Numbered from the stretch's first letter, positions 1 through 64,000 are shown. The stretch is 64,000 bases of DNA from Thermoanaerobaculia bacterium (GCA_963666565.1 OY762911.1:2784001-2848000); one strand, 5' to 3'. Translations and numbers: made by a program. Notes: generated by a model not told the origin, from the letters alone.

Positions 1-231
1 GGCGGCGAGGGTCCGCAGGACAGTGAGGGAGACGACGTACCGGACGCGGCGGATCCCGACTCGCCGGCCGACGGGCCGGAGAGCGACGACCGGGGCGGCC
101 CCGGGGAGCTGCCTCCGGGCATGACGCCGGAGGAGGCCGAGCGCTACCTGCAGGCGCTGGAAGAGGGGCGGCCGGACCCGACGCGGCGCGGGCAGCGCGG
201 TCGCCGGAGCCGTCAGGCGAAGGACTGGTAG
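1..231 (+). CDS. C-terminal end of BatC-like/TPR protein (partial, starts before window)
   Basis: Frame 1 is open from base 1: acidic low-complexity stretch, then MTPEEAERYLQALEE...KDW*, the typical BatB/BatC tail. Lies directly upstream of BatD. Confidence 0.7.
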   Translation, partial: GGEGPQDSEGDDVPDAADPDSPADGPESDDRGGPGELPPGMTPEEAERYLQALEEGRPDPTRRGQRGRRSRQAKDW

Positions 232-235
232 CGCG

Positions 236-2065
236 ATGGAACGCCGGATGCGAGGGTCACGCCTTGCCCGCGGGCGCGGGATCGCTGCTGTGGCAGCCTT
301 GCTTCCGCTGCTGGGAGCGGTCGCGGCGAACGCGCAGCAGCCGGACCCGATCCAGGTCACCGTCGACCGCAACCAGGTCGCGCTGGGCGATCAGATCTAC
401 CTGACGATCCGGATCGAGGGATCGCCCGACGCGCCGCCGAGGCTGCCCGAGCTGCCGGACTTCCGGGTCGTGTCGCGCGGCCAGCACCGCAGCACGCAGA
501 TCGAGAACTTCCGGGTCAGCAACAGCACGTCGTACAACTACCTGCTGATCCCTACCCGGGCCGGCGCCTTCGAGATCGGTCCGGCGGTCGCCACGATCGA
601 CGGCGCCGAGGTCCGGAGCCGGCCGTTCACGATCCAGGTCGCCTCCGCCGAGGAACGGGACGACGAGCAGAACCGGGACCTCTTCGTCGTCGCGACCGTG
701 TCGACGGATCGGCCGTGGCAGGGGCAGCAGGTCGTCTACACCTGGCGCTTCTACAGCCGGGTGCCGGTGGGTCAGGGGTCCATCGAGTCGATGGAGTTCG
801 GCAACGACGTCGTGGCCGAGGATCTGGGCGAGGTGCGCCAGTTCTCGACCCTGATCGACGGCGTCCAGTACTCGGTGAACGAGGTCCGCAAGGCGCTCTT
901 TCCTCAGCGTCCGGGCGAGATCGTCCTGCCGCAGACCCAGCTCCGGGTGGAGGTGCAGGGCGAGGCGCCGCGCCGGCCGAGCCGGGTGCGCAGCATCTTC
1001 GACGACTTCGACAGTCTGCTCGGAACGGGAGGCCGCTGGACGACGAAGTACCTGCTCACGGAGCCCCTGACGCTTGCCGTGCGGCCGCTGCCGCCGCCTC
1101 CCGACGGTTGGAACGGCCTCGTCGGCGAGTTCGCCATCCGGGCGGAGCTTCGCCGGCGCGAGCTGCAGGTGGGGCAGTCGGCCACGCTGGAGGTCGAGGT
1201 CGGCGGCGCCGGCAACGTGCAGCTCCTGTCCGAGCCCGGCTTCCCGGAAATGCCGGCGTTCAAGGTCTATCCGGACCAGCCGGACGCGAGCATCGACCGC
1301 ACGGGCCGGCTGCTCGCCGGACGCAAGGTGTTCCGGCGGGCGCTGGTGCCGCTGGTGGCCGGCCCCCTCGACGTCCCGCCGATCGATCTCGTCTACTTCG
1401 ATCCCGAGCTCGGCGAGTACGCGACCCGGTCGACGGACCGCATCGACCTGGAGGTCGCACCGGCGGAGGGCGAAGAGGAACTCATGCTGACCGAGTCTCT
1501 CGCGCCGACCACCGGCAAGGTCGCGGTGAGAATCCTCGCCGACGACATCCTGCCGATTCGACGCGCCGCGGCGGGCATCGTCTCGGCGGCGCCGGAGGGC
1601 TGGCGCCAGTGGGCCTGGATCGCCTGCGGCGTGGCGCCGCCCCTCGCGTACCTCGCCTTGTTGGCGCACTACCGGCGGGAACGCCGCTACGCCGCCGACA
1701 GCACGCTGCGGCGGCGCCAGCGGGCGCTGCGAGGCGCTCTGTCCGCCGCGAGGGGGCTCCGTTCCGGTACGGGACCGGCCGCCGCGGCGGAGGCCTCCCG
1801 GATCGTGCGCCGCTACGTCGGCGACAAGCTGGGTCTCGAGGGCGCCGCCCTGACGCCGCCGGAGGCGGAGGCCGCGATGATCCGGGCCGGCGTGAATGCG
1901 GACCTCGCGGCGCGCTGCCGGTCGCAGCTCGAGCAGCTCGAAGCCGCGCAGTACGGATGGGCGCCGGTGGCGGGCGCCGGCGGCCTGGCGGCGGAGAGCA
2001 GCACCGAAAGCCTGAACGATCTGATCAGGAGCCTCGACAGGCAGCTCCGGAGACGGAGGACATGA
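236..2065 (+). CDS. batD: BatD family protein (oxygen tolerance / MoxR-vWA operon)
   Basis: Signal peptide, repeated Ig-like BatD segments (VDRNQVALGD..., YLLIPTRAGAFEIGP, YFDP), C-terminal TM helix. Confidence 0.85.
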   Translation: MERRMRGSRLARGRGIAAVAALLPLLGAVAANAQQPDPIQVTVDRNQVALGDQIYLTIRIEGSPDAPPRLPELPDFRVVSRGQHRSTQIENFRVSNSTSYNYLLIPTRAGAFEIGPAVATIDGAEVRSRPFTIQVASAEERDDEQNRDLFVVATVSTDRPWQGQQVVYTWRFYSRVPVGQGSIESMEFGNDVVAEDLGEVRQFSTLIDGVQYSVNEVRKALFPQRPGEIVLPQTQLRVEVQGEAPRRPSRVRSIFDDFDSLLGTGGRWTTKYLLTEPLTLAVRPLPPPPDGWNGLVGEFAIRAELRRRELQVGQSATLEVEVGGAGNVQLLSEPGFPEMPAFKVYPDQPDASIDRTGRLLAGRKVFRRALVPLVAGPLDVPPIDLVYFDPELGEYATRSTDRIDLEVAPAEGEEELMLTESLAPTTGKVAVRILADDILPIRRAAAGIVSAAPEGWRQWAWIACGVAPPLAYLALLAHYRRERRYAADSTLRRRQRALRGALSAARGLRSGTGPAAAAEASRIVRRYVGDKLGLEGAALTPPEAEAAMIRAGVNADLAARCRSQLEQLEAAQYGWAPVAGAGGLAAESSTESLNDLIRSLDRQLRRRRT

Positions 2066-2868
2066 GACGCGCCGCGCTCTTCGTCGCGTTCGGCGCGGCC
2101 GCGGCCTTCCCGGCGCTGCCCCAGGACGAGGAGGCGCCCGCGTTCGGCCAGGTTCAGGCGGTCGACGGCGCCCCGGCGGCCCCGGAGCCGGCCGAACTCT
2201 GGGTGAACGGCAACGCCGCCTACGAGGCGGGCGACTTCGAGCGGGCGGTCGCCCTCTACGGCGCGATGCGCGAGATGGGGGTCGACAACGGCCACCTGCA
2301 TTACAACCTGGGCAACGCCTACCTGCGCGCCGGCGAACTGGGGCGCTCGATCGCCTCCTACCGCCGCTCGCTGAGGCTCCTGCCGCGCGACGAAGACGCC
2401 GCCGCGAACCTGGCCTTCGCCCGCCGGAGCGCGCGGGACGAGATCGCGCCGCCGGCGCCGCCCGCGCTCGTCCGCACCGTGCTGTTCTGGCACTACGGCC
2501 TGGCGCCGGCCGAGGTCCTGAGAAGCGCGGCGCTGGCCGGTCTCGGCTTCTGGATCGTGCTCGCGCTCCGGCTCTACCGGCCGGCGTCCGAGGTGCTTCG
2601 CTGGTCCGCCGTCTGCCTGCTGGCGGTCGGTCTTGCGCTGGGCGGCTCGCTCGTGGCGCACGCCGCCTTCAGCTCTCCGGTCGCCGTCGTCCTGCCGCAG
2701 GAGATCGATCTCCACGCCGCGGCCGGCGAAGGCTCGGTGGTCCGGTTCCGGCTTCACGCCGGCACCGAGGTCCGGGTCGTCGAGCGGCGTCCCGAATGGA
2801 CCCGGATCGAGTTGCCCGAAGGGCAGCGGGGCTGGTCGAAGCGGGAGTACCTGGAGATCGTCGAGTAG
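2062..2868 (+). CDS. batE: BatE-like TPR + SH3 domain protein
   Basis: ATG at 2062 overlaps the batD stop. GNAAYEAGDF..YNLGNAY TPR, two TM helices, C-terminal SH3-like LHAGTEVRV..W..I.LP.GQRGW. This is the 3' part of track ORF 715..2868. Confidence 0.85.
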   Translation: MRRAALFVAFGAAAAFPALPQDEEAPAFGQVQAVDGAPAAPEPAELWVNGNAAYEAGDFERAVALYGAMREMGVDNGHLHYNLGNAYLRAGELGRSIASYRRSLRLLPRDEDAAANLAFARRSARDEIAPPAPPALVRTVLFWHYGLAPAEVLRSAALAGLGFWIVLALRLYRPASEVLRWSAVCLLAVGLALGGSLVAHAAFSSPVAVVLPQEIDLHAAAGEGSVVRFRLHAGTEVRVVERRPEWTRIELPEGQRGWSKREYLEIVE

Positions 2869-2944
2869 CCCGCCGTTCCGCGGGCGCCGTGCCCGGCGCC
2901 GCGTCAGCTTGCCCGGATTCGGCTCGAAGCCCTGCTCTCCGGAG

Positions 2945-3544
2945 CTATCCGGCCCCGGCGAAACGCCGCCCGAGAACGTCGAAGAAGCCGGCCATGAAGC
3001 GGTAGGTCAGGCCCCAGACGATGTGCCGTTCGGGATCGCCCACCACGACGCCCGGGAAGCTCACTTCCGGGTAGGGCGGGTGCCGATAGTCGATGGCCCG
3101 GGAAGGCTCCTCGAACCAGGCCAGGGGCGCCCAGAGCGCTTCGGCGACTTCGTAGTTCGGCGTGAGGTCGTTTCCGGCGCCGGCGTCCACTTCGTAGACG
3201 AAGGCCGCGATGCGGAGTTGCCTTCCCTGGCCGGCGCGCTGGCCGGTCTGGTCGTCGAGCCGGCCGATCGGGCGCGCGCCCTCGAGCGAGAGGCCGACCT
3301 CCTCCTCGGTCTCTCGCTCGGCGGTGTGCCGGAGGTCCCGATCCGTGTCGTCGTGCCGGCCCCCGGGGAACGCCATCTGGCCGGACCACGGGTCCCGCGG
3401 CTTCTTCGATCGCTCGATGAACAGAGCTTCCGGTCCGGCCGCCGACGGGCGCAACACCATCGCGACGCTCGCCTCGAACGCGGCCGGCGGCAGGATCTTC
3501 GGCTCGTGCGCCGCGAGCCGTCGCCGGATCCCGGCGATGTCCAT
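2945..3544 (-). CDS. Nudix hydrolase, CoA pyrophosphatase-like
   Basis: DPWSGQMAFPGG..D..D..L..TAERETEEEVGL Nudix box and IVWGLT motif. Start placed at MDIAG. Confidence 0.85.
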   Translation of the reverse strand: MDIAGIRRRLAAHEPKILPPAAFEASVAMVLRPSAAGPEALFIERSKKPRDPWSGQMAFPGGRHDDTDRDLRHTAERETEEEVGLSLEGARPIGRLDDQTGQRAGQGRQLRIAAFVYEVDAGAGNDLTPNYEVAEALWAPLAWFEEPSRAIDYRHPPYPEVSFPGVVVGDPERHIVWGLTYRFMAGFFDVLGRRFAGAG

Positions 3545-3694
3545 GACGGGCGGCGGCGAGGCGGCCGTATCGTCGTCGGCGGCTGCCTGCGCACCCCGAT
3601 CGGATGTCGAACGATGTCGTGCCGCGACCCGCATGGGGCCGGTACCTTCTCACATTCCGTAGTGGAGTGCGCGGCCGGTTCCGGGTCAGGGATC

Positions 3695-3716
3695 GCTACG
3701 ATCAATGCTACGATCA
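3695..3716 (+). promoter_or_regulatory. Direct repeat GCTACGATCA x2 overlapping a TGnTACGAT -10 element; candidate vapBC operator/promoter
   Basis: Perfect 10-nt repeats at 3695-3704 and 3707-3716, about 35 nt before the antitoxin ATG. Confidence 0.45.
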
Positions 3717-3749
3717 GCCGAGCATGAAGCAAACCCGGAGGACGACACG

Positions 3750-4058
3750 ATGGCGATCAACATCGCGCACCGGCCGGATCTCGACAAACGGGTCGAGTAC
3801 CTTGCGAAGGTGATGTACGGGGGCGTGCGGGGCAGCAAGGTGAAGGTGATCGAGAAGGCGATCGACGCGCTCGAGGAGAAGCGAGGCAGCCGGAAGTGCA
3901 GTCCGGAGGAGATCCGGACGACCCTCAACAGGTTCCTCAAGAACGGTCCGCGCCTGAGGGCGGAGGCTCTGGCTGCCGATCCGACCCTCGACCCGAGCCG
4001 TCCGCTGTCCGAGACGCTCTTCGAGAAGCTCTACGATGAGCGGGGCCTGCCACGGTGA
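3750..4058 (+). CDS. vapB: VapB-type antitoxin
   Basis: Small ORF after a GGAGG RBS, ends LYDERGLP, overlaps the PIN toxin start (GTGA). Confidence 0.75.
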   Translation: MAINIAHRPDLDKRVEYLAKVMYGGVRGSKVKVIEKAIDALEEKRGSRKCSPEEIRTTLNRFLKNGPRLRAEALAADPTLDPSRPLSETLFEKLYDERGLPR

Positions 4059-4462
4059 TCGCGGTCGATTCGTCGGCGGTCGTGGCGATCCTTCATGAGG
4101 AGCCGGAGTGCAAGAGCTTCGTTGAGTGCATCCTGCGGGCTGGCGGCGCGGTCGTCTCGGCCGCCTCCATTGTCGAGCTGGCCGCGGTCACCGCCGGCAA
4201 GAAGCTGGCCTCGCGCGCGCTCGACGAGTTTCTCCTGACTCCTTTCGTTCAGATCGAGCCGGTCGACGTCGAGCAGGCGCTGATCGGCGTCGAGGCGTAT
4301 CGCCGCTTCGGCCGGGGGCAACACCCCGCGCGCCTGAACCTGGGAGATGCGTTCGCCTACGCTCTCGCGCGCCGGAAGAACCTGCCGCTGCTGTTCAAGG
4401 GCGACGACTTCGCGAAGACGGACATCGAGCCGGCCTTGCCGGCGGAGTCGCGGACCGATTGA
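4055..4462 (+). CDS. vapC: VapC PIN-domain ribonuclease toxin
   Basis: VDSSAVVAIL..E, HPARLNLGDAFAYALA, PLLFKGDDF motifs. Confidence 0.92.
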   Translation: MIAVDSSAVVAILHEEPECKSFVECILRAGGAVVSAASIVELAAVTAGKKLASRALDEFLLTPFVQIEPVDVEQALIGVEAYRRFGRGQHPARLNLGDAFAYALARRKNLPLLFKGDDFAKTDIEPALPAESRTD

Positions 4463-4517
4463 CGTGCGGAACGCCCTCGTGGCGCCGCGGGCGACGGGCG
4501 CGTGTCGATCCAACGGG

Positions 4518-4610
4518 CTACGCGCCGAACGTCCCCTTGAGCCAGTCGATCGGCACCCGGTCGAACTCCTCGGGCTTCTCCTGCTGGGTCCAGTGGCCCG
4601 CACCCCCTGC
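4518..4610 (-). pseudogene. C-terminal remnant of an alpha/beta hydrolase (epoxide hydrolase-like)
   Basis: Minus strand reads AGGAGHWTQQEKPEEFDRVPIDWLKGTFGA* (catalytic His motif GHWxQxExP). No N-terminal part is present. Confidence 0.6.
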
Positions 4611-4626
4611 TAGCCTGCGTTCCGCG

Positions 4627-4959
4627 ATGAAGCGCTTCTACCTCCTACTCTGCGTCTTGGGCACGGTGCTGCCGTACTGGCAGTTCCTGCGGTTCTTCCT
4701 GGGCGACGCCGGGTTCGACCTGCCCGGCTTCATCGGCGCGGCGACGGCCAATCCGGTAGCGGCCGGCTTCAGCATCGACCTCGTCGTGTCGTCCGCCGCG
4801 TTCTGGGTCTTCCTGTTCACGGACGGCCGCCGACACCGTATCGGCCATCTGTGGGTGTACGTCGCGGCGAACCTGCTGGTCGGCCTGTCGCTGGCGCTGC
4901 CGCTCTACCTCTACCGCCGCGCGGCGGCGATCGAACCACTGGGTACGCGTGTCTTCTGA
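4627..4959 (+). CDS. DUF2834-like small membrane protein
   Basis: MKRFYLLLCVLGTVLPY..ANPVAAGFSIDL..VGLSLALPLYLY; three TM helices. Confidence 0.75.
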   Translation: MKRFYLLLCVLGTVLPYWQFLRFFLGDAGFDLPGFIGAATANPVAAGFSIDLVVSSAAFWVFLFTDGRRHRIGHLWVYVAANLLVGLSLALPLYLYRRAAAIEPLGTRVF

Positions 4960-5009
4960 CCCGCTGCCGCCGCCAGGCGGCCGGGAGACGCCGCCGCGAA
5001 GCGGCGACC
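4939..5009 (-). repeat. Composite REP-like element (degenerate CGGGTCGGAAGACCCGCGCACCCAG plus GGCCGCCTGCGGCGGCAG module)
   Basis: Matches copies at 57425-57465 and 20162-20207. Supplies the stop codon of the upstream gene. Confidence 0.65.
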
Positions 5010-5080
5010 TGCCGCCGTGCCCGGGCCGCCCGCGGACGGCGCGGGCCGCGACGGCCTGAGCTGGCTGGAGTTTCCTCGAT

Positions 5081-5575
5081 TCAGGACGTCGCGTCCGGCG
5101 GCCACGGCTTGGTGCGGATGACACGACCGACGTCGCCCGGCTCGGCAATCGCGCGCTGCTTCGAGAGCACCTCGCTCATCCGCTCGTGAATCTCGGGCGG
5201 AAAGAGAGTGCTGCGCCGCGTGTCCAGGTCGATATGGATGCTCAGCAGCTCGTGCGTCGCGGCGACGTAGCCTTCCTCGGCGTGCAGCATGCGCATGAAG
5301 GTGTGGTACTTCTTGTCGTCGAAGCCCAGAAGCTCCGCTTCGACCATGATCGGCGCGCCCTCCGGCAGTTCCCTCAGCCAGGTGAGATGGCTGTCGATGG
5401 AGAACGTGGAGCGCCGGTGCGAGCGGCGGTAGGTCCGGTCGATGCCCAGGAACGCGGTCCAGGGGCCCGTCGCGTCGTCGAACGCGACCAGGTAGTAGCC
5501 GGCGTTCATGTGGCCGTTGTGGTCGATCCACTCCGGCAGGACCGTAGCGGTCCAGATCTGCTGCGGGTCGGTCAA
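5081..5575 (-). CDS. Hot-dog thioesterase family protein
   Basis: VLPEWIDHNGHMNAGYYLVAFD motif. Start approximate (TTG). Confidence 0.8.
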   Translation of the reverse strand: MTDPQQIWTATVLPEWIDHNGHMNAGYYLVAFDDATGPWTAFLGIDRTYRRSHRRSTFSIDSHLTWLRELPEGAPIMVEAELLGFDDKKYHTFMRMLHAEEGYVAATHELLSIHIDLDTRRSTLFPPEIHERMSEVLSKQRAIAEPGDVGRVIRTKPWPPDATS

Positions 5576-5767
5576 GTGGGGGTCCAGGAGCTTGCGCCGG
5601 AATGCGCAGCGTAGCAAGTCCGCGGCGCAAGCTCCTGGACGAGGACGGGATGGGCCGAAGCGCCGAGCCTGCGAGGAGCTTCGAGGCGGCAACTGGAAGC
5701 GGCTCTTGCGCCTGGAACACCTTGCTACGATCCCGCGCCGGACACGGCCACCACAGGAGTCCCTCGC

Positions 5768-6607
5768 ATGAGAGTCGGCATCTCGCTCCCCGTCCGCGAA
5801 CTGAAGGACGATCTCGGCGCGGTCAAGGCGTTCGCGCAGGCCGCCGATGAACTCGGCTACACCCACCTGCGCGTGCCGGACCTGGTCGCCCGGCCGAAGA
5901 GCGGGCACCTTCATGAGCCCCTCGTCCTGCTGGCATACGTCGCCGCGACGGTGGTGAACATCGAACTCGTACCCTCGGTCATCGTCACCCCGTCGCGCCA
6001 GACGGTGCTGCTGGCGAAGCAACTGGCGACACTCGAACGGCTGTCGGGGGGCGGCGTGCGTCTCGGCGTCGGCGTCGGCGGCAGCGAGGCCGAGTACCGG
6101 GCGCTGGGGCAGGACTTCCGTACCCGCGGCGCGCGCTGCGAAGAACAACTGGAGCTGCTGCGGCGCCTGTGGACGGAGCCGAACGTCGACTTCGAGGGCC
6201 GCTGGGACGTGGTCCAGGGCACGGGCATCGATCCCTTGCCGTCTCGTGCGATCCCGATCTGGATCGGCGCGCGCGGGTTGCCGGTGCCTCGCATACGCCG
6301 CCGCATCGGCCGGCAGGCGGACGGCTGGTTCGTCCTGTGCTCGCCGGAGGACTTCGACGATCTCTCGTCCGACATTCACGTCGCGGCGCGGGCCGCAGGC
6401 CGGGAACCGGCGGCCATCGGCACGGAGGCTGGTGTCGCGGTGGTGGGGCCGCGCGAGCACGAGTGGCAGGATCGCGTCCGGGGCTGGCGGGAGAAGGGGT
6501 TGACCCACCTGTGCCTACGCACCTTGGGAGGCGGTCTGGGCGGGGACGCGGACGCGCACATCGCGAAGGCAAGACAGGCCTTCGAGGAGCTGCAGGAGCT
6601 GTTCTGA
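5768..6607 (+). CDS. LLM-class (luciferase-like, probably F420-dependent) oxidoreductase
   Basis: [24 protein letters not shown]...EY..LG, PIWIG, ADGW. Confidence 0.85.
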
Positions 6608-6642
6608 CGCCTGTCGAGCATCGCCCGGCTTCACCGTTCGCC

Positions 6643-6671
6643 TTGACACGCCGGCGCTCAGCGAGCACAAT
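6643..6671 (+). promoter_or_regulatory. Sigma70-type promoter of the lysine operon
   Basis: TTGACA (6643-6648), 17-nt spacer, CACAAT (6666-6671). Confidence 0.75.
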
Positions 6672-6681
6672 CCCCGTTTCC

Positions 6682-6774
6682 ATGACTCAATCGACGATCA
6701 CACCGTCTCTGGTCAAGCCGCTGCACAAGCGGGGCGTGAAGCCCCGACTTCAGGACTGGGTGCCCATCGCCTAG
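6682..6774 (+). CDS. Putative lysine-operon leader peptide (30 aa, 3 Lys)
   Basis: [30 protein letters not shown], between the promoter and a terminator hairpin. Confidence 0.65.
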
Positions 6775-6796
6775 AAACCCGCAGCGACACTTCTCG

Positions 6797-6832
6797 GCCG
6801 GCCATCCAGTTCAAGGATGCGCCGGCTTTCTT
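6797..6832 (+). terminator. Intrinsic terminator (attenuator) in the lysine operon leader
   Basis: GCCGGC-CATCC / AGTTCAA loop / GGATG-C-GCCGGC followed by TTTCTT, 20 nt before the hcs ATG. Confidence 0.75.
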
Positions 6833-6851
6833 GTATCCGGAGGATCCCTCC

Positions 6852-8012
6852 ATGCCTTCCCATCCAGCCATCATCGAGTCGACCCTGCGCGAGGGTGAGC
6901 AGTTCGCCAACGCCTTCTTCGACAGCGACCAGAAGGTGGAGATCGCGCGCCTGCTGGACGCGTTCGGGGTCGAGTACCTCGAGTTGACCTCGCCAGCCGC
7001 GAGCCGCGGCAGCCGGCAGGACTGTCAGCGGGTGGCGAGCCTGGGGCTCCGCGCCAAGGTACTGACCCACACCCGCTGCCATCTGGACGACGCGAGGCTG
7101 GCGCTCGAAACCGGCGTCGACGGGATCGACGTCGTCTTCGGCACCTCCCGCTACCTGCGGGAGTACTCCCACGGCAAGAGCATGGAGCAGGTGATCGAGA
7201 CGGCGGTCGAAGTGGTCGAGTACATCCGGTCGCACGATGTCGAGGTTCGCTTCAGCACGGAGGACTCCTTCCGCAGCGATCCGGACGATCTGATCCGGGC
7301 CTACCGCGCGGTGAACGAGGTCGGCGTGAACCGGGTCGGCGTCGCCGACACCGTGGGCGTGGCGAGTCCGCGTCAGGTCTACGACCTGGTGCGTCAACTC
7401 CGCGAGGAAGTCGACTGCGACATCGAGTTCCACGGCCACAACGACACCGGCTGCGCGGTCGCCAACGCCTTCTGCGCGCTGGAGGCGGGTGCGACCCACG
7501 TCGACACGTCGGTGCTCGGAATCGGCGAGCGGAACGGCATCACGCCGCTCGGCGGCCTGGTCGCGCGGCTCTACGCCGAGGATCCCGAAGGCGTTCGGTC
7601 GCGCTACGACCTGCCGCTGCTGCGCGAGATCGAGAACTACGTCGCTTCCCTCGTCGAGGTCGACGTGCCGTTCAACAACTACATCACCGGCTACACGGCG
7701 TTCACGCACAAGGCGGGCATCCACGCCAAGGCGATCCTGAACGACCCGTCGACCTACGAGATCCTCGATCCGGCCGACTTCGGTCTCGACCGCTACGTCC
7801 ACGTCGCGCATCGCCTCACCGGCTGGAACGCGATCAAGTCCCGCGTCGAGCAGTTGCGGCTTGAACTGAGCGATGCGCAGATCAAGGACATCACGGCCCA
7901 CATCAAGGCGCTGGCCGATGAAAAGCCGCTCAGCCTGTCGGACGTCGACGCCCTGCTGCGCGAGTACCACACGGCGGAGTTGCTGCCGGCGGTGGCGGGA
8001 GCGGCCGGGTGA
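6852..8012 (+). CDS. hcs: Homocitrate synthase (Lys20/Hcs type)
   Basis: [48 protein letters not shown]: fungal/Thermus-type HCS. Confidence 0.93.
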
Positions 8013-9364
8013 CCGGGCCGGGTCGGCTGGCCGACACCGCGCGGACGTTCGCCCAGAAGGCCCTCGCTCGCGCCGGCGGGCAGGCGGCCGCGGCGGTGGG
8101 CGAGATCGTGGACGCGCGGCCGGACATCGTGCTCAGCCACGACAACACGGCGCCCATTGCCGAGACTTGGCGGCAGTTCGGTCAGGAGCGGGTCGCGATC
8201 CCGGAACGGATGGCGGTCACGCTCGACCACGCCGTGCCGGCGCCGACGGTACGGCACGCCCGGAACCACGCCGAGGTTCGCGCGTTCGTCGCCGAGCAGG
8301 GAGTCGAGCACTTCTTCGAGGTCGGGCGCGGCATCTGCCACCAGGTGCTGAGCGAGGAGGCGGTCGTGCTGCCGGGCGACACGATCCTCGGTTCCGATTC
8401 CCACACGCCGCACTTCGGCTGGCTGGGGGCGTTCGGCGCCGGCGTCGGCCGCAGCGAGATGGCGGTGCTCTGGGCCACCGGCGAGCTCTGGCTCAGGGTG
8501 CCGGAGTCGATCCGGATCCGGCTGGAGGGAGCGCTTGGCGAGTGGGTCACGACGAAGGACGTGGCCTTGACCCTGATCGGCGATCTGGGCGCCGACGGTG
8601 CGCTCTATCGGAGCGTGGAGTTCGAGGGGCCGGCGATCGCCTGCCTGAGCCTCGACTCGCGCGCGGCGCTGGTCAACATGATGGCCGAGATGGGCGCGAA
8701 GAACGCGTACATGCCGCCCGACGGCGCGGTGTTCCGGTACTTGGCCGAACGGTTGCCGACACGTCCGGGGCGTCGCCCGGGTCGCGGGACGCAACCCGGC
8801 GAGACGTCCGGCGAGGTCGCCGTCCGACTCAGGGAGCGAGCTCTCTATCCGGATGCCGGCGCCGAGTACGTGGCCGAACATCTTCTCGACCTTTCCTCGG
8901 TCCAGCCCCAGGTCGCCCGCCCGCACCAGGTCGACGACACGGTCGGGGTCGGCGAACTGGACTCGGTGCGGGTCGACCAGGCGTTCATCGGGACGTGCAC
9001 GAACGGCCGCATCGAGGACCTGGGCGCGGTGCATCGGGTGATGGCGGGCCGGCGGCTCGCCCAGGGCACGCGGATGGTCATCGTTCCGGCGTCGAGCGAG
9101 GTCTGGAGCGAGGCTCTGGCCCGCGGCTGGGTGGCCGACTTGGTCGCCGCCGGGGCCGTCTTCGGAACGCCGGGCTGCGGCCCGTGCATGGGCAACCACC
9201 TCGGCGTGCTGGCCCCGGGCGAGGTCTGCATCTCCAGCGCGAACCGGAACTTCCAGGGCCGGATGGGGGATCGCGGCGCCGAGATCTACCTCGCGTCGCC
9301 GGCGGTCGTGGCGGCGAGCGCGGTCGCGGGGCGGATCGCGCACCCGCGGGAGGTGGTTGGGTGA
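8009..9364 (+). CDS. Homoaconitase large subunit (LeuC/HacA family)
   Basis: [45 protein letters not shown]; lysine assignment from operon context. Confidence 0.88.
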
Positions 9365-9434
9365 GCTGCCGGGCCGGAAGCCGAAGGGCGTCGAACGGTC
9401 CGGGCGCGACGCGTGGGCAGTGTGCGGGGGCGGC

Positions 9435-9953
9435 GTGACTGCGCCGGTCGACGTCGCTCGCCCGTTCCGCGGCCGGGTCTTCCGGTACGGCGACCACGTG
9501 AACACGGACGTCATCTTTCCGGGCCGCTACACCTACACGAAGAGCCGGCCGGAGGAGGTCGCGCCCCACGCGCTCGAAGACCTCGATCCGACGTTCGCCG
9601 GTCGCGTGCGGCCCGGCGATGTGATCGTCGCCGGCTGGAACTGGGGATGCGGTTCCAGCCGGGAGCAGGCGGCGGTCTGCCTGCGCTACGCCGGCGTCGG
9701 CGCGGTCATCGCGCGCAGCTTCGGGCGGATCTTCTACCGCAACGCCCTGAACAACGGTCTGCTTGCGATCGTCTGCCCGGAGGCGGTCGATGCGTTGGAG
9801 GAGGGGGCCGAGGTCGAGGTCGATCTCGGAGCGTCCGTGATCCGTTGCGGCGAGGCCGCCTACGGCTTTTCGCCCTTCAGTCCGGCCGTGCGCTCCATGA
9901 TCGCGGCCGGCGGCCTGATCGAGCAGACGAAGCGGCGGCTGGCGGCTGGGTAG
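9435..9953 (+). CDS. Homoaconitase small subunit (LeuD/HacB family)
   Basis: [36 protein letters not shown]. Start approximate (9357 or 9435). Confidence 0.88.
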
Positions 9954-9960
9954 GAGTGCC

Positions 9961-10989
9961 GTGACGCCGAGCAGCGACGTTTCGGCGGTGGCGCCGGTCC
10001 GCCTCGCCCGCATCGGCGGCGACGGCATCGGCCCGGAGGTCACAGGCGCCGCGGTACGGGTCGTCAACGCGGTCTGCGGCGACCGCATCGAATGGGTCGA
10101 GGCCGAGATGGGCTGGCGGACCTTCGAGCGCACCGGTCGCGCACTGCCCGAGGCCACGGTCGAGATCCTGGAGAGCTGCGCCGGCGCCCTGTTCGGCGCC
10201 GTCTCCTCGCCGAGCCACGCGGTGGACGGGTACCAGAGTCCGATCGTGGAGTTGCGGCGTCGTCTCGATCTCTACGCGAACCTGAGGCCGCTCCGCGCCG
10301 GCGCCGTCGACGCCGTTGTTGTCCGTGAGAACACGGAAGGTCTGTACGCAGGCCGGGAACGCTGGGAGAGGGAAGGCGAGGTGGCGATCGCCGAGCGAGT
10401 GATCAGCCGCCGGGCGACGGAACGGATCGTCCGTTTCGCCTGCGAGCTGGCGCTTTCGCGCGCGGCTTCGCGAGACCGACCACCCCTGCTCACCGTCGTC
10501 CACAAGGCGAACGTCCTCCGCCTGAGCGACGGCCTCTTCCGCGAGACGGCGCTCGAGGTCTCGGCCGGCTTCCCGGAGCTCGCAGTCGAGGAGCAGCTCG
10601 TCGACTCGATGGTCTACCGCCTGATCCTGGAGCCCGAGCGCTACGACGTGATCGTCGCGCCGAATCTCTACGGCGACATCCTGAGCGATGCCGGCGCGGC
10701 CCTCGTCGGCGGCCTCGGCGTCGTCGGCTCGGCCAACTGCGGCGAGGGCTTCTGCTTGGCAGAGCCGGTGCACGGAAGCGCTCCCGACATCGTTGGGCAG
10801 GGAATCGCCAATCCGATCGCCGCGGTCGCCGCCGGCGCATTGCTCCTCGAGCGGGTGGGCTTCGCCGCCGACGCGGCGCGCGTCGAGGAGGCCCTCGCCG
10901 AGCACCGGGCGGCTGGCCCTCGAACTCCCGACCGCGGCGGCGCCGCGACCACGGACGAGGCCCTCGCCGACCTGTTGGGGAACGTGTAA
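9961..10989 (+). CDS. Homoisocitrate dehydrogenase (IDH/IPMDH family)
   Basis: GDGIGPEV, RENTEGLY, HKANVL, PNLYGDILSD, EPVHGSAPDI; substrate assigned from context. Confidence 0.85.
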   Translation: MTPSSDVSAVAPVRLARIGGDGIGPEVTGAAVRVVNAVCGDRIEWVEAEMGWRTFERTGRALPEATVEILESCAGALFGAVSSPSHAVDGYQSPIVELRRRLDLYANLRPLRAGAVDAVVVRENTEGLYAGRERWEREGEVAIAERVISRRATERIVRFACELALSRAASRDRPPLLTVVHKANVLRLSDGLFRETALEVSAGFPELAVEEQLVDSMVYRLILEPERYDVIVAPNLYGDILSDAGAALVGGLGVVGSANCGEGFCLAEPVHGSAPDIVGQGIANPIAAVAAGALLLERVGFAADAARVEEALAEHRAAGPRTPDRGGAATTDEALADLLGNV

Positions 10990-11110
10990 CTGGAAGAGGA
11001 GCCTGAGACTACGCGAGCCTGGACGCGCGCTTGCACGATAGTCTTGGTCGCCTGCCGTTGGCCGAGGCATGGCTCGCACGTCCCCGCACAACGTCTGGAG
11101 CGGCCCTGAA

Positions 11111-11335
11111 ATGGAGCGAATCGTCAACCTGCACATCGAGAAGCTGCCCGAAGGGGTGTACCTCGCCACTTCCGAGGACATCCCTGGCTTGGTCGCTCAG
11201 GGCCGCACGGTTGCCGAGACCCTGGAGATCGCCCGCGATGTCGGCACGAAGCTGCTCCAGGCACAGTCCGATCGCCAGGATCGAGGTACCGGAAGGTCGT
11301 CGACAGGGCACGCGTTGCTCGCAGGATCGGCCTAG
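11111..11335 (+). CDS. HicB-like antitoxin, orphan
   Basis: IEKLPEGVYLATSEDIPGLVAQGRTVAETLEIARD. C-terminus looks divergent; no HicA found next to it. Confidence 0.7.
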   Translation: MERIVNLHIEKLPEGVYLATSEDIPGLVAQGRTVAETLEIARDVGTKLLQAQSDRQDRGTGRSSTGHALLAGSA

Positions 11336-11374
11336 CGGCGATCCGTGAAGATTGCGCCCGCTTCGACCAGTGGA

Positions 11375-11760
11375 TTACGGATCTGGAGGACTTGGGGCGT
11401 TCGTAGTGGACGAGGAGTCTCTGCTCGCAGGTGCCTGCTCTTTCCCGGCGGCGCGTATCTCTTCCAGTAGTGCGCGCGCACCATCGCTTAGTGCGTCCGC
11501 AGCAGCTCGGCGGCAAGTGAAGAAGCTGCGTGCGCTTGCGGTCCTGACGCCGTCGTCATTCTTCTCGCCCAAGTCAAAGTCGAAGTACCGTCCCGAACCG
11601 GACGAGTCGATCACGAAGGAATAGCGAGAGCCGGGCTCTTCATCGTCGGGGTCGTCCCAGTCCCACCGCAATTCGAGTCCTTGAGCGCTGGTCCGGGCGG
11701 TGTGGCGAATGTTCAGCAAAGGAATGCGAACCTCGCCGATGCCGGGCAGCGTGGCCGGTT
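11375..11760 (-). CDS. Hypothetical protein or fragment in a lower-GC patch
   Basis: Protein-like segment GLELRWDWD..YSFVIDSSGSGRYFDFD inside track ORF 11375..11965. Start unclear. Confidence 0.3.
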
Positions 11761-11854
11761 GCTGCAAAGCGACGTGATCTGGAGACCCAGAGCCGCTGCC
11801 TCGCTCCGTACAGGTCCACTTCGTCGCCTGCGCGTGGAGCCCAGTCGCGACGGT

Positions 11855-12037
11855 ATGGGTCTGCAGAAGACGATGATTCACTTGTTCGGGATCAAGTGTG
11901 CCGACGAGATCGAAGCATGCGGCACTTCGGCGGCTGATCTCTGTCGCATGGCCGGCATGAGCCACACCTATGGCACGGAGATTCGCAATGGCTGCCGCCT
12001 CGCCCGCTTCGTGGAGATCGTTCCCGGCCGGCTGTGA
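11855..12037 (+). CDS. Small HTH-like protein or fragment
   Basis: MIHLFGIKCADEI...AGMSHTYGTEIRNGCRLARFV resembles a recalled small HTH-like family (IHLFGIKY...YxTEIxKG); unverified. Confidence 0.4.
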   Translation: MGLQKTMIHLFGIKCADEIEACGTSAADLCRMAGMSHTYGTEIRNGCRLARFVEIVPGRL

Positions 12038-12118
12038 GGCTGACTTGTCGCTTCGCCTCGCAGCAAGGTGCTGGCCTTCGTCAGTGGTCGGAGCGACGGT
12101 GCCGAGCGACGGGTCCGA

Positions 12119-15391
<3,273 letters not shown>

Positions 15392-15503
15392 CCGGCGAGT
15401 CTACGACCGATCGGGCGGCTCGGCGATTCGCTCCGGCCCGGCGCCCGTTCCCGGGCGCAAGGACGGGAGGCCCGCGCACCGAAGCGCCGCCGCCAGGCGG
15501 GAG

Positions 15504-17846
15504 CTACGGCTGCCAGAGGTAGTTGAACTTGACGATCAACTCGCGCCTTGCCGTCTCCCTCGCGCTGAAGGCCGGGGCGTCCCAGTTGTGGTTGTAGACG
15601 ACGAACAGGTTGGCGCCGGGCTTGTAGATCCAGTTGAAGCGCACGTTGACGCCGGCCAGTCGAGCCGCGTCGTTGTACTGGGCGAGCGTGTTGAGGCGCA
15701 GGTCCGGGCTGAAGGCGGCGTCGAGGCGGACGGTGTAGATCGTGGCCGTGAAATCGCCCCGCGGCAGCATGACGTCGTTGTAGTTCCACTGGAACTCGGT
15801 CAGCAGGTGGCGCGACAGGCGAACGTAGCTCGACAGGACGTAGCTCCGGCGGTCGCCGCCGAAGAACTCGCCGACGTTGACGTTGCCGCGCCAGGCGAGT
15901 CGCCGTCCCTGGTTGGAGAACCCTCGCAGGAAGATCGAATCGAACTCGTAGAGGCCCGCGGGGATGACGATCCCGGGGCTGATCTCGAAGGGCTCGAAGA
16001 GTTGCTCGACGTCGTTGACGAACGCCAGGCGAAACCGGTCGTCGCCGGTGGTGCGCATGCCGATGGGCGCCAGGAGGAGCTTGCGGCTCTCCACCCGGCC
16101 CAGGCTTTCGCGCTCGAAGTAGTCGAGTTCCGCTTCGAGCGTCACGCTGCGGACGACGCCGCGGTTGATCCGCGGTTCCCATCGCACCCTCGGGTTGTAG
16201 CGGCGGAAGTCCCGGCGCAGGAGAAAGCCGGCGCCGGGATCGAAGCCGGACTGGGCCTCCATCAGATCGACGTTGGCGCGCAGGGTGCGCGTCGTGTAGG
16301 CCCACCCGGCGCCGAGGGCGCCGGTATCGTCGTTCGGCCGTTCGTCCTCGCTGGCGGCCCCGAACAGGTAGAACTGGGACTGCCGGTTCGGCTTGTAGTC
16401 GACGTCGACGCCGTAGAGCCGGTTGCCTTCGCCGCCGCGCGGATCGAGTTCGGTGTAGATCATGCCGACGCTCGACCGCTCTCCGAGATCGCGCTTGAGC
16501 CGGAAGACGCTGTGTTGCGCGGCGGAGGTCGCGGGCCGGTCGCCGGCCGCCACGGCCTCGGTTCCCACGGTCAGCAGGCCGAGGTTCCAGGCGCCGGCCC
16601 GGCCGGTGAGGCGTGCGCCGACGTCGATCGGAACCGCCTCGCCGCCGGCGAGACCGATGCGCCTCGAGAAGAAGGCCTTCATCAGCGGCGGCTGCATGCC
16701 CGGCGGGGCCGGCGGACCGAACTCGAAGATTCCCGCGTTCTCCAGGAAGAACTCCCGCTTCTCGGGGAAGAAGAGCGAGAAGCGGGTGAGGTTGACCTGC
16801 TGCTGGTCGACCTCCACCTGCGCGAAGTCCGTGTTGTAGGTGAGATCGAGGGTCAGCGATTTCGTGAGACCCCATTTCAGGTCGATGCCGCCGTCGACGT
16901 CGTCGATCGTCCCGCTTGACGGGTCCCGCGGCTCCTCCGCGGCGGAGGCCAGGACGAAGGGCTTGACGTCGAGCCGCCGACCCGGCTTGACGCCCGAGAT
17001 GCCGGTGAGGTCGCCAGCGAGCGAGACCCGGTGGGCCGCGTACATGCGAGTGACGGCGGACATGCCGATCTCGCGTCCGATCGGCGCCCAGTAGCTCTCC
17101 TCGTTCGTCCGGCGGACGACCCGGCGGACGTTGAGCCCCCAGACGCTCTGCGCCGGGTCGAAGCGCAGCGTCGCGAAGGGGATCGCGACCTCGGCCTGCC
17201 AGCCCTCGGCCGTCGTGCGGGCCGAGGCGGTCCAGACCCCGTTCCACTCGATGTTCTGGTCCTTGCCCTCGTCGGTGACCAGCGAGTCGGTGCGGGCGCC
17301 GAGCGGGTTGACTTCGAAGGTGACGCTGTTGCGCCGGTCGTGGAAGGTGTCCAGCACGATCGCCAAGGAGTCGTCGTTGCCTCCGTGGTCGGAGTCGCGC
17401 TGGAGTTCCCTGGCGACGATCGCCTCGGGCTCGGCGTCGTGGGCGCGGATCCCGAAGTAGAGCGTGGTCCCGGTGTAGACGACGGAGAACTCGGTCCGTT
17501 GCGCGGCCGGGCGGTCGTCTTCCGGTTCGCGGGCGGTGAAGTTGGCGGCGACGGGCGCCTGGGCCCAGGCGGCTTCGTCGAGCACGCCGTCGACGCGGAT
17601 GGGGGTGTCGATGCGGAGTGCCTCGATCGTGGGCCGCGGGCTGGTGCTCGTCTGTGCGGCGGCGGGGGAGTGCGGAAGGCCGAAGGCGAGGAGGAATCCC
17701 GCCACGGCAAGGTGGAGCCGGCCTTGCGGCCGGCGCGTCCCTGCGCCAGCCGCGTCACAGTCCGAGCGCCCGTCATCGGGCGGTCGGATGTCGGACCCGC
17801 GCACCCAGCGTGCGGCAAGGTCCCTGAGCCACGGCGCAGCGGGCAC
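15504..17846 (-). CDS. CBM9-like domain + DUF5916-type outer-membrane protein
   Basis: VDGVLDEAAW, LDTFHDRR, WQAEVAIPF, NTDFAQVEVD..VNLTRFSLFFPEKREFFLE; beta-barrel-like C-terminus. Confidence 0.85.
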   Translation of the reverse strand: MPAAPWLRDLAARWVRGSDIRPPDDGRSDCDAAGAGTRRPQGRLHLAVAGFLLAFGLPHSPAAAQTSTSPRPTIEALRIDTPIRVDGVLDEAAWAQAPVAANFTAREPEDDRPAAQRTEFSVVYTGTTLYFGIRAHDAEPEAIVARELQRDSDHGGNDDSLAIVLDTFHDRRNSVTFEVNPLGARTDSLVTDEGKDQNIEWNGVWTASARTTAEGWQAEVAIPFATLRFDPAQSVWGLNVRRVVRRTNEESYWAPIGREIGMSAVTRMYAAHRVSLAGDLTGISGVKPGRRLDVKPFVLASAAEEPRDPSSGTIDDVDGGIDLKWGLTKSLTLDLTYNTDFAQVEVDQQQVNLTRFSLFFPEKREFFLENAGIFEFGPPAPPGMQPPLMKAFFSRRIGLAGGEAVPIDVGARLTGRAGAWNLGLLTVGTEAVAAGDRPATSAAQHSVFRLKRDLGERSSVGMIYTELDPRGGEGNRLYGVDVDYKPNRQSQFYLFGAASEDERPNDDTGALGAGWAYTTRTLRANVDLMEAQSGFDPGAGFLLRRDFRRYNPRVRWEPRINRGVVRSVTLEAELDYFERESLGRVESRKLLLAPIGMRTTGDDRFRLAFVNDVEQLFEPFEISPGIVIPAGLYEFDSIFLRGFSNQGRRLAWRGNVNVGEFFGGDRRSYVLSSYVRLSRHLLTEFQWNYNDVMLPRGDFTATIYTVRLDAAFSPDLRLNTLAQYNDAARLAGVNVRFNWIYKPGANLFVVYNHNWDAPAFSARETARRELIVKFNYLWQP
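17741..17808 (-). repeat. 50-nt repeat (GACATCCGACCGC...GTGACGCGGCTGGCGC) adjoining a REP half, inside the predicted N-terminus
   Basis: 3 mismatches in 50 nt to 29128-29177; looser copy at 26623-26674. Confidence 0.75.
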
Positions 17847-17859
17847 GCCGCCAGACCTC

Positions 17860-19719
17860 CTAGACCGTCTTCGTTCGCTGGTCGGCGAGGCTGAACTCCT
17901 GGTGCCAGGTCGAGTCGCCGCCGTCGCCCTTGCGGTCGACGACGACGTCGACGAGGAAGGGTTCGCCGGCGCGCGTGACCTCGATGCCGCGGCGGATCGC
18001 CGGCCGCAGGTCGGCCGCCGACTCGACGGCGACGCCGTCGACGCCCTGGCTTCTGGCGAGGCCGGCGAAGTCGATGTCGGGATCGCCCAGGTGCATGCCG
18101 GTGTAGCGGTTTGCCGCCTTCATCCTGCCGTCGTAGCGGGCGTAGGCGAAGCGGACCGTCTGGTAGTTCCGGTTGTTCGTGACCACGGTCAGCACCGGCA
18201 CGCCGTAGCGGGCCTGGCTCCAGAAGCCGGAGGCGCTGTACATGACCGAACCGTCGCCGATGTTGCAGACGACCTGCCGGTCGGGCTGGCCCAACTTGGC
18301 ACCGGTCGCGGCGCCGATGCCCCAGCCGAGGCCGGCGCCGGAGGTGGCGAGCCAGGTCTTTTCGTTGTCGCGATGGCCGGTGGAGAAGAACTGGTTCGAG
18401 CCGCTCAGGTTCTCGCTGACGACGATGGCGTTCGGGTCGAGTTCGGTCTCGAGCACGTGGCCCAGCTCGTCGGCGTGGATCGGGCTGCGACCCACGTTGG
18501 CCGGGTCGAGCTGCGGCAGCCGGCGGGCGGATTCGGGTCGCGAGTCGCGGATCTTCTTGCGGCGCTCTTCAGTGGTCAGCGACTCGACCGCCTCCACGAG
18601 GGCCTCGGCGGCGAGCCTGGCGTTCGCGACGACGGCGCGGCCGAACGGCCGGTCGCCGCCGATCGCCCCGGTGTTCAGGCCGATCCAGGCGCTCCGGGAA
18701 CCCTCGGCGTCGGGCCCGGCGGCGGCGGTGCCGCCGATGTCGCCGACGCCGATGCGGAGCACGAAGTCGCGGCCACGGCTGTTGTAGCCGCCGGCGTACA
18801 GCGGGTGCATGCGCGGGAAGCTGTGGAACGGCCAGTTCACGTCGGCTACCGGCACGGCGAGCGACTCCGCCAGCTCGAGCACGGCCTGCTGGGCGCCGGC
18901 CTTGCTCACCTCGTCGCCAACGTGGAGGATCGGCGACTCGGCCTCGATCAGCATCCGCGCCACCGCCTCGATGTCCTCCGTACGGGCGGGAATGTCGTCG
19001 GGAATGATGAAGGAGGGGCGGTCATGGATCGTGGCGGAGACGCCCTTCGCCTCCAGGGCGTGGTTGGCCAGGGCCAGGTAGGTCGGGCCGCCGGGCGCCG
19101 TGGTCGCGACCTTGAAGGCGCGCCGGAGCATGACCGGAATGGACTCCGGATCCCGGGTCTCCCAGGACATCTTCGTGAACTGGCGGTTCACGTCCTTCTG
19201 GTCGAAGCCGGGCCGGGCCGCCAGCAGCAGGTTGTCGTCCTGCATCTCGTTGTCGAGCAGGCCGGCGGTCACGACGAGGGCGGAGCCGTCGCGGCTCGAG
19301 TTGTAGAGCTGGCCGGCGGACTGCGCGGTGCCCGCGATCACGTGGACGTTGACGAAGGCCGGTTCGCCCGAGGCCTTGTGGTAGCCGTCGGCCATCGAGA
19401 TGACGATCCCCTCGTGCAGCCCCATGATGAGTTGCATCTTCGGCCGGTCGAGGAAGGCGTCGAACAGGCCGACCTCGAAGGAGCCGGGGTTCGTGAACAG
19501 GAAGCGGACGCCGGCTGCCTCCATCTGCTCGACCATCAGGTCGCCGCCGGTGCCGCTGGCGGTGCGGCTGCCCGTCTCCGGATCGGCGTTCGCCGCGGCG
19601 GCCGCCGCGTTGGCCGTGGACTCGGCGATCGTGCCGGTGAGCCCCAGCGCCGTCAGCGCCTGAATGAACCCGCGGCGGGAGAGATCGTTGCGGAGGAAGC
19701 GGTAGACCAGTTCGTTCAC
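17860..19719 (-). CDS. Thiamine diphosphate-dependent enzyme (benzoylformate decarboxylase-like) with Tat signal
   Basis: LSRRGFIQALTALG; NPGSFE, GLHEG; GDGS..(x)n..NN ThDP motif. Confidence 0.85.
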   Translation of the reverse strand: MNELVYRFLRNDLSRRGFIQALTALGLTGTIAESTANAAAAAANADPETGSRTASGTGGDLMVEQMEAAGVRFLFTNPGSFEVGLFDAFLDRPKMQLIMGLHEGIVISMADGYHKASGEPAFVNVHVIAGTAQSAGQLYNSSRDGSALVVTAGLLDNEMQDDNLLLAARPGFDQKDVNRQFTKMSWETRDPESIPVMLRRAFKVATTAPGGPTYLALANHALEAKGVSATIHDRPSFIIPDDIPARTEDIEAVARMLIEAESPILHVGDEVSKAGAQQAVLELAESLAVPVADVNWPFHSFPRMHPLYAGGYNSRGRDFVLRIGVGDIGGTAAAGPDAEGSRSAWIGLNTGAIGGDRPFGRAVVANARLAAEALVEAVESLTTEERRKKIRDSRPESARRLPQLDPANVGRSPIHADELGHVLETELDPNAIVVSENLSGSNQFFSTGHRDNEKTWLATSGAGLGWGIGAATGAKLGQPDRQVVCNIGDGSVMYSASGFWSQARYGVPVLTVVTNNRNYQTVRFAYARYDGRMKAANRYTGMHLGDPDIDFAGLARSQGVDGVAVESAADLRPAIRRGIEVTRAGEPFLVDVVVDRKGDGGDSTWHQEFSLADQRTKTV

Positions 19720-19909
19720 GGTGGGTCCTCCCAGGGGCCGCGGGGGCCGGCGTTCCGGCCGGCGTTGCGTACTCCGTGTCGTTCGCGGCAGCCTAGCAGC
19801 CGGCCGGGAGCGCTCGCGCGACGCCGGGGCCGATCGCTGCTATCATCGCCCGCCGAACGAGACCGCCCCGACGCTCGCCCCCGAGACGTCGCGCCGATGG
19901 AGTCCTGAC

Positions 19910-20149
19910 ATGCCCAGAGTCTGCCGGATCACCGGCAAGAAGCCGCTGAGCGGCCACAACATCTCGCACGCGCACAACGTCACGAACAAGTGGCAGCGGC
20001 CGAACATCCAGACCAAGCGGCTGTATGTTCCCGAGCTGAAGCGGACGCTCAAGCTCAAGGTGTCGACCCGCGCGCTCCGCACGATCGACAAGAAGGGCCT
20101 GATGCCCTACCTGAAGAGTCGCGGCCTGACGCTGCGCGACATCACCTGA
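19910..20149 (+). CDS. rpmB: 50S ribosomal protein L28
   Basis: MPRVCRITGKKPLSGHNISHAHN...PNIQTKR...KVSTRALRTIDKKG. Confidence 0.95.
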   Translation: MPRVCRITGKKPLSGHNISHAHNVTNKWQRPNIQTKRLYVPELKRTLKLKVSTRALRTIDKKGLMPYLKSRGLTLRDIT

Positions 20150-20220
20150 GGGCGGCGCAGCGGTCGCCGCTTCGCGGCGCGTCTCTCTGGCCGCCTGCGG
20201 CGGCAGCCGGCGGGAACCCG

Positions 20221-20279
20221 GGTGGCGCGGTTCGCGCCACCTGTGAACCAGTCCGTGCGCCCGTCAGCGGGCGCACGGA
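20221..20279. terminator. Two GC-rich hairpins between the convergent rpmB and flotillin genes
   Basis: GGTGGCGCG-GTT-CGCGCCACC and TCCGTGCGCCCG-TCAG-CGGGCGCACGGA; no U-tract. Confidence 0.4.
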
Positions 20280-20316
20280 TGGCACGCCGGCGCACCCGGT
20301 GTGAGGCGCCGTGCGC

Positions 20317-21750
20317 TCAGGGTTCGGGGTCGGCTGGCGGTTCCTCGTCCGGCTGGGCGGAGTGCCCCTCGGGTCCCGGGTCGCTTTCGCGGGCGCCCAG
20401 GTACTCGGGCAGCTTGATGCCGACGTTCTTCGTCAACTCGTGCAGCGGCGGCAGGGAACCGACCAGGCCGGAAACGAAGTCGGCCGTCGCCGTCTTGCCG
20501 TTCTCGCCGCGGCCGGAGTCCCACACGGTCACGTTGTCGATCTTGAGGCCGGCGATCGCCTTGACCTGCTCCTCGACCAGCTTGGGCAGCTGCTCGGTGG
20601 CCAGCAGCAGCGCCGCGTTGTCGGCGCCGCCGATCGCGTCGACGATGCGGTCGAAGCCATCGGCCTTCTTCTTGAGGATCGCCTCGATGCCGGCCGCCTC
20701 GGCTTCCTGGAGGCGCTGAATCCGGTCGGCGTCGGCCTCGGTCAGCGAGCGGATGCCGTCCGCCTCGCCTCGCTTCAGGCGCCGGTTGCGCTCGGCCTCG
20801 GCTTCGGCCAGGGTGGCGATCTCCTCCTTCTTGATCTCGGCGGGCACGACGACGTCCGCCCGCTGGGTCGCCTGCTCGCGGCTGGCGCGCGCGACCTCGG
20901 ACTCCTCCTGGGCCGCGTACGCTTCCTGCAGCGCCTGGGCGGCCTTGACCTTCTCGGCGGCGGAGGCGTCGCGCTCGGCCTCGGCCTCTTCCTTTCTCCG
21001 TTGAGAGTCGGACCGGGCCACCCGCACCGCGGATTCGTTCTCGCCCTCCTGGGCCGTCGCCCGGGCCTCGGCCACCTGGATGCGCCGGTCGCGCTCGGCG
21101 GCCGCCGCGCCGACCTCGCCGTCGCGCTCCTGCTCGGCGACCTTGACCTTCGCCTCGTTGATCGCCCGCGCCGCGGCCTCCTTGCCGAGCGCGTCGATGT
21201 AGCCGGACTCGTCCGTGATGTCCTGGATGTTCACGTTGATCAGCCGCAGGCCGACCTTCTTCAGCTCGACCTCGACGCCGTTCGAGATGTTCTCGATCAG
21301 CTTGTCGCGGTCGGCGTTGATCTCCTCGATCGGCATCGTCGCCAGGACGACGCGCATCTGGCCGAAGATGATGTCGCGGGCGAGCGCCGACACCCGCTCC
21401 ATCTGCATCCCGAGCAGGCGCTCGGCCGCGTTTTCCATCACCCCGGACTCGGTCGAGATGCCGACGGTGAACGTGGACGGGCAGTTCACGCGGATGTTCT
21501 GCTTCGACAGCGCGCCGGTCAGGTTGATGTCCATCGTCATCGGTTCGAGATCGAGGAACTGGTGCGCCTGGAGGATGGGGACGATGAAGGCGGCGCCGCC
21601 GTGGTAGCACTTCGCCGAGCCGGCGCCGCCGATCTTCCCGTAGACCACGAGGATGCGGTCGGACGGACACCGCCGGTAGCGGCTCGAGAGCGAGAAGACG
21701 AGGATGAGGACCGCCGCCAGGGCGGACAGGATGAGGATGATCAGGTCCAC
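20317..21750 (-). CDS. Flotillin / SPFH domain protein
   Basis: N-terminal TM, SRYRRCPSDRILVVYG, LINVNIQDITDESGYI, long coiled coil. Confidence 0.92.
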   Translation of the reverse strand: MDLIILILSALAAVLILVFSLSSRYRRCPSDRILVVYGKIGGAGSAKCYHGGAAFIVPILQAHQFLDLEPMTMDINLTGALSKQNIRVNCPSTFTVGISTESGVMENAAERLLGMQMERVSALARDIIFGQMRVVLATMPIEEINADRDKLIENISNGVEVELKKVGLRLINVNIQDITDESGYIDALGKEAAARAINEAKVKVAEQERDGEVGAAAAERDRRIQVAEARATAQEGENESAVRVARSDSQRRKEEAEAERDASAAEKVKAAQALQEAYAAQEESEVARASREQATQRADVVVPAEIKKEEIATLAEAEAERNRRLKRGEADGIRSLTEADADRIQRLQEAEAAGIEAILKKKADGFDRIVDAIGGADNAALLLATEQLPKLVEEQVKAIAGLKIDNVTVWDSGRGENGKTATADFVSGLVGSLPPLHELTKNVGIKLPEYLGARESDPGPEGHSAQPDEEPPADPEP

Positions 21751-21769
21751 GGTTGGGTTCTCCTGACTG

Positions 21770-22357
21770 CTACTTTGTTGCTGTCGGCTCGTCGGCTTCC
21801 GCTTCGAGCGGAGCGACGAGCAGGGTGTTCCGATCGAGGAGGTCGACCACGCGGATGCGGGCCAGAGTCGGCAGGTCCCGGTCGTGCCGCGTCATCGCGG
21901 CGACCGTGCGGAACCGGCCCTGGACCAGGACCTCGACCTGCCCCGGTTTCTTCAGACTGGCGCCGATGGGCGCGTAGACCTTGCCGGCCACGCCGACCGC
22001 GTTCCTGTAGTCCACGGTGCCGCTGTGGCGCATTCCGATCATCACGCGCATGATGAGGAACAGGATGCCGGCGAAGAGGAGGCCGACGGCGGTGCCGCCG
22101 AGCGAGGCGGCGAGCGTTCCGTAGCCGGCGCGCATCATGACGACGCCGGTCCAGCCGAAGCCGGCCAGGAAGCCGCTCACCGTGCGCAGCGACAGCAGGG
22201 ACGTCCCCTCACCGTCGACGGCGTCGAACAGGTCGTCGAGCCCGAAGACGGTGAGGACGACCTGGACCAGGAGGGCCAGGGCGGAGACGATGCCGAGCGC
22301 GTAGAAGACGCGGTACGCGCCGTCCAGCGAACCCCACCAGTTGCCGACTGCCTCCAT
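21770..22357 (-). CDS. NfeD-like membrane protein (flotillin partner)
   Basis: Three TM helices plus OB-fold GKVYAPI...GQVEV; directly upstream of flotillin. Confidence 0.8.
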   Translation of the reverse strand: MEAVGNWWGSLDGAYRVFYALGIVSALALLVQVVLTVFGLDDLFDAVDGEGTSLLSLRTVSGFLAGFGWTGVVMMRAGYGTLAASLGGTAVGLLFAGILFLIMRVMIGMRHSGTVDYRNAVGVAGKVYAPIGASLKKPGQVEVLVQGRFRTVAAMTRHDRDLPTLARIRVVDLLDRNTLLVAPLEAEADEPTATK

Positions 22358-22410
22358 CGTTCCTCCCCTCTTCTTCTACGTGTCTTCGGGGTCCATTGTT
22401 GGCGCCGCCG

Positions 22411-23733
22411 CTACGACCCGCGCGCCGCCCGTTCGATGCCCCGCGCCTCGTCGACCCGCAGCAGCAGCAGGCCGCCGACCAGGAAGAAGACGAGGACGAC
22501 CCCGATGCCGGCGCGCTGCCCGTAGCCGGCGGTGATGACCCCGAGCAGCATCGGCCCCAGGAAGGCCGTCGCCTTGCCCGAGAAGGCGAAGAAGCCGAAG
22601 AACTCGGACTCGTAGCGCCTGGGGGCGAAACGGGCCATCAGCGACCGGCTCGCCGACTGGTTGGGACCCATGAACAGGCCGAGGACCAGGGCCGCCCCCC
22701 AGAACCAGGCCTTGCTCGGCGCGGCGACCGCGACCAGGGAGCAGACGAACAGGCCGACCAGGCTCCAGAGCACGGTGGCGCGGCCGCCCACCCGGTCGTC
22801 CATCAGGCCGAAGAGGAAGGCGCCCGCGCCGGCCGCGACGTTGAGCGCGATGCCGAACACGATGACTTCCGCCGTGTCCATGCCGAAGGTGCCGGCGGCG
22901 TAGACGCCGCCGAAGGCGAACACGGTGATCAGGCCGTCGTTGTAGATCAGGCGGGCGATCAGGAAGCGGACGATGTCTCGGAAGTCCCGGATGCGCGCGA
23001 AGGTGCGGGCGAGATCCCGGAAAGACTCCCGGACCGATGCGGCGATGCCGCCTCCGCCGCCGCGGGCCGGAACGGCGTCGCGGACGGCCAGGAGCATCGG
23101 CAGGCTGAAGAGCAGGAACCAGCCCGCGACGAGCAGGTTCGAGGCGCGGACGTTGAAGCCGTCTTCCGTGCCGAGCGGCAGCCAGGGCGGCGAGTCGCCG
23201 AGGCCGATCAGGCCCAGCAGCGCCAGCACCAGGCAGACCAGGCCGCCGGCATAGCCCAGGCCCCAGGCGTAGCCCGAGATCCGTCCGATCGTCGCCGGGG
23301 TCGACAACTGGGGCAGGAACGCGTTGTAGAACACCATGCCGACCTCGAAGCCGACGTTCGCGACGACGAACAGGGTGAGGGCGGCCAGGACGGCGTTGCC
23401 GCTTCCCGGAACGACGAAGGCGAGCCAGGCGGTCGCCGCCACCGAGATCAGGGTGGCGGCCGCCAGGAAGCGGCGACGAAGCCCCGAGCGGTCGGCCATG
23501 GCGCCGAGCACCGGGGAGACGAGCGCGATGACCAGCGAGCTGATCGTGATCCCGCGCGACCAGAGAACGGTGCCGCGGTCCGCGTCCGCCGCGAAGGTCT
23601 GGGAGAAGTAGGTGGCGTAGACGAAGGTCACCACCAGGGTGGTGAAGGCGGAGTTGGCCCAGTCGTAGAGGCACCACGAGAAGACCGCCCCGCGGCGGGC
23701 GGCCGGCTGCGATCCGCTGCCGCCGGCGCTCAG
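22411..23733 (-). CDS. MFS transporter (UMF1/Atg22 family)
   Basis: SWCLYDWANSAF, FYNAFLP, GPNQSASRSLM, EFFGF. Start approximate. Confidence 0.88.
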   Translation of the reverse strand: MSAGGSGSQPAARRGAVFSWCLYDWANSAFTTLVVTFVYATYFSQTFAADADRGTVLWSRGITISSLVIALVSPVLGAMADRSGLRRRFLAAATLISVAATAWLAFVVPGSGNAVLAALTLFVVANVGFEVGMVFYNAFLPQLSTPATIGRISGYAWGLGYAGGLVCLVLALLGLIGLGDSPPWLPLGTEDGFNVRASNLLVAGWFLLFSLPMLLAVRDAVPARGGGGGIAASVRESFRDLARTFARIRDFRDIVRFLIARLIYNDGLITVFAFGGVYAAGTFGMDTAEVIVFGIALNVAAGAGAFLFGLMDDRVGGRATVLWSLVGLFVCSLVAVAAPSKAWFWGAALVLGLFMGPNQSASRSLMARFAPRRYESEFFGFFAFSGKATAFLGPMLLGVITAGYGQRAGIGVVLVFFLVGGLLLLRVDEARGIERAARGS

Positions 23734-24587
23734 AACGGCTCGTCCTCCCACCAGGGGAACCAGGGCGGCAGGTCGCGGCTGACCGCCATCGGGAACCGGG
23801 CCGGGCGCTTCTCGAGGAAGGACGTCACGCCCTCCGCCGCGTCGTCGCTGCGGCCGCGGGAGAAGATCCCCTTCGACTCCACGCGGTGGGCGGCCATCGG
23901 CGACTCCGCGGTCAGCCCCTTCCACAGCATGTGACGGGTCAGCGTCACGGACACCGGCGACGCGTTGGCGGCGATCTCCGCGGCGAGTTCGCGGGCCGCG
24001 GGCAGGAGTTCCCCGGGTTCGAGGACGCGGCTGACGAGCCCGGCCTCGAGCGCCTCCGACGCGGGGAAGACGCGTCCGCTCAGCGCCCACTCCGAGGCCT
24101 TGCCCATGCCGACGAGACGCGGCAGGAACCAGGTGCTGCAGGCTTCCGGCACCATGCCGCGGCGAACGAAGACGAAGCCCATCCGCGCCTCGGTCGAGGC
24201 GATGCGGACATCCATGGGGAGGGTCATCGTGATGCCGACGCCGACCGCCGGCCCGTTGATCGCCGCGACGATCGGCTTCTTCAGATCCCAGATGCGGAGC
24301 GACAGCACCCCGCCGCCGTCGCGAAACTCCTCGATGGCGGCCCGCGAGCGGGCGAACGTGTCGCCGCCGGAGGACAGGTCGGCGCCGGCGCAGAAGCCGC
24401 GCCCCGCTCCCGTCACGACGATCGCGCGCACCGCGTCGTCCGCGTCGGCGCGGTCGAAGGCGTCGACCATCTCGGCGTGCATCTTGCCGTTGAACGCGTT
24501 CAGGATCTCGGGCCGGTTCATCGTGAGGACGAGGACGCCGTCGGCCAGTTCGGTGCGGATCGTCTCGTAGGGGGGCTGGTCGCTCAT
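23730..24587 (-). CDS. Enoyl-CoA hydratase/crotonase family protein
   Basis: NRPE.LNAF, FCAGADLS, KPIVAAINGPAVGVG. Confidence 0.9.
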   Translation of the reverse strand: MSDQPPYETIRTELADGVLVLTMNRPEILNAFNGKMHAEMVDAFDRADADDAVRAIVVTGAGRGFCAGADLSSGGDTFARSRAAIEEFRDGGGVLSLRIWDLKKPIVAAINGPAVGVGITMTLPMDVRIASTEARMGFVFVRRGMVPEACSTWFLPRLVGMGKASEWALSGRVFPASEALEAGLVSRVLEPGELLPAARELAAEIAANASPVSVTLTRHMLWKGLTAESPMAAHRVESKGIFSRGRSDDAAEGVTSFLEKRPARFPMAVSRDLPPWFPWWEDEPF

Positions 24588-24612
24588 CCGGACTCGTCTC
24601 CTCGCCTTCTCT

Positions 24613-25884
24613 TCAGCTTGTCGGCGCCAGGCCCGGCACGGGGAAGCGCAGGCAGAATCGTTCGATGTCCCGGCGCATCGCCTCAAGCCGGTCCTCGTCG
24701 CCGTGGCGTCGCAAGGCGTCCACGATCCACTCGGCGAGCAGCTTCATCTCCGCCTCTTCCATGCCGCGCGCGGTCGCGGCCGGGCTGCCGAGGCGGATGC
24801 CGCTGGGCCGCAACGGCGGCCGCGGATCGTCCGGAATCAACTGCTTGTTCACGGTGATCGACACCCGGTCCAGCGTCTCCTCCGCGACCCGTCCGTCGAT
24901 GCCGAAGCTCCTCTCGGTGTCGAGCACCATCATGTGGTTCTCGGTGCCGCCGGTGACCAGTTCGGCGCCCCGCCTCATCAGCTCGTCCGCCAGCACCTTC
25001 GCGTTGGTCAGCACCTGCCGCGCGTAAACCGCGAACTCCGGTTCGAGCGCCTTGCCCAGGGCGATCGCCAGGGCGGCCACGGCGTTCATGTGGGGACCGC
25101 CCTGGAGGCCGGGGAAGACCGCCTTGTCGATCTTCAGCCGGTGCTCCTTGCGGCAGAGGATGAGGCCGCTGCGGGGGCCGCGCAGCGTCTTGTGCCCCGT
25201 GGTCGTCATCACGTCGAAGCCGAAGTCGAGCGGGTTGTCCATCGCGTTGCCCGCGATCAGGCCGCCGATGTGGGATACGTCCGCCATCGTCAGCGCGCCC
25301 ACGTCGTCGGCGACGCGCTTGAACTCGCGGTAGTCGTAGTCCCGCGGGTAGGACGAGTAGCCGCAGAGGATCATCTTCGGCTTGTGCTCGCGGGCCTGGG
25401 CGAGCAGGGCGTCGAAGTCGATGGCGCCCTCGTTGGCCGGGTCGGTCCGGTAGCGGATGAAATGGAAGACGCGGCCCATGTGGGACACCGGCGCGCCGTG
25501 GGTGAGGTGGCCGCCGTGCGAAAGGTCCATCGCCAGCACCGTGTCGCCGGGATCGAGGAAGGCGAAGTAGGCGGCCTGGTTCATCGGCGAGCCGGACAGC
25601 GCCTGGACGTTCGCGTGCTCGGCCCGGAACACCCGGCAGGCGCGCTCGATCGCCAGCCGCTCCACGGCGTCCGTGAACTCCTGGCCGCCGTAGTAGCGGC
25701 GGCCGGGGTAGCCCTCCGCGTACTTGTTCGTCAGCACGGAACCGTTGGCCGCGAACACCTCGGGGTACGTGTAGTTCTCCGACGGGATCAGCTCGACGCC
25801 GCGGCGCTCCCGCTCCTCCTCGCCGGCGATGGCGGCCCAGACCGCGGGATCGCTGCGTTCCAGCGCCTGCCGGTTGGAATCCAC
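24613..25884 (-). CDS. glyA: Serine hydroxymethyltransferase
   Basis: LTNKYAEGYPGRRYYGG, GGHLTHG, TTTGHKTLRGPR, FPGLQGGP. Confidence 0.96.
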   Translation of the reverse strand: MDSNRQALERSDPAVWAAIAGEEERERRGVELIPSENYTYPEVFAANGSVLTNKYAEGYPGRRYYGGQEFTDAVERLAIERACRVFRAEHANVQALSGSPMNQAAYFAFLDPGDTVLAMDLSHGGHLTHGAPVSHMGRVFHFIRYRTDPANEGAIDFDALLAQAREHKPKMILCGYSSYPRDYDYREFKRVADDVGALTMADVSHIGGLIAGNAMDNPLDFGFDVMTTTGHKTLRGPRSGLILCRKEHRLKIDKAVFPGLQGGPHMNAVAALAIALGKALEPEFAVYARQVLTNAKVLADELMRRGAELVTGGTENHMMVLDTERSFGIDGRVAEETLDRVSITVNKQLIPDDPRPPLRPSGIRLGSPAATARGMEEAEMKLLAEWIVDALRRHGDEDRLEAMRRDIERFCLRFPVPGLAPTS

Positions 25885-25975
25885 TACGCGGCTTCTCCGA
25901 AGTCGATCGGTTGGCGGAAGGCGCCGGCGGCCCCGGTCGGAGCCGCGTGCCGGCGTCTTCGCTCGCGGCGGGAAG

Positions 25976-26596
25976 CTACTCGAGCGCCGCCTTCGCGGCC
26001 TCGAGCAGAACCGTTTCCGGCAGACGGACCATGTAGTCCGGGTTCACGTAGTGGAAGGCGATCCGGCCCTCCGTGTCGAGCACGAAGACGGCGGGCACCG
26101 GCAGCATGTGGTGATCGTCCCCCGCGTACGCCTCCAGATCGAGCCCGTAGCTCTCCCGGTAGGTGCGCACCAGCTCTTCGTCGCGGAAGGCGATGCCGAA
26201 CGCCTGCGAGGCCGCCATGCCCCGATCCGAGAGGAGCCGGTAGTTCAGCTCGTTCTTGTCGACCGTGGCCCGCAGTTGTTCCGCGACATCCGGCGAGATG
26301 GCGAACAACCGGTAGCCGAGGCCGATCAGATCCTGTTCTATCTCCCGCAACTGACCCAGTTGCGTGTTGCAGTACGGTCACCAGCCGCCGCGGTAGAAGA
26401 TGAGGATCGTCGGCTGGGCCTTCGCCGCGGCCAGCAGATCGACCGTGCCGCCGTCCGCGGCCGGGAGTTCGACTTCGGGTACGGCGCTGCCGACCAGAAG
26501 CGGCCGGACATCCTCGGCGGATGTCGGCACGTCGGCGGCAAGCGCGGGAGAGGCGCAGACGAGGGCCGCGCCGGCCAGCAGAGTTCTCGTTTTCAT
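25976..26596 (-). CDS. Selenocysteine-containing peroxiredoxin-like (AhpC/TSA) protein, secreted
   Basis: Track ORFs 26378..26914 and 25976..26350 are in the same frame, joined by TGA at 26380-26378 to give FYRGGW-U-PYCN. Signal peptide and PVPAVFV motif present. Confidence 0.85.
26346..26364 (-). promoter_or_regulatory. Bacterial SECIS-like hairpin
   Basis: CGCAACTG-GGT-CAGTTGCG, perfect 8-bp stem starting 14 nt after the UGA, with G first in the loop. Confidence 0.75.
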
Positions 26597-26690
26597 GGCG
26601 GGAGAGTAACACGCAGCCGGGCGACCTTCGACCGCCCGAAGCCGGGCGCTCGGACCGTGACGCGGCTGCCGCGGGTACGGGTCAGCCGGG

Positions 26691-28448
26691 TCAGGGCTCC
26701 TGGGCGGCTTCGCGGGCGGCCCGCCGGCGCTCACGAATCTCGTCCCAGGGGACAACGCCGGTGCGGGCGGCCCAGTCGTTCCAGAGAGCGGCGAGGGCGG
26801 CGACCCGCTCCGGTTCTGCCGGTGCCAGATCGTTGGCCTCCGTGCGATCGGCGACGAGGTCGTAGAGCTCCCACGGTCCGGGATAGCGGGACACCAGCTT
26901 CCACTTGCCGGCACGGACCGCCCGGTTGCCCTCGTGCTCCCAGAACACGGCCTCTCGTCCGAGCCGCTGGTCCTGAAAGGCCGGCAGCAGGCTCGTCCCC
27001 TCGACCGGGATGGATCCCCTGCCGGCGCGGTTCGCTGGGTGGAGGGCGCCGGCGGCGTCGAGCGCGGTCGCCATCAGGTCGATGACGTGTGCGGTTTCTC
27101 GCGCGATGCCGCCGCCGTCGGCGATCCGCGCCGGCCAGTGAACGATCAGCGGCGAGGCGATGCCGCCTTCGTGGACCCAGTGCTTGTACAGGCGGAACGG
27201 CGTGTTGCTGACGTGCGCCCAGTGCGGGCCGTAGCTCTGGTAGCTCGACTCCGGTCCGGGGAGCACGCTCGTGTCGTTGCCGACGGCGACCGGGCTGCCG
27301 TCCAGGGCCTGGCGCGGGATCGCGAGGCCGGTCCAACGGTCCGTCAGGACCTCGGCGCAACCGCCGTTGTCGGCCAGGAACAGGATCAGCGCGTTGTCGA
27401 GCCGGCCGGTCTCCTCGAGTGCCGCCACCAACTCCCCGATCCCCCGATCCATGCGGTCGATCTGCGCGGCGTAGACCTCCATCGCCCGTTCGAACCAGGC
27501 ACGTTCGTCCTCGGAGATCTCCTCCCAGGCGGGCACTCGTGGATCGCGCTCGGCGAGCGGCCAGTCGTCGTCGATGAGACCCAGTTCGATCAGCCGCATG
27601 CGGCGCTCTTCCCGGATCGCGTCCCAACCCGCCGCGTAGCGACCCCGGTAGCGCTCGATGTCCTCCGGCAGGGCGTGGAGAGGCCAGTGCGGCGCCGTGT
27701 GGGCGACGTACAGAAACAATGGATTGCCGCTCCGGTCGCCGGCCGCGTGCTCGCGCACGAAGCGCGCCGCGTAGTCCGAGATCGCGTCGGTGTAGTAGTA
27801 GTCCGGTGAGCCGGGGTCTTCTGGCGGTTCCAACTCGACCGGCGTGTTGCCTTCCGTCAGGGTGATCGGGTCGTAGAAGCTGCCGGCGCCGTGAATCGTG
27901 CCGTAGAAGCGGTCGAAACCGCGCTGCAAAGGCCAGTTGTGGGTCGACGTCAGTTCGCGGTTGCCGCTCCAGTGCCCGACGTGGCGGGTGACGTGCCACT
28001 TGCCGGACATGTACGTGCCGTAGCCGGCTTCGCCCAGCGCTTCGGCGATTGTCACCGCGTTGGCGGCGAGGTCGCCGCGGTATCCCGGCAACCCGTCGTC
28101 GCCCATCATGTGGCCGACGCCGGCCTGGTGCGCGTAGAGGCCGGTGAGCAGGGACGCGCGGGTCGGGCAGCAGCGGGCCGTGTTGTAGAAGTGGCTGAAG
28201 CGCAGGCCGTCGGCCGCCAGACGGTCGAGGTGGGGCGTGCCGATCTCGCCGCCATAGCTGCCGAGGTCGGAGAAACCCATGTCGTCCGCCATGATCAGGA
28301 CGATGTCGGGCCGCGGCGCGGAGTCCGTGCCGCCGCAACCGGAGAGCGCGAGCAGGGCTGCCGCGATCGGCGCGGCGAAGGCGACCGCCCGGCGAGACCG
28401 GGGAAGATCGCCGGCCCGGTTCTCGCGCGGATGCCTGGATGACCGCAT
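26691..28448 (-). CDS. Arylsulfatase (Cys-type), probable lipoprotein
   Basis: IMADDMG, CCPTRASLLTG (CxPxR), GKWH, LSGC lipobox. Confidence 0.92.
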   Translation of the reverse strand: MRSSRHPRENRAGDLPRSRRAVAFAAPIAAALLALSGCGGTDSAPRPDIVLIMADDMGFSDLGSYGGEIGTPHLDRLAADGLRFSHFYNTARCCPTRASLLTGLYAHQAGVGHMMGDDGLPGYRGDLAANAVTIAEALGEAGYGTYMSGKWHVTRHVGHWSGNRELTSTHNWPLQRGFDRFYGTIHGAGSFYDPITLTEGNTPVELEPPEDPGSPDYYYTDAISDYAARFVREHAAGDRSGNPLFLYVAHTAPHWPLHALPEDIERYRGRYAAGWDAIREERRMRLIELGLIDDDWPLAERDPRVPAWEEISEDERAWFERAMEVYAAQIDRMDRGIGELVAALEETGRLDNALILFLADNGGCAEVLTDRWTGLAIPRQALDGSPVAVGNDTSVLPGPESSYQSYGPHWAHVSNTPFRLYKHWVHEGGIASPLIVHWPARIADGGGIARETAHVIDLMATALDAAGALHPANRAGRGSIPVEGTSLLPAFQDQRLGREAVFWEHEGNRAVRAGKWKLVSRYPGPWELYDLVADRTEANDLAPAEPERVAALAALWNDWAARTGVVPWDEIRERRRAAREAAQEP

Positions 28449-28609
28449 CGCGGCAGTGTACTCAGGTTCGGGCTTCGGCCGGGTGCGTTTCGCCGACAGA
28501 CGTCGAGTGCCCGGGAGCACCCGACCGCGGTCGGACACGGTGGCTGGTAGCGTGGCCGCCGACTGCGAACGACTCCGGGAGCATCCGTGGTCGGAGCGAC
28601 ATCGAGGCC

Positions 28610-29095
28610 TTGCAGGTGGACCGCGATACCTACCGAAGTCTGATCGGACAGTTCGCTACCGGCGTCACGGTGGTGACGACCAACGTCGGCGGCCGGCTCC
28701 ACGGCATGACCGCGAACGCGGTGTGCTCGTTGTCGCTCGATCCGCTGCAGTTGCTCGTCTGCGTGGACCGCGAGTCGAACTGCTACTCGCAGATGCAGGC
28801 GGCGGAGGCGTTCGGCGTCAGCATCCTCGCCGCCGACCAGGAGGAGGTGTCGAACCGGTTCGCGCGGACCACGAAGCCCGCGGAGGGTTCCCTCCAGGGC
28901 GTGGAGTACCGGCTCGGCAGCCTGGGCGAGCCCCTGATCGAGGACGCGCTGGCGCACCTCGAATGCCGCATCGCGGACAGGCTCGACGGCGGCGACCACA
29001 TCATCGTGATCGGCGACGTGGTAGCTGGCGGGCAGGCGCGCGAGGCGGCGCCGCTGCTGTTCTACGGCGGTCGCTACGCCCGGCTCGCTCCATGA
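28610..29095 (+). CDS. Flavin reductase family protein
   Basis: GQFATGVTVVT, GMTANA..SLSLDP, GGDHIIVIG. Confidence 0.9.
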   Translation: MQVDRDTYRSLIGQFATGVTVVTTNVGGRLHGMTANAVCSLSLDPLQLLVCVDRESNCYSQMQAAEAFGVSILAADQEEVSNRFARTTKPAEGSLQGVEYRLGSLGEPLIEDALAHLECRIADRLDGGDHIIVIGDVVAGGQAREAAPLLFYGGRYARLAP

Positions 29096-29127
29096 CCCGG
29101 CGCGGCGGAGATTGCGTGCGCCGGCGT

Positions 29128-29179
29128 GACATCCGACCGCGCGCGGACGGGCGCTCGGACTGTGACGCGGCTGGCGCGG
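29128..29179 (+). repeat. Intergenic copy of the 50-nt repeat
   Basis: Near-identical to the reverse complement of 17741-17792. Confidence 0.75.
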
Positions 29180-29261
29180 GATCGCGCCATTCGGGTTCTC
29201 GCCCGCATCCTGCGCGAAGCGCCGGCTTCCGGGCTTTCTGCCGCGCCAGGAAAGGCTGCCG

Positions 29262-30416
29262 TCAGGCCACCAGCGGACAGCTCGGGTCGAACGCGCGGTC
29301 GACCGCGGCCAGGTCGACGATCGCCTCGCCGATCGTCTCGCGGACCGTCGCGCCCTGCTCGATTCGGCGCAGCCATTGAATCGCCGGATTGCCCCGTTCC
29401 AGGATCTCCTCGATCGGATCGAGGAGGGCGGCGAAGCCATGGCGCTCCGCCGTCTCGCGGGCGCCTTCGAGCATCGATGCGGCCCGGTCGCGGAACGTGG
29501 CGGCGCTGCCGTCGACCCAGTTCAGGCCGGTCGCGTCGAGGCTCGCCACGCTCGCGGCACGTTCGTTCGCGGCGGCAAGTTCCTCCAGTTCCCGCGACGA
29601 TCGTCCGCGCAGGGGATCGATCTCCGGGTCCTCCAGGACCTGCCATACCCGGGCTTCGTATAGGGCGGTGACCGCCTGGAGGATGTGCGGTTCGCTGATC
29701 CGGTCGCAGATCCGGAGTTCCAGGCGATCCAGATTCCTGGGCGTCGCCGGTCCGTTCGGCCGGATGCCGAGCCAGAGATGGCGCTGGTTCTGCATCGTGC
29801 CGTTGTCGAGCTGCTCGTCCATCCAGGCGGCGAACGAGGCATGGTCGGGGAAGAACGGCACCCGTTCCGGGGTCAGCGGGAAGCGCAGCCAGCGGCTGGA
29901 GTGCTGGCCGGTCGGTTTGCCGGCCAGGAACGGCGACGCCGCGGTCAGGGCCAGGAAGATCGAGGCCTCCAGCCGCAGCACCCGCCAGGCGCGCAGCAGT
30001 TCCTCCGGTTCGTCGATCCCGAGGTTGATGTGGGTGGAGGCGGTGACTACCCGGTTGCCGTAGGCGTCCCGGATGTAGCGGTAGTAGGGGTTGTCCGGGT
30101 CGGAGAAGTGGAAGGAGTCCGGGTCGGCCAGGGACAGCGCGCCGCCCGGCACCAGGGTGCAGCCGTGCTCGACCTCCAGGTAGCGCCGCAGGGCGCAGCG
30201 CTTCGCCATCAGGCGATCGATCAGGATCCGGTAGCTCCGGTAGGGCGCGGTGGTGAACTCGACGTTGCGCCCGTCCGGCTCGGTGGTGTAGCCGTCCATC
30301 GCCGCCTTGACCTGGGCCGAGAGCGGCAGCACATGGCCGTCGGCCGTACCGGTGTAGACCTCCTCTTCGAGGCCCTTGAGCAACTGGCGGTGCGGCGGTG
30401 CTTGGTCGGCGGTCAT
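29262..30416 (-). CDS. gshA: Glutamate--cysteine ligase (GCS2), cyanobacterial-type
   Basis: LLKGLEEEVYTGT, EPDGRNVEFTTAP, VVTASTHINLG, RPNG...LDRLELRICD. Confidence 0.8.
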   Translation of the reverse strand: MTADQAPPHRQLLKGLEEEVYTGTADGHVLPLSAQVKAAMDGYTTEPDGRNVEFTTAPYRSYRILIDRLMAKRCALRRYLEVEHGCTLVPGGALSLADPDSFHFSDPDNPYYRYIRDAYGNRVVTASTHINLGIDEPEELLRAWRVLRLEASIFLALTAASPFLAGKPTGQHSSRWLRFPLTPERVPFFPDHASFAAWMDEQLDNGTMQNQRHLWLGIRPNGPATPRNLDRLELRICDRISEPHILQAVTALYEARVWQVLEDPEIDPLRGRSSRELEELAAANERAASVASLDATGLNWVDGSAATFRDRAASMLEGARETAERHGFAALLDPIEEILERGNPAIQWLRRIEQGATVRETIGEAIVDLAAVDRAFDPSCPLVA

Positions 30417-30647
30417 CTTGAACGCAGGCGCGGCACGGGTTGCTGGGGATCCGTGAAGCGCGGAGCGACTCAGGCGCCGCGGCGCCGGTCAGGGGCGCGA
30501 TCCTAGCAACTCGGCGATACGGCGGGCCGCGACCGGCGGCGGGACCCACCGCGGCACTGCGCTACGATTCGCCGCCAATGTCCCCTGCCACGCGGCGCGA
30601 AGGTCGCGTCCCGGACCGGCCCCGCCAACTTCCGAGGAGCCCCGGAG

Positions 30648-31571
30648 ATGAAGCTCGCCCTTGAGTTCCCCAGCGTCGTGTACCGCGAGGGTCCGGACGC
30701 CATCGCCCGCCTGGCCGCGGCGATGGACGAGATCGGCTTCGATCAGCTCGACATCTTCGACCACGTGGTGATGGGCCACGACACGGAGGGTCGGGAGAAG
30801 AACCGCTATCCGGCGAAGATGCCGATCATGGAGGCGTTCGCGACGCTTGGCTACATGGCGGCATGCACGTCCCGCATCGGGCTCGGCACGGAGGTTCTGG
30901 TGCTGCCTCAGCGCGACCCGGTGCTCACCGCGAAGCAGGCGGCGACCCTGGACACCCTCTCGGGCGGCCGTCTCCGGCTCGGCCTGGGGGTCGGCTGGCA
31001 GGAGTCGGAGTACGAGGCCCTGGGCCAGGAGTTCCGCAACCGCGGCCGGCGCATGGACGAGGCGATCGAGGTGCTCCGCGCCTGCTGGAGCCAGGATCCC
31101 ATCGACTTCGAGGGCGAGTTCTACCGGCTCGAGGCGATGGCGATGGAGCCGAAGCCGCCGCACGGCGCCGGGTTGCCGATCTGGATCGGCGGCCACAGCG
31201 AGGCGGCCCTTCGCCGGGCGGGCCGGCTTGCCGACGGCTGGATGGGCGTCGCTTCGCCGGAGCTGTTCGAGGACGGCGACCGGGCCATCGCCACGGTGCG
31301 CCGGCACGCCGAGAAGGCCGGCCGGGACCCCTCGGCGCTCGAATTCCAGGCCCAGGTCTCGCCGCCGCCGCGCCCCGGCAACGAGAGCGACCGGACCTTC
31401 TACACGGAACCGGACCGGGTCGCCGCGGCCGCCGCGAAGCTCGGCGAGATGGGCTTCGACGGCGTGGCGCTGAACCTGACCGGCCTGTTCCTGGCCGGCG
31501 CGCGGACGGTGGACGCGATGATCGACGGCGCCGCCGCGCTGCACGAGAAGCTGAGGGCCGAACTGGACTGA
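30648..31571 (+). CDS. LLM-class (probably F420-dependent) oxidoreductase
   Basis: [46 protein letters not shown]. Confidence 0.88.
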
Positions 31572-31581
31572 GGGAACCGAC

Positions 31582-33237
31582 GTGCCCGAACGACGACGAA
31601 TCCTGGTCACCACCGGCCTGCCCTACGCCAACGGTCCGCTGCATCTGGGCCACCTGGTCGAGGCGGTGCAGACGGACATCTGGTGCCGGCTGCAGCGGAT
31701 GCGGGGCCACGAGTGCTACCACGTCTGCGGAGATGACGCTCACGGCGCGCCGGTCATGCTGCGAGCCGAGCGGGAGGGGATCGACCCGGAGGAGCTGATC
31801 GTCCGGCTGTTCGACGAGCATCTGGAGGACTACCGGGCGTTCGCGATCCACTTCGACAACTTCTACACGACCCACTCTCCCGAGAACCGGGAACTGGTCG
31901 AGGGGATCTACGAGCGGCTGCGCGACCGCGGATCGATCGTCCGGCGGACGGTGCGGCAGTTCTACGACCCGGAGCGGGAGATGTTCCTGCCGGACCGCTT
32001 CATCAAGGGGACCTGCCCGCGCTGCGGCGCGAAGGACCAGAACGGCGACAGTTGCGACGAGTGCGGCTCGATCTACCAGCCGGCCGACCTGATCGATCCC
32101 CGGTCGACCATCACCGGCGCCCTGCCGGTCGAGAGGGAATCGGAGCACATCTTCGTGCGACTCTCCGACTACGGCGAACTGCTTGAGGAGTGGGTCGGCG
32201 ACGGACGTCTGCAGCGGGAGGTCTCGAACAAGCTCCGCGAGTGGTTCGACGAGGGGCTGCGGGACTGGGACATCTCCCGCGACGCGCCCTACTTCGGCAT
32301 CGAGATCCCGGACGCGCCGAACAAGTACTTCTACGTGTGGGCCGACGCCCCGGTCGGCTACATGGCCAGCTTCCGCCAGTTCTGCGACCGGAACGGGATC
32401 GCATTCGACGACTTCTGGGGCGCGGACAGCGACACCGAGCTGTACCACTTCATCGGCAAGGACATCCTCTACTTCCACTGCCTGTTCTGGCCGGCGATGC
32501 TGCACGCCGCCGGCTACCGAACGCCGTCGTCCGTGTTCGTCCACGGCTTCCTGACCGTCGACGGCGCCAAGATGTCGAAGTCGCGGGGCACCTTCGTCAT
32601 GGCGCGGACCTACCTGGAGCACCTGGACCCGGAGGCCTTCCGCTACTACATCGCGGCCAAGTTGAGCAACGGGCTCGCCGACATCGACCTCAACCTGGAG
32701 GACTTCGTCTTGCGGGTGAACTCCGATCTCGTCGGCAAGGTGGTGAACATCGCCAGCCGCTGCGCCGGTTTTCTGCACCGGCAGTTCGACGGCCGGCTGG
32801 CGGCGCGGCTCGACGCGGCCGAGCTCGCGACGGCGGCCGCCGCGGAGGCGGAGGAGATCGCCGAACTCTACGAGGGCCGCGACTACAACCGGGCGCTCCG
32901 CCGCGTCATCGCCCTGGCCGACCGCGCCAACCGCTACGTCGACGAGCGGCGGCCCTGGGAGGCGGCGCGCGACCCGGAGCGCGCCGCGGAGGTGCAGGAG
33001 GTCTGCACCACGGGTCTCGAGCTGTTCCGGCAACTCGTCGTGTACCTGAAGCCGGTCGTGCCGGTGATCGCCGGCCGGGCCGAGTCCTTCCTGCGGACGG
33101 GGCCGCTCGCCTGGGACGACGTTCACACGCCGCTGCTCGACCGCGAGATCGATCCCTTCGAGCCCCTGTTCACGCGGGTGCGGCGGGAGCAGGTGGCGGC
33201 GATGATCGCCGCTTCGGGCGAGGACGGCGCCGGGTGA
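31582..33237 (+). CDS. metG: Methionine--tRNA ligase (short form, no C-terminal tRNA-binding domain)
   Basis: [11 protein letters not shown], Zn knuckle CPRC..CDEC, FIGKDI, KMSKS. Confidence 0.96.
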
Positions 33238-33241
33238 ACCG

Positions 33242-34540
33242 ATGACGGCCGCTGTCCCCGCGGTCGTGGCCGACCGTCTGACCAAGGTCTACAAGGTCTA
33301 CGCAAGCCCCTGGGGGCGGCTGCGGGAGGCGGTGACGAGACGGCCGGCGCACGTGCCGTTCCGGGCGCTCGACGACGTCGGCTTCGAGCTTCCCGCCGGC
33401 GAAGGGCTGGGCGTGGTGGGGGAGAACGGCGCCGGCAAGAGCACCCTGCTCAAGATCGTCGCCGGGGTGACGCGGCCGACCTCGGGCGATCTCCAGGTCC
33501 GGGGCCGGGTCGCCTCGATCCTGGAACTCGGTTCGGGGTTTCACCATGAGTTCACGGGCCGCCAGAACATCCGCCTGAGCGCCGCGATCGTCGGCCTGGA
33601 CGAGCGGGAACTCAGGGAGAGGACCGGCGACATCGTCGAGTTCAGCGAGCTGGGCGGAGCGATCGACCAGCCGGTGCGTTCCTACTCGACCGGCATGACG
33701 ATGCGGCTCGGCTTCTCGATCGCGGTGCAGGTCGAACCGGACATCCTGGTCGTCGACGAGGCGCTCTCGGTCGGCGACGGCTACTTCCAGAAGAAGTGCA
33801 TGGACCGGCTCCAGGGGTTCGTCGCCGGCGGCGGCACCCTGCTGTTCTGCTCGCACGCGATGTACTACGTCACCACGTTCTGCCAGCAGGCGCTGTGGCT
33901 CCGCCAGGGCAAGGCGGCGGCTTCGGGGCCGGCGCTGGGCGTGGTCGGCGAGTACGAGCGGTTCTTGATGGCCAAGAGCGGCGAGAGCGCCCAGGAGGCG
34001 GACGAGAGCGCCGATCCGGTAGCCGCGCAGGCGCGGATCGTCGCCATCCGGCCCGTCGGCGCCTCGCGGCGGCGGGCTTCGGAACGTTGGGCCCTGGAGG
34101 TCGAGTGGGAGAGCCGGGAAGAGGAGTTGGGCTTCCACCTGGCGGTGGGCCTCGACACGGCGGACGGCGTCCAGGTCTGCGCCTTCACGACGGAGCGGGC
34201 CGGGCTTCCGCCGGTCAGGGGCAAAGGCGCTCACCGGGCGGTGGTGCGGGTACCGCGGCTGCCGATGACGAAAGGCGACTATTCGGCCTGCGTGTTCCTG
34301 CTGGACGAGGAATCCCTGCACGTCTACGACCGCAAGGTGGAGGCGAACGTGCTGGAGATCGAGGCCGAACGCTTCGAGCCGAGCCTGTTCGACGTGCCGC
34401 ACGAGTGGGAACTCGACGGTCGTCGGCCGGAGGAATCGGGTAACGAGGGGCCGGCCGCCCCGGTGGGCGGCGGCGCGTCCGGCGCCGGCGGGACTCGCCG
34501 AGGGAGCGGCGTTCGCGATCGAGGGGAGGGCGACTCATGA
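33242..34540 (+). CDS. Wzt-like polysaccharide ABC exporter ATPase with Wzt C-terminal domain
   Basis: GENGAGKST, YSTGMTMRLGF, VDEALSVGDGYFQKKC. Confidence 0.88.
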   Translation: MTAAVPAVVADRLTKVYKVYASPWGRLREAVTRRPAHVPFRALDDVGFELPAGEGLGVVGENGAGKSTLLKIVAGVTRPTSGDLQVRGRVASILELGSGFHHEFTGRQNIRLSAAIVGLDERELRERTGDIVEFSELGGAIDQPVRSYSTGMTMRLGFSIAVQVEPDILVVDEALSVGDGYFQKKCMDRLQGFVAGGGTLLFCSHAMYYVTTFCQQALWLRQGKAAASGPALGVVGEYERFLMAKSGESAQEADESADPVAAQARIVAIRPVGASRRRASERWALEVEWESREEELGFHLAVGLDTADGVQVCAFTTERAGLPPVRGKGAHRAVVRVPRLPMTKGDYSACVFLLDEESLHVYDRKVEANVLEIEAERFEPSLFDVPHEWELDGRRPEESGNEGPAAPVGGGASGAGGTRRGSGVRDRGEGDS

Positions 34541-35508
34541 AGGTACTGGTGACGCGGCCGATCCCGCAGCCGGCGGTCGAGCGGCTGCGGGCCGAGCCGG
34601 GGATCGAGACGCGGGTGCTCGAGGAGGACGCGGCGATGGACCGCGCGACGCTGCTCGACGCCGCGGCCGATGCCGAGGTGGTCCTGGCCCTGCTGACGGA
34701 GCGAATGGACGCGGAGCTCTTCGACCGGGCGCCCGGCCTGCGCATGGTGGCGAACATGGCGGTCGGCTTCGACAACGTCGACGTCGCGGCGGCCGAGGCC
34801 CGCGGCATCTGGGTGACGAACACGCCGGGCGTGCTCGACGGCGCGACCGCCGACCTGGCGATGGCGCTGCTGCTGGCGGCGGCGCGGCGCCTGCCGGAGG
34901 CGGAGCGCTTCCTGCGCGCCGGCCGCTACCGGCGTTGGGGGCCGATGCTTCTGACCGGCCAGGAGGTTCACGGCCGGACGCTCGGCATCCTCGGCATGGG
35001 CCGCATCGGCGAGGCGGTCGCTCGGCGGGCGCGGCTCGGGTTCGGGATGGAGATCCTGTACTGGGACGAACGGGGGAGGCCGGACCTGGAGCGCGAGCTC
35101 GGCGTCCGGCGCACGGACCTGGACGAACTGCTCGGCGCCGCCGACTTCGTGTCCATCCACCTGCCGCTGACGGAAGGAACGACGGCGCTCGTCGGCGCGG
35201 ACGAACTCGCCCGGATGAAGCCGACCGCGGTGCTGGTGAACACTGCCCGCGGGCCGATCGTCGACGAAGCGGCCCTGGCGGCGGCGCTCCGCGCGGGCAC
35301 GATCTGGGCCGCCGGACTCGACGTCTTCGAACGCGAACCGGAGGTCCACGCGGACCTCCTCGAGCTCGACAACGCCGTCTTGCTCCCCCACATCGCCAGC
35401 GCCTCGATCCCGACCCGCCTGGCCATGGCCCAACTCGCCGTGGACAACGTCCTGGCCCTGCACCGCGGCGAAGAACCGCCGACGCCGGTCGTCCGCGGCA
35501 CGCGCTGA
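34537..35508 (+). CDS. D-2-hydroxyacid dehydrogenase (glyoxylate reductase / D-glycerate dehydrogenase)
   Basis: VTNTPGVL, GILGMGRIG, NTARGPIVDE, GLDVFEREP, PHIASA. Confidence 0.92.
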   Translation: MKVLVTRPIPQPAVERLRAEPGIETRVLEEDAAMDRATLLDAAADAEVVLALLTERMDAELFDRAPGLRMVANMAVGFDNVDVAAAEARGIWVTNTPGVLDGATADLAMALLLAAARRLPEAERFLRAGRYRRWGPMLLTGQEVHGRTLGILGMGRIGEAVARRARLGFGMEILYWDERGRPDLERELGVRRTDLDELLGAADFVSIHLPLTEGTTALVGADELARMKPTAVLVNTARGPIVDEAALAAALRAGTIWAAGLDVFEREPEVHADLLELDNAVLLPHIASASIPTRLAMAQLAVDNVLALHRGEEPPTPVVRGTR

Positions 35509-35542
35509 GCCCGCCTGCGTCGGTTCGCGGCGGGTGGGACCC

Positions 35543-35719
35543 GCCTGGTTCGGTCCGCGGGGAGCGGCTCCCAGGGGACGCTCGCCCTCCGGAGAAGAGG
35601 GGGCGAGTGGGCTCGCTGTTGTCGCCTGCGCTTCGCATCGGCGTCGGTTGGCGTGAGGGCGCCGGGCGTCGCTTGGCTCCGACCCCCTTGGGATCCGTTC
35701 CCCGCGGACCGAACCAGGC
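35543..35719. repeat. Long inverted repeat (about 35-nt arms), MITE-like
   Basis: GCCTGGTTCGGTCCGCGGGGA... (35543-35577) pairs with ...TCCCCGCGGACCGAACCAGGC (35684-35719). Confidence 0.7.
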
Positions 35720-35844
35720 TGGACGTCGTCGCCGGTTCCGGGGCGTCGGTTGGCGTGATGGCACCGAGCGTTGCTTTGCTCCCACCTCCTGGAACCCCCT
35801 CTCCGCGGCTCTGAGTGGCCCAAGCACCGACGCCCAGCCCAGTC

Positions 35845-36004
35845 GGGTCAGGAGGGGTCGGCGTCCAGGTGCCTCTGAACGAGCGACGGCCGACGTCTTC
35901 CCGCAGGCCGACGTCCAACTGGAGCGAGTGAAGCGGAGCAAGCGCAGTCCTGCCCATCTCCTCTCGAGCGCGCGCGTCACCTGGGCGCCGACCCCTCCTG
36001 ACCC
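35845..36004. repeat. Second inverted repeat element (27-nt arms, 26/27 match), MITE-like
   Basis: GGGTCAGGAGGGGTCGGCGTCCAGGTG versus CACCTGGGCGCCGACCCCTCCTGACCC. Confidence 0.75.
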
Positions 36005-36717
36005 AAGACGGGCGGGTGCGTCCGACGACGCCGCTTCGCAGCGTTCTGCGGCGCAGGCTCGTGGCCTCGTATGCGGAAGGAACGGGCGACGCGGAAGCCG
36101 ATATCGCTGGACACGATGTCGGGCGCCTCTTGCTTGACGAGACCGGGTCGGAGTTCGTTGGATTGAATGCGGAAGGAGCCGCCGCAGAGAATGCGTCGGC
36201 CGGGATCGTCGGTGGGATCTTCGGCAACGCATTCCCAGACGCTGCCGAGCATGCCGTGGAGGCCGAAGTCGTTCGCCTCCTTCTGTTCGGGCGGCAGCAC
36301 GCGGCCGTCTGAGTTTCCCGCGTGCCAGCAGTGGCGGTCGATGGCCTCCGGCGTGGCGGTCCAGGACGGCTCGTCGTTTGGCGTCGAGGAACCCCGGCAG
36401 GCGTAGAGCCACTCCGTTCGGGTCGGCAGTCTCATCGGCTTGCGTGACACCTCTGCGTACCAGCGGCAGTAGGCGTCGGCCTGGGTCCAACTGATGCCGA
36501 CGGCGAGATCCCGGTCACCGGAAGAGAGGGGAGATCGGCGGTAGTCCGGGTCGAAGGCCTCGAACTGCTCGTTCGTCACCGGCCACTTGCCGAGGTAGAA
36601 CGGCTCGACCGCGACGGTGCGGCCGTCGACCACTATCTCGCCTCCCGGCACGAGCCAGAGGATCGTGCGCGGGACGTGGGCGTAGGAGCGGGGCAGCGGG
36701 CGGCTGCTGCTGGCCAC
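35977..36717 (-). CDS. FGE-sulfatase (SUMF1/NirV-like) domain protein
   Basis: PVTNEQF, ADAYCRW...RLPT..EW.YACRG, NDFGLHGMLGSVWE, GFRVA. Start approximate. Confidence 0.82.
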   Translation of the reverse strand: MASSSRPLPRSYAHVPRTILWLVPGGEIVVDGRTVAVEPFYLGKWPVTNEQFEAFDPDYRRSPLSSGDRDLAVGISWTQADAYCRWYAEVSRKPMRLPTRTEWLYACRGSSTPNDEPSWTATPEAIDRHCWHAGNSDGRVLPPEQKEANDFGLHGMLGSVWECVAEDPTDDPGRRILCGGSFRIQSNELRPGLVKQEAPDIVSSDIGFRVARSFRIRGHEPAPQNAAKRRRRTHPPVLGQEGSAPR

Positions 36718-36730
36718 GGTCTGGCGCGGG

Positions 36731-38101
36731 TCAGGAGGGGCGGCTGCCGAACACCTTCGGCGTCGGCATCCGGGCCCGGATCGATTCGAGTTCCTCAACC
36801 GTCACGGTCGAGATCCCGTTCTTGCGGCAGTGGGACTCGACCGAGCGGACGACCATGCCGCGGACGAAGGCCGGCACCCGCTTCATGCGGGCTTCGGCTT
36901 CGGCCGCCCAGGCGATGCTGGTCGAGCTGTCTTCGCCGTAGCGGGCCAGAGAGGCCAGCCCCGTGCGGTCGCCGAACGCCTGAAGCCGGTCGGCCGTGAA
37001 CGAGCCGGGTTCGTGGGTGCAGAGCGGATCCTCCGCCATCAGGTCGCCGGTCATGCCGAAGGCCCGGGCCCGGCAGCCGCCGCAGACCGTCGACAGCTCG
37101 CAATCGCCGCAACGGCCGCCGAGATCGTTGCGGCGCCGGATCGACTGGAAGAGGTCGGAGTCGTTCCACAACTCGGCCAGCGTGGAGCGTTTCAGGTTGC
37201 CGCCGAAGACCGGTAGATAGGGGCAGGGCGTGACGTCGCCGTTGGGTCGGATTCCCATGTAGTGGGTTCCGGCCGGGCAGCCGCCGGCGCCGCCGTCGTA
37301 CGCCTTGAGGAAGGGCGAGTCCGGGTCTCCGGCGATCAGTTGGCGGACGTAGTGGGGCGCGCACTTCGCGTTGACCACCATGCGCCCGCGGTAGTTCCGC
37401 TGGATGGACGCGAGGGCGGCCAGCACGTCGTCGTAGTCGGCCGGCGACAGGTCCGAGACGAACTGGCCGCGGCCCGTCGGAACGAGGAAGTACAGGTTCC
37501 AGACCCGGGCCGCCAGTTCGTCATGAGCGAACTTGGCGATCTCCTCGAGCTGACCCCGGTTGTGCGCCCCGGCCGTGGTCTGGACGATGAAGGGCAAACC
37601 CGCCGCAGCCAGGTGCTTCGCGCCGTCGACCGTGTTCTGCCAGGCGCCGCGGACCCGCCGGAAGCCGTCGTGAACCTCGGCGTCGAGAGCGTCCAGCGAC
37701 AGGGCGAGGCCGCGGACGCCCTCGCCGGCCAGAATCCGGGCCAGGTTCTCGGTGATCCGCACGCCGTTGCTGCCGACGACGACCCACAGATCCCGCTCGG
37801 CCGCGTAGCGGACGATCTCCAGGATGTCGCGGCGCAGCAGTGGCTCGCCGCCGGTGAGGATGACGAGGGCTTCGGGAGCGAACTCGCGGATGTCGTCGAT
37901 CACCTTGCGGCACTCGTCGGTCGAGAGCTCCGAGCGGTCGGCGAAGTTCGCCGTCTGGACCAGCGGCTTGCCGCCGGCGTCGAGGTAGCAGTGCTCGCAG
38001 GCCAGGTTGCAGCGGTAGGTCAGGTTCCAGGAGATGACGTAGGGCCGCGCGAAGGCGGCCGGATTCACGCTCGCCTGCCGCTCCAGGGGTGACACCGTCA
38101 T
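36731..38101 (-). CDS. Radical SAM/SPASM enzyme (AhbC/AhbD/NirJ-like) with C-terminal PCP_red-like domain
   Basis: WNLTYRCNLACEHCY, TGGEP, FLVPTGRG, GCPAG..VTPCPY, CGDC...CGGCRARA...DPLC; tail WAAEAEARMKRVPAFVRGMV. Confidence 0.85.
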   Translation of the reverse strand: MTVSPLERQASVNPAAFARPYVISWNLTYRCNLACEHCYLDAGGKPLVQTANFADRSELSTDECRKVIDDIREFAPEALVILTGGEPLLRRDILEIVRYAAERDLWVVVGSNGVRITENLARILAGEGVRGLALSLDALDAEVHDGFRRVRGAWQNTVDGAKHLAAAGLPFIVQTTAGAHNRGQLEEIAKFAHDELAARVWNLYFLVPTGRGQFVSDLSPADYDDVLAALASIQRNYRGRMVVNAKCAPHYVRQLIAGDPDSPFLKAYDGGAGGCPAGTHYMGIRPNGDVTPCPYLPVFGGNLKRSTLAELWNDSDLFQSIRRRNDLGGRCGDCELSTVCGGCRARAFGMTGDLMAEDPLCTHEPGSFTADRLQAFGDRTGLASLARYGEDSSTSIAWAAEAEARMKRVPAFVRGMVVRSVESHCRKNGISTVTVEELESIRARMPTPKVFGSRPS

Positions 38102-38119
38102 CGGTAACTCCAGGCGAGG

Positions 38120-38599
38120 TCAGGCGATGCCGAAGAACGAGCGGGCGCGTTCCAGGACGGCGGCGTCCACCTCTTCGTAGCCGTGGTCCTCGGCGAACTT
38201 TTCGATACCCGCGACCGCCGAGGCGCGGACGATGTCCGGGATGTTGGCGAGCCGCTCGCGGGCCTCGGCGGTCCATGGAATGCCCTCCGGGCCGCCGTTG
38301 CCGCTCTCGACCGGGCTGGCGTTCTCCCCGGCCCGTGTCCCGGTCATCGGAACGCCCATGTCGGCCAACATGCCGGTGAACGGGCACTTCGACGCGGCCG
38401 CGGCCGTCTCGGGATCTTCCGTTGTGCCGATCTTCACGCCGAGCGATCCGACCACCTGAGTCTCGTGTGGGTTCGTCATCATCGCCATCTCGGCTGAGCA
38501 GGCGGGGCAGGCGTAGACCAGTGCGACCGAGCCGCCCTCGGGGCCGATCGCGTGCTTGAGCTTCATCTGCTCGTCGCAGGGTACGCAGAGGAACTTCAT
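38120..38599 (-). CDS. Small CxxC/CxxC protein with PCP_red-like domain
   Basis: CVPC..CPAC, KCPF, WTAEARERLANIPDIVR...IEKFA. Confidence 0.75.
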   Translation of the reverse strand: MKFLCVPCDEQMKLKHAIGPEGGSVALVYACPACSAEMAMMTNPHETQVVGSLGVKIGTTEDPETAAAASKCPFTGMLADMGVPMTGTRAGENASPVESGNGGPEGIPWTAEARERLANIPDIVRASAVAGIEKFAEDHGYEEVDAAVLERARSFFGIA

Positions 38600-38611
38600 C
38601 AGGTCTCCGGA

Positions 38612-39490
38612 TCAGCCGGCCCGCCGCTCGGCGAGGCCGCTCAGGATGGAATCGGCGGCGGCTTCGATCGCGCGGACCGCCGGTCCCGGCGACAGATCCG
38701 GGTTTCCGGCGTCGGAGGCCGCGGCCAGTCGCGGGTCGAACGGTATCGAAGCGAGCACCGGGAGCCCAAGCTCGGGTGCCGTGTCGGCAGGCCCGTCGAA
38801 CAGGGTTCTGACCTCGTCGCAGCTTCCGCAGTAGTAGCCGCTCATGTTCTCGATCACGCCGAGAGTCACGTTTGGGGTTCGCCGCAGAGCGGCGGCCGAG
38901 CGCGCCACGACGCCTCGCGCCAGGGCGGTCGGAATCGAGACGAGGACGAAACGGGTCCCCGGTCCCAGGACCTCGGCGTACTGGAGCGTGCGCTCGGCGC
39001 CGGGCGGCAGGTCGACGAGCAGAACGTCGAGACGTCCCCAGTCGACCAGGCCGAGCAACTGCTGGAACAGGTTGAACTCGCGGGTGGCGCGCCAGACGTG
39101 GGAGTCGCCGCGGGCGACGCTGGCGAAGTCCAGATCCTCCGACTCCGGCACCGCGGAACCCATCGATACGACCCCCAGGCCCGTCGACGTGCGGGGCAGC
39201 GCCATCCCGCGTCCGCCTGGAAGCAGGGCCGCTCTCTCGAGGCCGGCGAGGCGCGCCTGGCAAGGGCCGTTCAGGTCAGCGTCGAGCACGGCGCATTGGC
39301 GCCCGCGGCGCTGCATTGCCAGGGCCAGTTGCATGGTCAGGGTGCTCTTGCCGACGCCCCCCTTGCCCGAGCCGATGGCGACGATGTGTTCGACGCCGGT
39401 CAGGGCCTCGGCGATCCGCTGCCGCTGCCGGCCGACCTGGCCGGCGATGTCGGAACCGCCGTCGTCGGTGAGGTCGAAGTAGCTCTTCAT
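38612..39490 (-). CDS. Mrp/NBP35 (ApbC-like) P-loop ATPase
   Basis: GSGKGGVGKST, DADLNGP, DLPPG, ENMSGYYCGSC, IPFDP. Confidence 0.88.
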   Translation of the reverse strand: MKSYFDLTDDGGSDIAGQVGRQRQRIAEALTGVEHIVAIGSGKGGVGKSTLTMQLALAMQRRGRQCAVLDADLNGPCQARLAGLERAALLPGGRGMALPRTSTGLGVVSMGSAVPESEDLDFASVARGDSHVWRATREFNLFQQLLGLVDWGRLDVLLVDLPPGAERTLQYAEVLGPGTRFVLVSIPTALARGVVARSAAALRRTPNVTLGVIENMSGYYCGSCDEVRTLFDGPADTAPELGLPVLASIPFDPRLAAASDAGNPDLSPGPAVRAIEAAADSILSGLAERRAG

Positions 39491-39515
39491 CGCGGTAGGG
39501 AGAGTAACAAGTCCG

Positions 39516-40415
39516 CTACCCCGGAGCTGCTTCGCTCTCGTAGCGAATCGTCCTGGCGCCGGGGCTGAAGCCATACTCCTCGAGACGGCCGGCGGGGACC
39601 TCCGACGGATGGACCCGGGGCAGGTGGAGCGAGCGCCCGGCGCGGTCCGACGCCACGGCGAGCAGCGGGCGCACGAGCGCGGGAACGGGCATCTTGCCGC
39701 CGAGGGCGAGGACCTCCACCGGTGACCGCGTCGGCGGGGCCGCCAGGAAGGGAAGGGGCGCCTCCGCGTCGCCGTCGCCCCGGTGGAGCAGGCAGGCCTC
39801 GACGCCCCGATCCGTGGCGATCGCGAGTCCCTGCGGCCGGTCACGGAGGTTCCCGATGCTCCAGGGCGAGCGTTGCCAGCAGCGGTCCAGCTCGGTGACG
39901 GCCTCCAAGTCCGGTTGCGAAACGAGCTCAGAGGCGGCAACGACAGCGACCAGGTCGACGCCGGGGACGCCGGCCGGCGCCTCGCCCGCGCAGGAGTAGT
40001 CGGTCAGGACGTCTCGCTCCACGAATCCGCAGGCTTCGAAGAAGCGGCGGCCGAGGGCGTCGCCTTCCGGTAGCTCGACGAGCATCAGCGTCGGTTCGAG
40101 GATCGCCATCTTCTGGCTCAGCGAGGTCATCATGTGGCGGCCGTGACCCCGGCGGCGGTGATCCGGGTGGACGGCGACGTGGAGCACCAGGCTGGCGATC
40201 GGCTCCCGCTTGGCGGCGATGAGGACGCCGATCGGGTCGGAACCCTCGAAGGCGACCATGCAGCTGCTGGTCCAGAGGTTCATCTCCCGGCCCAGCCGCT
40301 TCATGTGGTCCACCGTCAGGCTCCAGGGTCGAGCGCCGGCGCCGACGTTGCAGCGTTCGTACGCGTCGACGATGAGGGGCACGTCGTCCGAACGGCAGAA
40401 ACGGTAGGCGGTCAC
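39516..40415 (-). CDS. GNAT family acetyltransferase
   Basis: VAVHPDHRRRGHG acetyl-CoA motif, FFEACGF. Confidence 0.75.
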   Translation of the reverse strand: MTAYRFCRSDDVPLIVDAYERCNVGAGARPWSLTVDHMKRLGREMNLWTSSCMVAFEGSDPIGVLIAAKREPIASLVLHVAVHPDHRRRGHGRHMMTSLSQKMAILEPTLMLVELPEGDALGRRFFEACGFVERDVLTDYSCAGEAPAGVPGVDLVAVVAASELVSQPDLEAVTELDRCWQRSPWSIGNLRDRPQGLAIATDRGVEACLLHRGDGDAEAPLPFLAAPPTRSPVEVLALGGKMPVPALVRPLLAVASDRAGRSLHLPRVHPSEVPAGRLEEYGFSPGARTIRYESEAAPG

Positions 40416-40419
40416 CCGG

Positions 40420-41793
40420 TTACTCCGTCCGCGTGACCGTCGCGGTCGTCAGCCCCGCAGGGGAAGCCGCGGAGCCGCTCGGCTCCCGTTCGGGTATGCG
40501 GAGAAGCAGGAGGGCCACCATCGAGAAGGCGTACAGACCGACGAAGGTGGTGAATGCCAGGTCGTAGCTGTGGAAACGATCGTGGACGTAGCCCGCGAAG
40601 GGGACGCCGACTACCTGGATCGGCAGCAGCATGGGACTCATCAGGCCCATCACGCGACCGAAGGAGCGGCGGCCGAAGCAGGCCCCGATCAGCGTTCCCC
40701 ACAGCGGCATGATGCCGCCCATGCCGAGGCCGAAGACGGCAACGGCGCCGAGGACCGCCGGATAGCTCTCGGCCCGCAGCAGGCCGGCGGCGCCGGAGCC
40801 CATCAGGCCGACCGCCAGCCACAAGGCGCCGCGACTGCTGAGCCGGTCGCTGATCCACCCGAACACGACCTTGCCCAGCACGCCCATGGCCGCGATGGTG
40901 GACAGGCAGAAGGCCGCCTCGACGGGCGGAAAGCCCAGGTCCGTCGCGTGGGCGATGATGTGGGTGAGGATGGCGGAGTTGGCGCAGAAGCACATCGACA
41001 CGACAGCGACGATGACCCAGAAGTTGCGGTTTGCCAGCGGCTGCGTCCACTCCAGACGTGGGCGCCTGGGCGGTGCGCCGCCAGCCGTGGGCAGGGGTGC
41101 GACAGGTTCGACACCCGCCGGCCCCTCCCCGGCCGCCGGCGCCGCCGTCCACTCGCCGGCCAGCGAAGTCGCTGCTCCGTCGGGGTGCAGGCCTATGTCC
41201 TCGGGCCGGTCGATCACCCAGCGCCGGATGGCCGGCAGGACGAAGAGAAGGGTCAGCGCGCCATAGAGCACGAACGTGCCGCGCCAGCCGATCAGGTCGA
41301 TCAGCCGTGTCGCAACCGGCGCCATGACGACGCCCGAGAGGGAGATGCCCATCGTGGCGATGCCGAGAGCCATGGCGCGACGCCGGACGTACCAGTTGGC
41401 GACCAGGGTGGAGGCGGTCACGCCACCGATCAGCGCCGCTCCCAGGGCCAGGAAGGTGCCGAGGACGAGGTAGAACTGGAACAGATTCTGGACCGCCGCG
41501 GTCAGCAGCAGGCCCAGGGCCAGCAGCCACGTGCCCGCGGTCATGATCCGTTTCGCGTGACCCTGGTCCAGGGCGTGGCCCAGGAAGGGCGCCACCAGGC
41601 CGTTCGTCATGCCGAAGACGGCTACGCCGATGCCGACGCCGGTGCGGCCGCCGCCGAACTCGGAGGTGAGGGCGACGAAGAAGGCGCTGAAGGAGTAGAA
41701 GCCGAAGCCGACGGAGACGAAGAGCGCCAGGAAGGAGACGAAGATGATCTTCCAACCGTGGAAGGGGGCGCTGGCAGGGGGCGTCCACGTCAT
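40420..41793 (-). CDS. MFS transporter (OFA/MCT-like)
   Basis: About 12 TM helices; WYVRRRAMALG, GWISDR, FGRRSFG. Confidence 0.88.
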   Translation of the reverse strand: MTWTPPASAPFHGWKIIFVSFLALFVSVGFGFYSFSAFFVALTSEFGGGRTGVGIGVAVFGMTNGLVAPFLGHALDQGHAKRIMTAGTWLLALGLLLTAAVQNLFQFYLVLGTFLALGAALIGGVTASTLVANWYVRRRAMALGIATMGISLSGVVMAPVATRLIDLIGWRGTFVLYGALTLLFVLPAIRRWVIDRPEDIGLHPDGAATSLAGEWTAAPAAGEGPAGVEPVAPLPTAGGAPPRRPRLEWTQPLANRNFWVIVAVVSMCFCANSAILTHIIAHATDLGFPPVEAAFCLSTIAAMGVLGKVVFGWISDRLSSRGALWLAVGLMGSGAAGLLRAESYPAVLGAVAVFGLGMGGIMPLWGTLIGACFGRRSFGRVMGLMSPMLLPIQVVGVPFAGYVHDRFHSYDLAFTTFVGLYAFSMVALLLLRIPEREPSGSAASPAGLTTATVTRTE

Positions 41794-41863
41794 GGTCGTC
41801 GCGCGGGCTTTCCGGCCCGCGATCCGGGCGCTCCCCGCGAAGCGACGAGCGCCTGTCCATCGA

Positions 41864-42760
41864 CTAGCTGGCGGCTTGCCTCAGCAGCTCGTCTAGCTTG
41901 AAGACCTCCGCCGCGTTCTCGCGCAGGAACTTCGGCCAGACGTGGTCGCGGAGCGGCAGATCGTCCATCTCGGTGAAGATGCGCTCGTAGGAGAGGCCGG
42001 GGAAGTAGCCCGCGTACAGGAACTTGTCCGGTCCCCGCTTGTTCGCGAAGTCGATCACGCTCCTGGGGTAGTGCTTGGGCGCCCAGGCCGAGGGCGAGTA
42101 GTAGAGGTTCGGCCACTTGAGCATCAGCTTGACGCACAGGTCGGTCCAGGGATCGCCGCCGTGGCGCATGACGACGCGGAGCTCCGGGAAGAACCAGGCG
42201 ACTTCGTCGAGCAACCCCGGGTACTGGCACTTGTAGGGCACCCGCGGCCCCGGCACGCCGACCAGCATGTTGATCGGGATGTCGAGCTCGATGCACTTGG
42301 CGTAGATCGGGTAGAAGCGCTTGTCGTCGATCGGAACCTGGGGATACGCGAGGCACGGCGCGGCGGACGCGGCCCGGATTGCCGGGTGGAGGTTGACCGT
42401 CGCTTCGAGCGCGCGCACGCCGTCCATGCCGGCGTTCGGATCGACGCCGACGGCGCCGAAGAAGCGCCCGGGGAATTCCTCGAAGATCTTGATCGCCGGC
42501 TCCGGGTTCTGGGCGTTGACGCCGATCTGGGCGATCCGGACGCCGAACGCGTCCATCATCGCGACGACGTCGGCCGCCGTCCAGGCCCTGTCCATGCGCC
42601 TCCCGGCGTCCTTGAACAGGTACTGGGCCGGATGGTGGGAGAAATCCTCCGTTCCGCGGTCGCGGCTGAGCCGCCGCACGGCCTCCATGCCCATGCCCTT
42701 GCCGCCGGCCGGAATGTCGAGAAACAGGTCGACGACGCCGATGTCCCTGGGTCTGCCCAT
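41864..42760 (-). CDS. Amidohydrolase_2 family protein
   Basis: FYPIYAKCIELDIP, FPELRVVMRHGGDPW, KWPNLYY..SAWAPK. Confidence 0.85.
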   Translation of the reverse strand: MGRPRDIGVVDLFLDIPAGGKGMGMEAVRRLSRDRGTEDFSHHPAQYLFKDAGRRMDRAWTAADVVAMMDAFGVRIAQIGVNAQNPEPAIKIFEEFPGRFFGAVGVDPNAGMDGVRALEATVNLHPAIRAASAAPCLAYPQVPIDDKRFYPIYAKCIELDIPINMLVGVPGPRVPYKCQYPGLLDEVAWFFPELRVVMRHGGDPWTDLCVKLMLKWPNLYYSPSAWAPKHYPRSVIDFANKRGPDKFLYAGYFPGLSYERIFTEMDDLPLRDHVWPKFLRENAAEVFKLDELLRQAAS

Positions 42761-42762
42761 CT

Positions 42763-44625
42763 TCACCCCTGGTTCGGATCCGGGTTGGCGCCCCCGCTCC
42801 CGGCGGCGAGGACGACGACCTCGATGGCGGCCTCCCGCATCGTGACCGCGAGCGTGCGTCCGTCCGGGCTCACGCTCGGCTGGAGCGCGCCGAGCGGGCC
42901 GGTCGTGACCTGTTCCGTTGCGCCGGTGGCGATGTCCACCCGCCACACCTGGAAGGGTCCGAAGCGGTCGTTGCGCGAATAGAAGAGCGACGCGCCGTCG
43001 GCGCTCCACTCGGGAGCGCTGTAGGGTTCGCCGTTGGTGAAGGCGAGGACGACCGTGGGGGTTCCGCCTTCCGCCGGCACCGTGCAGACGGTGACGCGTC
43101 CGTCCTCGAACGAGCGTCCGTAGAAGGCCAGCCGCTCGCCGTCCGGCGAGTAGCGGGCGCCCATGGCATAGCCCTCGAACCCGTCGAGCGGGACGCGGAC
43201 AGGGTCGCCGATCGCGAGCCCCGCGGCGGGATCGACGGCGATCGTGTACACGGACCCCGGATTCCCCTCGGACGGCGGCCCGTGGCTGCTGAAGGCGAGG
43301 GCCCGCCCGTCCGGACGCCAGTCCGGCTCGCCGGTGTCGGCGCCCGGTCCGAAGCGCGTGAGCCGGGTGGGTCGCTCGCTCCCGTCGACCGGGACGATCC
43401 ATATGTCGTCGCTCTGCTCCAGGTGCCCGTGGAAGGCGAGCCACCTGCCGTCGGGCGACCACGCGGCGCCGTAGTCCTCGTGCTCCTCCGAGAGGAGCGT
43501 CCGGACCGGGCCAGCCGGGGCGCCCTCCGCGTCGAGGTCGAGCACGCCCAGGTCGAAGTCGATGGGCATCAGGAGCCGTCGCCAGGAGAGCGTGGTGAAA
43601 CCGAGCGCCGCCCCGTCGGGGCGCCAGGAAGGCAGGAAGGCGCTCGTGCCGCCGGCCGTCGTCACGTCGACGGGTTCCCCGCCTGTCGCCGGAACGAGAC
43701 CCACCGCGGTGCGCGTGCGGTAGACGCTGAGCGCGACGCGACCGTCGGCCAGCGGCGTCACCGCGAGCACGTCATGGTCGCCGCGCGCCAGCCGTTCGGC
43801 CGGGCCGCCGTGAAGCGGCACGCGCCAGCCGACCAGGAGCGAGTCGTCGGGCCGCGCCGCCGCGAGATAGAGCGCGTCTCCCCCGGGTGACCACTCCACG
43901 CGGCTGTCCCATCCGAACCGGAAATCGGCGGCGAGCGTGCGCGTCTCGCCCGTCGCGATCGCCGTCACGGCCAGGTCGGCGCGGTATCCGGCCGCGACCT
44001 GAAGGTGCGCGACCGAGCGCCCGTCGGGAGATCGAACGGGCGCGGACCATCCCCCGGCGTCGCCGACGATCACGGTCGGGTCGCCCTGTTCGGGCGCAAA
44101 CGCGACCCACGCGGTATCGGCGCCCTCGTGCCGAAGCGCGGTCACGGTTCCGTCGGGCAACAGTCGCGGGTGGTCGACGCGCGCTTCCCCGGGGTCCACG
44201 ATGCGCGACTCCTCGCCGGTGGTCGGGTCCAGGGTCCAGACGCCGTGACTCTCGGGCCGGCGGTCGACGTACACGACGCGCGAACCGTCGGGCGACCAAG
44301 TTACCCGGAAGCGCTCCGCCGGCGTGGTGGTCAACACGCTGCCGGACCCGGTGGCAACGTCGTAGACAGTCAGCGATCTGGCGCCCGCGGCAAAGTCGGC
44401 GAACACGACCCGGTCGCCGGCGGGCGAAGGGATGCCGGGATAGGCGTCGTAGAGGTCGGTGTGGACGTGCCGCGCGAGGACGACTTCCGATACCTCCGGA
44501 ACCTCTTCGACGTCGCTTCCGCACGCAGCAGCGAGGAGGGGCACCGCCAGGACGCAGCCGGACAGGGCCGGCCGTCGCCGTGAGCGCCGCGGGTGGGTCA
44601 CCGCCCGACTCCCTCCACCTCGCAA
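42763..44625 (-). CDS. TolB-like/PD40 beta-propeller lipoprotein
   Basis: LAAAC lipobox, repeated WSPDG/SPDG motifs. True start may be about 44601. Confidence 0.8.
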   Translation of the reverse strand: MRGGGSRAVTHPRRSRRRPALSGCVLAVPLLAAACGSDVEEVPEVSEVVLARHVHTDLYDAYPGIPSPAGDRVVFADFAAGARSLTVYDVATGSGSVLTTTPAERFRVTWSPDGSRVVYVDRRPESHGVWTLDPTTGEESRIVDPGEARVDHPRLLPDGTVTALRHEGADTAWVAFAPEQGDPTVIVGDAGGWSAPVRSPDGRSVAHLQVAAGYRADLAVTAIATGETRTLAADFRFGWDSRVEWSPGGDALYLAAARPDDSLLVGWRVPLHGGPAERLARGDHDVLAVTPLADGRVALSVYRTRTAVGLVPATGGEPVDVTTAGGTSAFLPSWRPDGAALGFTTLSWRRLLMPIDFDLGVLDLDAEGAPAGPVRTLLSEEHEDYGAAWSPDGRWLAFHGHLEQSDDIWIVPVDGSERPTRLTRFGPGADTGEPDWRPDGRALAFSSHGPPSEGNPGSVYTIAVDPAAGLAIGDPVRVPLDGFEGYAMGARYSPDGERLAFYGRSFEDGRVTVCTVPAEGGTPTVVLAFTNGEPYSAPEWSADGASLFYSRNDRFGPFQVWRVDIATGATEQVTTGPLGALQPSVSPDGRTLAVTMREAAIEVVVLAAGSGGANPDPNQG

Positions 44626-44695
44626 CGGCCCAAGTGGCCCGCTCGCGGTCCGGGAGCAGGGGTGGAGAGCGCGACGCGACGAAGCAAGGAGGAAC

Positions 44696-46858
44696 TCAGG
44701 CTTCCGGTTCGCCGGCCTTGCGCTTCTCGTCCAAGGCCGACATCAGGCCGACCTCGTTCAGGTACGTGCCGGCCTTCGCGTCCTTCGCTGCCTCGACCTG
44801 CGCCTGGCTCGCGCCGGCTTCGGCGAGAGCGGAGAAGGGGCACCTGCCGGCGCCCTCCGCGGCCTTCGTCTCAGCCTCGGCGACCGCGGCCGCCTGGTCG
44901 CCGTCGCCCTTGCCGATCTCGTAGGCCGCGATCATCTGCTCCATCAGCTCGTGGCCGAGCGCGATGCCTTCCTCGACCGTCTTGATGCCGATCTCCGGGA
45001 CGTGCTTCTCGCGGGCCACGAGCTCGACGCGCTCCTGGGTGCGGTCGCGCATGAAGCCGGCGGGAACGCGGAGAATGCGCTCGACCGCTTCGGACGACCA
45101 CTCGAAGGTCGAGAGCAGCGGCACGCGGTCGTCGTCGCGGGCGATCAGCTTGCGCTCGTCCGCGGGCGCTTCGGCGCCGCCGGCGCCGTTGCCGTTCGCC
45201 CCGGCGGCCTCGCGGGCCTCGATCGTCACCGGCTCGCCCGTTTCGTCCTCGATCATCGCGCGCGCGAACTCGAAGGTAACGGTCGGCAGCTTGCTCATCC
45301 GCGCCTTCTTCTCGATCCGCGCCTTGGCGCGGCGGCGGCGGTAGAGGTCCTCGATCGTCTTGAGGGCGAGGCGGGCGTCGGCGGTCCACTTCAGCTTGCG
45401 GCCGTCGTAGGTCGTCTCGACTTCCAGGCCGCCCTCCATCTCGGCGATCCGGTCGAGCATCTCCTCGGTGATCCGCTCGAAGGACTCGCTGCCGCAGACT
45501 GCGCAGCGCACCGGGTCCGGCTCGGCCGACGTGACGCCGCACTTCTTGCAGATGAAGGTCGGCCGGCTGCGCGCGAGCTGCAGGGCGACCTTCTCGGCCA
45601 GGGCCTCCGTCTCACGGGCGGTGTACTTCGGCATGTAGCGGTCCATCGCCTCGTCGAGCACGTCGGAGGAGATCACGCTGTGGCCCTGCTCGACCGCCAG
45701 GCGGTAGAGGGCGGTACGCGCGATGCCGCGCACCTGCTCCGGAACGCGCTTGAAGCGCTCCTCGGCTTCGGGCGTCCAGCGGATGCTCTCCTCGGCCTTG
45801 ACGTCGAGTTCCGGGTACTCCAGCCGGGTGGTCAGGAGCAGGTCGCAGGGGCAGGCGCGGAGCAGGTTCTCGGCGTTGCTGCCGAGACCGGTCTCGCTCT
45901 CGTCGCTGTGGACGCCGACACGGCCGACGACCAGCATCCACGGGTCGATCTTCCTTGCGTGGTCGAGGACCTTCTGGAACGCCTTGCCGTCGAGGAGCGT
46001 CTTCGTCAACTCGACGCCGACCTCGGTCGCCATCGTCTCCGCGACGTCCAGGTGGGACTGGTAGATCTGCGCCAGACCGGTGTCGATGATCTCCTCGTGG
46101 AGCTGGTTCTGCTCCTCGAAGCGGAAGATCTTCGCGGCGCGCTCGGTCAGCACGTTGACCACGCCCTTGAACACGGAGTAGTGGAGGTACGGGTCGTAGA
46201 CGGAGATCGCCTCGACCTTCTTGCCGAACGTCTTCGCCAGGTCGATGGCCGTCATCAGGGCGCCGAAGGACTGGGGCGAACCGTCGACGCCGACCAGGAT
46301 CGTGTCCCGGACCGGCGCTTCGGCGTGGCTGCCGTTGCCGTTGCCGTTCGTCCCGTGCGCGCGGGCCGGCAGGCTCTTGATGACCAGCACGTCCCTGTCG
46401 GCGGTGCGGGCGACCCGCTCGCAGACCGAGCCGATCTGGGTGTCGCGGACGCGGCCGATGCCCATCACGCCGAGCACGGTCAGGTCGTAGCCGGACTCGC
46501 GGATGTCGCGCACGATCTCCACGTGGTGCTTGCCGTCCATCATCTTCGGCTCGAACTCGAGCCCGGCGTCGTCGCAGACCGCCTTCATCGGCTCGAGGTA
46601 GCTCTCGGAGATGAGCTCAAGCCCCATCGTGATGAGGGAGTCGTGGATCTTCCGCTGGCGGTCGAGCTCCGTCTCCTCGAGGTACTCGTCCGGGAGGGTG
46701 TACTCCATCTGCTTGAACCGGTAGTCGTGCATGCTGGCCGCGTAGACGTGGCAGCCGACCATCGTGGAGTCGAACTTGCGGCCCAGTTCGACCGCCGAGG
46801 CGATCGCCTGGTTCGAGTAGTCCGAGTTGTCGACGGGGACGTAGATCGTCTTGTACAT
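44696..46858 (-). CDS. Multidomain protein: two USP domains, three PCP_red-like domains, Zn-ribbon
   Basis: MYKTIYVPVDNS and ILVGVDGS with GSVCE/GSNAE; three W.xEA...P motifs; CKKC..CAVC; C-terminal RCPF. This is the 3' part of track ORF 44696..48556. Confidence 0.82.
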   Translation of the reverse strand: MYKTIYVPVDNSDYSNQAIASAVELGRKFDSTMVGCHVYAASMHDYRFKQMEYTLPDEYLEETELDRQRKIHDSLITMGLELISESYLEPMKAVCDDAGLEFEPKMMDGKHHVEIVRDIRESGYDLTVLGVMGIGRVRDTQIGSVCERVARTADRDVLVIKSLPARAHGTNGNGNGSHAEAPVRDTILVGVDGSPQSFGALMTAIDLAKTFGKKVEAISVYDPYLHYSVFKGVVNVLTERAAKIFRFEEQNQLHEEIIDTGLAQIYQSHLDVAETMATEVGVELTKTLLDGKAFQKVLDHARKIDPWMLVVGRVGVHSDESETGLGSNAENLLRACPCDLLLTTRLEYPELDVKAEESIRWTPEAEERFKRVPEQVRGIARTALYRLAVEQGHSVISSDVLDEAMDRYMPKYTARETEALAEKVALQLARSRPTFICKKCGVTSAEPDPVRCAVCGSESFERITEEMLDRIAEMEGGLEVETTYDGRKLKWTADARLALKTIEDLYRRRRAKARIEKKARMSKLPTVTFEFARAMIEDETGEPVTIEAREAAGANGNGAGGAEAPADERKLIARDDDRVPLLSTFEWSSEAVERILRVPAGFMRDRTQERVELVAREKHVPEIGIKTVEEGIALGHELMEQMIAAYEIGKGDGDQAAAVAEAETKAAEGAGRCPFSALAEAGASQAQVEAAKDAKAGTYLNEVGLMSALDEKRKAGEPEA

Positions 46859-46929
46859 GGCGGTGTTTCCTGGGTTGACGGAGTGTCGGTTCCGAATGCT
46901 GCGGGGTGGGTTTACGAGGTCGATGCGAG

Positions 46930-48708
46930 TCAGACGGCCGGCGCCTCGGCGGCGACGACGGCGTCGCCCGCGCCTTCCTCGCCGGCCGCCTTCTGGCGCG
47001 CGCGGCGGCGGACCAGGAACACGACGGCCAGCTCGAGAACGAGCACGATCAGGGCGGCGCGAAGCACGGGGCCGGCCACGGCCTGCTCGACGCTCGGTTC
47101 GGTGTAGACGTAGAACCAGGACGACAGCGCTCGCTTGTTGCCGCGTTCGCGGTTGAAGCCGTCCCAGACGCTGAAGGCGACCGGCGTGTACTGCTCTTCG
47201 GCGAAGCTGACGCCGGCTCGCGACGAGCGCCGCCGCTTGTACGTCACGGTCCACGCGCCCTGGTCGTACGACGTTACGGCCTCGACGATGTCCGCTTCGG
47301 TCGCTTCGATCGCGTCGCTGCCGCGCCCCCGGAACGTGTCCGCGACCCCGTAGGTCAGGTTGACGAACCAGAGATCGACCGGGTTCTGGGCGTCGCCGTA
47401 GAGGAAGTACGGTTTGAGTTCGGGAGTCTCTTCGGGCGCCAGCGTCGCCGGGAACTGCAGCGCCACGGCGTCGGAGAACTCGGCGCCGCCGGCGCCCGCG
47501 TCGGCGGTTCCGAAGAAGTCGTCGCCGCCGTCGCCGAAGAAGTCGTCGCCGCTGTCGCCGAAGAAGTCGTCTTCCGCCGGTGCTTCCTCGCCGCCGAAGT
47601 CGCCGAAGAAGTCGTCGGAGTCGCCAGCGTCGTCGTCCGCATCGCCGCCGATGCCGTTGTCCTCGTCCCACATCGGCACTTCCAGGCTCGGGCTGTTGCG
47701 GCCCGAGGTGTCGGCGCGCAGATCGTTCCAGCGGACCCGGAAGGCGATCTCGTCGCGGTTGTAGACCGCCTGGGCCTCGATCGAGGTCACGGAGGGGAAG
47801 AAGTTCCGCCCCGGTTCGGTGATCTGGCCGACCAGGGGGAACCGGGTCGTCGGCGCGGCCTCGAACAGCGCGTCGAGCGATTCTCCGTCCTGCAGGTCGA
47901 TCGGCTCCTCCGAATAGACCGCCGTGATCAGGGTGCCGTAGTTGGGCTCGTCCGCGTCGCCCAGGGAGTAGACGTAGTTCACCAGGTGCTGGCGATCCTC
48001 GACTTCGAGCGAGTCCGCGTAGGAGGGCATCGGCGTACCGTTCAGCCCGGTCGAGAACGTGCGGTAGATGTCCTCCTTGGTCGGTCCGCCGCGGTAGGTC
48101 CAGCGCTGGGTCAGGTCGGCGACCTTGATCGGGTCGCCCTTGTCGTTGACCAGGGTCGGCGCCGACGCGCCGTCGCCCCGTCCGACCTCGCCGTGGCAGG
48201 CGGCGCAGCCCTGCTCCTCGTAGACCACGCGGCCGCGGGCGATCGACTCTTCGGTCGATTCGAGAGGCCGGGGAATGTCGATCGGCTCGCCGTAGCGGTC
48301 GGGATTCTCGAAGTCGGCCGAGAAGGACTTGATGTAGTAGATGACGTTGTCGATCTCGGCGCTCGTCAGGTTCGGCCAGCCCGGCATCGAGGTGTAGGGG
48401 GCGCCGATCTCGATGATCCGGCGCAGGTCGTCGTCCGTCGGCAGCATGCCGTTCGGCGTGGTGCGGAACTTGTACGTGCCCGTCGTGAAGTCGCGCGGCT
48501 TCGGCTTGACCCGGGGCGTGGCGTAGCCGTTGCCGTCGCCAGTATCGCCGTGGCACTGGCCGCAGTACTTGTCGTAGACGACCTTGCCGGCCGCTTGCTG
48601 CTCCTCCGTGCCCAGGTCGACCTGGGCGTTGGCCGGTAGCGCCACGAGCAGAGCGACGGCAGCGAGCGTTGCCGCGGCCTGAGTGCGTCGGTTGGCGTGC
48701 GCGGTCAT
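46930..48708 (-). CDS. Diheme cytochrome c fused to an ethylbenzene-dehydrogenase-gamma-like (DOMON-like) domain, C-terminal membrane anchor
   Basis: Signal peptide; CGQCH and CAACH; FSDAVALQFP, PVAFSVWDG..RERGNK; C-terminal TM. Confidence 0.82.
   Translation of the reverse strand: MTAHANRRTQAAATLAAVALLVALPANAQVDLGTEEQQAAGKVVYDKYCGQCHGDTGDGNGYATPRVKPKPRDFTTGTYKFRTTPNGMLPTDDDLRRIIEIGAPYTSMPGWPNLTSAEIDNVIYYIKSFSADFENPDRYGEPIDIPRPLESTEESIARGRVVYEEQGCAACHGEVGRGDGASAPTLVNDKGDPIKVADLTQRWTYRGGPTKEDIYRTFSTGLNGTPMPSYADSLEVEDRQHLVNYVYSLGDADEPNYGTLITAVYSEEPIDLQDGESLDALFEAAPTTRFPLVGQITEPGRNFFPSVTSIEAQAVYNRDEIAFRVRWNDLRADTSGRNSPSLEVPMWDEDNGIGGDADDDAGDSDDFFGDFGGEEAPAEDDFFGDSGDDFFGDGGDDFFGTADAGAGGAEFSDAVALQFPATLAPEETPELKPYFLYGDAQNPVDLWFVNLTYGVADTFRGRGSDAIEATEADIVEAVTSYDQGAWTVTYKRRRSSRAGVSFAEEQYTPVAFSVWDGFNRERGNKRALSSWFYVYTEPSVEQAVAGPVLRAALIVLVLELAVVFLVRRRARQKAAGEEGAGDAVVAAEAPAV
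47510..47616 (-). repeat. Coding tandem repeat DDFFG x4
   Basis: CCGAAGAAGTCGTC at 47510, 47534, 47558 (24-nt period) and 47603. Confidence 0.85.
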
Positions 48709-49526
48709 CAGTGCTGCCCCAGAGCGCGCGGCTCGTAGCCGTTGAAGTCGTAGATGAACAGGTTGACGTCCCACATCTCCTCGGCGGTCAGGAACTTCTC
48801 CCAGGCCGGCATGGCGCTGTCCCAAGGTGTGCCGCCTGCTGGCATGCCGGGAGCGCCCTTGGCGATCCGCCAGTGAACGAACGAGGATTGCAGGGCTGGC
48901 AGCGTGCCGACGTCGTTGAAGTTGCTGGGCACCGGGTTCAGGCCGTGGGCGAACATGCCGTCGCCTCCCATGCCGTCGCCGTGGCACCAGAAGCAGTTCT
49001 CGTAGTAGACGCGGCGGCCGTTCTCCAGGTGCTTCCCGTACAGCTCCGGGTCGTCGTGCTTGTAGTGGAGGTACGGGTTGTCGGCCGTCGCCATGTCGAT
49101 CGTCTCGTCGTGAACGGTGAGTTCAGTGGGCGGCGGCGGATGGATCTCGCGGCCGAATCCGGGCGCCTCGAGCGGCATGGTCAGGTCGGCGTAGGCGTTG
49201 TAGGCAGCCAGCGCCGGAAGCGCGACGAGGAGTCCCGCCAGGGCGAGGCGATAGCGCGGTTCGAGGATCAGCCGCTTGATGGGCTGCACCGTCTCGGCCA
49301 GCCGCTCGCGGCTCGAAGACGCGTAGGTGACGAGCGCCAGCCCGGTGATCGCCAGGTAGATCGTTGCGACGGACTGCGGGATCGGCACCACGAAGCCGAA
49401 CTTGAAGAAGGCCCACAGGCCGACCAGACTGTAGAGGAGCCAGGCGAGGGTGTGGGCCCGCCGCCAGACGAGCAATCCGCCGATCGCGGCCAGGGCGAGA
49501 ACAACAGGAAGGTTGAGTCCCCACAT
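48708..49526 (-). CDS. Membrane-anchored monoheme cytochrome c
   Basis: About 4 N-terminal TM helices, CFWCHGD, distal SAMPAW. Confidence 0.85.
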   Translation of the reverse strand: MWGLNLPVVLALAAIGGLLVWRRAHTLAWLLYSLVGLWAFFKFGFVVPIPQSVATIYLAITGLALVTYASSSRERLAETVQPIKRLILEPRYRLALAGLLVALPALAAYNAYADLTMPLEAPGFGREIHPPPPTELTVHDETIDMATADNPYLHYKHDDPELYGKHLENGRRVYYENCFWCHGDGMGGDGMFAHGLNPVPSNFNDVGTLPALQSSFVHWRIAKGAPGMPAGGTPWDSAMPAWEKFLTAEEMWDVNLFIYDFNGYEPRALGQH

Positions 49527-49528
49527 GG

Positions 49529-50014
49529 TCAGTATCCGAGTTCAGTGTCCAGGGTCACGGTCGGCGTTCCGCCCAGACTCTGCAACCAGGCAATCACCGC
49601 TTTCATTTCGTCTTCCGAGAGGCTGATCGGCGGCTGGTCTATCGGCTGCATTCCATCGGCAAAGCCGGGAACGATGAACGCCGCCGGTTCGTAGAGGGAC
49701 TGGGCCAGGTACTCGAGGCCGGAGAGCCCTTCGATCTGGGTCGCTGCGCGGGCGCCGATGCCGTCCAGGTCCGGGTAGCGGAGCGGCCCGCTCTGGCCGA
49801 CGGTGTGACAGCCGACCAGGCACTGTCCCTTGCCGCTGGCGAGTTCCGCGCCGACCGCGACCAGATCCTCCGTCGTCATCTCGGCGCTGATCAGCACGGG
49901 CGGCGGCGGATGGGCCTCCTTCTGCGGCACGATCTGGCCCAGGTACATGTAGAAGGCCGTCGTACCGAGCACGAGCAGGACCAGCCGCAGGGGCATGGGG
50001 ACGCTCAGCTTCAT
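49529..50014 (-). CDS. Small cytochrome c with atypical CxxxCH motif
   Basis: GKGQCLVGCHTVG, PDLDGIG, YLAQSLYEP..FIVPGF..GMQP. Confidence 0.75.
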   Translation of the reverse strand: MKLSVPMPLRLVLLVLGTTAFYMYLGQIVPQKEAHPPPPVLISAEMTTEDLVAVGAELASGKGQCLVGCHTVGQSGPLRYPDLDGIGARAATQIEGLSGLEYLAQSLYEPAAFIVPGFADGMQPIDQPPISLSEDEMKAVIAWLQSLGGTPTVTLDTELGY

Positions 50015-51942
50015 GCCGCCTGCCCCCCTTCGAGCCGGTCGCGGCCGTCAGCGACCGGCTTCGGTTCCCAGTCCTTCTTCCCGCCCAGACTGCTGAGCCA
50101 GAAGACGACGCCGAGCAGGCCGAAGAAGATGAGGACAGTGACGGACACGACTTGCGTCGCGAAGCCGAGGGTCGGCGTGTAGGCGTCCGGGGACGTGTCG
50201 AGGATCACGCCATAGACGTGCCACTCCTGGCGCAGCCCGGAGCGGACGTATCCCATCAATCCCATCAGCCAGGTGAAGCTGAGCGCGATGAAGATGAGAG
50301 CGTACTGGGAGACCGCCGGCATCCTGCCCCATTTGGTCTCACCCGACTGCGCGGCGTTGCGGTACAGGGGCAGGTCGATCACCGTGATCACGACCAGGGC
50401 CGCGAGCACCGAGTAGACCTGCGGGATCGCGAAGCGTATGCGTACATCCGCGTCCACGTAGTAGCCGTAGACGCCGTAGAAGATGACCAGGGCCGCCGCC
50501 GAGGAAAACACGATCGCCTGGGCGCGGGCGAGGAGCTGCCTGTGCGGGTGGACGGATTGCCTGCCGGTCCGCCGGTAGAGCAGGAAGCTCATGTAGGTCG
50601 AGAGGATCAGGATGTTGACCGCCGTGTTCTTGGCCGACATCTGGCCCAGGTAGGAGAGCTGCGGGTGGCTGCTGCCTCCCATCGCGGCGATCTCGGATAC
50701 CGACGAGATGGCGTAGCGCGGCGTCGCCCAGACGGCGAAGCAGAGGGCGATCGCGATCAGCAGCCACTTGATGAACTTCTGGAAGTGGACGCCGCCCTCC
50801 ATGCGGCCCATCCCCAGCCAGAGGTAGTAGTTCGCCCCCAGGAACAGGTTGCCGATGAGGGCCGCCTGGATGACGAACAGCCAGGAGAAGGTGCCGCCCA
50901 TCATCTGGATGCCCAGGGTCTGGCTGAACGCGTAGATTTCGGCGGCGAGGTAGTAGCCCGCGAACGGCAGCGGGAGGAAGGCGATGATGGCGACGAAGTT
51001 GCCGACGTAACCCATCCAGTCGAAGTGGGCCTTCTCCTCGTCCGTCTTCGCCTGCAGGTAGCGGAAGGCGGCGTAGGCGGCGGCGATCGAGCCGCCGAAC
51101 GCGACGTTGGCGATGATCCGGTGGATGTTGATCGGCATCCAGGTGAAGTTGAAGAAGGCGTCTCGCAGGCTCAGCAGGGCGCCGCTCTCCGAGACGGCGG
51201 AGACGAAGTCCGGGACGCCGTCGCCGTCCACGTCGTCGCGCTTGCCCGGCGACATCATGAAGGTGAGCCAGGCGTTCGCGATGAACATGATCGCCGTGCC
51301 CACGATGTTCAGCATGAAGCCCAGGAAGAGGTGCATCTTCGGTCCGAACTTGCCCCAGCCGTAGTAGTAGCTGTAGAGGAACAGCGCCTCCAGGAAGAAC
51401 AGCAGGACGTAGGGCAGGAACGTCGGCGAGAAGATGTGCATCAGGTAGTTCGTGAACTTCGGGTAGAGGATGATCAGCCCGAAGGTCAGGAACGCCCCGA
51501 AGGTGGCGGTCATCGAGAACGAGACGGAGAGCAGCTTGGTGAACTCGTACGCCAGCTTGTTGTACCGCTCTTCCTTCTTCACGTAGCCGACGAACTCGAT
51601 GATGAAGGCGAACAGCGGCACCGCGAGGACGAACGCCGCGAAGAGCAGATGGAGCTGCGCCAGCACCCAGACGGTGACCCGGCTGCCGACGAACGGGACC
51701 GTGCGGTACTCGGCCTCCTCGTAGGGCCTGGCCCTCGCCTCGGCCTCGTCCGCGGCCTGCTCGTCGGCGATGCCCTGCTGCCGCGGCGTGAGTTCGGCCT
51801 CGCCTCGCTCTTCCAGGGCCACGGCCTGCCGGTCCGGCTGGCGGTACTCGTTGTCGACGAGGAAGCCGCCGAGCCGCACCGTGGCGATCACGGACACGAA
51901 CGCGAGAACGCCGATGCCGAAGATGATCCTGTTTCTGTTCAT
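50011..51942 (-). CDS. Cytochrome bd subunit I-like (CydA-like) polytopic membrane protein
   Basis: AQLHLLFAAFVLAVP (helix I His), FFLEALFLYSY, NIHRIIAN (second His), MGYVRSGLRQEWHVYG (variant of GRQPW). No cydB nearby. Confidence 0.82.
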   Translation of the reverse strand: MNRNRIIFGIGVLAFVSVIATVRLGGFLVDNEYRQPDRQAVALEERGEAELTPRQQGIADEQAADEAEARARPYEEAEYRTVPFVGSRVTVWVLAQLHLLFAAFVLAVPLFAFIIEFVGYVKKEERYNKLAYEFTKLLSVSFSMTATFGAFLTFGLIILYPKFTNYLMHIFSPTFLPYVLLFFLEALFLYSYYYGWGKFGPKMHLFLGFMLNIVGTAIMFIANAWLTFMMSPGKRDDVDGDGVPDFVSAVSESGALLSLRDAFFNFTWMPINIHRIIANVAFGGSIAAAYAAFRYLQAKTDEEKAHFDWMGYVGNFVAIIAFLPLPFAGYYLAAEIYAFSQTLGIQMMGGTFSWLFVIQAALIGNLFLGANYYLWLGMGRMEGGVHFQKFIKWLLIAIALCFAVWATPRYAISSVSEIAAMGGSSHPQLSYLGQMSAKNTAVNILILSTYMSFLLYRRTGRQSVHPHRQLLARAQAIVFSSAAALVIFYGVYGYYVDADVRIRFAIPQVYSVLAALVVITVIDLPLYRNAAQSGETKWGRMPAVSQYALIFIALSFTWLMGLMGYVRSGLRQEWHVYGVILDTSPDAYTPTLGFATQVVSVTVLIFFGLLGVVFWLSSLGGKKDWEPKPVADGRDRLEGGQAA

Positions 51943-51955
51943 CTGTTTCCCGGCG

Positions 51956-52630
51956 CTACTGGCGCGCCGCCCGCTCCGCCTGCATCGTTCTGCGTTCCTG
52001 CTGCAGCTCGCGGACGTAGGCGACGACCGCCCAGCGATCCTCGACGGTGAGCGGATAGCGGTAGCCCGCCATCAGGCCGACGCCGTTCGTGATGACGTCG
52101 TACATCCGGCCGTCGTTGTAGGTGGCGATCCGCTCGTCGTGGAGCGAGGCCGTGGGCGTGCTCGCCCGCTCGAACAGGATGCCCTGGCCCGTGCCGCGCT
52201 CGTCGTGGCAGGGCTGGCAGTAGATCTCGTAGCGGCTCGCGCCCCGGGCCAGCAACGCGTCGGTGACAGGGATGGGCGACGTCTCCAGGAAGTAGCCCTC
52301 GTCGTCGCGGCCGTGCAGGCGGCCGTGATCGACGTCGAGCTGCCCGCGCGCCACGGTGCCCGCCACCGGCTGGCGCATCGCCATCCCGTCGTAGAAGAAG
52401 GCGCTCGCCTCCTGCGGGTCGTAGCGCTCCTGGTAGTCCATGTTCGGGTTCGGGTGGATGGGCGGGAACGGGGAGGGCATGCCGCGGCAGCCGAGGAGGA
52501 GCAGGACGGCGGCCAGAGCGGCGCCGGCGTGGCGGCCGGCGGGCTCTTTCGAGCGGGTCGGAGGACCCGCGCACCCAGTGTGGAGCGGGTTCCAGGCGAG
52601 CCGGAGCCGCCGGTGGATCGCCAGGCGCAT
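51956..52630 (-). CDS. actE: ActE-like monoheme cytochrome c lipoprotein
   Basis: LLGC lipobox, MDYQERYDPQEAS.FF.DG..MRQPVAGTVARG, CQPCH, DRWAVVAYVRELQ. This is the 3' part of track ORF 51956..55483. Confidence 0.85.
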   Translation of the reverse strand: MRLAIHRRLRLAWNPLHTGCAGPPTRSKEPAGRHAGAALAAVLLLLGCRGMPSPFPPIHPNPNMDYQERYDPQEASAFFYDGMAMRQPVAGTVARGQLDVDHGRLHGRDDEGYFLETSPIPVTDALLARGASRYEIYCQPCHDERGTGQGILFERASTPTASLHDERIATYNDGRMYDVITNGVGLMAGYRYPLTVEDRWAVVAYVRELQQERRTMQAERAARQ

Positions 52631-55600
52631 CAGTGCGCGTCCTCGCCGCCGTGGTCCTCGGCGGGCGGCGGCGCCGGCGTGATCTCGCGGTTCGGATGGC
52701 GGAGCTTCGCGAGATAGGTCGTCCGCGGCTTCGTGTGCAGGTCGTCGAGCAGGTTGTAGTTGCGGGGGCTCGCCTTCGCCTGGGAAACGCCGCTCTCGGC
52801 GTCCGTGACGTCGCCGAAGCGGATCGCCTCGGCCGGGCAGGCCTGCTGGCACGCGGTGACGACGTCGCCGTCGGCCAGGGCCCGCCCGTCCTGCTTGGCG
52901 TCTACCTTGGCGCGGCTGATCCGCTGCACGCAGTACGTGCACTTCTCCATGACGCCGCGGGAACGGATCGTCACGTCCGGGTTCTTGCCCAGCTTCATCA
53001 CCTCGGGCGTGTCCTTGGTGAAGTTGAAGTAGTTGAAGCGCCGCACCTTGTAGGGGCAGTTGTTCGAGCAGTAGCGGGTGCCGATGCAACGGTTGTAGAC
53101 CATCGCGTTCAGCCCTTCGCTGTCGTGTACGGTGGCCGCGACCGGGCAGACCTGTTCGCAGGGCGCGTTCTCGCACTGCATGCAGGGCACCGGCTGGAAG
53201 CTCGTCTGCGGCTCGGACGGGAGGTCGTGGACGAGGTCCTGGAGCATGCCGCCGAACTCGCCCTCGTCGGAGAAGTAGCGGTCGATGCGGAGCCAGTGCA
53301 TCTCCCGGCCCTCCATCACCTGCTCCTTGCCGACGATCGGCACGTTGTTCTCGCTCTGGCAGGCGATCATGCAGGCGTTGCAGCCGACGCAGGCGTTCAG
53401 GTCGATCGTCATGCCCCACTGCGGCGAATCCCGGTAGGTCCACTCGTTCCACATCGAGTTCTCGTGGGGCTTCTCGCTGTGGGCGGTCGCGAAGTCGGGA
53501 TGCTCCTCGAAGTAGTCGAGATCGGCCTCGCGGACGATCGGGCGTCCCTCCATCGAGTGGTGGTCCTGGGTCTGCGCCAGCGGATACGTGCCGCCGGTCG
53601 GACTGAGCGTTCCGCGGGCGAGATCGGGCGCCTCCGAGGTGCGCAGGAGATAGGCGTTCCGCCCGGGTGCGCGGCCCTCGGCGTTGGCGGCGCTCGCGAT
53701 CCGGCCCGCGAAGTCGCGGCCGTAGCCGAGGTCGAGCGTCACCGAGTTGTCGGCCTGTCCCGGCACTTGCCAGACGGGCAGTTCCAGTTCGCGCTCGCCG
53801 GAGGTCACCGTGACGAGGTCTTCGTTCTCCAGGCCCAGCGCGCCGGCGGTGGCCGGGCTGATCAGGGCGGCGTTGTCCCAGGTCAGCTTGGTCATCGCGT
53901 CCGGCAGCTCCTGGAGCCAGCCGTTGTTGGCGAAACGGCCGTCGTGGACCGCCGGGGAGCATCGGAAGACGATCTCCAGCTCGTCGCCGGAGGCGATCGG
54001 CGGGGCGGCGTCGCCGGCGGCACGCACCGCGGCCGCGGCGTCCTCGGCGGTCACGGCGGAAAGATCGGCTGTCGGCGCCGCGCTGCCGTCGAGCAGGCCG
54101 TCGTGGAGCACCTTGCGCCAGGCGATCTCGAACTCCGAGAGGGCAACGGGGAACGGCAGGGACATCGGGTCGACCGGCACGGACTCCTCGTCCGGCGCGG
54201 CGCCTTCGCCTTCGCCGTCCGCGGCCGCTTCGGCGTCCGCTCCGGCTTCCGGCGCGGCCGCGGAGGCAGCGTCTTCCCCGCCGCCCTCGTCGAGCGGCAG
54301 GCCGAGGATCTCCGACCAGGTTTCGCGCACCAGATCGCGGCCGTCCAGGTCCTCGCCCAGCGCCGCCAGCGCCAGCACCTCGACGAGGCTCTTGGCGCCG
54401 TACAGCGGCTCGATCAGGGGCTGGACGACGCTGGCCGTGCCATCGGTGGCGCGGGCGTCGCCCCAGCTCTCCAGGAAGTGGGCGAGGGGCACGTGCCAGC
54501 GCGCGTGACGGCTCGTCTCGTCCCGGTAGGCGCCGACGTGGACGACGGCGCCCGCTTCGCCCAGGTTCTCCAGGGCGGCGGCGAAGTCGAGATCGGCGGG
54601 GGCGCTGTAGGCGGGGTTCGCGCCCAGGATCAGCAGGCGGTCCACCGAGCCCCGGTCGATGGCCGCCGCCAGGTCGGCGAGGTCCGCGTCGCTGGAGCTG
54701 CCGAGGTCGGGCGTCCGGTGGTACGTCACCGTGGCGCCGGCGTTGCCGAGCGCCGAGTTCAGCGCGTAGACGGCGGCGTGGACGGCCGCCGGCTGCCGGT
54801 CGCCGGCGACAATCAGGCCGGCGCCGCGGTGGGCGAGGAGATCCTGGGCCACCGCTTCGACCCACGCGTCGTCGATGTCTTCGGCTGGCGCGCCGGCGTC
54901 GAGGGGCAGGTCCAGGCCGCCGGCCGCGAGGGCACCGCCGAGCCGGGCCACGAAGGCCGCGACCCGGCCGCTCTGCACCCGCAGGCGATGGTCGGCGTTG
55001 GCCGCGGTGGTCGAGTGGACGCCGTCGACCGCGTAGTGCCGTAGCGGGCTGCCGCCGCCTTCCTCGTTCACGCGCCGGGCCCGGGCGTAACCGCGCAGGT
55101 TGCGGACGCCGTCGCCCTCGGTGGCGAGGAAGTCGGAATCCAGGGTCAGCAGGACCTTCGCCCGGTCCACGTGGCGGAGCGCGTGGACCCGCTCGCCGGC
55201 GGCGAGCGCCGTGCCCCGGTCGGCGTTCTCCTCGCTGACCGGCGCCCAGGTCACCCAGCGCGCCTGCGGATAGCGGTCGAGCAGCGCTTCCTTGAGCCGG
55301 ACCAGGGTCGGCGAGGAGGACGGCTCGGCGAGGATGGCGAAGCCCGTGCCGTCGGCGGCGGGGCCGAGGTCGCCCTCGGTCCAGGCGGCCGCGAAGTCGT
55401 CCCAGGTGGACGCCTCGTCGCCGAAGCGTACGGACTTCGACCGGTCCGGGTCGTACAGGTCGAGAATGGAGGACTGAGCCCACGTACTCGACGCGCCCTC
55501 CGAGAAGGGGTGGGACTCGTTGCCCTCGACCTTCGTCGGCCGCCCTTCGTGGCTCTCCACGACCAGGCCGAGCGCCCGGCCGCCGAGCGGCATCGTCGTC

Positions 55601-55899
55601 GCGTACAGCAGCGGAACGCCCGGGACCATGCCCTCCGGAGCGTCGACGTAGGGGACGATGTGCTCGACCGGGCGGCGGACGATGTCGCAGCCGGTCAGGC
55701 CGGCGAGCGACGCCGCCCCGCCCAGCATGGCCAGCGCGCTCCGCCGGCTGACGCCGTCCCGCAGCAACTCCGGCGGCGCCTCGGACGCGCCCTCCGGGAA
55801 CTCCCGGTGGAGGAGATCGACGGTTCGGGAGTCGCCCCGGATCTGCTCCAGGCTGCGCCAGTAGGTTCTCTCCGGCCGCTTGCCGTTGCCCGCGCTCAT
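52630..55899 (-). CDS. actB: ActB: Tat-exported molybdopterin-oxidoreductase-like domain fused to 4Fe-4S domains
   Basis: YWRSLE, SRRSAL..LTGC, GRPTKVEGN..HP, NNGWLQELPD, CVGCNAC, CMQC..PC..VCP, CIGTRYCSNNCP, RGVMEKCTYC. Confidence 0.92.
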   Translation of the reverse strand: MSAGNGKRPERTYWRSLEQIRGDSRTVDLLHREFPEGASEAPPELLRDGVSRRSALAMLGGAASLAGLTGCDIVRRPVEHIVPYVDAPEGMVPGVPLLYATTMPLGGRALGLVVESHEGRPTKVEGNESHPFSEGASSTWAQSSILDLYDPDRSKSVRFGDEASTWDDFAAAWTEGDLGPAADGTGFAILAEPSSSPTLVRLKEALLDRYPQARWVTWAPVSEENADRGTALAAGERVHALRHVDRAKVLLTLDSDFLATEGDGVRNLRGYARARRVNEEGGGSPLRHYAVDGVHSTTAANADHRLRVQSGRVAAFVARLGGALAAGGLDLPLDAGAPAEDIDDAWVEAVAQDLLAHRGAGLIVAGDRQPAAVHAAVYALNSALGNAGATVTYHRTPDLGSSSDADLADLAAAIDRGSVDRLLILGANPAYSAPADLDFAAALENLGEAGAVVHVGAYRDETSRHARWHVPLAHFLESWGDARATDGTASVVQPLIEPLYGAKSLVEVLALAALGEDLDGRDLVRETWSEILGLPLDEGGGEDAASAAAPEAGADAEAAADGEGEGAAPDEESVPVDPMSLPFPVALSEFEIAWRKVLHDGLLDGSAAPTADLSAVTAEDAAAAVRAAGDAAPPIASGDELEIVFRCSPAVHDGRFANNGWLQELPDAMTKLTWDNAALISPATAGALGLENEDLVTVTSGERELELPVWQVPGQADNSVTLDLGYGRDFAGRIASAANAEGRAPGRNAYLLRTSEAPDLARGTLSPTGGTYPLAQTQDHHSMEGRPIVREADLDYFEEHPDFATAHSEKPHENSMWNEWTYRDSPQWGMTIDLNACVGCNACMIACQSENNVPIVGKEQVMEGREMHWLRIDRYFSDEGEFGGMLQDLVHDLPSEPQTSFQPVPCMQCENAPCEQVCPVAATVHDSEGLNAMVYNRCIGTRYCSNNCPYKVRRFNYFNFTKDTPEVMKLGKNPDVTIRSRGVMEKCTYCVQRISRAKVDAKQDGRALADGDVVTACQQACPAEAIRFGDVTDAESGVSQAKASPRNYNLLDDLHTKPRTTYLAKLRHPNREITPAPPPAEDHGGEDAH

Positions 55900-56543
55900 C
55901 GGTGGCACCCCGTGCAGTCCTCGGGCGGCGCCAGCGCCCGTTCCGCGATCGCCAGTTCGGCGAAGGCCTCGTGGTCCCCGGTCGGGATCCACTCCATGTC
56001 GGTCACCGCGTCCAGCGGCCGCAGGTGGGGACCCGGGTCGCGGTGGCAGTCGAGGCACCAGCTCATGCTCAGAGGCTCCGCCTGGTACACGACCTCCATC
56101 TCGTGGACCGGACCGTGGCAGGTCCGGCAGCCGACGCCGGCCGCGACGTGGACGCTGTGATCGAAGAAGGCGTAGTCGGGCAGGTTGTGGATGCGCACCC
56201 AGCGCATCGGACGGTCCTGTTCGACGCTCTTGCGGATCGGTTCGAGGAGTTCGCTCTCGCGCGCGGCGACGTGGTGGCAGTTCATGCATACCTGGGTCGG
56301 CGGGACGTTCGAGACCGCCGACTCCTCGACGGAGGCGTGGCAGTAGCGGCAGTCGAGGCCGAGCTCGCCGACGTGAAGTTCGTGGCTGTAGGGCACGGGC
56401 TGCGCCGGCCGGTAACCGACGTCGGTGTACTCCGGGGAGAAGAAGTACCAGACGCCGCCCACCGCGACGGCGCCGGCGACGGGCAACGCGACCGCCGCGT
56501 ACAGCGGTAGCCGGAGGGTCCACTTGGGGAAGATCTGAGCCAA
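55896..56543 (-). CDS. actA: ActA: pentaheme cytochrome c with N-terminal TM
   Basis: (M)AQIFPKW; QPVPYSH..H; CRYCH, CMNCH, CRTCH, CLDCH, CTGCH. TTG start inferred. Confidence 0.92.
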   Translation of the reverse strand: MAQIFPKWTLRLPLYAAVALPVAGAVAVGGVWYFFSPEYTDVGYRPAQPVPYSHELHVGELGLDCRYCHASVEESAVSNVPPTQVCMNCHHVAARESELLEPIRKSVEQDRPMRWVRIHNLPDYAFFDHSVHVAAGVGCRTCHGPVHEMEVVYQAEPLSMSWCLDCHRDPGPHLRPLDAVTDMEWIPTGDHEAFAELAIAERALAPPEDCTGCHR

Positions 56544-56597
56544 GTATCCGTACCTTGAAGCAGGGTACGAAGCCCTGCCCGATCCGAAGTCGCGCGG

Positions 56598-56626
56598 AGT
56601 GTACAGCGTGCCAACGGGGCGGTCAA
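56598..56626 (-). promoter_or_regulatory. Sigma70-type promoter of the act/bd-like operon
   Basis: Minus strand TTGACC, 17-nt spacer, TACACT with TG extension, about 55 nt before actA. Confidence 0.65.
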
Positions 56627-56664
56627 AGGACGATCCCAGGATCGCGCCGGGATAGGGTCGCGCC

Positions 56665-57321
56665 ATGTCCGAAGGAGGCCCTTCCGGCGCGGATGGAGAG
56701 CCGGGAGAACCCCGCCGGCGCTTCCTGAATCCCTGGTTTCTCGCGGCCCTGGCCGGTCTCGTCCTGATTCCGGCGATCAGGCCGCTGCTCCGGTTCGAGC
56801 CGGATCCGCCGCCGGTGCTGCGGCAGTTGCCGGAGTGGCGGCTGGTGGACCAGAACGGAGAGTCGTTCGGCAGCGGCGACCTGGCGGGCGAGGTCTGGGT
56901 CGCCTCCTTCCTGTTCACGCGCTGCGCCACGGTCTGTCCCCGGCTCACCGCCTCCGTGCGGCAGTTGCAGCGCCGCTACCGGGAAGAGGGCGTCGAGGGC
57001 GTGCGGCTGGTCAGCTTCTCCGTCGACCCGGAGCACGACACGCCGGAAAGGCTGCGCGACCATGCGCGCAGCCGGCGGCTCGACCTGGAGCGCTGGAGTC
57101 TCGTCACCGGCGCCGAGCGGGACGTGCGCTCGGTGGTCGTCGAGGGCTTCGCCCTGCCGATGGGGGAGCGGCTGGACCTCGCCGGCGGTCTGGTCGACGT
57201 GGCGCACGCGGCGCGACTGGCTCTCGTCGACCGCGACGGCGGCGTCCGCGGCTACTACGCCTCGGACGAGGTGGGCCTGGACGAAGTCTTCCACCGGACC
57301 CGGCAGATTCTCGCGGAGTAG
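56665..57321 (+). CDS. SCO1/SenC family copper chaperone
   Basis: FLFTRCATVCP (CxxxC), SVDPEHDTP, conserved His (VAH), LVDRDGGVRGYY. Confidence 0.9.
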   Translation: MSEGGPSGADGEPGEPRRRFLNPWFLAALAGLVLIPAIRPLLRFEPDPPPVLRQLPEWRLVDQNGESFGSGDLAGEVWVASFLFTRCATVCPRLTASVRQLQRRYREEGVEGVRLVSFSVDPEHDTPERLRDHARSRRLDLERWSLVTGAERDVRSVVVEGFALPMGERLDLAGGLVDVAHAARLALVDRDGGVRGYYASDEVGLDEVFHRTRQILAE

Positions 57322-57327
57322 CGCCGG

Positions 57328-57467
57328 CCGGGTGCGCGGGTCTTCCGACCCGCTCCGGGCGGCGTCGCGGAGCGGCGCAGCCCGGACAGTGGGGCCGCCG
57401 GCCAAAGGCCGGCGACGTCTATCCGGCCGCCTGCGGCGGCAGCGGGTCGGAAGACCCGCGCACCCGG
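57328..57467. repeat. Inverted REP pair (REPIN/BIME-like)
   Basis: 27-nt perfect inverted copies of AGCGGGTCGGAAGACCCGCGCACCCGG between convergent genes. Confidence 0.85.
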
Positions 57468-58588
57468 TCGGTTCGTTCCCGCGGTCCCGGGGGTTCCATC
57501 TCCAGGATCCACTGGCGGATGAGGGCCACGGCTTCGACGTCGACCAGGCCGCGTCCGATCTCGGGCATCGCGATGCCGGGGTGGGTCGACTCGAGCCGGT
57601 AGAGGAGGATGGACTCGTCCGGCTTGCCGGGGACCACGGCATAGATGCGGTCCCCGGTGCCGAGGCCGGCGGCTACGGGGTGCTTGTATAGGCCCAGCCG
57701 GGTCCGGTCCTCGTGGTCCTTGCGGAGATCGAGCCCCGAGGTGCGGCCGCTGCCCGTCAGGTTGTGGCAGTGGGCGCAGTTGATGTCGAGCCAGGTTCGG
57801 GCCCGCTCGTCGACGCTGCCGGAAGACGCCGCGTTCCAGACCGGCGCGCGCGGAGCTTCGGCGGCCGGCGGCGCCCCTTCCAGAAAGCCGATGCGCCGCC
57901 ACCGCTCGAGCTGGTTGTCCCGAACGGTCGGTCCGTCGGGGGCGGAGTAGTCGAAGTGCCGGTTCAACTGCGCCGCCTGGGGACCGATCGGCAGCACGCG
58001 CTCGCCGTCCGTCCGGTGGCAGGTCTTGCACTGGTTCGCGTTCGGCACTCGGTAGGTGTGGTCGATCCTCGCGCCCTCGGCGTCGATCCACGACACCTCG
58101 AGCGGCCCGCCGACGATCTGGAGTTCGGCGTCCGTCAGCCCGGCGTTCCAGATGTACGGCAGCCCGATCCAGCCGTCCTCCTCGTGGACGAGCAGCCTGG
58201 TTTCCAGGGGCCGCAGGCCTTCTTCGGGGACCCGGAAGTCGGCGGGGTAGGCGAACGTCTTCGCGATCACCGTGCCCACCGGGAACTCGAACGGGCCGGT
58301 TTCCCGGTAGTGCGCCGGGACGACGGCGCCTCCGGGGCCATCCGGCAGGCGCATGAAGCGGAACTTCAGCGCGTAGTCCGAGAACAAAGCCGTGTTCAGG
58401 TCGTACGGCTCGACACCGGCGGCCGGGATGTGGTCTGCCTGCTCGCCAACGAACAGGCCCCAGGCCGAGAGTCTCTCCGGGTAGCGGCTGAACGGCCCCT
58501 GGTCGGAACCGGCCTCCCCGCCCGCGCAGCCCGCCAGCACGAATGCGGCAAACGTCAGTGCCGCGTGTTGTGCGCTAGGGAGCGCCAC
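57419..58588 (-). CDS. SO2930/HNE_0200-type diheme cytochrome c lipoprotein
   Basis: LAGC, YDLNTALFSDYALK.RF, FPVGTVIAKTF, LETRLL, CKTCH, CAHCH, MPEIGR. Confidence 0.85.
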   Translation of the reverse strand: MALPSAQHAALTFAAFVLAGCAGGEAGSDQGPFSRYPERLSAWGLFVGEQADHIPAAGVEPYDLNTALFSDYALKFRFMRLPDGPGGAVVPAHYRETGPFEFPVGTVIAKTFAYPADFRVPEEGLRPLETRLLVHEEDGWIGLPYIWNAGLTDAELQIVGGPLEVSWIDAEGARIDHTYRVPNANQCKTCHRTDGERVLPIGPQAAQLNRHFDYSAPDGPTVRDNQLERWRRIGFLEGAPPAAEAPRAPVWNAASSGSVDERARTWLDINCAHCHNLTGSGRTSGLDLRKDHEDRTRLGLYKHPVAAGLGTGDRIYAVVPGKPDESILLYRLESTHPGIAMPEIGRGLVDVEAVALIRQWILEMEPPGPRERTDRVRGSSDPLPPQAAG

Positions 58589-59825
58589 CGGTCGCCGCGC
58601 CGAGGTCGACCGGCTGGGGCACCGCCGGCAGCGCGCCCCGGTGCGCCGCCAGGTCCGTGCTGACGTTCGGTTCGCCGCCGGCGAAGACGGAACCGAGGTC
58701 GAGGTTCACGAAGTCGGCGTCGCCGTTGTTCTCGATGTAGAGCCACAGTTCCGCCGGCACCTCGCCGTCGACCAGCTTGTCCGGGTTGGAGACCCCGTCC
58801 CACACGATGTCCGGGAAGGCGCCGCCCGCGAGGGCGACGAAGGCATCCGCGAAGTCGCCGTTCGGGCCGTCGCCGCCGCCGACGAACTCGTTGCCGTGAA
58901 TGTAGACGCCCTCGGTGTACGGGTCGTAGTCGGGATCGTTGTAGCCGCGGCCGGTCGACAGGTAGGAGATGACCGCGAGGTTCGAGTTCCGGTTGTCGCG
59001 GATCCGGTTCTCGAACAGCTCGACGTTGTCGCTCGCCATCACGATGATCCCCGAGCCGGCCGGGATCGTCGACACGATCGCGCCTTCCTTGCCGAAGTTG
59101 GGCAGGTTGTTGTCCGTGATGTCGTTGTCGTAGACGCGGGCGTCGCGGCCGTCCTTGACCGGCAGCTCGGGCAGGGAGAAGACGAGCAGGCCGCCGGTGT
59201 TGCCGTGCGCCCGGTTTCCGTAGACATCGGCGCCGGTCGTGTTCTCGATCTCGATGCCGGCCACGTTCTCCCACGCCTCGTTGCGCCGGACCACGACGTT
59301 GGCGGACTGGCCGACGTAGATGCCGGCGTCCGAGGCGCCGCGCACCTTGCTGTCCTCGATCAGCACGTTCGTCACCTGGACCGGGTAGAGCCCGTAGGCG
59401 CCGTTGTTCGTGTCGGGTCCGTTCGTCCACTCGACCCGAACGCTCCGGAAGGCGGCGCCGGTGGTGCCCTCGACCTTGATTCCGTCGCCCCTCGTGTTTT
59501 CGACCGCGAGGTTCTCGACGGTGAAGTCGTCGGCGGTGGCGAGGATCCCCTCGCCGCCCGTGCCGGGGGCCTGCGCGGAGAAGTCGAGAACCGTCTCGTC
59601 CATGCCCTGGCCGCGCAGGGTCACGCCCTCCGTGTCGAGCGAGAGAGTGGCGTCGAGTTCGAAGCGGCCGGCGGCGAGCTCGATGACGGCGCCGGGCTCG
59701 GCCACGAGCAGCGCTTCCTGGAGCGTCCGGTGGTCGTTGTCGCCGGGGCGCAGCGTGGCGTCCTCCTGTGCGCAGGCGGCGAGAGCGAGCGAGCAGACGG
59801 CGGCAGGGAGGATGAGGTGCTTCAT
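58575..59825 (-). CDS. Parallel beta-helix repeat lipoprotein (usual partner of the SO2930-type cytochrome)
   Basis: NGAYGLYPV, GASDAGIYVGQS, NVAGIEIEN, NTGGLLVF.LP. Confidence 0.85.
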   Translation of the reverse strand: MKHLILPAAVCSLALAACAQEDATLRPGDNDHRTLQEALLVAEPGAVIELAAGRFELDATLSLDTEGVTLRGQGMDETVLDFSAQAPGTGGEGILATADDFTVENLAVENTRGDGIKVEGTTGAAFRSVRVEWTNGPDTNNGAYGLYPVQVTNVLIEDSKVRGASDAGIYVGQSANVVVRRNEAWENVAGIEIENTTGADVYGNRAHGNTGGLLVFSLPELPVKDGRDARVYDNDITDNNLPNFGKEGAIVSTIPAGSGIIVMASDNVELFENRIRDNRNSNLAVISYLSTGRGYNDPDYDPYTEGVYIHGNEFVGGGDGPNGDFADAFVALAGGAFPDIVWDGVSNPDKLVDGEVPAELWLYIENNGDADFVNLDLGSVFAGGEPNVSTDLAAHRGALPAVPQPVDLGAATGGAP

Positions 59826-59925
59826 GGTCGGATTCCGTCTCCGGTGTCGTTACCTGGCCAGCGGGATCGTGCCATCATAGCCCCGAAACGCCTCGCAGCC
59901 TCGAAGCGGGAGGAGGACGGAGCCA

Positions 59926-60483
59926 GTGAAATCAGCGAGAAAAAACGACACGAGTCCGCGTTTCCGCCTGGCGGCGGTCGCCTTCGCGGCGTTCGCCGCC
60001 GGCCTCGCCGGCGCGGCGACCGCCCAGGACCCGGCGCCGGTTCCCGAGCCGGAACCGATCGGCACGATGAGCGAACTGATGATCAAGCTCATGTATCCGG
60101 CCTCGGACGCCATTCTCTACGTCGAGAGCCGGGCGCCGACCGACGAGGTCGAGTGGAACGAGCTGCAGGCGCAGGCGCTCATCCTCGCCGAGTCGGCCAA
60201 CCTGATCATGATGCCGAGCCGCGTGGTCGGCGACCGCGACGAGTGGATGCGCGACGCCCGACTGATGTTCGACGCTGGCGCCGCCGCCTACGAGGCCGCG
60301 CTCGAGCACGATCTGGACGCGCTGATCGCGCTGAACGAGCAGGTCTACATGTCCTGCGTGGTGTGCCATCGCCGAACCCGGCCGGACTACGGCAGGAACT
60401 ACAAGCGCTTCGACGATGCGCCGGCCGAGGCCGTTCCTTCCGCCGAAGAGGCGCCTCCCGTGGAAGAGGGGTCGGTACCGTAG
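59926..60483 (+). CDS. Class II (c'-like) cytochrome c
   Basis: Signal peptide, helical body, C-terminal CVVCH. Confidence 0.7.
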   Translation: MKSARKNDTSPRFRLAAVAFAAFAAGLAGAATAQDPAPVPEPEPIGTMSELMIKLMYPASDAILYVESRAPTDEVEWNELQAQALILAESANLIMMPSRVVGDRDEWMRDARLMFDAGAAAYEAALEHDLDALIALNEQVYMSCVVCHRRTRPDYGRNYKRFDDAPAEAVPSAEEAPPVEEGSVP

Positions 60484-60628
60484 CTTCGCCCCGCCGACGC
60501 ACGGGCGACGCGAATGCCGAAACGGACGCGAGTGCCGAAACGTCCGTCTTGAGGGTCGAGGCCGGCCGTCCTGCCGGCGCGCGGGCGACGCTGCTACGAT
60601 GGCGCGCTCAACTCCAGGAGGCCAGAAC

Positions 60629-61564
60629 GTGAACTCGATCGAATCTCGCAGGCGTCGGGCGGCGTGCGCGACTCTGTTGCTTCTCGCGGCGGCGCTGCCC
60701 GCCGGCCTCGCCGCGGACGGATCCAACGCGGACGTCTGGGACCGCGTGGAGCACCACACGGCGCAGAACGGCGACGTCGGCATCCACTACGTCACCCTCG
60801 GGGAGGGCGAGCCGGTCCTCTTCATCCACGGATTTCCCGACATCTGGTACAGCTACCGGCACCAGATGGCGGCACTCGAGGGGGACTTCCGCGCCGCGGC
60901 GATGGACCTCCGCGGTTACAACCGGAGCGGCCAGCCGAAGCGGGTCGAGGACTACGCCATGCCTCATCTGCTGGCGGACGTGGCGGCCGTGGTCGAGGAT
61001 CTCGGCGCGCCGATCAACCTGGTCGGTCACGACTGGGGCGGGGCGATCGCCTGGCGTTTCGCGATCGAGAATCCGGACAAGGTCAAGCGGCTCGTCATCA
61101 TGAACCTGACCCACCCGCGCGGCTACGCGAACGTGATCGCGAACGCGACCGAGGCGCAGCGCCGCAACGTCCAGTACGCCCGGAACTTCGCGTCGTCCGA
61201 GCCGGACGGCAGCCCGGTGCCGGAGGGGCTGCTCGGCCGCTACGAGAGCGAGGGCGAGAAGGTGGCCGGCCACTACCGGGAGGCGTTTGCCCGCTCCTAC
61301 TGGGACGGCATGCTGAACTACTACCGGGCGAACTACGGCGGCGTCGCGGCCGGCGGCGAGTTGCCGAACCTCGAGATGCCCGTGCTCCAGTTCCACGGCC
61401 TGAAGGACACGGCGGTGGACAAGGACGGGCTGAAGAACACCTGGGACTGGATCGACCGCGACTACACCCTGGTCACCGTGCCGACGGTGGGCCACTGGGT
61501 CCAGTTGGAGGCCGCGGACCTGGTCTCGAAGACGATGCACGCCTGGCTGCTGGCCAGGCAGTAG
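60629..61564 (+). CDS. Secreted alpha/beta hydrolase (epoxide hydrolase-like)
   Basis: HGFPD, DLRGYNRS, GHDWGG (Asp nucleophile), GHWVQ. Start approximate. Confidence 0.88.
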   Translation: MNSIESRRRRAACATLLLLAAALPAGLAADGSNADVWDRVEHHTAQNGDVGIHYVTLGEGEPVLFIHGFPDIWYSYRHQMAALEGDFRAAAMDLRGYNRSGQPKRVEDYAMPHLLADVAAVVEDLGAPINLVGHDWGGAIAWRFAIENPDKVKRLVIMNLTHPRGYANVIANATEAQRRNVQYARNFASSEPDGSPVPEGLLGRYESEGEKVAGHYREAFARSYWDGMLNYYRANYGGVAAGGELPNLEMPVLQFHGLKDTAVDKDGLKNTWDWIDRDYTLVTVPTVGHWVQLEAADLVSKTMHAWLLARQ

Positions 61565-61603
61565 GGGCGCCGCGGGGCGCAGGAGCAAAGAGGAGGTCGC
61601 AGC

Positions 61604-62473
61604 ATGTCGATGACCCGTGAATCCAGGCGTTCCCTTCCGGCCTTCCTGGCCGGCGCGGCGGTTGCCGCGCTGGCGCTGGCCTGCGCGCCGGCCGAAGCGC
61701 CGGCTCCCGAGGCGGCCGCCGAAGACGCCGCGGCGGCGCCCGAACCGGCTCGGGAGTACTACGAGATCCGCCGCTACCGCCTGGCCGACGAGGACAGCCG
61801 GCAGACCGTCCTCGCCTATCTCGAGAACGCCCTGGTGCCGGCGCTGAACCGCGCCGGGATCGACGGGGTGGGCGTGTTCGGCGTCGAACCGCCCGGCGAA
61901 GAGGACGAACCGCTCGACCCGGTGGACGCGCTCTCGATCTGGGCGATCGTCCCGTATGCGACCGTCGAGGACTTCGCGGCGATCAAGCCCACCCTGGAGG
62001 CGGACGCCGAGTACCTGGAGGCCGCCGCGCCGATGTACGCGACGCCGAGGCGGGAGCCGATCTACGAGCGGGTCGAGACCTGGTTCCTGCGGGCCTTCAA
62101 GGGCATGCCGGCGATGGAGCCGCCGCCGCAGACCGCGGCGGGAGAGGACCGGATCTTCGAACTCCGGCTGTACGAGAGCCACAACGAGGAGACGGCCCGC
62201 CGGAAGGTCCACATGTTCGACAACGGCGAGATCGACGTCATGCGCGACGTCGACATGGCGCCGCTGCTGTTCGCCGAACTCCTGATCGGCGAGGACGTGC
62301 CCGCTCTGGTCTACATCCTCTCGGCGCCCGACATGGAGTCGCACCGCGAGCACTGGACGGCGTTCCTCGAGCACCCGGAGTGGATCCGGATGCGGGACAT
62401 GGAGTACTACGCGGGGACGGTCTCGCGCATCGAGAACGTCTTCCTGCGGCCGACGGCGTTTTCGCAGATCTGA
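61604..62473 (+). CDS. NIPSNAP family lipoprotein
   Basis: REYYEIRRY, RIFELRLYESHNE, FLRPTAFSQI. Confidence 0.8.
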   Translation: MSMTRESRRSLPAFLAGAAVAALALACAPAEAPAPEAAAEDAAAAPEPAREYYEIRRYRLADEDSRQTVLAYLENALVPALNRAGIDGVGVFGVEPPGEEDEPLDPVDALSIWAIVPYATVEDFAAIKPTLEADAEYLEAAAPMYATPRREPIYERVETWFLRAFKGMPAMEPPPQTAAGEDRIFELRLYESHNEETARRKVHMFDNGEIDVMRDVDMAPLLFAELLIGEDVPALVYILSAPDMESHREHWTAFLEHPEWIRMRDMEYYAGTVSRIENVFLRPTAFSQI

Positions 62474-62547
62474 CCTCCCGGCCGCTGGCCGGGAGAGCGG
62501 ACGCCGGCCTTGCGGCCGGCGCGTTCCCGGTCGCCTCCGGCGACGCG

Positions 62548-62593
62548 CGGGTCGGAAGACCCGCGCACCCAGCCGGAAGACCCGCGCACCCAG
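62548..62593 (+). repeat. Tandem REP copies
   Basis: CGGGTCGGAAGACCCGCGCACCCAG followed by CGGAAGACCCGCGCACCCAG. Confidence 0.8.
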
Positions 62594-63178
62594 CTAGTTG
62601 CCCGACGAGTCGTCGCCGGCTTCGGCGGCGCTGCCCGGCCAGCGCACCCAGTAGCCGTCGGCCCAGACCAGGTCCTCGTTGAATTCGGTGCCGCGGAAGG
62701 CGCCGATCTCGTAGGTGGATTGCGGCTGGGCGGTGGCCGAGCCGTCGCGGCCGCCGCTCCAGATGCCGATGACCTGCGTGCTGAGCAACTGGTCCGAACC
62801 GGCGAAGCCGAACCGGTAGGGGTTGTTCCAGCCGTCCCGTTCCGGCACGTCCTGCAGGTAGAAGAACGTGTTCGACGGCCTGAGCAGGGCGGAGAGATCC
62901 GCGTGGGAGAAGTCGGGATCGGTGAAGTCGCTCCAGCTGAACGTCGCGGTCGTGCTCGAGCCGGCCGCCGCGGCGCTGACCTGGTCGGTCAGCCACTGCA
63001 TCCAGGCGGAGCCCACGGCCTTCATGTCGGCCTGGGTGCGGGTCTGGTTCGCGTTCTGCAGGCCGGTCATCAGGTTCGGCACCAGCAGCGCGGAGATGAT
63101 GCCGATGATCGCCACGACGATCAGCAGTTCGATCAGGGTGAAGCCGCCTTCCTGGCGGCGGGAGCGCGTTCCGGTCAT
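62594..63178 (-). CDS. Prepilin-type protein (GspG-like pseudopilin)
   Basis: GFTLIELLIVVAIIGII N-methylation motif; DGWNNPY, SGGRDG. Confidence 0.85.
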   Translation of the reverse strand: MTGTRSRRQEGGFTLIELLIVVAIIGIISALLVPNLMTGLQNANQTRTQADMKAVGSAWMQWLTDQVSAAAAGSSTTATFSWSDFTDPDFSHADLSALLRPSNTFFYLQDVPERDGWNNPYRFGFAGSDQLLSTQVIGIWSGGRDGSATAQPQSTYEIGAFRGTEFNEDLVWADGYWVRWPGSAAEAGDDSSGN

Positions 63179-63437
63179 CTTCGTGCTCCTTCGTGTGCTT
63201 GGGAGTCCGACCGCCGGGCGACGGATTCGTTCCGCCGCCGGCTTACAGGATGATACGGCGGCGGCGCCCGGAACGTCCAAGCGAATTCCGACACGAGGGC
63301 CCGCGATTCCCCTGGGCCGGTAACATCGGGGCATGGAACCGGTCGGCGCCATGGCGGTCGCGGGGCGTCGCGGCCTCGCTGCGGCGGCGTGCGGCACTGC
63401 CGGCGCCGGGGCCTCGACCTCGTTGGGAGGGTAGCTC

Positions 63438-64000
63438 CTGGACTTCAGCCGTTACGACTTCGACCCCGCGATCTACGACGAGATGTTCGTCGCGGAGGGG
63501 GCGCCTCGCGAGCACTGCCGGGCGATCTACGAGGCGCTCCGCAAGCTGCCCGACGACCACCTGGAGACGATCCAGGAGCGGGTGACCCGCTCCTTCTCGC
63601 AGGAGGGGATCACCTTCACCGTCTACGGCGACGAGGAGGCGGAGGAGCGGATCATCCCCGTCGACTGCGTGCCGCGCCTGCTGGCGCTGGCGGAATGGCG
63701 GGAACTCGAGGCCGGCCTGGTGCAGCGCATCCGGACGCTCAACCTGTTCCTGGCCGACGTCTACGGCGAGTGCCGGATTCTCCGGGACGGCGCGATCCCG
63801 CCCGACCTGGTCCTCGGCTGCCCGCAGTACCGCCTGGCGATGCGCGGCGTCAGCGTGCAGGGCGACGCCTGGGTGACGATCTGCGGCACGGACATCGTGC
63901 GGACGAAGGACGGTTTCCGGGTGCTGGAGGACAACCTGCGGTCGCCCTCCGGCGTCTCCTACATGGTGGCGAACCGGAAGGCGGTCAAGGCCGGTCTGCG
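63438..64000 (+). CDS. Circularly permuted ATP-grasp type 2 protein (partial, runs off window)
   Basis: Frame reads YDEMF...GITFTVYGD...ERIIPVDCVPR...GLVQR..LNLFLADVY...VLEDNLRSPSGVSYM. Missing from the ORF track because there is no stop in the window. Confidence 0.88.
   Translation, partial: MDFSRYDFDPAIYDEMFVAEGAPREHCRAIYEALRKLPDDHLETIQERVTRSFSQEGITFTVYGDEEAEERIIPVDCVPRLLALAEWRELEAGLVQRIRTLNLFLADVYGECRILRDGAIPPDLVLGCPQYRLAMRGVSVQGDAWVTICGTDIVRTKDGFRVLEDNLRSPSGVSYMVANRKAVKAGL

Follow-up and report, generated by a model that had tools for sequence, protein, structure and literature searches.

An acidobacterial operon encoding the ActA-ActB-ActE arm of alternative complex III together with a bd-like cytochrome module

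In the genome of this Thermoanaerobaculia bacterium, the genes of alternative complex III (ACIII) are found in two halves, one of them in a seven-gene operon with a relative of the cytochrome bd subunit CydA and three further cytochromes. The operon (positions 46930–56543, minus strand, of the 64,000 nt stretch of DNA analysed, called the window below) is genuine and conserved, a variant built from parts that are already known. The reading favored here, with a probability of about 0.6, is that the wire of a split ACIII is co-transcribed with a bd-like putative terminal oxidase fed by cytochrome c, the two acting in series.

The genes, in the order actA, actB, actE, cydA-like, cytochrome c, membrane cytochrome c, and dihaem-c/EbdC, are co-oriented and abut or overlap, and the first-pass annotation, which had described this arrangement with its ten c-haem motifs and one promoter, was confirmed on each point. 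Read from the coordinates, the actA/actB and cydA-like/cytochrome c junctions are 4 nt ATGA overlaps, those of actB/actE and membrane cytochrome c/dihaem-c-EbdC are 1 nt overlaps, and the gaps elsewhere are 13 nt (actE/cydA-like) and 2 nt; by this spacing all seven genes are predicted to be translationally coupled. The haem-bearing proteins have 5 + 1 + 1 + 1 + 2 c-haem motifs, nine of them CxxCH and one CxxxCH. A match to the sigma-70-like consensus, TTGACC-17-TACACT (56598..56626, minus strand), is located 55 nt 5' of the actA start and is the sole promoter-like match in the 13 kb from 44400 to 57400, where shuffled sequences lead one to expect 0.5; as a consensus match only, it is by itself a weak indication of a promoter. 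Pfam and NCBIfam profile searches found no NrfD, ActD, or CydB genes within the operon, in agreement with the earlier statement that ActC, ActD, ActF, and CydB are missing from it.

The first three genes would encode the whole cofactor-bearing periplasmic arm of ACIII, with five haems in ActA, three [4Fe-4S] clusters and one [3Fe-4S] cluster in ActB, and one haem in ActE. The actA gene (55896–56543, minus strand, TTG start) encodes a pentahaem cytochrome c of 215 aa (Cytochrome_C7, 6e-13) with five CxxCH motifs and a single N-terminal membrane helix (hydrophobic segment 14–32), 37–49% identical to the product of the first gene in relatives' actABCDEF clusters. That of actB (52630–55899, minus strand; 1089 aa) is molybdopterin-oxidoreductase-like with a four-cluster Fe-S domain (Fer4 domains, Molydop_binding); its 15 Cys fall into four Fe-S groups, it carries a twin-arginine (RR) signal and a lipobox-like LTGC, and it is the only full-length ActB in the genome. 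It scores 39.6 bits against TIGR04519 (TAT-variant MoCo domain; cut-off 20.6) and has NCBIfam matches to QrcC-like (1.6e-59) and QrcB-like (1.3e-19) families. The Pfam search gave no match to Molybdop_Fe4S4 (PF04879) or Molybdopterin (PF00384), unlike the Qrc-like enzyme at locus L004, which carries both. ActE (51956–52630, minus strand; 224 aa; Cytochrome_CBB3, 8e-12) is a monohaem cytochrome c with one CxxCH, probably a lipoprotein, and is 28–42% identical to the product of the gene that separates actD from actF in canonical clusters.

The fourth gene (50011–51942, minus strand) encodes a 'bd-like' membrane protein of 643 aa, which matches PF01654 (1e-24) over profile positions 2–236 of 418 only. 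In profile alignments with the PDB, CydA chains were matched only over their first ~200–260 residues (ends 196–257; 5doq_A, E 3.7e-17). An AF2 model (pLDDT 70.8, pTM 0.72) shows 14 long helices preceded by an N-terminal anchor helix, and the best folds found for it by Foldseek are all CydA (E 1e-9 to 1e-6). Because there is no match past about CydA residue 260, the protein would have no Q-loop; the quinol-binding part of CydA is missing from these alignments, and the protein is evidently not built for quinol oxidation. It contains no haem c (CxxCH) motifs. The haem-ligand and channel positions of E. coli CydA are taken here to be H19, E99, E107, H186, and M393. H98, E185, and H274 of the CydA-like protein are read, from an HMM alignment, as the positions of H19, E107, and H186; in two alignments H274 does not vary at all, and H98 and E185 either do not vary or are conserved at 90% or more. 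The position read as the haem ligand E99 aligns to a tyrosine (Y178), and the M393 region has no alignable counterpart. This is the sole CydA-family gene of the genome, with the only PF01654 match. The absence of CydB extends to the whole of the 97%-complete, single-contig genome, where PF02322 has no matches (the control search was positive in 10 of 14 reference genomes).

Next come a membrane-anchored monohaem cytochrome c (49529–50014, minus strand; 161 aa; Cytochrom_C, 2e-5), with CxxxCH at residue 65, and a polytopic membrane monohaem cytochrome c (48708–49526, minus strand; 272 aa; Cytochrome_CBB3, 1e-8), with one CxxCH and several N-terminal hydrophobic segments. Among 86 related loci, the haem site homologous to the CxxxCH reads CxxCH in 82; the four with CxxxCH are at 79–96% identity to the window. 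The last gene (46930–48708, minus strand) encodes a 592 aa dihaem cytochrome c with an EB_dh (EbdC/NxrC-type haem b) domain (PF09459, 4e-14), the only EB_dh in the genome; it has two cytochrome c stretches, two CxxCH motifs, and a C-terminal hydrophobic membrane segment (548–566), and its match to TIGR03477 (EbdC), at 3.5e-20, is below cut-off. Together with the CydA-like gene these make up a four-gene set that was intact in each of the 62 loci, from about nine phyla, whose downstream flank was 5.5 kb or longer. It matches the published OR-N2 or 'TO_1' bd-like cluster of Nitrospirota, the OR-N2 label for the CydA-like protein being assigned from architecture and gene context. The set is self-contained and autonomous of Act genes: actE is upstream of it in just one of 21 Gemmatimonadota-labelled loci, and in none of 10 labelled Methylomirabilota, Rokuibacteriota, Rhodothermota, Myxococcota, Latescibacterota, or Fibrobacterota.

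Nine loci fetched from nine related genomes all have the identical gene order (L028, at a contig end, begins at actE), a conservation far beyond chance, and the order actA-actB-actE-cydA-like is kept at 45–68% protein identity across families of the order. Among 33 Acidobacteriota-labelled loci with enough flank, 29 have actE 5' of the CydA-like gene; actABE is missing upstream in the other four (L070, L081, L082, and L094), so the linkage is not obligatory. It is nonetheless conserved in other genomes, as the first-pass annotation presupposed. In RNA libraries, a 4547 nt contig of run X1 (~93% alike) spans the actB 3' end, actE, the CydA-like gene, both monohaem cytochrome c genes, and the 5' end of the dihaem-c/EbdC gene, and a second contig spans the latter gene and the Usp gene considered below; these derive from relatives, may contain carried-over DNA, and are no proof of a single transcript. 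The conserved order and the tight coupling of actE to the CydA-like gene across 13 nt would suit an arrangement in which ActA, ActB, and ActE dock on the CydA-like protein as anchor, this being the quinone or terminal-acceptor site and ActC, ActD, and ActF being uninvolved. The lack of CydB from the genome argues in the same direction, since the CydA-like protein would need some other partner.

Genes elsewhere in the genome make such docking very unlikely. An actC-actD-actF set without actA, actB, or actE is found at ~3.558–3.561 Mb (G000:C1), 0.72 Mb from the operon, with matches of ActC to PF03916 (4.7e-26) and of ActD to PF11821 (5.9e-64, 215 bits), and an ActF 35–56% identical to the products of ActF-position genes. 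Next to it are a cupredoxin-like gene and the one haem-copper oxidase of the genome, which is of aa3 type. Of the genes that the earlier proposal had noted as missing from the operon, actC, actD, and actF are present elsewhere as a set and cydB not at all. Across the order, an actCDF-only locus occurs in all seven examined genomes with the operon (G000, G026, G031, G033, G034, G036, G038) versus none of eight without it (G025, G027, G028, G029, G030, G032, G035, G037). Each of the seven has exactly one, followed by cupredoxin-like, COX1, and COX2 genes, with the adjacent COX1 72–77% identical to that of the source genome; in G033, G034, G036, and G038 both ACIII halves are on one contig, ~20–40 kb apart and on opposite strands. 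In the eight operon-negative genomes, 11 of 11 ActD matches are within full actABCDEF clusters. All 24 genomes of the same genus have one strong ActD match, and the genus is without a canonical ACIII locus. This co-occurrence fits both ActABE working with ActCDF and all three sets traveling together, and cannot separate the two. Docking on the CydA-like protein would, however, leave the cofactor-free ActCDF subunits without ActB and hence without an electron outlet. It also sits poorly with a module that keeps its own three cytochromes and is found without Act genes in other phyla, with the missing quinol-binding region, and with the precedent of Chloroflexus, where an actABE operon is proposed to be served by actCDF encoded elsewhere (PMC9316378). 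The claim that the CydA-like protein replaces ActC and ActF as the membrane quinone module is accordingly not upheld.

In trees, the orphan ActC sequences form one clade (SH-aLRT 97) and the split-type ActB sequences group together (1 change; support 64/87); the ActB topology was not rejected by the ActC data in an AU test (p-AU 0.255). Split-type ActB adjoins the main canonical clade and orphan ActC a minor one, so the two halves may not stem from one operon. Since actE no longer stands between actD and actF, the genes have been rearranged, and more than a simple break separates the halves.

On the favored reading of a split ACIII in series with a bd-like oxidase, the cofactor-free membrane partners of ActABE would be the orphan-set ActC (with the quinol site), ActD, and ActF. 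The second module would be a bd-like complex of OR-N2/TO_1 type. Its CydA relative, with 14 helices, retains the four-helix core that binds haem, and would be accompanied by the two monohaem cytochromes c, both anchored in the membrane, and by the dihaem-c/haem-b (EbdC-like) protein. Electrons would pass from menaquinol to ActC, the ActB Fe-S clusters, the ActA/ActE haems, the three cytochromes, the bd-like haem site, and finally O2. The same ACIII could feed the aa3 oxidase too and, in serving both, would have each of its halves expressed together with a different one of the two terminal oxidases in the cell. The genome also carries a cytochrome b gene, so ACIII is not the sole possible quinol:cytochrome c route. 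A physical joining of the two modules has a few points in its favor. All three extra cytochromes are membrane-anchored, as would befit a fixed wire with no soluble carrier; the conserved order and the relatives' RNA-library contigs point to the wire half being transcribed together with the oxidase; and ACIII is reportedly joined to aa3 in a Flavobacterium johnsoniae supercomplex structure. A supercomplex of the bd-like module with a whole ACIII, ActABE being seated on ActCDF, is still doubtful, because the partner varies: all 12 Gemmatimonadota-labelled loci with enough flank have the module linked instead to genes of cupredoxin-like, COX2, and COX1 type.

Several neighboring genes may be connected with the operon. 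A probable eighth gene (44696..46858, minus strand; 720 aa), encoding two Usp domains, two PCP_red domains, and a zinc-ribbon (Usp 3e-29, PCP_red 2e-21), starts 71 nt downstream of the dihaem-c/EbdC gene; PCP_red is the tetrapyrrole-binding domain of BchB. In 22 of 25 Acidobacteriota-labelled loci it follows immediately on the downstream side; in 12 of 13 labelled Gemmatimonadota it lies 5' of the CydA-like gene. Divergent from actA is a SCO1/SenC copper chaperone gene (56665..57321, plus strand; PF02630, 3.5e-24), whose position is probably inherited, since a SCO gene also adjoins actA in several canonical actABCDEF-cox clusters. Two more possible associates, identified by their domains, are a radical SAM/SPASM + PCP_red gene (36731–38101, minus strand) and a small PCP_red gene (38120–38599, minus strand). 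The former scores best in NCBIfam with AhbD haem b synthase (299.7 bits) and NirJ2 (277.6 bits), neither of which reaches the cut-off, and genes of its type adjoin the bd-like module in L110 (Gemmatimonadota), L096 (NC10), and L123 (Rhodothermaceae).

That an AhbD/NirJ-like gene travels with the module hints at a non-standard haem, and could mean that the module is not an O2 reductase at all, using instead another acceptor (NO, nitrite, H2O2, or chlorate-type oxyanions) or, by way of its EbdC-like haem b protein, gathering electrons in the periplasm. EB_dh occurs elsewhere as the subunit that transfers electrons in enzymes of the type II DMSO-reductase family (TIGR03477, EbdC), the tyrosine at the position read as E99 would also fit, and the function of OR-N2 is a proposed one, O2 being only 'implicated' as acceptor in the relevant parts of the OR-N literature (10.1101/2021.01.16.426971; 10.1101/2021.11.15.468770; PMC12342949). 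Such a role is quite improbable here, given that the residues read as H19, E107, and H186 are retained and that linkage to a haem-copper oxidase operon in other phyla fits an aerobic function. The genome also has no other EB_dh protein and no NarG/NxrA-type catalytic subunit, which widens to the whole genome the earlier remark that nxrAB is absent from the window. A long shot, finally, is that ActABE is a detachable wire of dual use, docking on ActCDF, where it would take electrons from menaquinol, and also taking part in a fixed bd-like supercomplex by way of the membrane-anchored cytochromes, with a dedicated AhbD/NirJ-like radical SAM system maturing a non-standard haem. If true, this would be a quinol:O2 oxidoreductase in which an ACIII is combined with a bd relative that has no Q-loop, a type of respiratory architecture for which no counterpart is described.

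ACIII (ActABCDEF) is known from Rhodothermus marinus, F. johnsoniae, and Roseiflexus. The genes here resemble the canonical complex in a pentahaem ActA with N-terminal helix, a monohaem ActE, and a TAT-exported, Mo-less-looking four-cluster ActB, in the presence of an NrfD-type ActC, ActD (PF11821), and ActF in the genome, and in having act genes beside terminal oxidase genes. The canonical genes form one actABCDEF operon, whereas here actABE and actCDF are 0.72 Mb apart. By their titles, PMC8361435 concerns III-IV supercomplexes, PMC8552683 the F. johnsoniae ACIII feeding cytochrome aa3, and PMC5928083 likewise ACIII. With canonical CydAB (PDB 5doq, 6rko, 7ose) the CydA-like protein shares the fold family and the residues read as H19, E107, and H186; it differs in having no CydB, no Q-loop, at least five extra helices, and a tyrosine at the position read as E99. 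CydAB takes its electrons from quinol, while the donor here would be cytochrome c.

The closer comparison is with OR-N2. As published, OR-N1 and OR-N2 have 14 helices without a quinol site, with OR-N2 often alone in its operon (10.1101/2021.01.16.426971), and the NIDE0901-type 'bd-like oxidase' is the same as OR-N2 and the TO_1 cluster of Nitrospirota (10.1101/2021.01.16.426971; 10.1101/2021.11.15.468770; PMC12342949). The statement in the first-pass annotation that nitrite oxidisers have bd-like modules of putative function agrees with these sources. As in OR-N2/TO_1, the CydA-like protein has 14 helices and lacks both a quinol site and haem c, there is no second CydA-like gene, and the cluster includes two cytochromes c and a CISM gamma-type periplasmic cytochrome b. 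Unlike OR-N2/TO_1, the module here belongs to a heterotrophic-looking acidobacterium and is placed behind actABE, a combination of ActABE and OR-N2 not found in the literature searched; the Nitrospirales ACIII (actABCDE) is reported to adjoin OR-N5, not OR-N2 (PMC12342949). For the separation of actABE from actCDF, the nearest parallel is Chloroflexus aurantiacus, whose respiratory ACIII (Cr) operon is described in PMC9316378 as actABEG without actCDF, a shared ActCDF being proposed by its authors. In both organisms the ActA, ActB, and ActE genes are apart from those for ActC, ActD, and ActF. There actCDF is part of a second, complete act operon and is thought to be shared; here it is an orphan set, and the actABE operon, unlike actABEG, runs on into the bd-like module.

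The seven genes on the minus strand at 56543–46930 (actA, actB, actE, a cydA-like gene, two cytochrome c genes and c2EbdC) overlap their neighbors by 4 or 1 nt or lie 2 or 13 nt from them, in a genome available as one contig (4.79 Mb, 97% complete; window G+C ~70%). By Pfam and NCBIfam matches, actA encodes a pentahaem ActA, actE a monohaem ActE, and the two cytochrome c genes monohaem, membrane-anchored proteins. ActB combines a TAT-variant MoCo signal (TIGR04519, above cut-off) with a QrcC-like four-cluster Fe-S domain, the CydA-like protein matches the cytochrome bd subunit I profile at positions 2–236 of 418 only, and c2EbdC joins a dihaem cytochrome c to an EB_dh (EbdC/NxrC-type) domain. 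By motif count, the operon has 10 c-haem sites and ActB has 15 Fe-S cysteines in four groups. Gene coordinates, domain matches and motif counts bear out the seven-gene operon, with its c-haem and Fe-S motifs, described in the first-pass annotation, and the TTGACC-17-TACACT site claimed there was found at 56626..56598, the sole promoter-like match in 13 kb. Upstream of it, both on the minus strand, are a gene at 57419–58588 whose product is a dihaem cytochrome c of the SO2930 family (TIGR03806, above cut-off) and one at 58575–59825 for a beta-helix protein of NosD type; the dihaem gene adjoins the operon in same-genus loci only. In the small cytochrome c (49529–50014, minus strand), the haem motif at residue 65 is CxxxCH in the window and in four related loci listed at 79–96% identity; the remaining 82 of the 86 loci have the canonical CxxCH. 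The longer form has one extra residue, inserted in frame within the haem-binding motif, and is fixed in a subset of the genus.

The family profile of the CydA-like protein aligns with solved CydA chains over the first 200–260 residues only (5doq_A, 3.7e-17; 6rko_A, 3.3e-7). From the profile alignment, H98, E185 and H274 are taken to occupy the positions of E. coli H19, E107 and H186, and all three are invariant or at least 90% conserved; the position presumed to be that of E. coli E99 is a Tyr. An AF2 model (pLDDT 70.8, pTM 0.72) has an N-terminal helix and 14 long helices. Foldseek ranks CydA chains first, in all ten matches that reach E ≤ 0.001, with CydB next. That the module encoded by this and the three following genes uses an acceptor other than O2 appears quite unlikely; in the available text on bd-like (OR-N) proteins, they are proposed, not assayed, to be the principal terminal oxidases of Nitrospirota that oxidise nitrite and manganese.

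Whole-genome searches located the membrane subunits of alternative complex III (ACIII) that the first-pass annotation had noted as absent from the operon, and the CydB and NarG/NxrA-type genes sought along with them are absent. There are three NrfD-family loci. One of these (L005, about 3.558–3.561 Mb) encodes ActC, ActD (PF11821, 5.9e-64), an ActF homologue, a cupredoxin-like protein, COX1, COX3, COX4, an unassigned gene and COX2, with no actA, actB or actE beside actCDF and no haem c motif in COX2. The window ActB is the only full-length one in the genome; the next match is an Fe-S subunit that belongs to a different, Qrc-like cluster. With one ActB and one actCDF locus lacking actABE, the genome therefore has a single ActA/B/E set and a single strong ActC/D/F set, separated by 0.72 Mb. 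The window's CydA-family gene is also the only one, and the missing CydB partner, first remarked for the operon, is missing genome-wide. The genome has one haem-copper oxidase, one cytochrome b and one EB_dh domain. An NXR-type enzyme as partner of the EbdC-like protein was rejected, no NarG/NxrA-type gene in the genome scoring above cut-off (best E-value 1.2e-4).

Several other genes deserve mention. The sole cytochrome b (bc-type) gene, at 3581025–3581588 (+) of the contig, is about 20 kb from the actCDF-oxidase locus, which suggests a respiratory gene neighborhood. On either side of actCDF, L005 has two paralogous secreted proteins, 50% identical, at 6929–7723 (−) and 11197–11997 (+). Pfam finds in them only a CarboxypepD_reg-like beta-sandwich; their C-x2-H-x2-M motif is a possible type-1 copper site. 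A separate five-gene cluster (4947–11100 (+) of L004, contig positions 1873000–1892999) encodes an ActA-like multihaem (pentahaem) cytochrome, an NrfD protein, a weakly ActD-like protein and two further subunits: one is a QrcB-like molybdopterin subunit in which both the Fe4S4 and the Molybdopterin domain are retained, and the other is an Fe-S subunit that shares 58% identity with the C-terminus of ActB. From its gene content it is classed as a putative ACIII/Qrc-like complex; as a source of the missing ActC it was ruled out, being self-contained.

The CydA-like protein was found in all 24 same-genus genomes (88–98% identity) and, at 66–70% identity, in seven of the 16 genomes from other genera of the order. 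The gene order from actA through c2EbdC, followed by a Usp gene, is the same in the nine loci fetched, one of them truncated where its contig ends. All 41 genomes have ActD, in different settings. Six other-genus genomes with the operon have one actCDF-only locus each, continuing with genes for a cupredoxin-like protein, COX1 (72–77% identical to that of the window genome) and COX2; the same six also have one or two canonical actABCDEF-COX2-COX1 loci each. In eight operon-less genomes, all 11 ActD matches are inside canonical actABCDEF clusters. The two half-operons thus co-occur: an actCDF-only locus is found in 7/7 examined genomes with the operon (the window genome and these six) versus 0/8 without. 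The count covers these 15 genomes, with G040 (operon present), G039 (operon absent) and the remaining 24 genomes of the genus outside it. Those 24 have one strong and one weak ActD match each, as in the window genome. The half-operons are about 20–40 kb apart, on one contig and on opposite strands, in four of the six other-genus genomes, and 0.37–1.14 Mb apart in the window's genus where both matches share a contig. The canonical ACIII has been lost in this genus. In trees, the orphan ActC sequences form a single clade (SH-aLRT 97) and the split-type ActB sequences one group (support 64/87). The orphan actCDF as relic of a simple operon break was considered too simple an explanation, since actE has relocated together with actAB, and the canonical clade that is sister to the split type in the ActB tree is not the one found in the ActC tree. 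This conflict is not significant by the AU test, in which a shared topology is not rejected (p 0.255).

For the bd-like module, a search of 1.84 billion representative proteins gave 209 clusters at E ≤ 1e-30, and a scan with one genome per species returned 80 loci, labelled as Thermoanaerobaculia (with 'Candidatus Multivorans' closest), Vicinamibacteria, Polarisedimenticolia, Gemmatimonadota, Methylomirabilota, Rokuibacteriota, Rhodothermales, Myxococcota, Latescibacterota and Fibrobacteria. Wherever at least 5.5 kb of downstream sequence was available, the two cytochrome c genes and c2EbdC follow the CydA-like gene (62/62 loci). Upstream, actE is present in 29 of 33 Acidobacteriota-labelled loci, 1 of 21 labelled Gemmatimonadota and none of 10 from six other phylum labels. 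The single Gemmatimonadota-labelled case is 68% identical to the window and may be a mis-binned contig. Among the four Acidobacteriota-labelled loci with no actABE upstream, L081 has an RND efflux system there, and in Gemmatimonadota-labelled loci a Usp/PCP_red gene precedes the module (12/13) and cupredoxin-like and COX1 genes follow it (12/12). The trio is kept while the flanking genes differ by lineage; the four-gene bd-like module is thus an autonomous unit. The first-pass annotation had seen the CydA-like protein as replacing ActC/F as the membrane module for ActABE. The linkage with actABE that this reading requires is indeed conserved in the fetched loci and most Acidobacteriota-labelled ones, but with actC-actD-actF found elsewhere in the genome and tracking the operon across the order, and with the module autonomous, such a hybrid is now very unlikely.

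One Myxococcota-labelled locus (L089) has two divergent bd-like modules back to back, with a cupredoxin-like gene beside each, and a gene for the L005-type secreted protein comes after the module in Gemmatimonadota-labelled loci. In the window, at 9 kb distance from the operon and beside a small PCP_red gene at 38120–38599 (−), positions 36731–38101 (−) encode a radical SAM/SPASM protein that has a PCP_red domain at its C-terminus; its best NCBIfam matches, AhbD haem b synthase and NirJ2, are both below cut-off. Genes of this type adjoin the bd-like module in L110 (Gemmatimonadota, 8202–9746), L096 (NC10, 6593–7912) and L123 (Rhodothermaceae, 14881–16161); together with the Usp/PCP_red protein, their products may form a set that matures the haem of the bd-like protein.

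Contigs matching the region at 90–99% come from four runs in three studies, all RNA libraries of sponge and marine metagenomes. In run X1 a single 4547-nt contig, about 93% alike, spans all junctions between the 3' end of actB and the 5' end of c2EbdC, and a second contig joins c2EbdC and the Usp gene. These contigs, which come from relatives and perhaps include DNA, agree with co-transcription but are no proof of one transcript. Depth in X1 is 0.3–3.5 over 53994–56982 (the actB 5' part and actA) versus about 50 elsewhere, and contig depth cannot rank genes.

The architecture proposed here, a split ACIII wire plus a bd-like oxidase, is given a probability of roughly 0.6. ActABE would assemble on ActCDF encoded in trans, with menaquinol oxidised at ActC and electrons passing from the ActB clusters through the ActA and ActE haems and the three membrane-anchored cytochromes to the bd-like haem site, where O2 would be reduced; the same ACIII could also feed the aa3 oxidase, perhaps via the cupredoxin-like protein. 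That ACIII and the bd-like module additionally form a physical supercomplex seems unlikely; a complex prediction for the CydA-like protein with the ActB Fe-S domain scored 0.00 in two runs, which is neither for nor against binding. Under the split arrangement, each ACIII half would be co-expressed with a different terminal oxidase. In the Acidobacteriota the haem/Fe-S arm of ACIII is genetically wired to the module as its defined upstream donor, which offers a concrete, testable electron path, and the operon is useful mainly as a handle on bd-like oxidases. For annotation, the rest of a genome should be searched before an 'actABE without actC' operon is called a new complex.

All of the parts, and a split actABE operon, are already known. 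The OR-N1/N2 proteins of Murali, Gennis and Hemp, in the available text of their preprint (10.1101/2021.01.16.426971), have 14 helices and no quinol site, OR-N2 frequently occurring without a second CydA-like gene; the CydA-like protein of the window has the same architecture, a likeness drawn from described features and not from the authors' classifier. The TO_1 cluster of Nitrospirota, as far as its available description goes, has the same gene set as the bd-like module, which is widespread beyond nitrifiers, in Acidobacteriota, Gemmatimonadota, Methylomirabilota and others. In the accessible part of PMC12342949, the Nitrospirales ACIII (actABCDE) adjoins OR-N5, not OR-N2. No published description was found in which an OR-N2 cluster is fused to actABE and an orphan actCDF-oxidase operon accompanies it, although the operon-context Figure 1 or supplements of 10.1101/2021.01.16.426971 could hold one. 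A precedent for the split is the actABE operon of Chloroflexus, where the accessible text of PMC9316378 proposes, from proteomics, that ActCDF of the other operon serves both complexes; the present genome is a second, cleaner case in which the cofactor module and the membrane module of an ACIII are encoded separately, as its two functional halves. The Melioribacter genome paper, citing work on the R. marinus ACIII, distinguishes in its available text an ActABE electron-transfer module from an ActCDFG membrane/quinone module (PMC3534657), and the split described here falls on exactly that functional line. The operon is a real, conserved combination of known kinds.
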